Source of the DNA: Heteronotia binoei
Taxonomy: Eukaryota
Length of the DNA stretch: 64,000 bases
Assembly (NCBI RefSeq): GCF_032191835.1
Contig: NC_083224.1
Coordinates: 17,608,001 to 17,672,000, forward strand
Direction: 5' to 3'
The translations under genes were made by a program, and so were the position numbers. Numbering within the stretch: position 1 is the first letter of the stretch; every line of letters starts with the position of its first letter. The notes under the pieces were generated by a model. The model worked only from the letters and a program-made list of their open reading frames with translations. It had not been told where the DNA came from and did not search any database. Of the stretch, positions 1-64,000 are shown piece by piece.

Positions 1-1296
1 TTCCTGTGTAAAGGTCATCTGACTCCAGGATAAAGATTTGAAATGTCCACCTCTTCACTAGCCCTCGCTCCCGCCTCTCCCTTGATGTCACCCACTGCTG
101 GCAGACCCTTTGTCAAGTACCGCACAATCTCCACCAATGATGACATCTACAGTTGTCAAATCAGAGAGTTTATTCACCGTTTGAAGAAGTTGCAGGACAA
201 TCAACTTTCTCTCTTAGCTTTCTTCCTTGTCCAACCTTCTCACACACATACTAATGGGGAATACTATGGCTCAAATTAACTTGGTCTTGATAACCAGGGA
301 CACACCTTTAGACTATGCTAGTCATTACTTTTGTCTTCCTGATCTTCAGCTGTCGTCTTCCTTTAGCACTTTAACCTTCACGAGTAATTATTTCAAGTCT
401 TTGCTAGTTTCTGCCAGTAATGTGGTGTCATCTGCATATCTCAGACTGTTAACGCTCCTTCCCATATTTTCACTCCACCTTCATCTAAATCTAATCCAGC
501 TTTCCATATGATATGTTCTGCATATAGATCGAAGAGACGGAGAGATAACATACATCCTAGTCTGGCACCCTTGCCGATAAGAAGAAGAAGACATTGGATT
601 TATATTCCGCCCTCCACTTCAGTCTCAGAGCGGCTCACAATCTCCTTTATCTCCCTCCCCCACAACAGACACCCTGTGAGGTGGGTGGGGCTGAGAGGGC
701 TCTCACAGCAGCTGCCCTTTCAAGGACAACCTCTGCCACAGCTATGGCTGACCCAAGGCCATGCTAGCAGGTGCAAGTGGAGGAGTGGGGAATCAACTGG
801 AACATCTGACATTTCTCTTTCAATATACGACAACGGTCCTTGAGCATAATCTAAAGTTTTTGGGCCGTTGTTTTGTTTTTCATCTCTGTTAGCATGTTCT
901 TGTTAAGATCTTGTAGGACTCCTTTACTGTGGACTTAGAATACCTCTACCGATTTCCCATCTACTTCTGGGAATATGTTTCTTCCAGTTGCTCTCAGTGC
1001 AGCATTACTTTATAAAACTCTTCATTTTTTCCAAAAGATTCTTCTTGAAAGGACTCTGTCCTCCTTTCATCACTTCTTTATAATGCTTCAATATATTGTT
1101 TTCATCTTTTCTTAGATATTTCTACCTCTATATCATTCACTCAGCTATGAAGAAAACCCAACCTTAGTTCTTGCCCCTGGGGTTAAATCAGCTCTGGTGG
1201 TGGAGTCAAGGATGAGGAGTCTGAGAGAGGGTCCGGATCCATCTCTTCAGCCTGTTCTGTTCCTTCTCTTGCCCCTCTCCCTTGCTGTTGTTCCAG

Positions 1297-1413
1297 ATGT
1301 GGGGGGGGGACCCGTGATGGTGGAAGGAAGCTTCTCTGAGGAGGAAGGAGCTCTGTCAGAGGAAGGTCAGGTGGTGCAGGCCCAGGAGCATGCCCAAGAT
1401 GCCCCATCAAGTG
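1297..1413 (+). pseudogene. Coding exon 2 homolog of a truncated upstream ZKSCAN-like paralog (unit 0), frameshifted
   Basis: Acceptor ttccag at 1291-1296 and donor gtaagg at 1414. Homologous to the exons at 11832, 37519 and 55106, but 117 bp rather than 115 bp because of a 9-G run; phase-0 reading gives atg tgg ggg ggg gac ccg TGA. No KRAB or ZF exon follows before the next unit. Confidence 0.7.
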
Positions 1414-2210
1414 GTAAGGGGGCCCCCTGCCCAGATGGGATTGGGGCACATAGTGAAGTTATTGGCAGAGGGTTCCAGACAGGAGAAAAGGGAAATACTT
1501 CTGCAGAATATGTAGAATAGAGATCTGGGAAATACTTCCATAGGATGTCGTAATAGCCATTCCACTTTAAGGGGGAGTATACAGATTCATAGAGAGCAAT
1601 TCCATTCTCATTTACATTGAAACATGCATATCTCGGCTTCCTTCCGTTAGAAAGACTCAAAGTGGCTTTAAAAAGGAAAGGAAGACAAGTCCGGGTGCAG
1701 TTATTAGCCAGGTGAATAAATGGAACCTCCATGTTCTCCTGTCCTGAATTGCTCAGACTAGCCCAGTGTCATCAGATCTCAGAAGCTAAGAATGGTCAGC
1801 CCTGGTTAATTTTTGGATTGGGAGACCACCAAAGAAATGCAGGGTTGCTAAGCAGAGGCGGGCAATGGCATACCACCTCTGAATGGTTCTTGAGTTGAAT
1901 AACTGGAGTGATAGCTTACAGTGATGAGTCAGCTGTGAGTTGACAGCACTTTACTCTCTCTCACACACACCCTGTTCTGGGGCAGGATATCTCAGAAAAC
2001 CCATTGCCAGAGGCTAGTAATCTGCATCCTGGATCCCTGCTCGATCACTTTTCAAGGGCATCCAGCGGTCCACAGAAAAAGGATACTAGATTAGGGATGC
2101 CAGACCATGGCCTAGGGCTCCTCTGAGGCTTAAGGGTGGAACAGGGGTTTGAGGGTGGACATGGTCTCCTTTTCATATCTTCTCTGGCCGAACACCTCGA
2201 TGTGAAGTCA

Positions 2211-2677
2211 GAACATAAGAGAAGCCATGTTGGATCAGGCCAATGGCCCAACCAGTTCAACACTCTGTGTCACAGAAGAACATAAGAGAAGCCCTGTTGG
2301 ATCAGGCCAATGGCCCATCCAGTCCAACACTCTGTGTCACATAAGAACATAAGAGAAGCCATGTTGGATCAGGCCAATGGCCCATCCAGTCCAACACTCT
2401 GTGTCACAGAAGAACATAAGAGAAGCCATGTTGGATCAGGCCAATGGCCCATCCAGTTCAACACTCTGTGTCACATAAGAACATAAGAGAAGCCATGTTG
2501 GATCAGGCCAATGGCCCATCCAGTTCAACACTCTGTGTCACAGAAGAACATAAGAGAAGCCATGTTGGATCAGGCCAATGGCCCATCCAGTTCAACACTC
2601 TGTGTCACAGAAGAACATAAGAGAAGCCATGTTGGATCAGGCCAATGGCCCATCCAGTTCAACACTCTGTGTCACAC
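2211..2677. repeat. 7 tandem copies of a 67-bp unit (CR1 3' terminus, reverse orientation)
   Basis: gaacataagagaagccatgttggatcaggccaatggcccatccagtccaacactctgtgtcaca(t/g)aa with period 67 (units at 2211, 2278 ... 2613). Confidence 0.95.
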
Positions 2678-2972
2678 AGTGGCCAAAAAAATTATATATA
2701 CACACACACACACACATACACACACTGTGGCTAATAGCCACTGATGGACCTCTGCTCCATATTTTTATCTAACCCCCTCTTGAAGCTGTCTATGCTTGTA
2801 GCCGCCACCACCTCCTGTGGCAGTGAATTCCACATGTTAATCACCCTTTGGGTGAAGAAGTACTTCCTTTTATCCGTTTTAACCTGACTGCTCAGCAATT
2901 TCATCGAATGCCCACGAGTTCTCGTATTGTGAGAAAGGGAGAAAAGGACTTCTTTCTCTACTTTCTCCATCC

Positions 2973-3257
2973 TGGAGAGCCAGTTTGGTGTAGTGGTTAA
3001 GTGTGCAGACTCTTATCTGGGAGAACAGGATTTGATTCCCCACTCCTCCACTTGCACCTGCTGGAATGGCCTTGGGTCAGCCATAGCTCTGGCAGAGGTT
3101 GTCCTTGAAAGGGCAGCTGCTGTGAGAGCCCTCTCCAGCCCCACCCACCTCACAGGGTATCTGTTGTGGGGGAGGAAGATAAAGGAGATTGTGAGCCGCT
3201 CTGAGACTCTTTGGAGTGGAGGGCGGGATATAAATCCAATATCTTCTTCTTCTTCAT
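2973..3257 (+). mobile_element. tRNA-headed SINE with L2-like tail (Squam3-like), nested in CR1
   Basis: gagagccagtttggtgtagtggttaag...ggtttgattcccc head, gtgagccgctctgag tail and (tct)n end. Other copies near 579-800(-), 5335-5597(-), 7645-8352(-), 9975-10150(-), 35243-35510(+), 53535-53790(-), 56920-57195. Confidence 0.8.
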
Positions 3258-3624
3258 CATCCCATGCGTTATCTTGTAAACCTCTATCATGTCACCCCGC
3301 AGTCGACGTTTCTCCAAGCTAAAGAGCCCCAAGCGTTTTTACCTTTCTTCATAGGGATTTCTTTCCTTTCCTCTTAAGAAAAATACTATGTCTGTTGTGG
3401 GTGTGACTGTATTATCCTTCTCCTCTGTAGCTATGGTAATGTTATGCAGCAGTGTGCATGCATCGTATTCTAGCTCTTGTATATAGAGATGCAATATGGG
3501 ATGTGTGTCATTACAAAGCAACTTTTGATGGTGTTAACTCACATCCAGTGTTACTTGATACTCTGCACCAGGTTGGTTTGCTGATAGTGTAGATATATAT
3601 TTACACATGTAGATGTGTTTTAAA

Positions 3625-3973
3625 GAAGAATCTTGAGAGTCCCTTGGACTGCAAGATCAAATCAGTCAGTCCTAAGGGAAATCAACCCAGACTGTTTCCT
3701 GGAAGGTCAGATGCTGAAGCTGAAGCTCAAATACTTTGGCCACCAAATGAGAAGGGAGCACTCCCTGGAGAAGATCCTGATGCTAGGAAAGACAAAAGGC
3801 AAAAGAAGAAGGGGACGGCAAAAGAGGGGATGGCTGGACAGCGTTACTGATGTAACAAACACTAATTTGAGCAGACTTCGGAGGATAGTGGAAGACAGGA
3901 GAGCCTGGCGTGACTTTGTCTATGGGGTCGCAAACAGTCGGACTCGACTGTGCGACTGAACAACAACAAAAAA
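3625..3973 (+). mobile_element. RTE/BovB-type LINE 3' fragment
   Basis: RVPWTARSNQSVLREINP...LKLKYFGHQMRR...WLDSV; (caa)n tail. Confidence 0.9.
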
Positions 3974-4234
3974 CTGAAAAGAGGTACTTTCAGCCACATG
4001 TATTATTTCAAACTCTAGGAAAGTAGTTTGTCTTCTCTCTCTTCCCTCCCCCTTAAAGAGATCTTGCAAATGGAATGCATCATGGACAAAGGCATGCTTG
4101 GCTGAGAATGTGTGTATTTGAACTGATAGATGGAAATACTGAAATCTTTAGAAACACTGCTGCTGCTTCTGCCTTTCTCAATCTGTTGGCTCTTCCTACT
4201 GCCCTTTGCAGATGGACTTTATAACAGCCTAGGT

Positions 4235-4790
4235 CAGGGGTGTCAGATTCATTTGTTATGAGGGCAGGATCTGACATTAATGAGACCTTGTTGGGATGGG
4301 CTATCTTTGTACTTATTAAAATTACGTAGCAGAAATATAAACTTTATAAAGGACACAGACATATAATTAAAGATTTAAAAAACCCCAAAACTTTAAAGCA
4401 TGGTTGAAGCATCAGCACTCAATCTACAAAGTGCTTTCTTTGTATTTCTCCCATGGAATCCAGGGAACTGGGCAAAGGAAACTTTCCTTCCTTCCTCAGG
4501 GGATGGGGTGGAGCCTCAGCCAATAGAAGGAAGAGAGACTTAGCTCAGTAGCTCTGTTGTGCAAAGCAAGCGCTCCCTCCCCACTTCCTCCCTAAGCGAG
4601 GAGAAATGGAGAAAACAGGCCAATGGAGAAAACAGGCTTTGCTCTGTAGTACCTGTGCAAGTGAGCAAGCTTTGCAAAGCAAGCTGTTATGCAGAGAGAA
4701 GCAAGCAGAGGACAGCCAGTTGCTTGGGGGCCTGATAGGAGTCCTCTGGGGGCCTGATTCAGTCCCCGGGCCACATGCTTGACACCCTTG
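4235..4790. mobile_element. Non-autonomous hAT DNA transposon (MITE)
   Basis: TIR caggggtgtca...ttgacacccttg; perfect 8-bp TSD gcctaggt. Confidence 0.85.
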
Positions 4791-5699
4791 GCCTAGGTAC
4801 TTGTGATGCTAAAGACCTATTTGGCTACAGTGCTGCTCTGCCACCGGCTGGAACCCTGCAGGAAAAAGCAGGAAAGATTGTCCACTCAGTGCCTGAGAAG
4901 GTCAGAAGCTAGATGAGTCTCCTGTTTGCCTTGCGCCCTCCCCCCATCCCCTTTAACACCCTCCCACAGCAGAGTCCTTGTTAACATGCTGCTCTCTGAT
5001 CTCGGGAACCAGTCCTGCAAAAGTAGCCTCCAAAACCCTGTTGTCCTTGGTGGCATCTCCCCCGCCCCTTCCCGCCCTCACCTCAGAGTCCAGAGCCTGA
5101 CAGGTGGAATAGGAGGCAGAGTCCTCAACAATGCTCCCTCTAAGCTGCAGAATCTTGCGAGCAAAAATTCTACTTTGTGAGCTACTGGCATTAAAGTTGT
5201 GAGCTACTGCATAAGATAAATTATTGTGCTGGAGGGTCATCTAAGACAAAAAGGTGTGAGCTGGAGGCTAAAAATCTGTGAGCTAGCTCAGGCTAACTCA
5301 GCTCAGAGGGAACACTGGTCCTCAAGAAGAAGGCTGCAGATTTATACCCCGCCCTTCTCTCTGAATCAGAGAGGCTCAGAATCTCCTATATATCCCCCCC
5401 CCCCCACAACAGACACCCTGTGAGGTGGGTGGGGCTGCGAGGGCTCTCACAGCAGCTGCTCTTTCAAGGACAACTCTGCAAGAGCTACGGTTGACCCAAG
5501 GCCATTCCAGCAGCTGGAAGTGGAGGAGTGGGGAATCAAACCCGGTTCTCCCAGATAAGAGTCGGCACACTTCACCACTACACCAAACTGGCTCTCCAGT
5601 GTGTGAGTTTTTGAGCTCGCTGAAATGCTTTGTCAGGAGAGATGTTACCCAAAAAGTTTAAAAACGAAGAAGGGAGCGAGAGCGGGTTTGTTAGGTCAA

Positions 5700-6250
5700 G
5701 ATCCTAAGACATAGCGCTTGGAAAAGAGGAGGCGGCCTCCGAGAGAGGCCCTTGAAGGGCCGCAGCTTCTTCCCTTCGGCTCCCCTGCGCACATGGAGCT
5801 TCCCAGCCCTTCTTACTAGGCGGACGCAGAGGGCAGGAAGCTTTTTGGAGGCGCTCTGTAGCCATGAAAGGGTTAAAAAAGCCGAGTTGTTGGCTAGAGA
5901 GGCCGTTAAAAGAAGTGGGGGGAGGAAGAGAACAGGGAGGCGTCCAGAGGCGCAGAAGCTGGGAAGAGCCCGGGAATGTCCCCTTTCCCCCACCCAGTAA
6001 GTCCTTGCAGCCTGGGAAGACGCCAATGCAGAGGCTGCGTCTTTCCTTTGGAGACACCGATTGCTGTTCTCTGGCGGGGTCTCCCCTTCGCAGCCCCCGG
6101 GGTGGGTGGGGGGTCTGCAGGGCTTGCAAGGCGGCTCTTACTCGGGGGGGGGGGGATCGGGACCGCCAGGCGGGGGGCGTCCCCAGGCCAGCCCCATCCC
6201 TGCATCCTGCCCTGCTCGCAGAATGGAAGGAGTCTCTCCGGGACCAGGAG
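5700..6250 (+). promoter_or_regulatory. Putative promoter / non-coding first exon of gene 1 (GC- and CpG-rich)
   Basis: Conserved block ggaagctttttggagg...gaaagggttaaaa...tggctagagaggccg about 2.9 kb upstream of the SCAN exon, repeated in each unit. Confidence 0.5.
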
Positions 6251-7810
6251 GGAGAGATTGCTCATTGCTTTTTATTTTTTCAGTTTCTTGTCTCTCTTGT
6301 CGTGTTTTATCGGGTGTGTTTTATTTCTTAAAAGTCACCTGCAGTCCCATTCCGGGGAGAGCAAGCAGGATGCAAACTTGTTTATATATATATATATATT
6401 TTTTACAAAGTTTAAGTCCATTGGCACCTTTTAGACCAACTAAGTTTTATTCAAAGTATTAGCTTTTGCGTGCAAACACACTTCCTGAGTATCGTCCAAG
6501 GTTTTACATTTTGTAAGAAAGGAACTACCATTTTGTAAGAAAGAAACATTTTGTAAGAAAGAAACTACTGTGCTAGTTTCTTTGCAAGGCTGATAGAGTT
6601 CCATTCCATGCAGCTTAATGTGGGGCCTTCCAGAAGATAGATTCAGGTGGGTAGCCGTGTTTCCACACAAAAGCTCACCTGGATAAAACTTTTTGGGGCT
6701 TAAAGGTGCCACTGGACTTTGTTCTGCTGCTTCAGACCAACCAAGGCCGACACGTGGGAGTAGGCAAACTAGACAAATGCCTAGGGCGCCAGCACCCGGG
6801 GGGGGGGGTGCCTCCTCCCCACTTGCACTGTCTGGAGCCTCATCGCTTCCTGTCTGCAGGGCCTGCCAAATTTGGCAAGCGGTACAGAGGGAAACCGGGT
6901 TTTTTTCTTGGCTTTAAGGAGTCAGAGGAATTCCCCGCACCCCTTAAAGCCAAGAAAAAACGGGGCTTTCCCTCTACTGCCCTGCTGAACTCGGTCAGCC
7001 CTGCAGAGGGAAACTAGCCAGTGTTTTTTCTTGGCTTTAAGGGGTCAGGGAGCTCCCCCATCCCTTAAAGCCAAAAAAAAGAGGGGACTTTCCCTCTCTA
7101 GCACCTCTCTAGCTGCGGAGGGGACAGGCTGAGCACCTGTGTGATGACATCATCTCTTGGTGATGTCATCATGCCGTGCACGCTTTGTGCGCTTGAAAAC
7201 TCTAATGGAGGGGGCGTGTGTTGGGTTTCTGCCTCGGGCGACAGAAACCCATGTGCTGGGCCTAGGACCAACACAGCTACCCACCTGAGCCTACATTAAT
7301 TACAGTCTGACATTAATTGGACTCAGTGCAATCAATGGAATGGTACTTTCAATAAACTATGAAATAGAATTTGGGTTGCAGGAATCTGAAAAACAGCACT
7401 GAAGGAAAGCATAAATATTAATGTGACCAAAGAAATGTAAAATTACACAACAGGATGCAACTTACAGCAAACTATGCACAGATATATAGACTCTAGTCCC
7501 CGATAATTCACCCAAATAACTCTGTGAAGCCATCTGTACAGTGCTCTCCTATTGCTTTGGTAAAGAAGCCCTCTTGAATGATTAAGTTTTATATAGTTTG
7601 GGGAACGCCAGGGGAGTGGGCACTTTCCTGGCCTCCTACACCAGCTTGAGGTAGAAGAAGAAGAAGAAGAAGAAGAAAAATTGTAGATTTATATCCCGCC
7701 CTTCTCCCTGAATCAGAGACTCAGAGTGGCTTACAACCCTGTGAGGTGGGTGGGGCTGAGAGGGTTCTCACAGCAGCTGCCCTTTCAAGGACAACCTCTG
7801 ACAGAGCTAT

Positions 7811-8240
7811 GAACATATGAAGCTGTCTTATACTGAATCAGACCCTCGGTCCATCAAAGTCAGTATTGTCTTCTCAGACTGGCAGCGGCTCTCCAGGGTC
7901 TCAAGCTGAGGTTTTTCACACCTATTTGCCTGGACCCTTTTTTGGAGATGCCAGGGATTGAACCTGGGACCTTCTGCTGCCCAAGCAGATGCTCTACCAC
8001 TGAGCCACCCTCCCTCCCCTAAAAAAGTCTCTTGAACATATGAAGCTGCCTTATACTGAATCAGACCTTTGGTCCATCCAAGTCAGTATTGTCTTCTCAG
8101 ACTGGCAGCGGCTCTCCAGGGTCTCAAGCTGAGGTTTTTCACACCTATTTGCCTGGGCCCTTTTTTGGAGATGCCGGGGATTGAATCTGGGACTTTCTGC
8201 TTCCCAAGCAGATGCTCTACCACTGAGCCACCGTCCCTCA
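7811..8240 (-). mobile_element. Tandem pair of a second tRNA-derived SINE (CR1-like tail) inserted in a Squam3-like SINE
   Basis: Two near-identical units starting gaacatatgaagctg at 7811 and 8034; minus-strand head ggtggctcagtggtagagcatctgc...ggttcaatccc. Confidence 0.75.
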
Positions 8241-8792
8241 AGATTGGCTAACCTAAGGCCATTCCAGCAGGTGCAAGTGGAAGAGTGGGAAATCAAACCT
8301 GGTTCTCCCAGATAAGAGTCTGCACACTTAACCACTACACCAAACTGGCTCTCTCTGGGGTAGTAGTTAAGGAGTGGTGGACTCTAATGGTTAAGCCCTT
8401 TCCAATCACTTTGTCCTGGCTCCAGTTTACCTTGAGATGTACCCACTAGACAGACTGAGCCCCAGAAATCAGAAGCCAAGCTCATAACATCCACAACAGA
8501 TTTTTTTAAAAAGTAGATACTGGTGGTTTGGTTGCCTGAAGGACCAAACAGGCATATCTTTAAAAGCTTGGTATGGAATATGTGACATAAATCCGCATCA
8601 ACAAACTACAGGGATGCTCCTTCTGATCCACTGGGGTTATCCTTAGGTGATTCTTCACCAGGGTCAGTGATGGAACTCTGTTTTCTTTTCTTCCTGCCTT
8701 TTTGATATCTTTCCCTCACCCTTTTCACAGCCAAGTGAACGAGAGTGTCTTTCCAGAGTCAGAAGCAGCAACCCAAGAGAAAAAGGAAGGAG

Positions 8793-9215
8793 ATGAAAGA
8801 GAAGGACCCCGAAGGGCTTGGAACTGGCAAGATTTCAAAAAAATGTCCCCATCCCTTCCAAGCAGGGAGTGGGGCTGCATTCTGGGAAAGAGCCATGCCA
8901 GAAATCTTGGTTCAAGACCCTGTGACCGCAGATGAACGCAGCCGATGCTTCCGGCAGTTCTGTTACCAGGAGGCTGATGGGCCCCGAGAGGTTTGCAGCC
9001 GGCTCCACGGACTTTGTAAGGACTGGCTGGAGCCAGAGAGGCGCACCAAGAAGGAGATGGTGGACCTGGTGATCCTGGAGCAGTTCCTGGCCATCCTGCC
9101 GCAGGAAGTGCAGGGCTGGGTGAGAGGATGCGGGCCAGAGAGCAGTTCCCAGGCAGTGGCCCTGGCTGAAGGTTTCCTCCTGAGTCAGGCAGAGGAGAAG
9201 AGGCAGGCACAGCAG
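8793..9215 (+). CDS. ZKSCAN-like gene 1, coding exon 1 (SCAN domain)
   Basis: Motif [61 protein letters not shown]...[10 protein letters not shown]; acceptor cacag at 8726-8730, ATG 8793, donor cag|gtgagg (phase 0). Confidence 0.93.
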
Positions 9216-10889
9216 GTGAGGGGCTTTCAGTCACTCCACTCAAGTAATGAGTTTATCCTAAGGCTTCCTGCCAGATATTTCTGTGTGTGTGTGAACTGCC
9301 ACCCAGTCACTTCCAACTTATAGCAATCCTAGGAAGGTCTTCTCATTAACAGCCTTGCTCAGATCTTGCAGACTGCGGGCCCTTGTGGCTTCCTTGATTG
9401 AGTCAATCCATGATGCATTTATCTTCCTCTTTTCCTTCTGCCTTCCACTTTTCTCAGTATTATTGTCTTTTCCAGTGACGTCTGCCTTATTGTAATATCA
9501 CCAGAATCCACTAGCCACATTTGAGTCATTTTAACTTCCAGGAAGAGTTGAGTCTTGATTTGATCTAGAACCCACTCATTTATCTTTTTTGGCAGTCTTG
9601 GAATCTATAGAAACTGTAAACTCTCCTTCATCAGCACAGACAGTCAACTTTTTTCCTTGTCCATCTCTCTCTCACACGCATATAATAATGGGGAATACTG
9701 TGGCTCAAATTAACTTGATCTTGGTCACCAGGGACACGCCATTACACTTAAGAATCTTTTCTGGCTTCTTCATGGTTATCCTTCTGAGTCTCAGTCTCCT
9801 GATTTCTTATTTGCAGTCTCCCTTTTGATTGACGATGGACACAAGGAACAGAAAATCTTGAATATTTCCAGGTTCTTCATCATCAACCTTAAATTTCCGC
9901 AATTCCACACTAGTCATTACTTTTGTCTTCCTGATATTCAGCTGTCATCTTCCTTTGGCACGTTCGGCTTTAGAAGAAGAATAACTGCAGATTTATACCC
10001 CGCCCTTCTCTCTGAATCAGAGACTCAGAGTGGCTTACAATCTCCTATATCTTCCTTCCCCACAACAGACACCCTGTGAGGTGGGTGGGGCGGAGACAGT
10101 TCTCCTAGAAGCAGCCCCTTTCAAGGACACCTCTTCAAGAGCTATGGCTAACTCTTCATGAGTAATTATTTAGCCTTCATGAGTAATTATTTCTAGTCTT
10201 CACTGTGTTCTGCCTCTAATGTGTCATCTGCGTATCTCAGACTGTTAATGTTCCTTCAGCCAGTTTTCACATCACCTTCATCTAAGTCTAATCCATCTTT
10301 CCTTATGATATGTTCTGCCTAAAGATGGAAGAGACAGGGAGATAGAATACATCCTAGTCTGGCAACCTTGCCAATGGGAAGCCATTATGTTTCTCCACTT
10401 TCTGTCCTGCTAATGGCCTCTTACCCAGAGTACAGGTTGTGCATCAAAAACAATCAGATGTTGCAGCACACCCATTTCTTTTAAAACCAAACATTGCTTT
10501 TTTTTTGTATCCCTACAGTCAAAAGCTTTGATGTAAGCCATGATTCACAAGCTGGTTTTCTTCTGAAATTCTCTCCTATTCTCCATTAACCAACGTAAAT
10601 CTGCAGTCTGATCTCAATTGCCACTTCCTATTGTGAATCCACCTGGAACGGAATATCCGGCATTTCTCTTTCAATATGTGACAACACTCCTCCTTGTTGT
10701 GAAATGTCGAGCATCACTTTACTTGCATGAGGAATTAATGCAATGGTCCGATAGTTCCTACAAACTTTGATGTCTCCATTACTGGAATGTAAAATGAGTG
10801 TTTCCAGTCTGTGGGCCCTTGTTCTGTTTCCATCTTTGTTAGCATATGCCTGTTAAGACTTTGATGGACTCCTTTTCTTGAGATCTTAC

Positions 10890-11176
10890 CGTCAGGTAGA
10901 CGATATAGAGTGTTGAAGGCTAGGACAAACAGATTTAAGGACAGTTTCTATCCAAGTGCTGTGGTTAGGCTAAATGCAGGGTTATGAAGGATTATGTTTT
11001 AGATATATTTAAATAGTTTTAATGGTTTTATGAATGTTTATCTGTTTTAGATGTATTTAAATGGTTTTAATGGTTTAAATGGTTTTAGATGTATTTAAAT
11101 GGTATGAATATGAATATGTGTGTTTGATGTGTTGGTATGTTTTGTGGAAGAGCACCTCATTTCATTGTTCTCTTTT
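10890..11176 (+). mobile_element. Rex1/Babar-like LINE 3' fragment running into the assembly gap
   Basis: Translates as ARTNRFKDSFYPSAVVRLN, followed by a low-complexity tail. Confidence 0.55.
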
Positions 11177-11323
11177 NNNNNNNNNNNNNNNNNNNNNNNN
11201 NNNNNNNNNNNNNNNNNNNNNNNNNNNNNNNNNNNNNNNNNNNNNNNNNNNNNNNNNNNNNNNNNNNNNNNNNNNNNNNNNNNNNNNNNNNNNNNNNNNN
11301 NNNNNNNNNNNNNNNNNNNNNNN
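11177..11323. other. Assembly gap (run of N)
   Basis: Contiguous n characters. Confidence 0.99.
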
Positions 11324-11831
11324 NCTATTGATATATCCCATCTCCTCTTAATGGTTTCTTTCTCCCAATTCTTCTCAGTGCAGTTTTGCTTTCTGAAACT
11401 CTACCTTCTTGTTCAAAAGGTTCTTCTCATATTTCACCTCTTATTTATCCTGCCTGTATATGAAGATCATGGACTTCTATATCTCGCCATTGCACATATA
11501 GCACTTTATGATGTTTTTACTGTTTTATATTGTTTTTAATTAGTTTATGGTGAACTGTGCCGGTTCGGCTCTTTCAAGCTGCCTTGAGCCTGCCTTGGAG
11601 TGAGTAAAAATTGAACTAATAAATAAATAATGTTTCAGTATATTGTCCATATCAATTCTTAGATATTTTTACCTCTAGATGATTCACTCAGCTGTGAAGA
11701 AGTTCGTGCCCTTGTGGTTAAAGCAGCTCTGGTGGTGGAGTCAGGGATGGGGAATCTGGGAGAGGGTCCGGATCCATTTCTTCAGCCTGTTCCAGTCCTT
11801 CTCTTACCCCTCTCCCTTGCTCTTGTTACAG

Positions 11832-11946
11832 ATATGGGGAGGATCCGTGAAGGTGGAAGCAGAGTTCTCTGAGGCAGAAGGAGCTCCGTCAGAGGAAGGT
11901 CAGAGGGCGCAGGCCCAGGAGTGTGCCCAAGATGCCCTGTCCAGTG
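11832..11946 (+). CDS. Gene 1 coding exon 2 (acidic linker IWGGSVKVEAEF...)
   Basis: ttacag acceptor, g|gtaagg donor, 115 bp (phase 0 to 1), conserved in the paralogs. Confidence 0.8.
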
Positions 11947-12106
11947 GTAAGGGGGCCTCCCGCCCAGATGGCATCTGGGAATACAGTGAAGTTGTTTGGT
12001 AGAAAGTTCAGGACAGGAGAAAAGGGTAATACTTCTGCAGACTATGTAGGATGGAGTTCTGGAAAATGGTGCCATAGGATGTCATGATGGCCACTCCACT
12101 TTAAGG

Positions 12107-12877
12107 TAGGGTTGCCAAGTCCAATTCAAGAAATATCTGGGGACTTTGGGAGTGGAGCCAGGAGATATTGTGGGCAGAGCCAGGAGGAAGGGTGCGACAA
12201 GCATAATTGAACTTCAAGGGAGTTCTGGCCATCACATTTAAAGGGACCGCACATCTTTTAAATGCCTTCCCTCCATAGGAAATAATGAAGGATAGGGGCA
12301 CCTTCTTTTGGAGCTTATAGAATTGGACCCCCTGGTCCAATCTTTTTGAAACTTGGCAGGTGTTTTGGGGAGAGATACTGGATGCTATGCTGCAAATTTG
12401 GTGCCTCTACCTCAACAAACAGCCCCCCCCAGAGCCCCAGATACCCGCAGATCAATTCTCCATTATTTCCTATGAGAATAAGTCTCCATAGGGAGTAATA
12501 GAGTTCCCTCCCCTCCCCCCACTTTCTCTCTCTCACTCACACACACGCTTAACTGTCTCTGGTGCCTCCATGACGAGGTCTGGAAAGTACAGGGGCTACG
12601 CTGCTCTCTTTTACACACACACTCACTTGTCTAAAACGAAAGCAAAACAAACGGAGGGGCTGCTGTTGCTAACCCTTCCCCATGAAGTACTTCCTGCTCC
12701 AATTTAAAGGAACACACACATTTTAAAACCGGACCTGTTTGCAGGTCCTGCCGGAGATCTAGAGGTACATGGTGGCTGTGGGGGAGGGGCTTCCCCTGCT
12801 GGCCAGCTGGCTGGGGGCGGGGGGAAGTCTGTAAAACCGGGGGATTCCCCGCTGGGACCTGGGGATTAGGAAGCCTA
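12107..12877. mobile_element. Non-autonomous hAT element, tagggttgcca type (related fragments near 45721-46030 and 51120-51190)
   Basis: 8-bp TSD ctttaagg; empty site in gene 2 near 37770. Confidence 0.82.
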
Positions 12878-13819
12878 CTTTAAGGGGAAACATACCGATT
12901 AATGGAGAGCAATGCCATTTGTAATATTAATGGAAATATGCATATCCTTCCTTCCATTAGAAAGACTCAAGGTGGCTCAAAAAAAGAAAAGGAAGACAAA
13001 TCTGGGTGTAGCTGTTAGCCTGACCAGCATGGCCCAGACTACCCAAGGTCATCAGATCTCAGAAGCTAAGAATGGTCAGCCCTGGTTAGTGTTAGGATTG
13101 GGAGACCAAAGAAGTTCAGGGTTGCTATGCAGAGGGCAGGCAATGGGAAACCACCTCTGAATGTCTCTTGCCTTGAAAAACGGGGGTCACCATAAGTCAG
13201 CTGTGACTTGACAGTACTTTAGACACACCCACACCCCGTTCTGGGGCAGCAAATCTAGGAAACCCCACTGTCAGAGGCCAGTAATTTGGACTCTGTGTCC
13301 CAGTTTAAAGACTTTTCAGGGGCATCTGGGTGGCAACACTCAGAAAGAGGATTCTGGATTAGGGGTGCCTGGCCCCCCTGTGAGGTTTGCAGGTGGAGGA
13401 TGGGCTGGACATGGAGTCATTTTCATGTCTCCTCCGGCCAAATACCTGAATGTTAAGTCAGACTATCAGCAGACTCTCTGGAAACACATTGGCAACACCC
13501 TAGAGTTTTATCTGATGTGCTAAAATCACATGGGTTTAGGACTGGTTGTGATAGCTATATGTCATGTCACATGGTTTCTGGTCACCTGCTTTCCTCCTGG
13601 CAGTCCAGATTACAGGATGGGTAAGAAGGCCCAGGAGGTGGGAGAATGTCATGCCTGGGCTTTTGGTCTGATCTAGCAGGGATACTGAAGCCATTGGAGC
13701 TCCAGGGCTCACAGGGCACATTTCAAGCCTCACAGAAGTCTGAATTGTGTTTGCAGCAGTTATAACCCCCCAAAGTTTGTGGGTACCTGAGACTTCTCTT
13801 CCACCTCTCCCAAAGTTTC

Positions 13820-14530
13820 CTAAATGTTCTTACAAACAGCTGCCAGGCTGTTAATGGGAGTTCCTTTACGGGAACACATTCAGCCTGTGCTGAAAGCACT
13901 GCATTGTCTACCAATAATGTACCGGATTCGCTTCAAGGTGCTGGTTTTAATCTTTAAAGCCCTACATGGCCAGGGTCCTACATACCTTAGGGACTGCCTT
14001 TCCCCATATATGCCCCAGCAAGCACTTCGGTCCGGGTCTCAAAACCTGTTGACAGTTCCCAGCGTCAGGGAAGTTAGGCTTCCGTCAACTAGAGCCAGGG
14101 CCTTTTCCGTTGCTGCCCCTAGCTGGTGGAATGAGTTGCCGGAGGAGGTTAGGGTCCTGCGAGAGTTTCCACAGTTCTGCAGGGGCTGTAAAATGGCACT
14201 CTTCCACCATGCTTTCACATAATGGTAACTTCTACAGCAAAGGATCAAGCCCATAAACCAGAAACTTAAACATCACTCTGGATTTCTTACCACGCGATGG
14301 TGATCTGGGGTCCCTTTGGAACATCTAATACCGACTGTCTAGTTATATTGCTACCATCGAAATCTTAACTGTTTGTAAGAACTATTGCACTAGCAACCTA
14401 TGGATGTTGATGTATTAATAATTGTTTTTATCGCTGTTTTATCTTGTTCGGTCATTGTTTGACCCCAACCTGTGAGCCGCCCTGAGCTTGCCTTCAGTGG
14501 GGAGGGGGTGGAATATAAATAAAATAAATA
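13820..14530 (+). mobile_element. L2-clade LINE 3' fragment
   Basis: AARLLMG...HIQPVLKALHCLPIMYRIRFKVLVLIFKALHG...RAFSVAAPSWWNELP; tail gtgagccgccctgag and (taaa)n. Confidence 0.85.
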
Positions 14531-14679
14531 AATAAAAATTAAAAAACCACGTTCTTGAGTGTAAAGAAGACAAGGTTTCACGAGTCTGGGAACTGGGACG
14601 CGTAAGGAAAACTGAGACAAGCAAACAAAATAGGAATCGGAGGCTAAAATTCTTCCTTCCCATTTTGTCTCCCTTGCAG

Positions 14680-14750
14680 GCGGTGTAGAGACATTATCGA
14701 GCCCTATTCTAGGCAGAGAAGTGGAAATGCTTCCTCGACCTCTGGTCCAG
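14680..14750 (+). CDS. Gene 1 coding exon 3 (71-bp linker)
   Basis: cccttgcag acceptor, cag|gtgtgt donor; 71 bp converts phase 1 to phase 0 as the KRAB exon requires; same length in genes 2 and 3. Confidence 0.78.
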
Positions 14751-14963
14751 GTGTGTGTATGGGGGGAGGATGAACAGAAGATAGTTAGTAATCTTTCTCA
14801 AGGAAGCTTTTGTTCCTGCAGTCTTAGGAAGAGAGGCTCTGAACAGCCCAGCCTTTACGCATACTGAGCTCTGCATCCTGCACCCTCACAAACTCCCCCT
14901 GTTGGAAATGTCAAGTCTCTGCCCAGCATGATCTGTGATGAGGGGATCTGCTTCTTCTTTCAG

Positions 14964-15090
14964 TCTCCAGTTTCCTTTGAGGAGGTGGCCGTGTATTTCA
15001 CCATGGCGGAGTGGGGCCTGCTAGATCCGGGCCAAAAAGCCCTCTATAGTGAAGTCATGCTGGAGAACTATGGGAGTGTGGCTTTTCTGG
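14964..15090 (+). CDS. Gene 1 coding exon 4 (KRAB-A)
   Basis: [42 protein letters not shown]; 127-bp exon typical of KRAB-A; ttcag acceptor, g|gtaagg donor. Confidence 0.93.
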
Positions 15091-17544
15091 GTAAGGATCT
15101 CTTGTGGGTGCTAAAGGTGTGAATCGCCGCCATTGGGATGATGCACGAATCAACAGCAATAACTTTTTGTGAGGCCAGTGCAGTGTAATTGGCCACCACT
15201 AGGTGCCTTGAGAAGTTGGGGTGGCCATGAAAGTGATGTTCAGCAGAGCCAGGTAGATCGATACAAGCTACCCCACTGATCCAGGGGCAGCTGAGGCTAG
15301 TTCTGAGGCCGTCACCCAAGCCAGAAAGGGTGTCGTGGCCCGAGTCCAAGGCGGGAATTAGACAGCCTCAGAAAGACTCTGGAAGCAGCCAGATCCTGAT
15401 TTCGCAGTTGTCAGCCTTTACCACATCCCCTTCCCCAGATGGGATTTTGGCCATCCACTCTGACTGTAATCTGGAAAAGATCCATCTCCCTTAGAATGGT
15501 TAGCCTTGTGGGCTTTGATCCAGACCATGGTTTGGTCCTTCCAAAAGAAATTTTCCTCTTTCTTGGATTTCTTTCCTTCCCCATATAAAAATGATCCATC
15601 CCCCCACCCTTTCTCTGTCTGTCTAAGAAGCCAAGAATATAAGAGATCCTACGCTGGAGACAGACCGAGGCCTTGCATCTGAAAAATTGCTGCAGAGTTT
15701 TTCCGGAAGATCTGAAGAGACTGTTTCCTTCCCCAATCAACTGGTAGCAAGTGAGTATCCTTTACAGTTATATCAAGGGAATGGGGAAAGAATCCCCATG
15801 GGACCTTTCCTCTTCACTTCTAAGCAACACTTGGTTGGGTAGAATTCCCAAGCCTGAAGAGTGAGAGGGGGAGAGAGAGGGGAGGGGCCTTCGGGGGCCT
15901 GGAATCGGGAGGCTCAGAAGCTCCTTCAGGGGCTGAGCTCACTTGTGGCTGTTGAGTGGCTGCACTAGCCTTAAATACTAAATATTCCAAGGAATGGGAG
16001 ATTAGATAAGACCAGCCCTGCTAGATGAGGCCAAAGGCACACCAGCCCTTTCCTTCATTCTTCACATGGATGCCTTCAGGCCTTCTTGTTAGTTGCAGGG
16101 TTTGAATGCTTCCTTGGGAGCTGTTCTACCTTGCAGGGGTGTCCTATGGCAAGTAGTCCCACCAGTTAACCCAAGTCGAACCACAACAACCTCTGTTGTC
16201 ATGAGATGGATCAGTCCTCACCCGAAGAGAGTGGAATCGTGTGCTTCTGAAGAGATTCAATAGCCCAGTAAACAGAGAGACAAGTTCTCAGTTGAAGCAC
16301 AGTTGGTTGAGCCACAACAGAAGCGCCACAACAACCTCGTCTCCCCAAGAGGCAAGCAACCAACTCCTTCTCAAAGTTCCTCCCACCCTCTTGAGGCAGG
16401 AAAGTGTCTGCCACAAAAACCAGACAGACACAGACACAGAAAAGCCAAGTATACCTGTCTAATTAGTGCACTCTGATGCCCGGTTTTCTTCAAGGCTGGC
16501 TGACGCCATGACACCCCTATGCTGACAAACTAGCGTCTCCATGTTTAGATTACATCACCCAGGTCATGCTGAATAGGCATTGTACACCTTTATGTCCGGT
16601 GTGTGTTCCTTGCATGTTACAGGTGTTTTGGGAAGATGGAAGAGGACAGACTCTTCTCTGGCCTTATCTGGACTTTTTGTCACTTTGTGTTCCTCTGGGA
16701 TGGGCTATCAGAGTCTCTTACTCTACTGGAACAAGTCAATGACCTTGAGGCCCCATAAGCCAGGTTTTTTTGGCTATCTCTTGCTGGCAATAAGTGTTGA
16801 TGTGCCAGTGCTTAGTGAGGGTGGTCTTTAGTGACGCAAAGAATGAAGGCTTGCACAAAGCAGTGGTAAAACTACTATATACAATTTATTTACACCTCCA
16901 CTCTCCAAACCGACAGAATGCTCCGCTGCAACACCACCATACATAACCCACACATAGTAAAGTGTCTCTGTACATTTATACAATTCATCCACCCAGGTGA
17001 CCAATCAGCTTGCCGCTGAGTCATGCTGACATTGCCCAGGCTGATGCAATCTGGCAAGCAGCCGCCTCCTGTCACTTAGATGATCTACCTGGCAGATCAG
17101 TTACTTTCACTTTCCCAGCGTGTGCTTAGAAACTGTCATTGTCTTCCACAATATTAACAATAAGATGCACTCCTTTCCAGAGAGACAGGCTGACTTGGTG
17201 CGTCTAGGCAGGGGCCATTTTGTAGAAAAAGAGGTGCAGGAGCTCATTATCATATCCCATTATCATAACATTTCACATGCCACACTCTTTGCAACTCTCA
17301 ACGACAGTGGAAGGGAAGGGGCAGCTCGGCCTTCTTCTGGTCTTAATGAGGGCTGCTGGGGTGTGGCTATACTCCTGGTGGCTGCCTGGCCCCCCACCCT
17401 CCCTCACTACCAGTCTTTAAAAAGCCAGGGATTGGAGGGGCGGAGCGTCGCCGAACATGGTGGACGCACTTTAGTACTGCTCCAAGCCTTCCCTCCGAAA
17501 TCCCGGCCCTCCTGTAAAACCGCGGACGGGGAAAGCAGCTCCAA

Positions 17545-18540
17545 ATGGGAAAAACATTAAAAAACAAATCCAAGGCACCAGAAACACCAAAAACAACAAA
17601 GAAAAGGACGCCCCAGACGGTAAGGAAATTTTTTTCGCCTACCTCCTCACCGGGGCGGGAAAATCAAGCGACCCCAGTTATGGCGGCAAGACAGAGCCCT
17701 TCCGAGTTAGAGAACCTAAATAATGACGAGACTCAGATAACAAAAAAGGACTTAATGCAATTAAAAGAGGACATTCATGCTTTCTTTAAGGAGTCAATGA
17801 AGTCCTGGATAGACCCCATAAATAAAAAAGTTGAAGAACTGGCAAGCGACTTGGAAATAACCTCCAAAATGGCGGATCGCAATGCCGAAGCCTCACTTGC
17901 TTTACAGACCGAAATGAAACAAATAAAAGTCAATGAAGCAAGGCTTACCACACGAATTATAACACTTGAAAACAGATGGAGAGCCCTCAATTTGAAGGTC
18001 AGAGGGATCAAAGAGGGGTCAGAAGAAAATCTGGGTATTTTACCCTTTATAACTAAATGGTTGACGGAGGTCCTGGGTCGGGAAAACAGCGTAGTTCCGG
18101 AGATTACCAAGGCTATGAGACTGGGACCGGCTGCCATGGCAAGGACAGGAAAACCGCGGGATATAATGGTCCAGTTTTTAAACCCTACAATGAGAACAAG
18201 AGTACTCCAGGAAGCTAGAAAGAAAGGCACACTGACCCATGAAGGACAAAGAGTTCTGCTTCTTTTAGACTTGCCACCAGAAGCACTAGAGAAAAGAAGA
18301 CGCTTGAAGCTTTTCGCGACTAAACTATACAATGAAAACATTAGATTTCGTTGGAGTCCAGTATCAGACATTATTGTATATAAAGGAGGAGCTTTACTGA
18401 AAGCATCGGACTTGAAAACTGGAAAACTGCTCATGAACAAACTGAGTATTAAATTGTCCCAAAGGGACGAGGAAGACCTAAGAGCCATCTGCCCAGAACT
18501 AGAAGAGGGAGAGGAAGAACAAACTCCTACGACCACTTGA
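17545..18540 (+). CDS. ORF1: L1 ORF1p (coiled coil, RRM, CTD), 331 aa
   Basis: Heptad-rich segment followed by LENRWRALNLKVRGIKE and KPRDIMVQF, typical of L1 ORF1p; lies upstream of ORF2. Confidence 0.88.
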   Translation: MGKTLKNKSKAPETPKTTKKRTPQTVRKFFSPTSSPGRENQATPVMAARQSPSELENLNNDETQITKKDLMQLKEDIHAFFKESMKSWIDPINKKVEELASDLEITSKMADRNAEASLALQTEMKQIKVNEARLTTRIITLENRWRALNLKVRGIKEGSEENLGILPFITKWLTEVLGRENSVVPEITKAMRLGPAAMARTGKPRDIMVQFLNPTMRTRVLQEARKKGTLTHEGQRVLLLLDLPPEALEKRRRLKLFATKLYNENIRFRWSPVSDIIVYKGGALLKASDLKTGKLLMNKLSIKLSQRDEEDLRAICPELEEGEEEQTPTTT

Positions 18541-19326
18541 ACTATTAATAATTTGACAACGGGCTTAACTATAAGAAGAAAAGAAGAAATAAGACACTAT
18601 TTTAATATATACTGGACGCATCTTAAATGTACTTAAAAAGTTTCATGATTAGAAGTAATATCATTCACTACCACTAGAGGGTAGTGTTACACAAGTAAAT
18701 TAGACAGGTTTTGTACTAAAACTTTACTGATTGCGTAGTAGAATGTAACTCAAATATTACTCTGTATAAGTTTAATTGCATAGAAGACTAGGAGGGGAGT
18801 GTAAGTAATTAGAGGTATGCTTGAGTGAGGATGGGTATGAGTGTTGAAGAATTAGCTAAAATGAGTATGAATGAGATGTGAATGGAAGTAGACACAGTTA
18901 GCAATAGATGTGACATGAAAAATGCTATAAGCCATAAAAGCTATCTATAAAATGTTATGCTAAGATGAGGAATATAGTTCAGTCTGCATAGATCTTTATA
19001 GGAGGGGAGGAGGGAACTTTATGATATACAAGGATATATATGGATAAGCACAGTAAACTTGTAACATCGCCCCCGGGTAATAGGTAATAGGTGATAGGAT
19101 TCTGCATCTTTTCAGATAAGAAAGCAGTGAAAGAGCTTTCTTTGCTCTAGTTTGTATTCCCTAAGGGGAGGAGTCTCTGAAAAGGTTTCCTAGTTAGGAA
19201 GTTTAAGTTTGAAAGTTGTGTTTTAAAGTTAGGATTTGTATTGTAAGGTGGTGTGGCGTTCAAACACTACTGAAAATTGTTGTGACTAATATTTTTATCT
19301 ATATTTTTTAGTAGACTGTTGCAAAG

Positions 19327-22300
19327 ATGACACGTTCATATAAACTCCTTAGTTGGAATTGTAGAGGCCTTAATAATATTGTTAAGCGTAAGAGGCTACT
19401 CAACACGATGCAAAGAGAAAGAGCAAACATTGTGTGCCTACAGGAGACGCATCTAAAAAATACAAATGGTAAGCTATTGTCTTCAAACTGGTTTAACCAA
19501 AGTTATATGGCAGCAGGTACATCCAAATCTAGAGGGGTAGCAATCTTAATATCTAAATCAGTACCCTTTCAATGCCAAAAAGTAAAAGTGGACCCTAGAG
19601 GTCATTACATCTTTATTAATGGAGAAATCGAGGGCCAGCCATTAACAATAGCATCTTTGTACGCCCCAAATGTAAACCAAAAAGAATTTTTGCAGAATAC
19701 TCTACAACTACTATCAGAATTCCAGAAGGGAGATATAATAATTGGTGCAGATTTAAATTATATACTGGATCCCAAATTGGATAGGACATACAAGACAGGG
19801 AAAAAAATATTGAAGCCAACAGGTTTACAAGATATATTAGACACATTCTATTTGGTGGACTTATGGCGGACATTAAATCCAGGTACTAGACAATATACAT
19901 ACTACTCCAATGTTCACCAAATCCACACGAGAATTGATTATCTCCTAGTGAGTAAAAGAATGGCTAATCAAATTCAGGACGCAGATATAGGTCCACGCAC
20001 AATTTCAGACCACTCCTGGGTTGTGGGGTCACTCACCACCCAAAATGATGATGAGCAGGGTTATAATTGGAAACTGAATAAATTACTTCTGCAAGATGAA
20101 TTGATTTGTAAAAAAATTACAGCAGCAATACGGGAATACTTCAAATTTAACAACACCAAGGATGTAACACAAGGGACACTGTGGGACGCATTTAAAGCAG
20201 TTATTAGAGGGCAGCTAATAGCAATAGCCTCCAACCATAAAAAGGAAAGGCAATCGTTAATATTAGAACTTACCAATAACATTAAACACATGGAACAGCA
20301 ATACGCAAAAAAAGGAGGGAAAAAATTGCTTAGGAAGCTAGAACAGGAACGTAAAAAGCTGGAACTAATGGAAACATCCCAAATACAAAAGAACTTATTG
20401 ATACTCAAACAAAAATATTTTACCAAAACACCCAAATCAATAAAATTGCTCAAACAGAGGACTACGCAAAAAAAGGCCTCATATATTATTCATAACATGC
20501 GAAATCAACAGGGATCTCTAGTTACAAAAACTAGTGAAATAATCCAAGTTTTTCAAGAATTCTATCAGAAGCTATACGAGTCAAAGAACCCAGACCCAAA
20601 TACTATTAAGGAATATCTTACTTCTATAAACTATAATGTTAAAATATCCTCAGAACATAAGACATATTTAGAAAATGATATAACTCCTCTTGAGCTATCT
20701 GAAACCCTCAAACATATCAAAAACAATAAAGCCCCGGGCAGGGACGGTATCCCTATAGAATTCTATAAGGCATTTGAACAAGAACTGATGGACCCCCTGG
20801 CTTCCACCTGCAATTCAGTCATGCAAAGTGGGCAAATGCCTAATACTTGGTCTGAAGCAAGGATTACAGTTATCCCTAAACCGGGCAAGGACAAGCAAAA
20901 TCCAGCCTCATTCAGACCTATCTCCGTTTTGAATAACGATTTTAAAATCTTCTCTGCGCTGATGGCTAATAGATTGAATAACATCATTACAGATTATATA
21001 CACATAGACCAATCAGGTTTTATCCCCACAAGAACGTTAACGGACAATATCCGTAAAACAATAGACTTAATATATTTGGGGAAACAAAGACAAGAAGAAT
21101 CGGTCCTTTTGGCCATCGACGCAGAGAAAGCCTTTGACAGGGTGGAGGTCCCGTATTTAAATACTCTATTACAATATATGGGATTTGGCCAGAAATTTTT
21201 AACATCTATTAAAACTTTATATGCAAAGCCGAAGGCTCAAATTTACATTAACAACTATAGATCTGTAGACCTGGAGTTGCATAGGGGTACGAGGCAAGGA
21301 TGTCCCCTGTCTCCTATATTATTTGCACTGTCTATAGAACCGCTAGCTTTTGCAGTACGTAATGAGAAACTGATAACAGGCATCTCAGTAGGAAATGAAG
21401 AGTATAAATTGAGTTTATTTGCTGATGACGCAGTTTTTTATGTTACAAACCCATTACAATCTATTACCTCGTTGGTACATCATATCCAAAAATTCGGGGA
21501 AATATCAGGTTTTAAAATAAATTATTCAAAATCTGAGTTATACCCAATAGTCTTATCTCAAAACACTAAGTCAAACATATTAAACGCTTTTCCGTTTAAG
21601 TGGGTTCAAAAATCTATTAGACACCTGGGTATTCAAATACCATTAAATTTGCAAGACCTTTATGATGTCAACTATAAATCAATGGATAGTACCATCAAAA
21701 TACAACTAGAACAGTGGAACAAATTAAACTTGACTTTGTTAGAAAAGATCGATATGATTAAAACCTTTATTCTTCCTAAATATCTGTTTCTATTTTACAA
21801 TCTACCTTGCTATATCTCAACAAAGGACTTTAAAAACAGACAAAACTTTATTTCCAAGTTCTTGTGGTCAAACAAAAAACCAAGATTTCATTTTAATTTA
21901 ATGACGAGACCAACAAAACAGGGGGGGTTGAGTTTACCTAATTTTGAATCATATTATTTAGCTGCAAATCTAAAAAACATCTTAATGTATGCAATAAAGG
22001 ATTGCACGAAAGCATGGGTAAAAATTGAAGCATCATATTTAACAGATGACCATCTATGGGAAGCCATTTGGAACACTCCTAAAGACAGACACCTTACTGT
22101 ACATAATAACCCTTACTTGGCCTTGACATTAAAAATATGGGATAAGTACAAAAAAATCTTAATACCATCCACTTCCCCGATGGCAAGCTTTCTGGGGCAA
22201 GCGTGGTTTAAACCAGGACGTGCACTTGGGGATTTTAGGGTTTGGAGAGAGGCAGGAATATACCAATTCCAAAATATCATTAAGAATGGTCAAATGCTTA

Positions 22301-23160
22301 CTAAAACACAATTGGAGACCCAATTTAAAATATTAATCCCATGGTTTCAATACCAACAAATACATTATACACTGCACAACCCCAGAATTACAGAACTAAT
22401 TGACAGGCCGCTAACAACCTTTGAAAACCTGCTGAGAAGGAACACAGAGCGAATCAAAACACTAACGTCAACTATATATAACTTAATTAATGATAAAGAG
22501 TGGTCTGGCATTACAAACCAACAGAAAGCTTGGGAAAAAGACTGTGGCATAGCTTTTTCTCAGGAACAATGGCAATCTATATGGGAATCCCCACTCTACA
22601 CCACATACTCTTTAAATCTGAAACTTCAAAACTATAAACTGTACGCAAGATGGTATTTGACGCCTAAGAAACTGTTTTTGGCTCACATAAAACCAACTTC
22701 AGAATGTTGGAAAAATTGCAAGCAGGAAGGGTCGTTCATTCATTGTTGGTGGCTGTGCCCAGGAATTAACAAATTTTGGAGAGAAATTAAACTTATAATT
22801 GATAAGATTGCAGCAGATGATATACCATTTACACCTGAATCTTTTCTTTTAAATTATTGGCCTACTTTGAAACTCTCGAAACTGAGAAAGGAATTAATAA
22901 CTCTCTTGTTAATGGCGGCAAAGCTACTGATTGCACAATTTTGGAAAAAGGATGCGTCCCCTACGGCACAACAATGGCTGACAAAAGTTTGGGAGGTAGC
23001 AGCTCTGGATAAATTAGCAATACAAATAAAGGCAATGGAGACACAAAGGAAAAACAACAATTTTATTGAAAAATGGTTTCCGTTCTTTAAATACATAAAT
23101 TCAGAAGAAGAGCCTCAGAAATATATTCCAAAGAAATATATTGACTTTGCATATTATTGA
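19327..23160 (+). CDS. ORF2: L1 ORF2p (APE endonuclease, reverse transcriptase, Cys-rich C-terminus), 1277 aa
   Basis: EN motifs SWNCRGL, CLQETH, GADLN, RIDY, SDH; RT motifs DAEKAFD, GTRQGCPLSP, FADD; C-terminal CWKNC...HCWWLC. Confidence 0.97.
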   Translation: MTRSYKLLSWNCRGLNNIVKRKRLLNTMQRERANIVCLQETHLKNTNGKLLSSNWFNQSYMAAGTSKSRGVAILISKSVPFQCQKVKVDPRGHYIFINGEIEGQPLTIASLYAPNVNQKEFLQNTLQLLSEFQKGDIIIGADLNYILDPKLDRTYKTGKKILKPTGLQDILDTFYLVDLWRTLNPGTRQYTYYSNVHQIHTRIDYLLVSKRMANQIQDADIGPRTISDHSWVVGSLTTQNDDEQGYNWKLNKLLLQDELICKKITAAIREYFKFNNTKDVTQGTLWDAFKAVIRGQLIAIASNHKKERQSLILELTNNIKHMEQQYAKKGGKKLLRKLEQERKKLELMETSQIQKNLLILKQKYFTKTPKSIKLLKQRTTQKKASYIIHNMRNQQGSLVTKTSEIIQVFQEFYQKLYESKNPDPNTIKEYLTSINYNVKISSEHKTYLENDITPLELSETLKHIKNNKAPGRDGIPIEFYKAFEQELMDPLASTCNSVMQSGQMPNTWSEARITVIPKPGKDKQNPASFRPISVLNNDFKIFSALMANRLNNIITDYIHIDQSGFIPTRTLTDNIRKTIDLIYLGKQRQEESVLLAIDAEKAFDRVEVPYLNTLLQYMGFGQKFLTSIKTLYAKPKAQIYINNYRSVDLELHRGTRQGCPLSPILFALSIEPLAFAVRNEKLITGISVGNEEYKLSLFADDAVFYVTNPLQSITSLVHHIQKFGEISGFKINYSKSELYPIVLSQNTKSNILNAFPFKWVQKSIRHLGIQIPLNLQDLYDVNYKSMDSTIKIQLEQWNKLNLTLLEKIDMIKTFILPKYLFLFYNLPCYISTKDFKNRQNFISKFLWSNKKPRFHFNLMTRPTKQGGLSLPNFESYYLAANLKNILMYAIKDCTKAWVKIEASYLTDDHLWEAIWNTPKDRHLTVHNNPYLALTLKIWDKYKKILIPSTSPMASFLGQAWFKPGRALGDFRVWREAGIYQFQNIIKNGQMLTKTQLETQFKILIPWFQYQQIHYTLHNPRITELIDRPLTTFENLLRRNTERIKTLTSTIYNLINDKEWSGITNQQKAWEKDCGIAFSQEQWQSIWESPLYTTYSLNLKLQNYKLYARWYLTPKKLFLAHIKPTSECWKNCKQEGSFIHCWWLCPGINKFWREIKLIIDKIAADDIPFTPESFLLNYWPTLKLSKLRKELITLLLMAAKLLIAQFWKKDASPTAQQWLTKVWEVAALDKLAIQIKAMETQRKNNNFIEKWFPFFKYINSEEEPQKYIPKKYIDFAYY

Positions 23161-24274
23161 AAACCTTATTGAAAACCTTATGTAACAGTTAAATTGCATA
23201 TTGTTTCATCCATTGACAACCAACGCTATAAAGACTTAGAGGTAGCTTAAGGAAATTTATTTACCAATGTAATATGGATGATGTTTATTTTTTACGTTTT
23301 TAAGTTTTGTTTGTTAGTTAAAAATATAATGATAACATTGATTGTCATTGAAAAATTAATAAAAATTTAAAGTTTTAAAAAAAAAAAAAGCCAGGGATTT
23401 ATAGCTTTGCAGACAAGAAAGGTAGCTGGGGAGGAGGTGAGGAGACAAGGAGGTGGGGGGACAACACTGGAGATTCAGGAGCTGAGCTCCTGCTCAATCT
23501 GAGGCCTGCTTCTAGGAAAGGCAGAAATGCCTGGATGATTCAGAAATTGTTGCGCATTAGACAATGGGCCCAGCTACGGTGTAGAGAATGCTCCAGGAAT
23601 AATGAGAGAATGCTCCTGACCTTGAGAAAGGTGGCTCTACGCTGCAGGACTGGTTGTCTCTTCAGTTGTTACCTGCTCCCCCCACCCCCAACAAATGGCA
23701 CCTCTTTGAAAACCACTGTGGGGTTCACTCAGTTATATCCTGGTTAGATCCACAGAAAAGGTGTATTTGGGGAAGGCTGGAAACCAGCTCCTCCTGGCTC
23801 TCTTCGCAATTAGAAGGAAACTCTCAGTGCAGTTGTATTGTATGTATGTAGTTAGTAGGCTTATATTCTGCCTTTTCCCGTAGATGGGTTCAGGGCAAAT
23901 CACAACATCAATAATAATTAAAAACCTACAGATTTAAAACCAGAAATAATACAGTAAAATAAAAGTTGCAGGACTGGATTTCATGGGAACTTCTTGTATT
24001 TTATCATCAAGAGCAGAGAGTCAAAAAAGCTGCACAGCAAGTCATACGGGAGCAGCGGGGGAATCGTTCTTTGCCACCTTCCCCCTTAAAATATATTTGG
24101 GGAGAGGACGGAGGGGCAGAATACGGGAGGTCCTGGCAGGGGTAAGGTGAGACCAGCAGCTCAGTTTCGGCAGAAAGATCTTATAAAAGAAATGCAGACC
24201 CAGGAGTGAGGAATGCCAGACTGGTGGCTTGGCTTCTTGCATGGGTGCTGATTGAAACTATTTCCTTATTCCAG

Positions 24275-24394
24275 AAGCAGATGCAGAAGAGACAGTTGGG
24301 GAATTCCACAAGTTCTCTTTGGAAATAGTCAAGAATGAAGATGCTGACGAAAACTCTGGAGATGGACCACAGAGGCAGGAGGAAAGCCACGCAG
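24275..24394 (+). CDS. Gene 1 coding exon 5 (120-bp acidic linker)
   Basis: ttattccag acceptor, gcag|gtaaga donor, symmetric phase 1-1, homolog at 41485-41604. Confidence 0.72.
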
Positions 24395-24700
24395 GTAAGA
24401 GGAGGGATAAGCCCATTCCTTGCCAAAGAGGGGTCCTCCCTGAAACCCCAGTCCATGAGGAATGGTCAGTCAACAAAAGAAGGAACAAAGGCCTCTGTGT
24501 TTAAACAGAGAATCCACTGCAGGGAAAAGGAAAACGAAAGTGTGGCCTTTGCAAAGACCATCTGTCAGAGAATGAATGTCATTTCGCAAACACTAATTCC
24601 CTTAGGAGAGCAATTGCATAACTGCTTGGAGTACAGAAACAGCTTCCATCATAACACAGCCCTTACTTCACATCAAAGAAGTCACACAGGTGGGGAGCCA

Positions 24701-25247
24701 AGGTATTCCCAATTTAGGGAGTTTCATGCATCATTTAAAGGTAGCAAAGTGAAGCTACAATCCATTAGTGGAGCACAAATCTTGGGGATGGGCTCTTTTG
24801 CATGCACTCTTTCCTGGTTATGGGGTAAATGACTTGGAATGGGCAATTGTGAATGTTTCAGCGACTCTGGAGCAGAGTTTCAATAAAACAATATTGGCTA
24901 TGTATGATTTTCAAGCAGAAGTAGATTCTATGGCTAGAATGGTAATCCAAAATAGACATGCTTTAGATATAATTTCAGCACAGCAAGGAGGTGTGTGTGC
25001 TCTGATACAGGAAGAATGTTGCTTCCATATTGGTGAAATTCCTTTCCAAATTGGTGGCAATGCTTTGTAGGCATTCCTCCCACAAATAAAGGATAGGCCA
25101 GGTTGTGCTAATTTCACTGTAAATAAATCACTAGAGTGTTTTTCCCTGCCCAAGGTTCTTATCCCTTGAACAGACGCTGGCACTCCAGAAGCTCATACAA
25201 ACCTGCTGGAGGAACAGTCCCTGAATTTAAGGGCTCTGTACAAAAGT
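24701..25247. mobile_element. env: Isolated retroviral env fragment, internally inverted
   Basis: + strand: fusion peptide, heptads, IQNRHALDII immunosuppressive-domain-like motif, CALIQEECC (CX6CC). - strand: LSFICGRNAYKALPPIWKG (SU C-terminal motif). Absent from genes 2 and 3. Confidence 0.85.
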
Positions 25248-25430
25248 AGCCACAAACATTGGTAAGAGTCCCAACCAAGTGTCTCTGATGCAGAAAGCTT
25301 AACTGTACTTAAAAAGTGTATATTATTGTACACTTCAGTGTGCAGCAGGAGGAAGGCACTGAAATATTTGGATCGTGGATAAAACTTCAGGACCACATCA
25401 GACCTCCTTGTCTCTCTCTCTTTATTCCAG

Positions 25431-27145
25431 CAGGAGGTGATCAGAGGAATGAGGAGGATGAGGAACTGCATCATGTATCACCAGATGAAGTAACAATTGA
25501 AGATGTGAGAAGAAACGTCAGAATTCAAAGCAGGGCTCAGAGGCAGAAAGTCAGGCTCAGAGTGAAGAAGAGGGATAAATCCATACCTTGCCAGGGGGCG
25601 AATTTCCAGGAAGTAATTCACATGTTGCAGGAAACACACAAGTGCCTGGAGTGTGGAATGAACTTCTCAGATCAAACCCAATCTAATGTCCATTCTGGAA
25701 TGCACAGTGGAAAGATGAACCATCAGTGCCTGGAGTGTGGAAAGGCCGTGACTGGCAGAGCAGAGTTCATCAGACATCTAAGGACACATACAGGAGAGAA
25801 ACCTTATAGCTGCTCAGACTGTGGCAAGAGTTTCTCACAGAAACCAGACCTTCTTCAACACTACAGAATTCATTCAGCAGAGAAGCCCTTTATCTATTTC
25901 AAGGATGGAGTTATGTTTTTGGCTGGAAAAAAGTGTAAAATACAATTTCCAAAGCACAGCACAATGAAGGCATGTAAATGCATTCAATGTGGAAAGTACT
26001 TCCGATACAAATCACAGCTCCTTTTGCACCAAAGGATCCACAAACTGTTTGAATGCTCAGAGTGTGGGAAGAGATTCAGTCAGAGTGGCCATCTTCAATG
26101 TCATTTAAGAACCCACTCAGGAGACAAGCCTTTTGAATGCACACAGTGTGAGAAGAGATTCAGTCAGAGTAGCAATCTTCAACGTCATTTTAGAACCCAT
26201 ACAGGGCAGAAGCCTTTTGAATGCTTAGAGTGTGAGAAGAGATTCAGTGACAGTTGTAGTCTTCAAAGTCATCTAAGAATCCATACAGGGGAGAAGCTTT
26301 TTGAATGCTCAGAGTGTGGGAAGAGATTCAGCCGCAATGGCCATCTTCAAAATCATCTAAGAACCCACACAGGAGAGAAGCCTTTTGAATGCTCAGAGTG
26401 TGGGAAAGGATTCAAACAGAGTGGCGCTCTTCAAAAGCATCAAAGAACCCACACAGGGGAAAAGCCTTTTGAATGCTCAGAATGTGGGAAGAGATTCAGC
26501 CATAGTGACCATCTTCAAATGCATCGAAGAACCCACACAGGGGAGAGGCCTTTTGAATGCTCAGAATGTGGGAAGAGATTCAGACAGAGTGGCGCTCTTC
26601 AAAAACATCTAGGAACCCACACAGGAGAGAAGCCTTTTGAATGCTCACAGTGTGGGAAGAGATTCAGTCAGAGTAGCAATCTTCAAATTCATCTAAGAAT
26701 CCACACAGGGGAGAAGCCTTTTGAATGCTCAGAGTGTGGGAGAAGATTCAGCCAGAGTGGTGCTCTTCAAAGTCATCTAAGAACCCACACAGGGGAGAAG
26801 CCTTTTGAATGCTCAGGGTGTGGAAAGAGATTCAGCCACAGTGGCCATCTTAAAATTCATCTAAGAACCCATACAGGGGAGAAGCCTTTTGAATGCACAA
26901 AATGTGGAAAGAGATTCAGCCAGCGTACTGCTCTTCAAAAGCATCGAAGAATCCATACAGGGGAGAAGCCTTTTCAGTGCTCAGAGTGTGGGAAGAGATT
27001 TAGCCACAGTGGCAATCTTCAGCGTCATCTACAAACTCACACAGAGGAGAAGGCTTTTGAATGCTCAGAGTGTGGGAAGAGATTCAGCCGTAGTGGCCAT
27101 CTTCAAGTTCATCAAAGAACCCACACAAGGGAGAAGCCTTTTTAA
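25431..27145 (+). CDS. Gene 1 terminal exon, C2H2 array (17 intact fingers by manual count)
   Basis: tttattccag acceptor; repeated CxxC-x12-HxxxH with TGEKPF linkers; stop TAA at 27143-27145. Confidence 0.93.
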
Positions 27146-27289
<144 letters not shown>

Positions 27290-30200
27290 TAAACAGGGGA
27301 GAAGTCTTTTGAATGTTCAGAGTGTAGATTGAGATTCAGACAGAGTGGCGCTCTTCAAAAGCACTGAATAACCAATCCAGGGGAGAAGACTTTTGCATGC
27401 TCAGAGTGCGGGAAGAGATTCATTCACCATCTTCAACAGCATCAAGGAATCCAGAGGGCATAAAGTTTTGGAATAGAAAGGGATCCAATCAGTATAATTA
27501 TCTTCCACATTATCTAAGAACCCACACAAGGAAAAACCATGGAACTTCTTAGCCCAGCAGTGCTGAACTTGTTTGTTACAATGATCTGACAGAAACGTCT
27601 CTTTGTCGGCCAGGCTATGTATTCCATACAATTATTGCCACATAGCAGAGATAGAAACTTTAGAAAAGACATAGGTGTACCCAATAACAATATTATTTTT
27701 TACTCAGTAGACAAACTTACTTAAATAATGAACAACCTTTACAGTATTTTCGTTATTTAGAGGTCCTTGGAAACTGATCTCTCTTTCTTTGAATTACTGC
27801 ATCAATATCTGGAGTCAACTGTACATGATGTAACAATCTTGAGTGTGCTGGTTTGGTGTGTATCTGTAAGTTGAGAATGTACTTTTGATTTATGGGCATT
27901 TATTCCAGAACAGAGCTGTTCTGAGACATACATCGTTCCAAACATTTACATATTTTTAGAAGCAAAAGTCTTAAGGTGGGGGTAGTTTGGGCCCCAACAT
28001 TGGTAAAATTTGCTAATGTCAACTTCAGAAAGCTGATCCTTCTATACAGCATTACACTGGTCCTCCACCTGTCTGCAATTTGTGTGATTTTTAAATTGGT
28101 AGGTAGGAGCAGCGTGAATGTCCCATTTTCCCAACTGTAGTGACTCACTATGTGTCATCCACCTTCAGAACACCTCCCACCTTAGAGAAACTTCTCCTGT
28201 CCAACTCCCTTCTCTTCTATTTGGCATAAGTCTTCCCATTCTGAAAATAAATTTCCTCACTAAGTCAATCAGCAACTTTTTTCTCCTCCACTCTGAAAGC
28301 ATTTTTGCTTGTGAAGTAGGGTTTCTTACCCATTTAGAGAGGTTCACCCCAAATCATTCACATAGAATAGAAACTCTTCAAGGAACTGGATTCACTGCCC
28401 TCCACAGTAGCTGAATTGACCACAAAAATCATGAACCCTCCACAGATTCATCAGCCTCCTATCAATGACCAGACCTCCTCAATCTGCCCTTGTTTCCCAC
28501 CACCTCGGTGTGATGCGTCCACACCAATCCACTCTCCTCCAAATTCCAGACTGCTCCCATTCCTTTCCTTGCAGTTAATTCCCGCTCAGAGACCTGATCT
28601 TGTCGTGATCTGAGGCCTAGTGTGGGTGGCCTAGAGGGCAGAGAGAAGCCTGAGTAGGAGTCGATAAAGGGGCCTACATTTCCCCGGATTCCTGATGCCG
28701 CTCTGACTGGGTGGCAGAGATTTCGAGGAAAAAGGAGCCCAAGAGGGGGTGGGACCTGAGAAGAAAGCATAAATAGGCTTGGCTGGAAAGGGAAGTTCTC
28801 TCTGCTGAGGCTAGTCTGGAGTAGGCTGCAGCTGTGGAGAAATCCCTCACCCTAAGGAGGTGGTGAGTTTTGGTATTAGAGGAAGGGGGCATATAGATAG
28901 TCAGGTTAGGGTTGTTTATTTCTTTGCCACCAACCTTTACTGTTTCTTTATTCACTGTTGCACTCAAAGTCTTTACTACCCACCTATTGTTTGATCATTT
29001 ATTAAAAAATCTGTTGTTAAACTGCCCGGATCCTCATATCTGCTTGGTCACAGTTAAAAGGTATTTGTTAATAAGGAAGAGATGTGGGTTAGGTGGGTGC
29101 TCTGAGCCCTCCCATACAGACTTACCAGAGTGGTGGCAGCCAGCAGAAGGCCCTTCCTGTCCCCTGCTGTATAACACCTTCCACGAAGACACATATACAC
29201 CCCATGGTGCTGAGGTTCGAGCATGGGGACTAACAACTGGAAGATCCAGGTTCATAAGTCCAACTCTGCCATAGAAGCTGCTTTGTGACTTTGGGCCAAT
29301 CAGTCTCTCAGCCTAAGATACCCCGCACAGATGATGAGAGGACAAAAACATAGATGAGTTAAACGATACTCGGAGGAAAAGCAAGGAAAAGATCCCTGGA
29401 AAACAAAATGAGAAAATAAGACCAGCACTTTCTATCACCCTAAACAGGTGTATTTCTTCTTCCCACCCATGGATTTCCAGTAGAATGTTTTCCAAATTGG
29501 AAAGGTGTCAACGATGCATTTTATTTCCCTATATGTAAACATATAAGGATATCTGGATTCGTTTCAGATGAAGGTGAAGTAAAATTGTTAGAGGATTAAC
29601 ATTTTATTGTTGGGGTATTTTTTTTGTTATTTTGTATGTGTGCATGAGCCTGTGTGTGTGCCTCTGGCCCTCATGCTGACCTCTGGAGACTGTCCCTGCG
29701 TATATGGAGGAGATTCAGAGAGGCGGCTAAATAAAGGACGTTTTGGAGAATGTCAATTCAGAGAGTCGCTATAAATCGGAAGTGACATGACAGGTCTCAA
29801 CACACACATAGCAAATGAATAAGAAAGGACAGTGGAACTTGTGGGAATGTTTTTTTCCTTTGCCAACTGAAGTGTCTTTGAAACCAAGAAGCTCGTGCAT
29901 GTTTATGTGAGCAGAGAATGCCAAGAAACCTCTCTCCTCAGTTTGTAAAGACTTATTCGAATAGCAGGAGTAGCTACCTGCTTGTGAAAAACTATCTGGT
30001 CTTTATATTTCTACAACGTTACCTGATTCTTGTGCCTGTTCACCTCATAAGTCCTAAACCTGAATCCTACCTGACCATGGCCCTTAAAAGTGAAATAAAA
30101 CAGGTTAAGGTTTTGATTTACCATCTTCCTCTCATGTGCCATTATCAAACTAACAGCTGGGTGGGACAGGCAGGAAAACGAAGAAGAGGGGCTGCTCAGC

Positions 30201-31539
30201 AAAGAGCATGAGGGAATCCTGAGGATGGGTGAAATCATCATCCCATGCCACGGGGCACCTGTTTTAAGTAGAAACATCAGATGACTGTTTTAAAAAAAGT
30301 GAGTAGGAAGATTATCTGTACTCCCTGTTTGTACTCTCCGTTAGGGACACAAGGGGGATTGTGACATTTTTACACTTTCCCATTCAATACACACCATAGC
30401 TTTGTGAGGCAGGTCAGCTTGAACGAATGCAATGGGCCCAAGGTGACAGTCCAGTTTCCAGGCGGAAGGACCTTTGAAACTGGGTCTCCCAGATTCTAGC
30501 CCAGGGATTTCAAAGATACGGCCCACAGGTTGGATCCATACCCTTAAGGCCTCAGATCCTTCTTGCAAGCAACTGGCTCTTTCTTGTTCCCTTTGCTGGG
30601 GCTGCTGCTGCCACCGCTTTGCAACTGGCTTTTGCCCAACTCCCTCTTCCTGGTTCCTACTTCATGCGGGAGAGAACCAAGCCAAACCTCCCTTGCCTCA
30701 ATTGGCTGAGCTCTCCTCCTTTGGGAGGATGGGAGGGGGAGAGAAGGTGAAAATGAAAGGGAGTGCTTGTGCAGGAGAAAGAGTAAAGCTTGACTCCCAT
30801 GGCTCTTTTAGGACCAGCAAAGTTTTATTTCAGGTATAAGCTTTCATTCTTCATCATCTTTTCCCCCCCTTTTCTTTCAATTTTTGCATTTCGTGACCCA
30901 TACTCACTGTCCTGTCAGACTGTGGCCGTAGCTACAGATTGTACCACAAATATTCATGAGGGTCCCTTTAAAATAATCTAGATCCAGCTTTCACCCAGCC
31001 CCCTGGAGTGACAGGAAACTCAGCAGAGGACAATGTGTCGGAGTCCACCCCCCAAAGCATCCATGTTCTCCAGGGGAACTGATCTCTGAAGCCTGGAGGA
31101 GAGAAGCTGTAATGCTGGAGGATCCCCAGGCACCACCACCTGGAGGCTGGCATCTCTCCCTCCCTTCCCTTTTTTCCTGCTGTCAGCCACTCTTCTCCTT
31201 CCATGGAGGGGGGGCTTACCCTTCTCTCTCTTTCTCTGAGGCTGCAAGGGGGGAGCTCAATTCAGGGGGCGCACACAACACATGCTGGGGGAGGGGGAGG
31301 GAGGCACATTCAGCCTCCTTTCTGGGCATCAGGGCTCTGCTCTGTCGCTTCCCTCCAAGAAATAGGCTCCAAAACTCCCCACACAGACGGGCCCTTTTCT
31401 GCCTGCCCAGGCTCCTCTATTGCAAAAACAGCACAGCCTAGCTCCCCCTCCCTCCAATTGAGCCTCCCAGTCTTTCTCACTGGGCGGGGAGGCAGAAAGG
31501 AGCTGGTGGGAGCCACTTTCTCAGCCTTCCTTTCCTTTC

Positions 31540-31830
31540 CGTGGCTCAGAGTGGTAAAGCAGCAGTACCGCAGCACTGTGGTCTGAACTCTCTGCTCACA
31601 CGACCTGAGTTCGATCCCCGGCGGAAGCTGGGTGTTCAGATAGCCGGCTAGAGGTTGACTCCACCTTCCATCCTTCCGAGGTCGGTCAAATGAGTCCCCA
31701 GCTTGCTGGGGGGAAAGTGTAAAAGACTGGGGAAGGCAATGGCAAACCACCCCATAAAAAGCCTGCCGTGAAAACATGAAAGCAAGGTCACCCCAAACGA
31801 CTGGTGCTTGCACAGGGGACCTTTCCTTTC
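31540..31830 (+). mobile_element. Sauria-type SINE (second copy near 51718-52010)
   Basis: ctctgctcacacgacctgagttcgatccc...aggttgactc...ccttccatccttccgaggtcgg...ggggaaggcaatggcaaaccaccc. Confidence 0.75.
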
Positions 31831-32340
31831 CGAGATGCCTGCGCGGAGGGACTCCCGAGCAGCCCCACTGAGCCGCCTTAGAGGGCGTCGCTGCCTGCAG
31901 CCGGGCTGGAGGAAGCCCAGTCCCAAGGGAGGGGAGGGGGTGCCTCTACGGGGAGTCGCTGGGAGCTTTTTGGAGGGCTCTGCAGCCGCGAAAGGGTTAA
32001 AAGAGAGGAGCTGTTGGCTAGAGAGGCCGAGGAGGGGGCGGGGGGAGAGAAGGGGCGGGGCGGGGCTTCAGACAGGCCAGAGCAGGCAGAGCCCGAGAAG
32101 ATCCTTCTGCAGGAAGGAAGACCTTTGCAAGCGGGGTTGCTCTTCTCTGCCGGGGTCTCCCTTGCACAGCCCCCCGGAGGCGCCTGCCTGGGTGGGTGAG
32201 GGGTCTGCAGGGCTTGCAAGGCGGCTCTTTCCCGGGCGGCCTCTGGGGGATCGCCAGGCAGGTGGGAGGGGGTGAGGAGGGGGGCGCCCCCCAGGCCAGC
32301 CCCGTCCCTGCATCCTGCCCTGCTGGAGGGTGAGTGGAGT
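31830..32340 (+). promoter_or_regulatory. Putative promoter / first exon of gene 2
   Basis: Same conserved block at about 31965, GC boxes (ggggcggggcgggg), about 2.8 kb upstream of SCAN. Confidence 0.5.
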
Positions 32341-32447
32341 CCATCCGAGAGGGAAACTGTCTGGTATTTTAAGGGAGTTGTTGGCACTGTTTTATCTGCT
32401 AAAAGTTATCTGCATTTGTGGGAGAGGAAGCAGGATATAAGTTTGAT

Positions 32448-32638
32448 CAGGGCTTTTTTTTTTTGCAGCAGGAACTCCTTTGCCTATTACGCCACTCACC
32501 TGTGATGTAGCCAGTCCTCCTGGAGCTCACAGTAAGCCCTGTAAGAAGAGCCCTGCATGCTCTTGGAGGATTGGCTACATGGGGGGGGGGGGCTTAGCCT
32601 AATATGCAAAGGAGTTCCTGCTACAAAAAATAGCCCTG
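32448..32638. mobile_element. hAT-like MITE
   Basis: TIR cagggctttttt...gcaggaactcc; TSD agtttgat/aatttgat (7 of 8). Confidence 0.7.
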
Positions 32639-32856
32639 AATTTGATAAAGAGCCACCAAGGTGTTCTTGGGATGATCACCGTGGGAGGAATTTTTCATGC
32701 TGATTGGCTACCCGAAATACCACACAGTTGGGCCAGTGCTCCCCCCATCTGCACTTCGTGGGCGGGGAGGAGCATCATTTTTATTTGCATTAACTATAGA
32801 ACAGTGTTTTAACTCTGCTGACACCATTAAGACAAAGTTTTACTCAAGGTATAACC

Positions 32857-32993
32857 CAGGGATGGCCAATGGTCACTCTCCAGATGTTTTTTTGCCTACA
32901 ACTCCCATCAGCCCCAGCCATCAGCCATGCTAGCGGGGGCTGATGGGAGTTGTAGGCAACAAACATATAGCGAGCGACTGTTGGCCAACCATG
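32857..32993. mobile_element. Palindromic hAT MITE
   Basis: Whole element is an inverted repeat; TSD gtataacc/gtataacg. Confidence 0.78.
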
Positions 32994-33611
32994 GTATAAC
33001 GTTTTTGTGTGGAAGCAGGCTTCTTCAGAATCATCCAGGCTTTTGCATTTTGTAAGAAGGGCAAAATCAATCTGTGCCTGTGCTAGTTTCTTTGTAAGAT
33101 TGATGGGCTTCTGTTCCACACGGCTTAATGTGATGCCTTTCGTGAAGACAGATGCAGGGGGGCGGGTAGCCTCTTGCGCATGAAAGCTTTTACCTTGAAT
33201 AAAACTTTTCCAGTCTTAAAGGTGCCCCTGGACTCAGACTTTGTTCTGCTGCCTCAGACCAACACGGCTGCCCACTTGAATCTGCATTAATTATAGTCTG
33301 CCATTTAATGAGATTCAATGTAATCAGCAGGATTCAATGCACTATGAATGGGTAGTAGAACCAATGAAAAATCTGAAACACAGTACTGAAGGAAAACATA
33401 ACTATTATGATGACCCAATAAATGATGTAAAATTATATAGCTAACAGCAAACTATACACAGGAACATAGACTCCATTATCCAATAATTCATCCATGTAAA
33501 TTTGTAAAGTCATTTGTAAAGTGCAACTCTACTGCGGTGTTCAAAAAGCCCTATTGAATAATTAATATTAGGGTTTGTAGACTCTTTCAGGCTCAAGTGA
33601 AAGTTTTTCTT

Positions 33612-33652
33612 CCAGACGTTTCGTTCTCAGCTGCGGAGAACATCCTCAGTGG
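33612..33652 (-). ncRNA. Minimal type I hammerhead ribozyme motif in a Penelope-like element stub (insertion about 33570-33655)
   Basis: Minus strand reads CCA CUGAGGA U GUUCUC cgcagcu GAGAAC GAAA CGUC UGG: stem I CCA/UGG, 6-bp stem II, palindromic ACGU stem III, GUC cleavage triplet. Confidence 0.75.
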
Positions 33653-33839
33653 CGTTTGGGAGAAGCCAGGGGAGTGGGCGCCTTCCTGACCTCTTCAGGC
33701 ACACCAATTTGGGGTAGTAGTTAAAGAGTGGTGGATTCTAATGGTTGAGCGCTTAACAGTCCCTTTGCCCTGGCTCTGGTTTACCTTGAGATGTGCCCAC
33801 TAGACCAACTGATCCCCAGGAATCAGAAGTCACGCTCAT

Positions 33840-34365
33840 AATAATAATAATAATAATAATATAATAATAATAAATTTTTATTTGTACCCCGCCCTCCCCT
33901 GCCGAAGCAGGCTCAGGGCGGCTAACAATACGGTGACCAATGGTGCACCAACAATAAAACAGTTACATTAGAAACATTAAATTAAACATTAATTAACCTT
34001 AAAAACCTGATTAAAACAATTAACTAAAACATATTATAACGCTATCCTTGACGCTCTTCTAGTTGATGCTGATGGCGGATTTTCTTCGTTGTCGGTATAA
34101 TTCAGTTATTCATAAGCTAATTTAAAAAGGGTGGTCTTGCAGGCCCTGCGGAACTGATCAAGGTTCCGCAGGGCCCGCACCTCCTCTGGGAGTTGGTTCC
34201 AGAGATGTGGGGCTGCGGCCGAAAAGGCCCGAGAGCGAGTGTTCTGTAGTTTGATTTGTCTTGGCCCAGGGGTAGTCAGTCTGTTCTTTCCTACTGACCT
34301 CAGTGCTCTCTGGGGTTCATACGGGGAGAGACGGTCCTTCAGGTAGGCTGGTCCTCGGCCATATA
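33840..34365 (-). mobile_element. L2-clade LINE 3' fragment
   Basis: YGRGPAYLKDRLSPYEPQRALRS...RAFSAAAPHLWNQLP on the minus strand. Confidence 0.82.
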
Positions 34366-34900
34366 CATAACATCTACAACGGATTTTTAAAATAGTCAAT
34401 ACTGGTGTTTTTGTTGTCTGGAGGACTAAACAGGAATATATTTAAATGTTTGATATGTGATATAGCACAATGACATTAATCCTGATCCGCAAACTGCAAC
34501 ACGTGTGTATGTATGTATATGTGTGTGTGTGTATACACACACATATTGGCCACTGTGTGACACAGAGTGTTGGACTGGATGGGCCATTGGCCTGATCCAA
34601 CATGGCTTCTCATGTTCTTAAGGATACTCCTTCTGAACCACTGGGGTAATCCTTAGATGTCTCTTCACCAGGTTCAGTGATGTAACTCTGTTTTCTTTTC
34701 TTCTTGCCTTTCTGATATCTTTCCTTCACCCTCTTCACAGCCAAGTGAATGAGAGTGTCTTTCCAGAGTCAAAGGCAACCAAGAGAAAGGGGAAGGAGAT
34801 TGAAGAAAAGGACCCCGAAGGGCTTGGAAGTGGGAAGATATCAAAGAAAGGTCCCCATCCCCTCCAAGCAGGGAGTGGTGCTGAATTTTGGGAAAGAGCC

Positions 34901-35221
34901 ATGCCAGAGAACTTGGTTCAGGACCCTGTGACCACAGATGGATGCAGCCAATGCTTCCGGCAGTTCTGTTACCAGGAGGCTGATGGGCCCCGAGAAGTTT
35001 GCAGCCGGCTCCACGGACTTTGCAACCAGTGGCTGGAGCCAGAGAGGCGCACCAAGAAGGAGATGGTGGACCTGGTGATCCTGGAGCAGTTCCTGGCCAT
35101 CCTGCCGCAGGAAGTGCAGGGCTGGGTGAGAGGATGCGGGCCAGAGAGCAGTTCCCAGGCAGTGGCCCTGGCCGAAGGTTTCCTCCTGAGTCAGGCGGAG
35201 GAGAAGAGGCAGGCACAGCAG
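34901..35221 (+). CDS. ZKSCAN-like gene 2, coding exon 1 (SCAN domain)
   Basis: SCAN motif nearly identical to gene 1; acceptor at 34740; the orthologous ATG reads ATT, so the first in-frame ATG is 34901; donor cag|gtgagg. Confidence 0.85.
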
Positions 35222-37518
35222 GTGAGGGGCTTTCAGTCACTTTGAGCCAGTTTGGTGTAGTGGTTAAGTGTGCAGACTCTGGGAGAACTGAGTATGATTC
35301 CCCACTCCTCCACTTGCAGGCCGTGGAATGGCCCCGGGTGGGGCATGGCTCTCGCAAGAGTTGTCCTAGAAAGGGCAACTTCTGGGAGAGCCCTCTCAGC
35401 CCCACCTACTTCACAGGTGTCTGTTGTGGGGGAAGAAGATATAGGAGATTCTAAGCTGCTCTGAGACTCTGATTCAGAGAGAAGGGCAGAGTATAAATCT
35501 GCAGTTTTCTGTTCAAGCAATGAATTTATCCTAAGCTTCCTGCCAGCATTTTCTGTGTGTGCGTTAACTGCTATCAAGTCATTTCTGACTTAAGGCTATC
35601 CTAGGAATGTTCTCTCGTTAACAGCCTTGCTCAGTTCTTGCAGACTGAGGGCCTTTGTGGCTTCCTTGATTGAGTCAATCCATCACGTTTGGTCTTCCTC
35701 TTTTCCTGTTGCGTTCAACTTTTCTAAGCATTATTGCTTTTTCCAGTGACTCCTGTTTTATCCTAATATCACCAAAATCCAATAGCCTCATTTGAGTCAT
35801 TTAACTTCCAGGGAAAGTTGAGTCTAGATTTGATCTAGAACCTGTTTGTTTATCTTTTTTGGCAGACCTCGGTATCTGTAGAAACTGTAAACGCTCCTTC
35901 ATCGGCACAGAAAATCAACTTTCTTCCTGTCAGCTTTCTTCCTTGTTCAGCTTTTTCTCACACGCATATAGTAATGAGGAATACTGTGGCTCAAATTAAC
36001 TTGATCTTGGTCACCAAGGACACATCCTTATGCTTAAAAACCTTTTCTGGCTCCCTCATGGTTACCCTTCTGAGACTCAGTCTCCTGATTTCTTCTTTGC
36101 AGTCTCCCTCTTGGTTGATGATGGACGCAAGGAACAGAAAATCATGAATGATTTCAGGTTCTTCATTATCAACCTTAAATTTCTGTGTAATTCCACACTA
36201 GTCATTTCTTTTGTCTTCCTGGTATTCAGCTGTCATCTTCCTTTAGCACGTTCTGCTTTAGCCTTCATGAGACATTATTTCTTGTCTTCACTACGTTCTG
36301 CCTCTAATGTGTCATCTGCATATCTCAGACTGTTAATGTTCCTCCCCCCAGTTTTCACCCCACCTTCATCTAAATCTAATCCATCTTTCCTTATGATATC
36401 TTCTCTTTTATAGATTGAGGAGACAGGGAGATAAAATATATCCTAGTCTAGCGCCTTAGCCAATTGGAAACCATTCTATGTGTCCGTATTCTGTCCAAAC
36501 AGTGGCCACTTGCCCAGAGTACAGGTTGTGCATCAAAACAGACATTGCAACGCACCCATTTCTTTTCAAACCAAGCATTGGTTTGGTTTTTTTTAACCCC
36601 TGCAGTCAAAAGCTTTGATGTTAGCTATGAATCACAAGCTGGTATTCTGAAATTCTCTCCTGTGTTCCATTAACCGATGTACATTTGCAGTATGATCTCA
36701 AGTGCCACTTCCTTTTGTGAATCCACCTGAAATGGAATATCTGGCGTTGCTCTTTCAATACGTGACAAAAGTCCTACTTGTTAATTTTATTTTATTCGAT
36801 TGTTGTGAAATGTCAAGCATCACGACTTGCATGAGGAATTAATGCAATGGTCTGATAGTTCCTACATTTCGGAACTGGAATGTGAAATGCGTGTTTCCAG
36901 TCTGTGAGCCCTTGTTTTGTTTCCATCTTTGTTAGCATATTCTTGTTATGATTTTGATGGACTCCTTTTGTGTGGCTTGAAATAACTCTTCTGATATCGC
37001 ATCTCCTCCTGGTGGTTTTTTTCTTCCAATTCTGCTTCGTGCAGCTTTACTTTCTAAAACTCTTACCTTCTGGTTCGAAAGGTTCTTGAAAGGATTTTGT
37101 CCTCCTTTCATCTCTTTATTTATCCTATCTGTATATCAAGATCATGGACTGCTGAATCTCACCATCGGACATATTGCACTTTATGATTTTTTTCTACTGT
37201 TTTAAATTGTTTTTGATTAGTTTATGGTGAACTGTGCCGGTTCGGCTCTTTCAAGCTGCCCTGAGCCTGCCTCAACGGGGAGGGCGGGATAGAAATTGAA
37301 CTAAAAATAAAATAAATATTGTTCCTCTCAGTTCTTAGATATTTTTACCTCTAGATGATTCACTGGGCTGTGAGGAAAACCCAAACCTAGTTCTTGCCCT
37401 TGTGGATAAAGCAGCCCTGGCGGTGGAGTCAGGGATGAGGAGTCTGGGAGTAGGTCCGGATCCATCTTTTCAGCCTGTTCCGTTCCTTCTCTTGCCCCTC
37501 TCCCTTGTTTTGTTCCAG

Positions 37519-37633
37519 GTGTGGGAGGGACCCGTGAAGGTGGAAGGAAGCTTCTCAGAGGTGGAAGGAGCTCCGTCAGAGGAAGGTCAGAGGGTGCAGG
37601 CCCAGGAGCGTGCCCAAGATGCCCCATCAAGTG
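37519..37633 (+). CDS. Gene 2 coding exon 2
   Basis: ttccag acceptor, 115 bp, VWEGPVKVEGSF..., g|gtaagg donor. Confidence 0.8.
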
Positions 37634-38887
37634 GTAAGGGGGCCTCCCGCCCAGAGGGGATTGGGGCTCTTGTTGGGCAGAAGTTTCGGTTCAGGAGAAA
37701 AGGGAAATACTTCTGCAGACCGCATAGATTGGTGTTCTGGGAAATAGTGCCATAGTATGTCATGATGGCCACTCCGCTTTAAGGGGAAATGTACCGATTG
37801 ATGGAGAGCTATTCCATTTGTTTTTACATTAATGGAAATATGCATATCTCTCCTTCCTTCCATTAGAAAGACTCAAGGTGGCTCAAAAAAGAAAAGGAAG
37901 ACAAAGTTGGGTGTAGCTATTAGGCTGATCAGGATGGCCCAAGACTCCCCAAGGTCATCAGATCTCAGAAGCTAAGAATAGTCAGCCCTGGTTAGTTTTT
38001 GGATTGGGAGACCTACAAAGAAATTCAGGGCTGCTGTGCAGAGACAGGCAATGGCTAAACACTTCTGAATGTCTCTTGCCTTGAGGAACTGAAGTCACCA
38101 TGTCAGCTGTGACTTGGCAGTACTTTAGACAGACAGGCAGACAGATACACATTCTGTTCTGGGGCAGCAAATCTTGGAAAACCCACTGTCAGAGGCCAGT
38201 AAGTTGGGCTCTGTGTGCCAGCTTAAAGACTTTTCAGGGGGCATCTCGGTGGCAACAGTCAGAAAGAGGATACTGGGTTAGGAATGCCAGGCCATGGCCT
38301 GGCCCCCCTGTGAGGTTTGAGGGCGGAGCAGGGGCTGAATATGGTGTCATTTTCTTGTCTCATCCAACCAAATACCTGAATATTAAGTCAGACTATCAGC
38401 AGACCCTCTGGAAACACATTGGCAGCACCCTAGAGTTTTAGCTGATGTGCTAAAAATCACATGGGTTTGGGATTGGATGTGTGCTGTCACATGGTTTCTA
38501 GTCACCTGTTTTTCTCCTGCCAGTCCAGGCTTCAGGATGGGTAAGAAGGCCCAGGAGGCGGGAGGATGTCATGCCTGGGCTTTTGGTCTGATCTAGCAGG
38601 AATACTGAAGCCATTGGAGCTCCAGGGCTCACAGGGCATATTTCAAGCCTCACAGAAGTCTGAAATGTGTTGGCAGTGTTTATAACCCCTTGAGGTTTGT
38701 AGCTACCTCAGGTTTGTTTTTCACCTCTCCACCAGGTTACTGAATCTTATTACAAAATCTTCTAGAGTGTAAAGAAGACAGGGTTTCACAACCTTGGGAA
38801 TTGGGATGCATAAGGAAGATTGAGACAAGCTAACTAGACAGGAATTTGAGGCTAAAATTCTTCTTTCCCATTTTGTCTCCCTTGCAG

Positions 38888-38958
38888 GCAGTGAAGAGAC
38901 GTTATTGAGCCCTTTTCTTTGCAGAGAAGTGGAAACGCCTCCTCAGCCTCTGGTGCAG
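38888..38958 (+). CDS. Gene 2 coding exon 3
   Basis: cttgcag acceptor, 71 bp, cag|gtaggg donor. Confidence 0.78.
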
Positions 38959-39124
38959 GTAGGGGAGGATGAATGGAGGATAGGCTGTCTGAGTAAGAAG
39001 GGCTCTGAACAGCCCTGCCGTTGCACATACTGAGTTTTGCCTCCTGCACCCTCACAAACTCCTCCTGTCAAGAGTGTCAAATCTCGGTGTGATTTGTGAT
39101 GAGGGAATCTGCTTCTTCTTTCAG

Positions 39125-39251
39125 TCCCTGTATTCCTTTGAGGAGGTGGCCGTGTATTTCACCATGGCAGAGTGGGACCTGCTGGATCCAGGCCAAAAAG
39201 CCCTCTACAGGGAAGTCATGCTGGAGAACTACGGGAGCGTGGCTTTTCTGG
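39125..39251 (+). CDS. Gene 2 coding exon 4 (KRAB-A)
   Basis: [42 protein letters not shown], 127 bp, canonical splice sites. Confidence 0.93.
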
Positions 39252-40379
39252 GTAAGGATCTTTTGTGGGTGCTAAAGGCGTGAATCACTCCCTTGAGATG
39301 ATGCATGAATCAACAGCAATGTATTTTTGTGAGGCCAGTGCAGGTAATTGGCCACCACTGGGTGCCTTGAGATGTTGGGGTGGCCATGAAAGTGATGTTC
39401 ATCCTGGCTAGGTAGAGCAGTGCAAGCCACCCTACTGATCCAGGGGCAGCTGAGGCTAGTTCTGTGGCCATCACCCAAGCCAGAAAGGGTGTCGTGGCCC
39501 GAGTCCAAGGCAGAGCGGAGACGGCCTCAGAAAGACTCTGGAAGGAGCCAGATCCTGATTTTGCAGTTGTCAGCCTTTACCTCATCCCCTTCCCCAGGTG
39601 GGATTTTGGCCATCCCCTCTGACTGTAATCTGGAAAAGATCCATCCCTTTTAGAGTGGTTAGCCTTGTGGGCTTTGATGGTTTGTTCCTTCCAGAAGAAA
39701 TTTTCCTCTTTCTTGGTTTATTTCCTTCTCTGTATAAAAATGATCCACACCCCCCCCCCCTTTTGTCTAAGAAGAGAGGAATGTAAGGTATGCTACACTG
39801 GAGACAGACCAAGGCCTTGCATCTGAAGAATGGCTGCAAAGTTTTTCCGGAAGATCTGAAGAGACTGTTTCCTTCCCCCAATCAACTGGCAGCAAGTGGG
39901 TATCCTTGTCAAGTTACGTCAAGCAAATTGAAAAGGAATCCCCAAGGGACCTTTCCTCTTCACTACTAAGCAGCTCTTGTTCTAGTAGAATTCCAAAGCC
40001 TGCTGAGTGAGGGGAGAGAGAGAGAGCGATACAACCCACTCCGCTTGTCTGGGGCAGCTGAGGCCAGTGTTGTGGCTGTCACCCAAGCCGGAGAGGATGT
40101 CATGAAAGGCAGGGCTGAGAGGGCCTCAGAAAGACTCTGGAAGGAACCAGATCCCAATTCCTCAGTTGTCAGCCTTTACAACATCCCCTTCCCCAGATGG
40201 GATTTTGGCTATCCGCTCTGACTGTAATCTGGAAAAGATCCGCCCGGCTTAGAGTGGTTAGCCTTGAGGTCTTTGATCTAGATTACGGTTCCATCCTTCC
40301 AGAAGAAATTTCCCACTTTAAATTAAATTAAAATCAAAAAGAGGTTTAAATCAAATCAAATTAAATTTTAAATTAAATC

Positions 40380-40626
40380 AAAATAGTTTCCGGCTCAACA
40401 TTAGGAAGAACTTCCTGACCTTTAGAGCGGTTCCTCAGTGGAACAGGCTTCCTCCTTGGGAGGTGGTGGGCTCTCCTTCCTTGGAGGTTTTTAAACAGAG
40501 ACCGGATGGCCATCTGACAGCAGTGAAGATTCTGTGAATTTAGGCGGAGGTATTTGTGAGTTTCCTGCATTGTGCAAGGGGTTGGACTAGATGACCCTAG
40601 AGGTCCCTTCCAACTCTTATGATTCT
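40380..40626 (+). mobile_element. CR1 3' fragments (further minus-strand copies near 49590-49840 and 54686-55030; single 67-bp tail near 34550-34620)
   Basis: FRLNIRKNFLTVRA.PQWNRL..EVVGSPSLEVFKQRLD; tail gtcccttccaactct(t)atgattct. Confidence 0.85.
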
Positions 40627-41484
40627 TCCTTGGACTTCTTTCCTTCCCCATATAAAAATGATCCATCCCCCCACCCCCTCTCTGTCTTTCTAAAGGATAC
40701 CTATTTGCTGCCAGTTTATTAGGGAAGGAAATAGTCTCTTTAGATCTTGTGGACAAACTCTGCAGCCATTCTTCAGATGCAAGGCCCTGGTCTGTCTCCA
40801 GCATAGGATCTCTTACCTTCCTGGCTTCTTAATGGGCCACAAATAGCAAGAAAATGCTTCTGTCCTTGAGAAAGGGGCTGTTTCTCTCATCGGTTGTTAC
40901 CTGCCCCACCTAAAACCGTAGGGGTCCCCCTCTGCACTGTGGGGTTCACTTAGTTATATTCTGGTTAGATCCACAAAAAAGGTGTATTTGGGGGAGGCTG
41001 GAAACCAGCTCTTCACAACTAGAAGGAAACTCTCAGTGCAGTTGCATTTATTTATTTATTTTGTAGGCTTCTATTCTGCCCTTTCCCGTAGACAGGCTCA
41101 GGGTGGGTCACAACTTAAATAATTAAAAACCTACTGAATTAAAACCAGAAATAATACAATAAGATAAAAGTTGTAGGACTGGATTTCATGAGAACTTCTT
41201 GTATCTCACCGTCAAGAGCAGAGAGTCAAAAGAGCTGCACGGCAAGTCTAATGGGAGCAGCAAGGGAATAATTCTTTGCCACCTTCCCCCTTAAAATACA
41301 TTTGGGGAGAGGAGGGATGGGCAGAATATCAAAACAGCTTTCCAGAATGGATAAGGTGTGAACAGCAGTTCAGTTTGGTAGGAAAGAAGATCTTATAAAA
41401 GAAATGCAGACCCAGGAGTGAGGAGTGCCTGACTGGTGGCTTGACTTCTTGCATGGGTGCTGATGGAAACTCTCTTTATTCCAG

Positions 41485-41604
41485 CAGCAGATGTAGAGGA
41501 GACAACTGGGGAATTCCAGGGGTTCTCTTTGGAAATAGTCAAGAATGAAGATGCTGAAGAAAACTCTGGAGATGGACCACAGAGGCAGGAGGAAAGCCAC
41601 GCAG
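41485..41604 (+). CDS. Gene 2 coding exon 5
   Basis: tttattccag acceptor, 120 bp, gcag|gtaaga donor. Confidence 0.72.
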
Positions 41605-42214
41605 GTAAGAGGAGGGATAAGCCCATTCCTTGCCAAAGAGGGGTCCTCCCTGAAACCCCAGTCCATGAAGGAAGGTCAGACAACAAAAGAAAGAACAAAG
41701 GTCTCCGTGTGAACCAGAGAATCCACTGCAGGGAAAAGGGAAATGAAAGTGTGGCATTTGCAAAGAGCATCTGTCAGAGAATGAATGTCATTTAGTAGAC
41801 ACTTAATTCCCTTAAGAGAGCAATTACATAATTGCATGAAGTACAGAAACAATTTCCATTATAACACAACCCTTTCTTCATATCCAAGAAGTTACACAGG
41901 TGGGGAGCCATAAAAATAATAAGAGTCCCAACCAAGTGTCTCTGATGCAGGAAGCTTAATGTACTTTCAAAGTGTATATTATACTTCAGTGTACAACAGG
42001 AAGAAGGCTCTGAAATATTTGGATCGTAGATAATTTAATTTAATTGTTCAATTTATACCCCGCCCTATCCTGCAAGCGGGCTCGGCGGCTTACAACATTA
42101 AAACAAAATTAAAATGCATTACTCCAAAACATCATCGGCACAAAAATAAAACTTTAGGAGCACATCAGACCTCTTTGTGTGGATTCTAACAGGAGATCTC
42201 TCTCTTTATTCCAG

Positions 42215-43977
42215 CAGGAGGTGATCAGAGGAATGAGGAGGATGAGGAACTGCATCATGTATCACCAGAGGATGTCAAGAATGAAGATGTGAGAAGAAAC
42301 ATCAGGATACAAAGCAAGTCTCAGAGGCAGAAAGTCAGGCGGAGAGTGAAGAAGGGGGATAAATCTGTTCCTTGCCAGGGGGGGAATTTCCAGGAAGTAA
42401 TTCACATGTTGGAGGAAACCTACAAGTGCTTGGAGTGTGGAATGAACTTCTCAGATCAAACCCAATATAATGTCCATTTGGGAATGCACATTGGAAAGAA
42501 GAACCATCAGTGCCTGGAATACGGAAAGGAAATGATTCATAGAGCAGAGTTCCTTAGACATCTTAGGGCACATACAGGAGACAAACCTTATACCTGCACA
42601 GATTGTGGCAAGAGTTTCTCACAGAAATCAGACCTTTTTCAACATCACAGAATTCATTCAGGAGAGAAGCCCTTTATCTATTTCAAGAATGGAATTATGT
42701 TTTTTGCTGGAAAAAAGTGCAAAATGCAAATTCCAAAGCACAGCATAATGAAGACATGTAAATGCTTTCAGTGTGGAAAATACTTCAGATACAAATCAAA
42801 GCTTCTTTTGCACCAAAGGATCCACATAGGGGAGCAACTATTTGAATGCACAGAGTGTGGAAAGAGATTCCATCAGAGTTCCCTTAAAAAACATCAAAGG
42901 ACTCACGCAGGAAAGAAGCCCTTTGAATGCTCAGAGTGTGGGAAGAGATTCAGTCAGAGTGGCCATCTTCAGTGTCATTTTAGAACTCACACAGGGGAGA
43001 AGCCTTTTGAATGCTCAGAGTGTGGGAAGAGATTCAGTCAGAATAGCGATCTTCAAAAGCATCAAAGAACCCACACGGGGGAGAAGCCTTTTGAATGCTC
43101 AGAGTGTGGGATGAGATTCAGCCGCAGTGGCCATCTTCAGCGTCATTTTAGAACCCACACAGGGGAGAAGCCTTTTGAATGCTCAGAGTGTGGGAAGAAA
43201 TTCAGTCATAGTAGCAGTCTTCAAAGTCATCAAAGAACCCACACCGGAGAGATGCCTTTTGAATGCTCAGAATGTGGGAAGAGATTCAGTCTGAGTAGCA
43301 GTCTTCAAAAACATCTAGGAACCCACACAGGAGAGAAGCCTTTTGAATGCTCACAGTGTGGGAAGAGATTCAGTCTGAGTAGCAATCTTCAAATTCATCT
43401 AAGAATCCACACAGGGGAGAAGCCTTTTGAATGCTCAGAGTGTGGGAAGAGATTCAGACAAAGTAGCGCTCTTCAAAGTCATCTAAGAATCCACACAGGA
43501 GAGAAGCTTTTCGAATGCTCAGAGTGTGGGAAGAGATTCAGCCGCAGTGGCCATCTTCAAAATCATCTAAGAACCCACACAGGAGAGAAGCCTTTTGAAT
43601 GTTCAGAGTGTGGGAAGAGATTCACTCACAGTAGTAATCTTCTAAAACATCAAAGAACCCACACAGGGGAGAAGCCTTATGAATGCTCAGTGTGTGGGAG
43701 GACATTCAGCCAAAGTGGCCATTTTCAAAGTCATCTAAGAACCCACACAGGAGAGAAGCCTTTTGAATGCTCAGCGTGTGGGAAGAGATTCAGTCACAGT
43801 AGCAATCTTTTAAAACATCAAAGAACACACACAGGGGAGAAGCCTTATGAATGCTCAGAGTGTGGGAGGCGATTCAGCCAAAGTGGCCATCTTCAAAGTC
43901 ATCGAAGAACCCACACAAAGGAGAAGCCTTTTAACTGCTCAGTGTGGAAAGATATTCAGCCACAGTGGCCATCTTAA
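42215..43977 (+). CDS. Gene 2 terminal exon, C2H2 array (16 fingers, one with shortened spacing)
   Basis: tttattccag acceptor in frame with ORF 42289-43977; ends via a frameshift at [16 protein letters not shown]. Confidence 0.93.
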
Positions 43978-46969
43978 AAGTCATCTAAGAACCCATCCAG
44001 GGGAAAAGCCTTTTGAAATCTCAGAATGTGGGAAGAGATTCAGCCAGCGTAGCACTCTTCAAAAGCATTAACTCACACATTGGAGAAGCCTTTTCAGTGC
44101 TCAGCGTGTAGGAAGAGATTTAGCCACAGTGATCTTCAGCGTCATTTACACAGGGGAGAAACCTTTTGAATGCTCAGAGTGTGGGAAGAGATTCAGAGTG
44201 GCGCTCTTCAAAGTCATCTAAGAACTCATACAGGGGAGAAGCTTTTTGAGTTTTATAAAATTTTATTAAATGTTCTGTTACAGGGAGGGGAAGAGGAAAC
44301 CTAAAAGAGATTGGGGGAGAGAGCACGTATCTTTTCCATTTCCATTTTCCTTTCAGTTTATCAATTAACATTTACTATCGTAGATATAATAAAAGCTGAA
44401 CGTGTTGGCTCGATCCTCAATTTGTATTGGAAGTGTGGCTACCGCAGGAGTGGCCTTGCACTCAACCTGTCACCTCTCCTCCCTGTCATTGGGTAGCCTT
44501 GCTGTGACCCGCCTACTGCAGGCCCTGTCAGGCCAGAACCCCATCAGTCAGCCCCTGACCTCTGACAAAGACAGTTGTCTGCTGAGAGGTTTTCCTGGAG
44601 CCTTACTGATTACTACTGCCTTTCCTCTGTCCATCTCCCCGCCCCAAAACAATGCTGTCACCATTTTGCCACCTCCAACTAACACTGCCCAGTATGCTCC
44701 CCCCCGCCCCTACAGTTTGGGAGGTGAGGTATTTATAAATATGCCAGAAAATCCTCCTTATGGGGCAGTATTCCACCTCTTCGTTTAAACTTTACAGCAC
44801 AGTGTGTGGTTGAATCCAGTGTGAACTAATATGTGGCACACGTACTTGCTTAAGTAACATGGAACATCATTTAATAATTATATATATGGAAGCAAACTGA
44901 CAGAAAACAGTTAAATCTCTTCAACACAAAGGGAATGTTCCATCACAACAGGGGGAGGGGCAGTTCAGCAGAACAGATAAACAGGCTCTCTATACTCTAT
45001 ATTCTCTATATTCAAGAGGCAGGAAGCCATTTAATAATAATATTTAGTTTGTATCCCGCCTTCCCCGCTGAAGCAGGCTCAGGGCGGCTCACATAGCATA
45101 ACATAAGATACAACATTAGAATAATAAAAGCACACTGGTTACACAACATATTACATAATACAATTCACTAATTTAACCGCCTCCTGCAAGTGGGAGGGGG
45201 TGAAAGGCAGACTTCTAATGGCTGGCTGCCTGTTTGCCTGTCTTGCTGTTACTTCTCTGTCTCCCTGTCTTCTTTCCTTCCCCTTTATTTTATTCCTTTC
45301 CTCCAAACTTTAACATAACTCTCACTTCATTCATTCCTCTCATTCTTTCTCTGTCTTTGTCTTTTTCTTTCATTCTATCTTCCTTCTTTTTACTTCTCTC
45401 ACAGACCTCATTTTGGGCAGGATGGGAGTAAGATGACAATTATAATTCAAGCAGCATGTTAGAATAGATGCTGAGCTAATATAATTTAGTACACCTGAAG
45501 ATGTCAGGGATGTGTGGTATATGGAAAGTTATGCAAATGAATTGTGCCAGTGAGCTCTGGCATCTCTTCTACAAAATGACCTGTGCTTTCACTCCTTCCC
45601 CCCCCTCATTTTTCTACCTCCCTTCTGTTCTTTTTCTTCATTCTTTCTCGGTATCTTTGTATTTCTGTCTTTTTATTTCATTCTGGCAGTGATCACACAC
45701 ACTAAATAGTGCTCTTTCAATTAGGGTTGCCAAGTCCAGTTCAAGAAATATCTGGGGACTTTGGGCATGGGATCAGGAGACTTTGGAGGTAGGAGGCATC
45801 AGGGTGGAGACAGGAGCAAAGTTGTGACCAGCACAGTTGAACTCTGAAGGGAGTTATGACCATCACATTTAAAGGGACTGTGCTTTTAAATGCCTTCCCT
45901 TCATTGGCAATATGATAGGGGCACCTTCTTTTGGGGCTCATTGAATTGGACCCCCTGGTCCAATCTCTTTGAAACTTGAAGGGTGTTTTGAGGAGAGGCA
46001 CCAGATGCTATGTTGCAAATTTGGTGCCTCTACCTCAAAATTTACAACCGTGAACTTTCTAACTGGATTTTACTGTGTGAACTGGCAAGATCCAGATGGA
46101 AAGTGCTTTGAAACTGCTTTGTTTAACGTGTGTGATTATAGCCTATGTCCGTCTACCTTCCTTTCATATCTCCTTGGCTGTTTCTACACAACAAAAAATC
46201 CTGTCTGTGCATATTTAAAAGCAATTGTTTACATTGCATATCGCTGTTGCTTCTGTCTTGCTTTGCAATTTCTAAAAGTCTTCTACTTTTTTTTTTTGAA
46301 TGGCAATGAAAATGCTATTCTGGAGTTGCCCTGCAGTTCCCAAGAGTACTTTTGAACAGGCGTTTCCCTGAACATCCATCGTAGAACTTTCCCTCCGAGT
46401 TTTAAAGCTCCTCCCCAAAGCCCCATCTATCATTCACTTGCAAGAGCACTGATTCTGGAAGTCACTAGGTGTGCTGCTCAGAAGTCCGGGCTGCAGACAC
46501 CTTCAAGGCAAAGGCAGCTGGGCGGGGCAACTGTGCAGCTTCTCCCGAGCCAGGCTTCCTTTGTAAGGGAGACGCAACTCAGAGGAGAATGTGCCCTGCC
46601 CCACTTCAAGGTGAACACAGAAGGGCTTTGAACCTGAGTCTCCCAGATTCTAGCCCAGGAATTCCAAAGATACCGCCCGCAGGGTGGATCGGTATCCTTA
46701 AGGCCTCAGATCCTTCTTGCGAGCAACGTGCTCTCTTGCTCCCTTTGCTGCGGCTGCCGCCGCCACTGTTTTGCAGCTGGCTTTTGCCCAGCTCGCTCTT
46801 CCTGGTTCCTACTTCATGCGGGAGAGATCCAAGCGAAGCCTCCCATGCCTGCATTGGCTGTGCACTCCTCTTTGGGGAGAATGGGAGGGGGAGAGAAGGC
46901 AAAAATGAAAGGGAGTGCTTGTGCAGGAGAAAGAGTAAAGCTTGACTACCGTGGTTCCTTTAAGACCAG

Positions 46970-47570
46970 CAACATAAGAGAAGCCATGTTGGATCAGGCC
47001 AATGGCCCATCCAGTCCAACACTCTGTGTCACATAAGAACATAAGAGAAGCCATGTTGGATCAGGCCAATGGCCCATCCAGTCCAACACTCTCTGTCACA
47101 TAAGAACATAAGAGAAGCCATGTTAAATCCGGCCAATGGCCCATCCAGTCCAACACTCTGTGTCACATAAGAACATAAGAGAAGCCATGTTGGATCAGGC
47201 CAATGGCCCATCCAGTCCAACACTCTGTGTCACATAAGAACATAAGAGAAGCCATGTTGGATCAGGCCAATGGCCCACCCAGTCCAACACTCTGTGTCAC
47301 ATAAGAACATAAGAGGAGCCATGTTGGATCAGGCCAATGGCCCATCCAGTCCAACACTCTGTGTCACATAAGAACATAAGAGGAGCCATGTTGGATCAGG
47401 CCAATGGCCCATCCAGTCCAACACTCTGTGTCACATAAGAACATAAGAGAAGCCATGTTGGATCAGGCCAATGGCCCATCCAGTCCAACACTGTGTGTCA
47501 CACAGTGGCCAAAAAAATTATATATATACACACACACACTGTGGCTAATAGCCACTGATGGACCTCTGCT
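46970..47570 (-). repeat. 8 tandem copies of the same 67-bp CR1 3' unit plus short CR1 3' UTR stub
   Basis: Period-67 units at 46970-47502; absent from the paralogous site near 30818 (ggaccagc aaagttttattt). Confidence 0.93.
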
Positions 47571-47729
47571 CAATGTTTTATTTCTGGTATAAGCTTTCAT
47601 TCTTCATCTTTCCCCCCCTTTCAATTTTTGCATTTTGTGACCCATATCCACTGTCCAGTCACAGACTGTGGCCATAGCTACAGATGGCACTGCAAACATT
47701 CACGAGGGTCCCTTTAAAATCATCTAGAC

Positions 47730-48069
47730 CAGGGATGGCCAAATTTGCTTAATGTAAGAGCCACAACGAATAAATGTCAGATGTCTGAGAGCCACAAGAC
47801 ATGAACATCAGATGTTTGAGAGCCATATATCAGGAAGGGAGGAAGGAAGGAAAATAGATGGGGGAGGGAGCGGGAGGAAGAGGTAGAAAGAAAGCAACTT
47901 CAACTTTAAATACATTCTCCAAGCTGCTGGCTGGCTCGGCTTGGAGAAGTCATTTGAAGAGAGAAATGCCTTCTCCATGCTGGCCAACAGGGTGGTGGGG
48001 GCTTCAAGAGCCACACAATATGTGTGAAAGAGCCGCATGTGGCTCCCAAGCCGCAGTTTGGCCACCCCG
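47730..48069. mobile_element. hAT MITE
   Basis: TIR cagggatggccaaa...tttggccaccccg; 8-bp TSD atctagac; empty site near 30975. Confidence 0.85.
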
Positions 48070-48611
48070 ATCTAGACCCAGCTTTCACACAGCCCCCCTT
48101 TTTCTTAACCTTCCCCACTGCCTCCTGTTTGTGCACCTCTGGCCAGCTGCCTTGGGTGACAGTAAAGGAGGAACTTTTTGGTCTAAACGTCAGAAGAGAT
48201 CACATTCTATACCAGCAAATCCCTTCCTGGAAAATTCATTAAGAATATGGGATATGCTAGGGAAGTGGATTGCGCCGGGTATTTCTCTAATATGTAGCTT
48301 TTTTAACCAATATTGGTCCCCACAATTCATTAAGGCTAGCTCTAGCCATCCGTGGGGGATTAAGGGGTTGGATAGAATTGGATTCAACAGAATAATAATA
48401 TTACTAAGGAACAAGCAGAAGAGAAATTAGGAGGTAATATCAATTGGTATCAATACCTTCAAGTTCAGAATATGGTTCGCTCTCTTCGGAGGAAAGAAAC
48501 CATTAGATATAAATTGACGTCATTTGAAGTCCTGCTTAAAGAGGAGGGCATTGGCAAGAAATGTTTGCTTTCTAAAATATATAATTATTTAGTTGACTCC
48601 ATTCATGTAGA

Positions 48612-49267
48612 TAGATCCAAGTAGGCAGCCGTGTTGGTCTGAAGTAGTAGAACAAAACAGGAGTCAAGTGGCACCTTTAAGACCAACTTAGTTTTATTCA
48701 GAACATAAGCTTTTGTGTGCTCTTAAGCACACTTCATCAGACGAGGAATCCGGCACAGTGTGCAGAGCCATACAGAGCTGGTAGGCAGTGGCTCAGAATG
48801 CAAAATGGTACAGATTTAAGATCCAATGACAGAAATGTAAAATTATCTGGTAGACAGTGGTTTAGAATGTAAAATGGTACAAATATAAGATCCAATGACA
48901 GAATAGTAAAATTAACAAATTGAACAAACCTTTGATCTGAGTGGCATGAGCATGTGAAAGCAACAAAACAGTAGTATGTCAAAATGTGCCTGTGTTTGTC
49001 AATGACTTTATTGCTATAAACCTGGGCCAAAAGGAAGGAATTTCTATCTCTGTTTTCCCATCCAACTAACCCACCTTTAAACATGCAACATACATATAGT
49101 TTGTCATTAGGAGAAAAATACATTAAAATATAGTGGGAGATGGGTTCAATATATGTAACGGGATAAACAACCAATATCCCTGTTTGAGTGTGTCCATACA
49201 GCTAAAAGAGAAATACAGTGGATAGTGATGAAGAACATCACTATCCAATGTATTTCTCTTTTAGCTG
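48612..49267 (-). mobile_element. 5'-truncated Penelope-like retroelement with decayed hammerhead and junction hairpin
   Basis: Minus-strand NRDIGCLSRY* resembles a PLE ORF C-terminus; hammerhead-like CGU CUGAUGA A GUGUGC uuaaga GCACAC AAAA GCUU AUG at 48704-48743. Related degraded terminal copies near 6420-6490, 6655-6750, 30800-30850 and 33165-33290. Confidence 0.65.
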
Positions 49268-49299
49268 CTCAATTTGTTAACCTGGGGATTGGCAACCCT

Positions 49300-49580
49300 A
49301 GACTCTTTAGGGGAAGGGAAGGGAGCCTTTTTCCCGGAGCTCTGCAGCCGCGAAAGAGTTAAAACAGCCGCGCTGTTTGCGAGAGAGGCCGAGGAGGGGG
49401 AGGGCGGAGACAAAGTGCAAGGGGTGGGGTGAGGGTCAAGCGGACAAGCAAACGAAGCCCGGGAAACTCCCTCCCCAGGAAGTCCTTTGGGTCTCCGAAG
49501 ACAGGAATTCGGATCTCCCCACGTGTTGGGGGTGGAGGGGTGGGGAGGCGTTTGAATCCTTTTCCGACCTGATGCTCTAA
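49300..49580 (+). promoter_or_regulatory. Putative promoter / first exon of gene 3
   Basis: Same conserved block at about 49325, about 2.86 kb upstream of SCAN. Confidence 0.45.
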
Positions 49581-49959
49581 GTAAGTAATAGAATCATTGA
49601 GTTGGAAGAACCTCCAGGGTCATCTAATCCAACCCCCTGCACAATGCAGGAAACTCACAAACACCTCCTCCTAAATTCACAGGATCTTCATTTGCTGTCA
49701 GAGCTCTGTTTAAAAACCTCCAAGGAAGGAGAGCCCACCACCTCCCAAGGAGGAAGCCTGTTCCACTGAGGAACCTCTCTAACAGTCTGGAAGTTGTTCC
49801 TAGTGTTGAACCGGAAACTCTTTTGATTTAATTTCAACCCATGGGTTCTGTTCGTACCTTCGGGAAGGTAGGAATTGTAGGCTATTTCTTAATAGCTAGC
49901 ATATTATGTATTGTTTTTGTAAATTGTTTGTTATATGCATCTAGTGATCTAAATTGGAT

Positions 49960-50322
49960 ACTTGTAAACGTTGTGCTGGAGAAAACTCTTGAGAGTCCCT
50001 TGGACTGCAAGAAGATCAAATCAGTCAGTCCTAAGGGAAATCAACCCAGACTGTTCCCTGGAAGGTCAGATGCTGAAGCTGAAGCTCCAATACTTTGGCC
50101 ACCAAATGAGAAGGGAGCATTCCCTGGAGAAGATCCTGATGCTGGGAAAGAAGGCAAAAGAAGAAGGGGAGGGCAAAGGAGGAGATGGCTGGACAGCGAT
50201 GTAACTAACACGAATTTGAGCAGACTTCAGAGGATGGTGGAAGACAGGAGGGCCTGGCGTGACTTTGTCCATGGGGTCACAAAGAGTCTGACTCGATTGT
50301 GCAACTGAATAACAACAACAAA
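49960..50322 (+). mobile_element. RTE/BovB-type LINE 3' fragment
   Basis: CWRKLLRVPWTARRSNQSVLREINP...; (caa)n tail. Confidence 0.9.
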
Positions 50323-50644
50323 ACCGTTGTGATGTGACGTAACCCCATAGTCAGAAATGACTGTCGGTTGCACAGGAGACTATATTTACCTTTTAAGATA
50401 GATTTATATTTTTATTATTTACTTTCCCTATGCTCCCTTTGCATTGAAAAGATTCAATAAAATCAAATCTATCACAATACATATAGAGAGAGAAAAGGGG
50501 GGGGGGGAACCTGCCACCCCCTACTAGGGTTGCCAACTCCTGGGTGGGAAATACCTAAAAGATTTGAGAGGGGGGGGGTTTCTGCCGCGCTTGCTGCGGT
50601 GGAGGGGGGGGGGGGGTCCGCAGGCTTTGCAAGAGGATCTGGTG

Positions 50645-50778
50645 CAGGGGTGGCCAACGGTAGCTCTCCAGATGTTTTTGCCTACAACTCCCATCAGCCC
50701 CAGCCAGCATGGCCAATGGCTGGGGCTGATGGGAGTTTTAGGCAAATACATCTGGAGAGCTACCATTGGCCACCCCTG
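50645..50778. mobile_element. Palindromic MITE, same family as 32857-32993
   Basis: caggggtggccaa...ttggccacccctg, near-perfect hairpin; no clear TSD. Confidence 0.75.
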
Positions 50779-52190
50779 TAGAAGATGGGAGGGGGGAGCA
50801 AGCCAGGCCATCCTCCCAGGGCTGGATCTACATATTTTTTTGAGGCGGGGCAAGAGTAAAACAAATGGTGTGGGAGGGGCAGCACCAGCTCTAGAGAGGG
50901 GGAAACTTGGGGCTGCTTTTTCCACCCGGCTCGTTTCCCCGGGATGGCAGCAGCGAGGAGCAGGTAAAGGGCAGCCGCATCCTTTCCTTCCCGCACCCCA
51001 GGGCCGGCGCTCGTCTGCTGCAGCTGCTCCTCCTCTTGAGGAAGTTTCCTTCCCTCTTTTCCTCCTCTTCCTCCCCCATTTTCCACCGAGCCTGCCCGCC
51101 TTCAGCTGCACAACTCCTGGGGTAAGATTGCCAAGTCTGACTCGAGAAATATCTGGGGACTTTGGGGGTGGAGCTAGGAGAAAACCGTATTGAAGGAAAG
51201 CATTACTCTTAAGGATACCCAAGAAATGATGCAAAATTACACAAGATACCCACTTACAGCAAAATGGACCCCAAATTCATCCAAGTGACTTTGTGAAGCT
51301 TTTGTTCAGTGAGAGTCTTCATGACCTTCTCAGGAACGCCAGCTTGCTGTGGTGGTTAAAGAGTGGTGGGCTCTAATGGGGAAGCCCTTTCCAGTCACTT
51401 TATCCTGGGCTCCAGTTTACCTTCAGATGTACCCTCTAAAGTAGCCCCCAATAATTCAGCCAGATAACTTTGTACAGTGCTACCCTATGGTATTCCTTCT
51501 TTACAATACAAAATTACAGTGACAACAATATAAATTTACAGTGAACAAAAATACCATCCTACGGTATTTATGTTGTTGTCACTATAATTTTGTATTGTAA
51601 AGAAGGAATCGCTTTAATTATATTTTGATATTGTTTTGTACATGGAGAGTATTTTCTTGTTATTTCCTGAAGGGCTAAACAGGCATATCTTTAAAAGTTT
51701 GGTATGTAATCTACCAAAAGAGCCCTGGAGCACAGAGTGGTAAGATGCAGTATTGCAGTCCAAAGCTCTGCTCATGACCTGAGTTCGATCCCAGCAGAAG
51801 CTGGGTTCAGGTAGCCAGCTCAAGGTTGACTCAGCCTTCTATCTTTATGAGGTTGGTCAAATGAGTACACAGCTTGCTGGGGGGAAAGTGTACATGACTG
51901 GGGAAGGCAATGGCAAACTACCCCATAAAAAGTCTACCATTAAAATGTTATGCTACGATGTCACCCCAGAGTCGGAAACGACTGGTGCTTGCATGGGGGA
52001 CTACCTTTACCATTTTTAATGTAATATACTACAGTGACATTAATCCTCATCAACAAACTACAAGGACACTCCTTCTGATCCACTGGGGTAATCCTTAGGT
52101 GATTCTTCACCAGGTTCAGTGATGTAACTCTGTTTTCTTTTCTTCCTGCCTTTCTGATATCTTTCCCTCACCCTCTTCACAGCCAAGTGA

Positions 52191-52664
52191 ATGAGAGTGT
52201 CTTTCCAGAGTCAGAGGCAACCCAAGAGAAAGGGGAAGGAGATGGAAGAGAAGGACCCCGAAGGGCTTGGAACTGGGGAGATATCAAAGAAAGGTTTCCA
52301 TTCCCTCCAAGCAGGGAGTGGTGCTGAATTTTGGGGAAGAGCTGTGCCAGAGATCTTGGTTCGGGACCCTGTGACCGCAGATGGACGTAGCCGATGCTTC
52401 CGGCAGTTCAGTTACCAGGAGGCTGATGGGCCCCGAGAGGTTTGCAGCCGGCTCCACGGACTTTGTAAGGACTGGCTGGAGCCAGAGAGGCGCACCAAGA
52501 AGGAGATGGTGGACCTGGTGATCCTGGAGCAGTTCCTGGCCATCCTGCCGCAGGAAGTGCAGGGCTGGGTGAGACGATGCGGGCCAGAGAGCAGTTCCCA
52601 GGCAGTGGCCCTGGCCGAAGGTTTCCTCCTGAGTGAGGCAGAGGAGAAGAGGCGGGCACAGCAG
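52191..52664 (+). CDS. ZKSCAN-like gene 3, coding exon 1 (SCAN domain)
   Basis: SCAN motif; acceptor at 52182; in-frame ATGs at 52191 and 52242; donor cag|gtgagg. Confidence 0.92.
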
Positions 52665-55105
52665 GTGAGGGGCTTTCAGTCGCTCCGCTCAAGCAATGAG
52701 CTTCTCCTAAGCATTCTTGCCAGCTATTTCTCTGTCAGTGTGTGAACTGCCATCAAGTGCTTCCAACTTATGGCATCCGTAGGAAGGTCTTCTACTTAAC
52801 AGCCTTCTCAGGTCTTGCAGATGGAGGTCTGTGGCTTCCTTGATTGAGTCAGTCCATTACATGTTGAGTCTTCCTCTTTTCCTGCCACCTTCCACTTTCC
52901 TTAGAATGTTTGTCTTTCCCAGTGCCTCCTGTCTTCTTGTAATGTCACAAAATCCGATAGCCTCAGTTAAGTCATTTTAGCTTCTAGGGAGTGTTGAGCC
53001 TTGATTTGATCTAGAACCCACTTATTTGTCTTTTTGGCAGTCCACGGTATCTGTAGAAACTCTCTCCTCCAACTTCGCAAAGAATCAACATTCTTTCTGT
53101 TCGCTTTCTTCCTTGTCCAGCTTTCACACTCACACATAGTAATGGGTGACTTGCTCCTTGTCACCAGTGACCGATACTCCCTCTAAGCTGCGGAGTCTTG
53201 TGAGCAAAAACTTTGCTTTGTGAGCTACTGGCATTAAAGTTGAGAGTGAGTGATTTGGCTATTGCATAAATTAGTTTGCTCTGGGGCCATTTTTCCAGAG
53301 TGAATACAAAAATGTGTGGGCCAGAGGCTAAAAAACTGTGAGCTAGCTCACACTGACTCAGTTGAGAGGGAACACTGCCAATGGCATGTCTTTACATCTT
53401 CAGAATGTTTTCTCGCTCCTTCATGGCTGCCTTTCCCAGTCTCAGTCTCCTGATTTCTTGTTTGCAAGTCTCCCTTTTAGCTGATGGAACCTAGGAACAC
53501 AAAACCTTGAACAATTTCAGTTTCTTCACCATCCAGAAGAAGAAGATATTAGATTTATATCTCGCCCTCCACTCCGAATCTCAGAGCGGGTCACAATCTC
53601 CTTTATCTTCCTCCCCCCACAACAGACAGCCTGTGAGGTGGGTGGGGCTGAGAGGACTCTCACAGCAGCTGTCCTTTCAAGGACAACCTCTGACATGGTT
53701 GACCCAAGGCCATTCCAGCAGGTGCAAGTGAAGGAGTGGGGAACCAAACCCAGTTCTCCCAGATAAGAGTCCGCACACTTAACCACTACACTAGCCTTAA
53801 ATTTCTCAAATCCCCCGCTAATAATTATTTTTGTCTTCTTGATGTTCAGCTGTAATCTTCCTTTAGCACTTTCTGCTTTAGACTTCATGAGTAATTACTT
53901 CAGGTCTTCAGTCCTTTGTGCCAATCATGTGAAGTCATGTGTTTATCTCAGTTAATGTTCCTCCATCTTTATCTAAATCAAATCCAATTTTCCTTATGAT
54001 ATGTACTGCATAAAGATTGTAGAGACAGGGAGATAAAATACATCTTAGTCTGGCACCCTTGCCAATTGGGAAATCTTCTGTTTTTCCATATTCTGTCCTA
54101 CCAGTGGCCTCTTGTCCAGAGTTCAAGTTTTGCATCAGAACTATTGGATGTTGTGGCACACCCATTTCTTTTAAAACCAACCATAGCTTTTCCTGATCCC
54201 CACAGTCACAAGCTGCTTTTGTTCTGAAATTCTCTCCTACGCTCCATTAAACCACTTAAATTTGCAATATGATCTCAAGTTCCTCTTCCTTTTGTGAATT
54301 CACCAGGAATAGAACATCTGGCATATCTCTTTCAATAGATGACAACAATCGTTGTAAAACGTTGAGCACCAGCTTAGATTTGCATGAGGAATTCATGTAA
54401 TGGTCCAATAGTGGCTACAGTCTTTGGCGTCTCCATTTTTTCAACTGGAATGTAAAGTAAATGTTTTCATTCTGTGGGCCATTATCTTGTTTTCCATCTT
54501 TGTTAGTGTATTCTTGCTACGATTTTGACAGACTCCTTTTCTGTGGCTTGATATAGACCTACTGATATTTCATCTCCTGCTGGTGATTTGTTTCTCCCAG
54601 TTGTTCTTGGTGCATCTTAAGTTTGTAAAACCAGCCCTAGTTCTTGCCCCTGTGGTTATAGCAAGTCTGGCGGTGGAGTCAGGAATCATAGAGTCATAGA
54701 ATCGTAGAGTTGGAAGGGACCTCTAGGGCCATCTAGTCCAACCCCCTGCACAATGCAGGAAACTCACAAACACCTCCCCCTAAATTCACAGGATCTTCAT
54801 CGCTGTCAGATGGCCATCTAGCCTCTGTTTAAAAACCTCCAAGGAAGGAGAGCCCACCACCTCCCAAGAAAGCCTGTTCCACTGAGGAATTGCTCTAACG
54901 GTCAGGAAGTTCTTCCTAATGTTGAGCCGGAAACTCTTTTGATTTAATTTCAACCCATTGGTTCTGGTCCTACCTTCTGGGGCCACAAAAAACAATTCCA
55001 CAACATCCTCTATAGGACAGCCCTTGGAGCCTGGGAGTGGGTCCGGATCCATCTCTTCAGCCTGTTCCAGTCCTTCTCTTACCCCCTCCCTTGCTGTTGT
55101 TTCAG

Positions 55106-55208
55106 ATGTGGGGAGGATCCGTGAAGGCAGAAGCAGAGTTCTCTGAGGCAGAAGGAGCTCCGTCAGAGGAAGGTCAGAGGGCGCAGGCCCCGGAGTGTGC
55201 CCAAGATG
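55106..55208 (+). CDS. Gene 3 coding exon 2 (shortened, 103 bp)
   Basis: ttcag acceptor; donor g|gtaagt at 55209 keeps phase 1. Confidence 0.72.
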
Positions 55209-55584
55209 GTAAGTGGTAAGGGTGCCTCCTGCCCAGAGGGGATTGGGGCTCTTGCTTGGCAGAAGTTTCAGGACAGGAGAAAAGGGAACTACTTCGTCAG
55301 ACTACATCGACTGGTGTTCTGGGAAACAGTGCCATAGGATGTCATGATGGCCACTCCACTTTAAGGGGAAGTATAGAGATTCATGGAGAGCAATTCCACT
55401 TGTATTTACCTTAATGGAAATGTGCATATCTCACCTTCCTTGCATTAGAAAGACACAAAGTGGCTCAAAAAAGAAAAGGAAGACAAATCTGGGTGTAGTT
55501 TTCAAAAGTCTGGAAAGTGGGATGTGTAAGCAAAGAAAATAGGACTTTGAGGCTTAAATTCTTCCTATTTTGTCTCCCTTTCAG

Positions 55585-55655
55585 GCAGCGAAGAGACCTT
55601 ATCAAGCCGTATTCTTTGCAGAGAAGTGGAAATGCTCTTTCAACCTCTGGTTCAG
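55585..55655 (+). CDS. Gene 3 coding exon 3
   Basis: ccctttcag acceptor, 71 bp, cag|gtaggg donor. Confidence 0.78.
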
Positions 55656-55864
55656 GTAGGGGGGTAGAACAGGCAATACTCAGATACTTGTTCCTTTCTC
55701 AGGGAAAATCTCACTCCTGTTGTCTGAGGAAGAGAGGCTCTGTACAGCCCAGCCTTTATGCATACTGAGCTCTGCATCCTGCAGCCTCACAAACTATTTC
55801 TGTGGAGAGTGTCAAGTCTCCGCCCAGCATGATCTGTGATGAGGAAATCTGCTTTTTCTTTCAG

Positions 55865-55991
55865 TCTCGGTTTTCCTTTGAGGAGGTGGCCGTGTATTTC
55901 ACCGTGGCGGAGTGGGGCCTGCTGGATCTGGGCCAAAAAGCCCTCTACAGGGAAGTCATGCTGGAGAACTATGAGAGCGTGGCTTTTCTGG
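55865..55991 (+). CDS. Gene 3 coding exon 4 (KRAB-A)
   Basis: [42 protein letters not shown], 127 bp. Confidence 0.93.
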
Positions 55992-57195
55992 GTAAGGATC
56001 TTTCATAAGTGCTAAAGGTGTGAATCACTGCCATTGGGATGATGCACGAGTCAACAGCAATATCTGTTTGTGAGGCGCATGCAGGTAATTGGCCACCCCT
56101 GGGTGCCTGGAGAAGTTGGGGTGGCCATGAAAGTGATGTTCAGCAGGGCCAGGTAGAGCGATACAACCCACCCCACTGATCCAGGGGCAGCTGAGGCCAG
56201 TTTTGTGTCCATCACCCAAGTCAGAGAGGGTGTCGTGGCCTGAGTCCAAGAACGGGCTGAAATGCCCTCAGAAGGACTCTGGAAGGAGCCAGATCCTTAT
56301 TTCTCAGTTGTCAGGCATTACAGCATCCCCTTCCCCAGATGGGATTTTGGCCATCCACTCTGACTGTTTCTCCGGAAGATTTGAAGAGACTATTTCCTTC
56401 CCCAATTAACTGGCAGCAAGTGGGTATCCTTTAAAGTTATGTCAAGGGACTGGGGAGGAATCCCCATGGGATCTTTCCTCTTCACTTCTAAGCAACGCTT
56501 GTTTTGGTAGAATTCCCAAGCCCACTGAGTGAGGGGAGAGAGAGAGAGGGGCCTTCTGGGGCCTGGAATCTGGAGGCTCAGAAGCTCCTTCAGGGTCTGA
56601 GCTCACTTGTGGCTGTTGAGTGGCTGCACTAGCCTTAATACTGGGTATTCCAAGGAATGGGAGGTTAGATAAGACCAGCCCTGCTAGATGAGGCCAAAGG
56701 CACATCACCCCTTTCCTTCATTCTTCACATGGATGCCTTCAGGCCTTCCTATTTGGTGTATATGGGCCTGAGTGCTTCCTTGGGAGCTGTTCTGCCTTGC
56801 AGGGATGTTGTGCAGCAAGTAATCCCACCAGTTAACACTGCAACCCGGGGTAACTGGCTTAAGCCAAAGCACACAACAACCTCTGTTGTCGTGAGGTGGA
56901 TCAGTCCTCATCCCAAGAGGGTAGAAGAAGGAGATATTGGATTTATATCCCACCCCATACTCTGAATCTCAGAGTATCAGAGCAGCTCACAGTCTTCTTT
57001 ATTTTCCTCCCCCACAACAGACACCCTGTGAGGTGGGTGGGGCTGGAGAGGACTCTTGGAGAGCCAGTTTGGTGTAGTGGTTAAGTGTGCGGACTCTTAT
57101 CTGGGAGAACCGGGTTTGATTCCCCACTCCTCCACTTGCACCTGCTGGAATGGCCTTGGGTCAGCCATAGCTCTGGCAGAGGTTGTCCTTGAAAG

Positions 57196-57700
57196 GGTGC
57201 TGATTATTACCTTTAAAGCCTTATATGGCCGAGGACCTGTTTACCTTAGAGACCATCTCTCCCCACACGTTCCCCAGAGGGTGCTTAGATCTGGGATGCA
57301 AAATCTATTAGTGATCCCCGGGCCGAGGGAGGCAAGATTGAAATCTACAAGAGAGAGAGCTTTCTCAATTGCTGCCCCCTATTGGTGGAATCAGCTGCTG
57401 GAAGAGGTTAGAGCCTTGTGGTACGTTGCCCAGATCCGCAAGGCCTGTAAGACAACGCTATTCCAGCTGGCCCTTAATTGATCAGGAATGACTGATAAGG
57501 TAGTAGGGAATGACACCTAATATATACTGAATGCCATCTGCAATGAAACTATATCAAATGATATTAGCATCAGATTGTTTTAATTGTTTAATTTTAATTT
57601 ATGATGTAAGTAATGTAAGTGAATTGTTTTGATTTTACTGGTTGTTAGCCACCCTGAGCCTGCTTTGACGGGGAGGGTGGGATATAAATCCAATAAACCT
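57196..57700 (+). mobile_element. L2-clade LINE 3' fragment
   Basis: VLIITFKALYGRGPVYLRDHL...RAFSIAAPYWWNQL; L2-type tail. Confidence 0.82.
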
Positions 57701-57710
57701 TGAACCTTAG

Positions 57711-57774
57711 TTAAGAATGATGATGCCAAAGAAAACTGGAGATGGACCAGAGAGGCAGGAGGAAAGCCACACAG
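57711..57774 (+). pseudogene. Remnant of exon 5 in gene 3 (5' part lost, 2-nt deletion)
   Basis: KNDDAKEN...GDGPERQEESHT homology to 24275 and 41485; donor gtaaga kept but original acceptor replaced by an L2 tail; a 64-bp exon would frameshift. Confidence 0.7.
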
Positions 57775-58227
57775 GTAAGAGGAGGAATAAGCCCACACCT
57801 TCCCCAAAATGGGTCCTCCCTGAAACCCTAGTCCATGAAGAAAGGTCAGTCAACCAAAGAACAGACAATACACTGCAGGGAAAAGGGAATTGAAAGTATG
57901 GCATTTTCAAAGACTTTCATTCAGAGAATGAATGTCATTTTGCAGAAGCTTAGGAAAGCAATTGTGTAATTGCTTGGAATAGAACAGCTTCCATCATAGC
58001 ACAGCCCTTACTTCACATCAAAGAAGTCATACAGGTGGGGAACCATGAAAACGGTAAGAGTCCCAACCAAGTGTCTCTGATGCAGGAAGCTTAATGTACA
58101 TTCAAAATATTTATTATTGTACGCTACTGTAAAACAGAAGGAAGGCACTGAAATCTTTGGAGTGTGAATGAAAGTTCTCAGACCACCTTGTGTGGATTCT
58201 AACGGGAGATCTCTTTCTTTATTGCAG

Positions 58228-61294
<3,067 letters not shown>

Positions 61295-62092
61295 TAGAAA
61301 GAGATTCAGTGTGGTTATCTTCAACAACATACAAGAAAGCACACAGGAGAAAAACCATTTCACTATTTTGCCTAAGGGTGTTGAACTCATTTTTTTTTAC
61401 AATGATTTGACAGAAATGTTGCTTCATTGGGCCAGGACGTGTGTGCCCGACATTGTAATTCCAGGTTCCAGAGATATAAACTTTAGAATGAACCTCGGCC
61501 AACTCAATTAACAATATTATTTTTTACTCAATATATAAACATACTTAAAGAATGACATGCCTTATACTATTTCCTTTATTTAGCGGTCTTCAGTAACTAA
61601 CATATCTGTCTCTGAATTACTGCATCGAAATCTAGAGTCAATGTCTGTTCTGTAGCAATCTTGAGTGTCCTGGTTAGGTCTGTATCTGTAATCTGAGAAT
61701 GTACTTTTGAATTATGGACATTTATTCTAGAATGGAGATTTTTACAGACATACGTTGTTCCAAACATATACAGAATTTTAGAAGCAAAGTCTTAAGGTGG
61801 GAGTAGTTTGAACCCCAAAACTGATAACATTTACTAATACCAAGTTCAGAAAGCTTATTCGTCTCCATACAGCATCACATTGCTCTCCCACCAACCTGCG
61901 ATTCATAGCATCTTTTGATTGATAGGTAAGGAGAAGTGTGAATGTCCCATTTTCCCAAATGTACTGACTAGCAATGTAGGCTCCACCTTCAGAACGCCTA
62001 CCACTTTAGAGAAACTTTTCCTGTCCATCTCCCATCTCCCTTCCCCGCTTCTTGGCATAAGTAATCCGCTTCCCACTCCCCACTTCATTCTG

Positions 62093-62535
62093 TTATGTGT
62101 AGAGTTTGCCCAAGGACTCGAACCAAATGACAACTCTCACACTCCAGGGTCCATCAAGGAAGGTGTGGTGACCAGATTGATTGTGCCATTGGAAACACAC
62201 AGGAGCCTTTGGCCATACATGTTGCCTGGTCAATATGATTTGGTCTTTATCCTTGGGGACCTGTCCTCTATTTTTGGAATTAATGACCCGTTGAGGGAAC
62301 CATAAACCTTTGTTACATTCCATCCATGTAGGGAGAGTACAGCCGTAACCACCATTGGCCAACCACTCCTCCCTGTGGATGGAGGATGGGCACAAGCCCA
62401 GCAAGTTGTGAGGTTGGCTTCTTTAATTATAGCATTTAGTGTCTGATGCCACACATTTCTCTCCCACCCCCCTAATACGGTTGAAACCAAAACAATTGTC
62501 CATAAGGGTCCCAATAATTTCCTCCACCCTGCCAT
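62093..62535 (-). pseudogene. env: ERV env 5' part (signal peptide and SU start), frameshifted
   Basis: MAGWRKLLGPLWTIVLVSTVLGG signal-like sequence, then NLTTCWAC (CXXC); continues in another frame with APVCFQWHNQS. Confidence 0.75.
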
Positions 62536-62959
62536 TCTCCCACCTCTCCCTCGGGAGCACAACTATTACACAGCTTCCCTCCCCAGTTATCAGGTTCAAA
62601 ATAACTCTCAGTCCTCCAGCTCACACTCCAATCTTCTGTGGCTGGAGCCCCTTTGCGTCTCCTTCCTCCCACTCACACACACTCCACACCTTCCAACCTC
62701 TAGGGCTATTTCCGGTTTTAGCAAACCTGTACCTTTCTTGGTATTGATTTAAAATGCTCTCCTTCAACAGGAGTCGGCCTGCAATGAAATCAGACAATTT
62801 AGGAAACAATGGTTCTGTTGAGGCTTGTCCCACAAGCCAAAAGTCTAGGTGCCGGCACAACGGTCCTTTCCACAAGGTGAGTTCAGGCGTGATCAGTTCG
62901 TCAGGCCACGCTGAAAAAACGGCCGAGAAACGTTGTGCCGAGGTCCAACCCGGGTTGTC

Positions 62960-63596
62960 CGCTTCGGTCAGCTCCCACATTCGTCAATTGCAGTTTAAGG
63001 GGTTCTCCTTCTACCGACTGGCTCTTCCAGTTTTTTTTTCTCTGCCCCTTTTTTTGTGCGCCTGTGGTGAGTCCAACCTGTTCTGACTGCTGTTCCACAG
63101 TTCTGACTGCTGTTTCGGTGATTAAGAGAACTTGGGAGGGACCTTCTCAGCTGGTGTCTTCCCTCCACCTCTTGACGTACACCCAGTCTCCAGGTTGATA
63201 CTTGTGGACCGGCGCCTCTAGTGGCGGAGTGAGGTGTATGAGTCCTTGTTCCCTATGGGACTTAAGAAGAGAAGACAGAGCCAGCACATATTTACGCACA
63301 TACATGTCCTTTAACAAATGTAAATTGCCTGCTGCTGTATATGGCATTACTCTCCATAATGGAAACCCATAAAGCATTTCAAAAGGTGACAACTGTATCC
63401 CTTCCCTTGGTTTTGTTCGAATTCCAAATAACGCTAGAGGGAGCACTTTTGTCCATGGCAAATGAGTCTCCAGAATTAACTTTTTCATTGCTTTTTTAAA
63501 AGTCTGGTTCATTCTCTCCGTCTGACCGCTAGATTGGGGGTGCCATGGTGTGTGGTGTCTCAGTTCTATTCCCAATGCTTTTAGTGTGATTGTCAT
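62960..63596 (-). pseudogene. pol: ERV integrase C-terminal part (disrupted)
   Basis: LGIELRHHTPWHPQSSGQTERMN...LSPFEMLYG...YQPGDWVYVKRW...*EGPSQVLLITETAVR...EPLKLQL, typical of gamma-like (class I) integrase. Confidence 0.9.
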
Positions 63597-64000
63597 TACT
63601 TTTCCCCCTTGTCTGAGTCCATTGTTTCAATTAATCCCACCTCTGGGATCACCTTTTCCAGGATGACCCTGGCAGTCACCGTTGCTGATGTTGACATTGT
63701 GGGAAATGCCAAGACCCACCCGGTGAGCTGGTCCGTTAAAACCAGGACATATTTTACCCTCCCCACTCTAGGCATCTCAATATAGTCCACTTGCACATGT
63801 TGAAAGGGCCTGACCGGCAAGCCTGCATCTTGACCTCAATAGGTAACATGTTTATTCGCCCTGGGTTGCTCGGGTCCGCCCATACTTTGGGGGAAATCTC
63901 CCCTTCCTTCTCTACTGTTAAGGCAGCTAGCCTAACCTCACATTTCCCCCCTTTTAATACCGATACCATCCCTATTTTATCCGCCAGATCCCTCCCCAAA
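63596..64000 (-). pseudogene. pol: ERV pol: protease end and RT start joined directly to the integrase core
   Basis: GRDLADKIG...ISPKVWADPSNPGRINMLPIEVK, then PVRPFQHVQVDYIEMP...DQLTGWVLAFP...DSDKG. Confidence 0.85.

Follow-up and report, generated by a model that had tools for sequence, protein, structure and literature searches.

Intron gains that can still be traced are rare in vertebrates, and the mechanisms behind them are usually erased (PMC3257199, PMC3443670). One described mechanism, intron gain by tandem genomic duplication (the model of Rogers 1989), is reviewed in PMC3443670, which also describes an 'imprecise' gain through latent splice sites inside the duplicate. Another is intronization (Irimia et al. 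2008, as cited in PMC3443670), whereby new splice sites turn exon sequence into intron. In addition, intron gains have been noted in mammalian KRAB/SCAN zinc-finger genes (Kordis 2011; PMC3257199). An earlier note on the DNA presented here regarded its exon-intron structure as an unusual route to intron gain; this description does not hold, since both tandem-duplication gain with latent sites and intronization had already been described (PMC3443670).

The window, that is, the whole 64-kb stretch of gecko DNA analysed, contains three tandem SCAN-KRAB-C2H2 zinc-finger genes. The SCAN domain (Pfam PF02023) is found at 8805-9224 (E 2e-35) and 34799-35230 (E 1e-36), and the KRAB-A box (Pfam PF01352) at 14955-15089 (E 4e-21) and 39122-39250 (E 9e-21). 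The C2H2 fingers stand in tandem within one terminal exon, a motif scan counting 18, 15 and 31 of them in the three arrays, which have a tandem period of 84 nt and match Pfam zf-C2H2. The terminal exon of gene 1, made of a linker and at least 17 fingers, is the downstream, parent-like copy of the sequence discussed below. A run of N occupies 11177-11324 of the window. The coordinates of the features are collected in Table 1.

The reading that we favour as a whole explanation, with a probability of roughly 0.7, is that a tandem duplication gave rise to a long exon, which was later reduced to a short cassette followed by fossil fingers. Specifically, a duplication of about 0.6 kb would have taken place in an ancestor of these genes before Eublepharidae, Sphaerodactylidae and Gekkonidae split; the duplicated unit would have started about 13-44 nt before the zinc-finger exon's acceptor and ended within finger 4, taking in the linker and fingers 1-3. 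The upstream copy would have become an in-frame exon of about 375-417 nt, whose first donor, a GT provided by the glycine codon of the His-Thr/Ser-Gly linker that follows finger 3, would have been spliced to the duplicated acceptor, so that the new intron would combine what had been exon with 44 nt of old intron. The gene models of Eublepharis, Sphaerodactylus and Paroedura preserve this long-exon stage. In the gekkonid cluster that includes the window, a consensus donor CAG/GTAAGA (the slash marks the splice site) would have arisen 295 nt upstream, where the linker is rich in Lys and Arg; the exon would then have shrunk to 120 nt, encoding an acidic stretch of 40 residues in phase 1/1, and the three upstream fingers would have passed into the intron and decayed. 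In its present form the cassette adds a second acidic repeat to the stretch that separates KRAB from the finger array, making this spacer longer.

The homology between exon 5 and the start of the terminal exon is detected with both peptides and nucleotides. Read through its donor, the exon 5 peptide has the three terminal-exon starts as its best non-self matches in the six-frame translated window (E 3e-6, 3e-4 and 0.011), with 41-42% identity over 44-51 residues in alignments that cross the donor, and blastn across the same donor gives 42/56 identities (E 5e-7). Conversely, a nucleotide profile of the three terminal-exon starts matches 24258-24715 (E 5e-23) and 41470-42020 (E 2e-21), the exon 5 regions of genes 1 and 2 being its top matches in the masked window; once private insertions are removed, the profile reaches E 9e-28 in gene 1 and E 2e-24 in gene 2 over model positions 17-634. 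Exon 5 and the terminal exon are thus homologous neighbours of equal phase, with the same first bases after their acceptors and a cassette length divisible by 3, and both acceptors of gene 2 have 18 identical bases in common. In particular, exon 5 copies the first, acidic half of the linker found in the zinc-finger exon; in gene 1 it consists of 40 codons in open frame, phase 1/1, with 12 acidic versus 3 basic residues, and the GT of its donor lies at 24395. The earlier note had claimed this alignment through the donor, the near identity of the gene 2 acceptors and the position of the donor within former coding sequence, and all of these are borne out. Chance or low-complexity similarity was considered and rejected on account of the E-values and the collinearity.

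The extent of the duplication can be read from the same alignments. The match starts about 44 nt before the acceptor, stays collinear over the linker and fingers 1-3 and reaches into finger 4, and the next copy follows directly: in gene 1 the alignment runs to model position 634 and resumes immediately afterwards at model position 2. The upstream copy ends inside finger 4, where the 44 nt of intron belonging to the next copy start, and consequently at most about 3.5 fingers ever stood upstream. In other words, the duplicated unit is a tandem segment of about 0.6 kb and not the whole array; of the proposed duplication of the zinc-finger exon, the part concerning the start of the exon stands, and the part concerning the whole exon or array does not. 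Abutting units are also present in Heteronotia (10886-11447, then 11450) and in Eublepharis (2096-2657, then 2663), the duplication junction being common to the three gecko families. A profile-profile comparison of upstream and downstream units gives a probability of 99.8% (E 1e-28, 133 columns) with linker and fingers 1, 2 and 3 in order, and the fossil histidines stand exactly 2 x 28 residues apart. On its upstream side the limit of the duplication is poorly defined: the 44 nt preceding exon 5 of gene 1, the upstream copy of the duplicated intron end, match weakly on their own (E 1.5), yet at the expected place. A profile of the intron tail alone, searched against the rest of the window, returned nothing significant, its best match (E 1.5) lying just before exon 5 of gene 2, and the intron tail was explained only once the terminal-exon profile had been lengthened to +760.

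Between exon 5 and the terminal exon of gene 1, the former coding sequence holds the GTAAGA donor, the remainder of the linker (an IPCQ block) and fossil fingers 1', 2' and 3', the last of them at 24617-24691; a relic of the older donor, CAG/GT, is also present, with its GT at 24690. Outside the live arrays, a profile of the finger unit ranks the gene 1 fossil best (E 0.0025), confirming the fossil finger that the earlier note had recognised in this intron, and the gene 3 counterpart next (E 0.015), with the gene 2 fossil finger in fourth place and not significant alone (E 1). A Pfam scan of the fossil fingers of the window found no finger domain, as expected for decayed sequence. With the long exon of Sphaerodactylus as query, tblastn matches gene 1 at 24286-24501 (E 5e-16) and 24470-24697 (E 1e-15) in two frames, which indicates one frameshift; in the gene 2 intron, whose fossil fingers are in frame with exon 5, it gives a single-frame match of 101 residues (50% identity, E 3e-25) that runs straight through the donor. 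The rest of the gene 1 intron is composed of a private insertion, which includes a fragment of a retroviral envelope gene (24843-25064; Pfam TLV_coat, E 4e-14, profile positions 433-486 of 560), and of a tail, in which a decayed copy of the stretch following finger 3 and of part of finger 4 leads into the last 44 nt of intron, with the acceptor, that belong to the downstream copy. The gene 2 intron contains a SINE-like insertion of 111 nt (42035-42145).

Table 1. Features of the three zinc-finger genes, in positions of the window
Feature	Coordinates	Strand	Evidence
Gene 1, 3' splice region before exon 5	24231..24274	+	Matches 44 nt before terminal-exon acceptor (model positions 17-60)
Gene 1, exon 5 (120-nt cassette)	24275..24394	+	Nucleotide profile, peptide search; predicted exon in gene 1
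Gene 1, intronised former coding sequence	24395..24700	+	Nucleotide profile; finger profile E 0.0025; tblastn
Gene 1, private insertion in new intron (547 nt)	24701..25247	+	Absent from genes 2 and 3
Gene 1, new-intron tail	25248..25430	+	Alignment to model position 634, then next copy
Gene 1, terminal zinc-finger exon, coding part	25431..27145	+	Open frame, stop 27143-27145; finger motif scan; Pfam zf-C2H2
Gene 2, exon 5 (120 nt)	41485..41604	+	92.5% identical to gene 1; RNA depth and junctions
Gene 2, new intron (610 nt, GT..AG)	41605..42214	+	RNA junctions; tblastn
Gene 2, terminal zinc-finger exon, coding part	42215..43977	+	Open frame, finger motif scan, RNA
Gene 3, exon 5 remnant (last 67 nt)	57708..57774	+	Sequence comparison
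Gene 3, donor motif and fossil sequence (453 nt)	57775..58227	+	Finger profile E 0.015; terminal-start profile E 2e-6
Gene 3, terminal zinc-finger exon, coding part (about 30 fingers)	58228..61277	+	Open frame, finger motif scan

The annotated or predicted gene models of Eublepharis, Sphaerodactylus and Paroedura show the upstream copy as a single long coding exon, whose donor is the GT of a Gly codon in the linker that follows finger 3. The Sphaerodactylus exon (locus L001, 5867-6283) measures 417 nt and has the donor CACACAG/GTGAGG; that of Eublepharis (locus L004, 2134-2508) measures 375 nt, has the donor CTG/GTGAGG and is followed by an intron of 207 nt. Finger 3 is still intact in some of the long-exon models, scoring 26.3 bits in Sphaerodactylus and 24.6 bits in Eublepharis versus a Pfam zf-C2H2 cut-off of 25.2. 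Both long exons, as delimited by annotation, match the intron of the window by tblastn; in other words, what is intron here is exonic in relatives. Orthologs with an intact upstream array were thus found in part: some of the upstream sequence is still coding, with one intact finger, and the array is not whole. The gekkonid short-form copies (window, Heteronotia, Gekko) share the newer GTAAGA donor, 295 nt further upstream and present in 7 of 7 such copies, and it is this donor that cut the exon to 40 codons and made the fingers intron. A phase-1 consensus donor at the homologous codons was found neither in the downstream copies of the window, the only ones returned by the scan, nor in the upstream copy of Sphaerodactylus. 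Judging from these comparisons, the new donor was probably created by mutation in former exon sequence. The intronization of the upstream array put forward in the earlier note is correct in that the fingers of the upstream copy became intron; it involved two steps instead of one, and no more than about 3.5 fingers.

The opposite order of events, with the short GTAAGA cassette coming first and the long exons arising later by donor loss and read-through, is very improbable. The two donors could for some period have been used side by side, and the Eublepharis copy does have a deletion that covers the donor region. Against this, the long forms have preserved 125-139 codons of open frame together with an intact C2H2 finger, neither of which would have lasted in a sequence that was already intron, and the downstream, parent-like copies are without the GTAAGA donor. 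Moreover, Eublepharidae, Sphaerodactylidae and Gekkonidae all have the long form, whereas the short form is seen only in Gekkonidae.

About 20 named proteins carry the upstream unit, all of them from geckos, in six genera, while the non-gecko squamate matches (proteins, in one upstream-only profile search) have a single unit. That exhaustive profile search used an upstream-only query and so sampled relatives of the upstream type outside geckos; two word-based protein searches returned gecko proteins only, a kind of search that cannot show absence elsewhere. Exons served as queries one at a time. In a tree, upstream and downstream units form two groups, the branch separating them having a support of 100/99, which would count toward a single origin of the duplicate. 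A possibility that would yield an identical final structure is the fusion, by a deletion or an unequal crossover, of two neighbouring paralogs that had diverged before, one of them contributing its 5' exons and the finger exon as far as finger 4, the other the last 44 nt of intron and its own finger exon. Such a fusion would amount to the real receipt of a different array, that is, to the 'swap' of a new DNA-binding array that the earlier note had supposed; as a finding, the swap lacks support, the live array being continuous with the downstream copy.

We regard the fusion as unlikely, with evidence of several kinds to be weighed. The genes sit in tandem clusters, recombinant units exist (P0039, P0027, P0154 and P0015), and upstream and downstream units are distant in the tree, with branch lengths that sum to about 1.5 changes per column. 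In addition, the upstream copy keeps before finger 1 an 'RRNK' motif that the downstream copy is without, with the spacing found in the single-unit genes of the non-geckos Rhineura, Podarcis and Hemicordylus; this pattern fits paralog fusion as well as it does a later change in the downstream copy. On the other hand, the single-unit linkers of non-geckos score equally or better with the downstream-linker model (29.1 bits versus 21.6 with the upstream model in Rhineura, 24.1 versus <15 in Hemicordylus), despite having been retrieved with an upstream-only profile, and the strongly upstream-like proteins, where named, are all from geckos. A local 0.6-kb duplication is also the simpler event, and duplication in place would be the preferred origin of the upstream copy.

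RNA reads were aligned on gene 2 only, and the junction reads of genes 1 and 2 are nearly indistinguishable. The GT..AG junction 41604>42215, which uses the GTAAGA donor as foreseen in the earlier note, is covered by 3 + 10 = 13 reads (runs X4 and X5; two samples) and by 1 contig from another study (X1), and the junction 39251>41485, from the KRAB exon to exon 5 of gene 2, by 1 read and 1 contig. RNA depth over exon 5 of gene 2 resembles that of the terminal-exon start and drops to 0-0.9 across the new intron, fossil fingers included; no exon-skipping junction is among those listed for gene 2. Variants in the reads (for example 41505 A>G, in all reads) indicate that other alleles or paralogs contribute. 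Splicing of the cassette is accordingly established for gene-2-like transcripts, in which exon 5 is joined to the terminal exon in one transcript, the two copies not being mutually exclusive.

These data bear on whether exon 5 might be no more than the dead remains of a finger exon within an intron, its likeness to an exon being incidental, an idea with next to no probability. Its loss in gene 3 and the absence of excess conservation between genes 1 and 2 would agree with such a fragment; the spliced junction reads on both sides and the exon-level depth next to an empty intron, in gene-2-like transcripts, do not, and neither do the cassette of many annotated proteins and the 120-nt length and phase kept in at least 7 copies of two genera. 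The reading of exon 5 as a pseudo-exon was rejected on the RNA junctions.

In annotated proteins of Heteronotia and Gekko the cassette is joined to the linker, and Heteronotia has further copies of it, two in each of the proteins P0006 and P0007 and three units in locus L003. Constraint on the cassette is suggested by a comparison of gene 2 with a Heteronotia paralog, in which it is 87.5% identical without indels, whereas the fossil sequence and the intron tail reach 76-77%. When genes 1 and 2 are compared, exon 5 (92.5% identity) is hardly more conserved than the fossil intron (90.5%), and 5 of the 6 changed codons alter the protein; with exon 5 so little above the intron and most changes nonsynonymous, selection on the cassette is weakly indicated, and any role of it would be conjectural. 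In gene 3, the acceptor and first 51 nt of exon 5 have been replaced by repeats and a 2-nt deletion has occurred; the cassette peptide of Heteronotia proteins, searched against gene 3, gave no match. Thus, the GTAAGA donor is indeed kept in the three genes (24395, 41605 and 57775), as the earlier note had it, with the qualification that gene 3 is without the exon itself.

The origin of a new intron and of a new coding exon can therefore be read directly from sequence in these genes, with the parent copy adjoining; living species retain an earlier stage in which the exon is longer and a finger still works, and the latest stage is backed by RNA junction reads. Zinc-finger genes can thus shed fingers by movement of a splice site instead of by deletion of DNA. 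The same history explains why the gecko gene models of this family contain between one and three acidic repeats of 40 residues, and why certain models, such as Heteronotia protein P0002, wrongly read into fossil fingers. A tentative extension, which we consider doubtful, is that the splice potential of the HTGEKP linker offers zinc-finger genes a general, repeatable route to the gain of spacer exons, the shedding of fingers and the re-joining of arrays. The His-Thr-Gly-Glu-Lys-Pro linker would be one synonymous change from a consensus 5' splice site (ACA GGT GAG = CAG/GTGAG), so that any tandem duplication reaching from the intron before the finger exon into the array could quickly become a spliceable in-frame exon. 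Such a route would also explain the avoidance of GGT in live arrays (0 of 61 linker Gly codons in those of the window), and geckos would preserve the full series, from the single unit, through the long exon with a live finger and donors at several positions in between, to the short cassette with fossil fingers.

With respect to tandem-duplication gain, the gecko genes share the two adjacent homologous copies, with the donor in the first, the acceptor in the second and an intron derived from duplicated exonic sequence; the coding sequence was lengthened, which makes this the 'imprecise' form. In the precise form both sites derive from a duplicated AGGT, whereas the gecko duplicate spans an existing 3' splice site and its acceptor is consequently a copy of one that already worked; the donors are the GT of a zinc-finger linker Gly codon or GTAAGA. 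As in intronization, a stretch of 295 nt that related geckos use as coding sequence belongs to the intron here, following a donor with no counterpart in the parent copy; unlike in that process, the change acted on a redundant duplicate and not on unique coding sequence, and no exon was split, the end of an existing one being moved instead. The adjacent homologous exons of equal phase, with lengths divisible by three, and the further cassette copies of Heteronotia also recall the tandem duplication of cassette exons, from which the gecko case differs in that both copies are included together instead of being mutually exclusive, and in that only the first 120 nt of the 0.6-kb duplicate remain exon. 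A literature search for such an event in geckos or zinc-finger genes found no description of one, and the case itself appears to be undescribed, its mechanism being the known tandem-duplication gain followed by the known intronization. Kordis 2011 (PMC3257199) deals with the same gene family and with extra coding-region introns beyond the ancestral two or three; it counts introns in placental genes without giving a mechanism, whereas the origin of the gecko intron is traceable base by base. These genes are, in other words, a clear, RNA-supported vertebrate example of an already known way of gaining an intron.

The window carries three tandem paralogous genes, all on the plus strand (Pfam SCAN and KRAB searches, finger motif scan and self-comparison). 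Pfam and the motif scan assign to each a SCAN exon and a KRAB-A exon, with a long terminal exon encoding C2H2 fingers. Exon limits were taken from the mapping of Heteronotia proteins onto the window, and in word-based protein searches all the closest public proteins came from geckos. In gene 1 a sense L1-like insertion (17419-23399), with an open frame of 1277 residues at 19327-23160 and missing from genes 2 and 3, separates the KRAB region from exon 5. Some 0.9 kb downstream of the optional spacer exon of gene 2 lies a second copy of it in inverted orientation (40703-40825, minus strand). In gene 3 (56923-57774), repeat sequence takes the place of the exon 5 acceptor and first 51 nt, and the remnant bears a 2-nt deletion; if the chance AG at 57709-57710 were used, the resulting 64-nt exon would break the frame. 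Elsewhere, a 67-nt tandem repeat forms two arrays (2210-2676 and 46971-47502; 7-8 copies, 97% matches), about 96% identical mutually, with a short inverted copy at 34505-34620; at 7810-8239 a 223-nt unit occurs twice, each with a tRNA-like minus-strand match (7943-8014, 53.7 bits; 8166-8237, 44.9 bits), probably the head of a tRNA-derived SINE. At gathering thresholds, Rfam recognised no ribozyme family anywhere in the window, 33570-33655 included.

Coding exons of the three tandem genes
Gene	Feature	Position	Strand
1	SCAN exon	8805-9224	+
1	further exon	11829-11948	+
1	KRAB-A exon	14955-15089	+
1	optional spacer exon	15630-15752	+
1	exon 5	24275-24394	+
1	terminal exon	from 25431	+
2	SCAN exon	34799-35230	+
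2	further exons	37516-37635, 38887-38958	+
2	KRAB-A exon	39122-39250	+
2	optional spacer exon	39780-39878	+
2	exon 5	41485-41604	+
2	terminal exon	from 42215	+
3	SCAN exon	52242-52673	+
3	further exons	55103-55207, 55584-55655	+
3	KRAB-A exon	55811-55990	+
3	optional spacer exon (partial)	56368-56424	+
3	exon 5 (not intact)		+
3	terminal exon	from 58228	+

Exon 5 and the intron that follows it are homologous to the beginning of the terminal exon. In gene 1, this exon of 120 nt opens on the last two bases of one split codon and closes on the first base of another, being thus in phase 1 at both ends, and the terminal exon likewise starts in phase 1. The earlier note had proposed that the two acceptors of gene 2 are nearly identical and that exon 5, read through its donor, aligns with the terminal exon, and both proposals hold: 18 acceptor bases are the same, and the terminal-exon starts are the top non-self matches in the window (E 3e-6 to 0.011), with peptide alignments extending 17 residues beyond the donor in a six-frame search. 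At the nucleotide level, a significant blastn alignment (42/56 identities) spans the donor, and a profile of the three terminal-exon starts matches 24258-24715 (E 5e-23) and 41470-42020 (E 2e-21). When the private insertions (24701-25247 in gene 1, 42035-42145 in gene 2) were taken out and the profile was lengthened, these values became 9e-28 and 2e-24, the match starting 44 nt ahead of the acceptor and extending some 575 nt into the exon. Since it ends inside finger 4 and is directly followed by the 60 nt that precede the real terminal exon, the duplicated unit measures about 600-620 nt, with the two copies abutting. The fossil finger claimed for the intron is indeed present at 24617-24691, as a copy of finger 3, with two further decayed fingers upstream in one frame; the last histidines of the three (fingers 1', 2' and 3') are spaced by exactly 28 and 56 residues. 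Outside the live arrays, a finger-unit profile places the finger 3 copies of genes 1, 3 and 2 at rank 1 (E 0.0025), rank 2 (0.015) and rank 4 (E 1), respectively. In the 547-nt insertion of gene 1 lies part of the transmembrane subunit of a retroviral envelope, in sense orientation and including the CX6CC motif region (24843-25064; Pfam TLV_coat, E 4e-14); the 111-nt insertion of gene 2 is SINE-like, a similar SINE tail lying at about 57640-57705 in gene 3.

Related geckos in which the upstream copy is still annotated as coding do exist. In proteins of Sphaerodactylus townsendi (P0012) and Eublepharis macularius (P0013), the upstream unit is entirely coding: cassette (the counterpart of exon 5), remaining linker, two degenerate fingers and a finger 3 that is intact (Pfam 26.3 and 24.6 bits, respectively; cut-off 25.2), followed by the normal linker. 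This long form is annotated as a single exon at both loci (L001, 5867-6283, 417 nt; L004, 2134-2508, 375 nt), with a donor formed by the GT in the Gly codon of His-Thr/Ser-Gly (CACACAG/GTGAGG, CACTCTG/GTGAGG). As in the window, units 1 and 2 abut, and the Eublepharis intron, of just 207 nt, recognisably combines what is left of the upstream copy with the end of the old intron. In a translated search the Sphaerodactylus exon aligns with exon 5 and intron of gene 2 in one frame over 101 residues, across the GTAAGA donor (50% identity, E 3e-25), and long upstream and downstream units match in profile-profile comparison over 133 columns in order (probability 99.8%, E 1e-28). An exhaustive profile search added further long forms in S. 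townsendi KRAB genes (P0014, P0016, P0026, P0030), E. macularius (P0015, P0017) and Paroedura picta (P0040), as well as donors elsewhere: seven codons after that of the window in Euleptes P0023, and inside finger 2' in S. townsendi P0021, P0044 and P0076.

A local, in-place duplication is favoured, and we assign it a probability of about 0.7. A deletion fusing two neighbouring paralogs, which would leave an identical final structure, appears unlikely. In favour of fusion, the pre-finger motif and spacing of the upstream unit are common to single-unit genes of other squamates. In favour of a local duplication, the downstream model gives the linkers of these outgroup genes scores at least as high as the upstream model does, all named proteins with strong upstream-type features are from geckos, and Eublepharis P0015 combines features of both units. 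In a tree of units, from an alignment of only 44 columns, a 100/99 branch splits upstream from downstream groups; as all three gecko families (Eublepharidae, Sphaerodactylidae, Gekkonidae) occur on each side, one duplication would predate them.

The long form, which retains an open frame and one live finger, is for that reason very probably older than the short form, in which the fossil fingers are intronic. GTAAGA is common to 7/7 short-form copies; the homologous codons read AGA GTG AAG AAG or AGG GTA AAG AAG in the downstream copies of the window and CAT GTA AAG AAG in the Sphaerodactylus upstream copy. A relic of the older donor, CAG/GTGGGG, persists in the window at 24689/24690 and appears unused, since intron depth is zero in RNA mapped on gene 2. 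At the His-x-Gly linkers of the three live arrays (25433-27560, 42217-44260, 58230-61370), glycine is encoded by GGT in 0/61 cases (36 GGG, 22 GGA, 3 GGC), a count that is no independent sample given the common descent of the fingers; GGT follows finger 3 in every upstream copy read as DNA (window 24689-24691 and 41899-41901; L002, L001, L004), thereby creating the older donor.

Among the RefSeq proteins of Heteronotia binoei and Gekko japonicus, many have a cassette of 39-41 residues between KRAB and linker; P0005, P0008-P0011 and P0022 contain a single copy, P0006 and P0007 two. At Heteronotia locus L002 the cassette is also 120 nt, with donor GCAG/GTAAGAGGAGGGATAAGCCC and frame-shifted fossil fingers behind it, and unit 1 (10886-11447) adjoins unit 2 (from 11450). 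Another Heteronotia gene (L003) has three upstream units about 2 kb apart (4774-5200, 6707-7112, 8729-9161), 2/3 of them used by its protein model; all carry the GTAAGA donor and fossil fingers, so that re-amplification of the unit followed the origin of the donor. The end of Heteronotia RefSeq model P0002 (residues 521-650) starts in the cassette and continues past the GTAAGA donor into fossil fingers, probably an annotation artefact of this zinc-finger family.

Transcript evidence was sought on gene 2 (38800-42900), where KRAB exon, exon 5 and terminal exon lie within 6 kb, the L1 element intervening in gene 1, by mapping one contig set and three raw RNA runs that bear the same species label. 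The predicted junction 41604>42215 (610 nt skipped, GT..AG) was observed in gene-2-like transcripts, in 3 reads of run X4, 10 reads of run X5 and one X1 contig from another study. Junction 39251>41485, which links KRAB exon and exon 5, is supported by one read and one contig, and no exon-skipping junction occurs among those listed for this region. In X5, depth is about 16-35 over exon 5 (corrected for the exon share of each bin), 23 in the first terminal-exon bin and 0-0.4 over the fossil-finger part of the intron. Use of the proximal acceptor places an Ala between cassette and linker, as in Heteronotia proteins P0009 and P0010. Genes 1 and 2 are almost identical over the final 83 nt of exon 5 and the opening 54 nt of the terminal exon, and the reads contain variants exactly matching neither; the splicing result therefore holds for gene-2-like transcripts of the family rather than for gene 1 specifically. 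Gene 1 has the same donor as gene 2, a good acceptor and an open frame. One X1 contig (41604>42280) runs from the donor of exon 5 to an AG located 65 nt into the terminal exon, breaking the frame, and may represent a paralog. The spacer exon after KRAB-A shows a depth of about 0, the KRAB exon joining exon 5 directly. An intron repeat of gene 2 (40307-40717; copies at 49584-49864 and 54692-54980) has depths in the hundreds and many backward junctions with short ATGATTCT-like fillers; it is probably a mobile element abundantly transcribed from elsewhere in the genome.

The cassette contains 12 acidic residues against 3 basic ones and is a repeat of the first, acidic half of the normal linker. 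Conservation between gene 2 and a Heteronotia paralog is higher in the cassette (87.5% identity, no indel) than in the fossil sequence (76%, 12 gap columns); between genes 1 and 2 the cassette shows no such excess, and it is lost from gene 3. It may lengthen the spacer between KRAB and fingers with a nearly neutral or mildly useful effect.

Literature searches returned no description of this gecko intron gain. Tandem genomic duplication, including imprecise gain via latent sites, and intronization through new splice sites are both among the listed mechanisms of intron gain (PMC3443670), and mammalian KRAB/SCAN genes with extra introns have been reported with no mechanism given (PMC3257199). 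The gecko case adds a new instance, unusual in its completeness, of mechanisms already known rather than a mechanism of a new kind.
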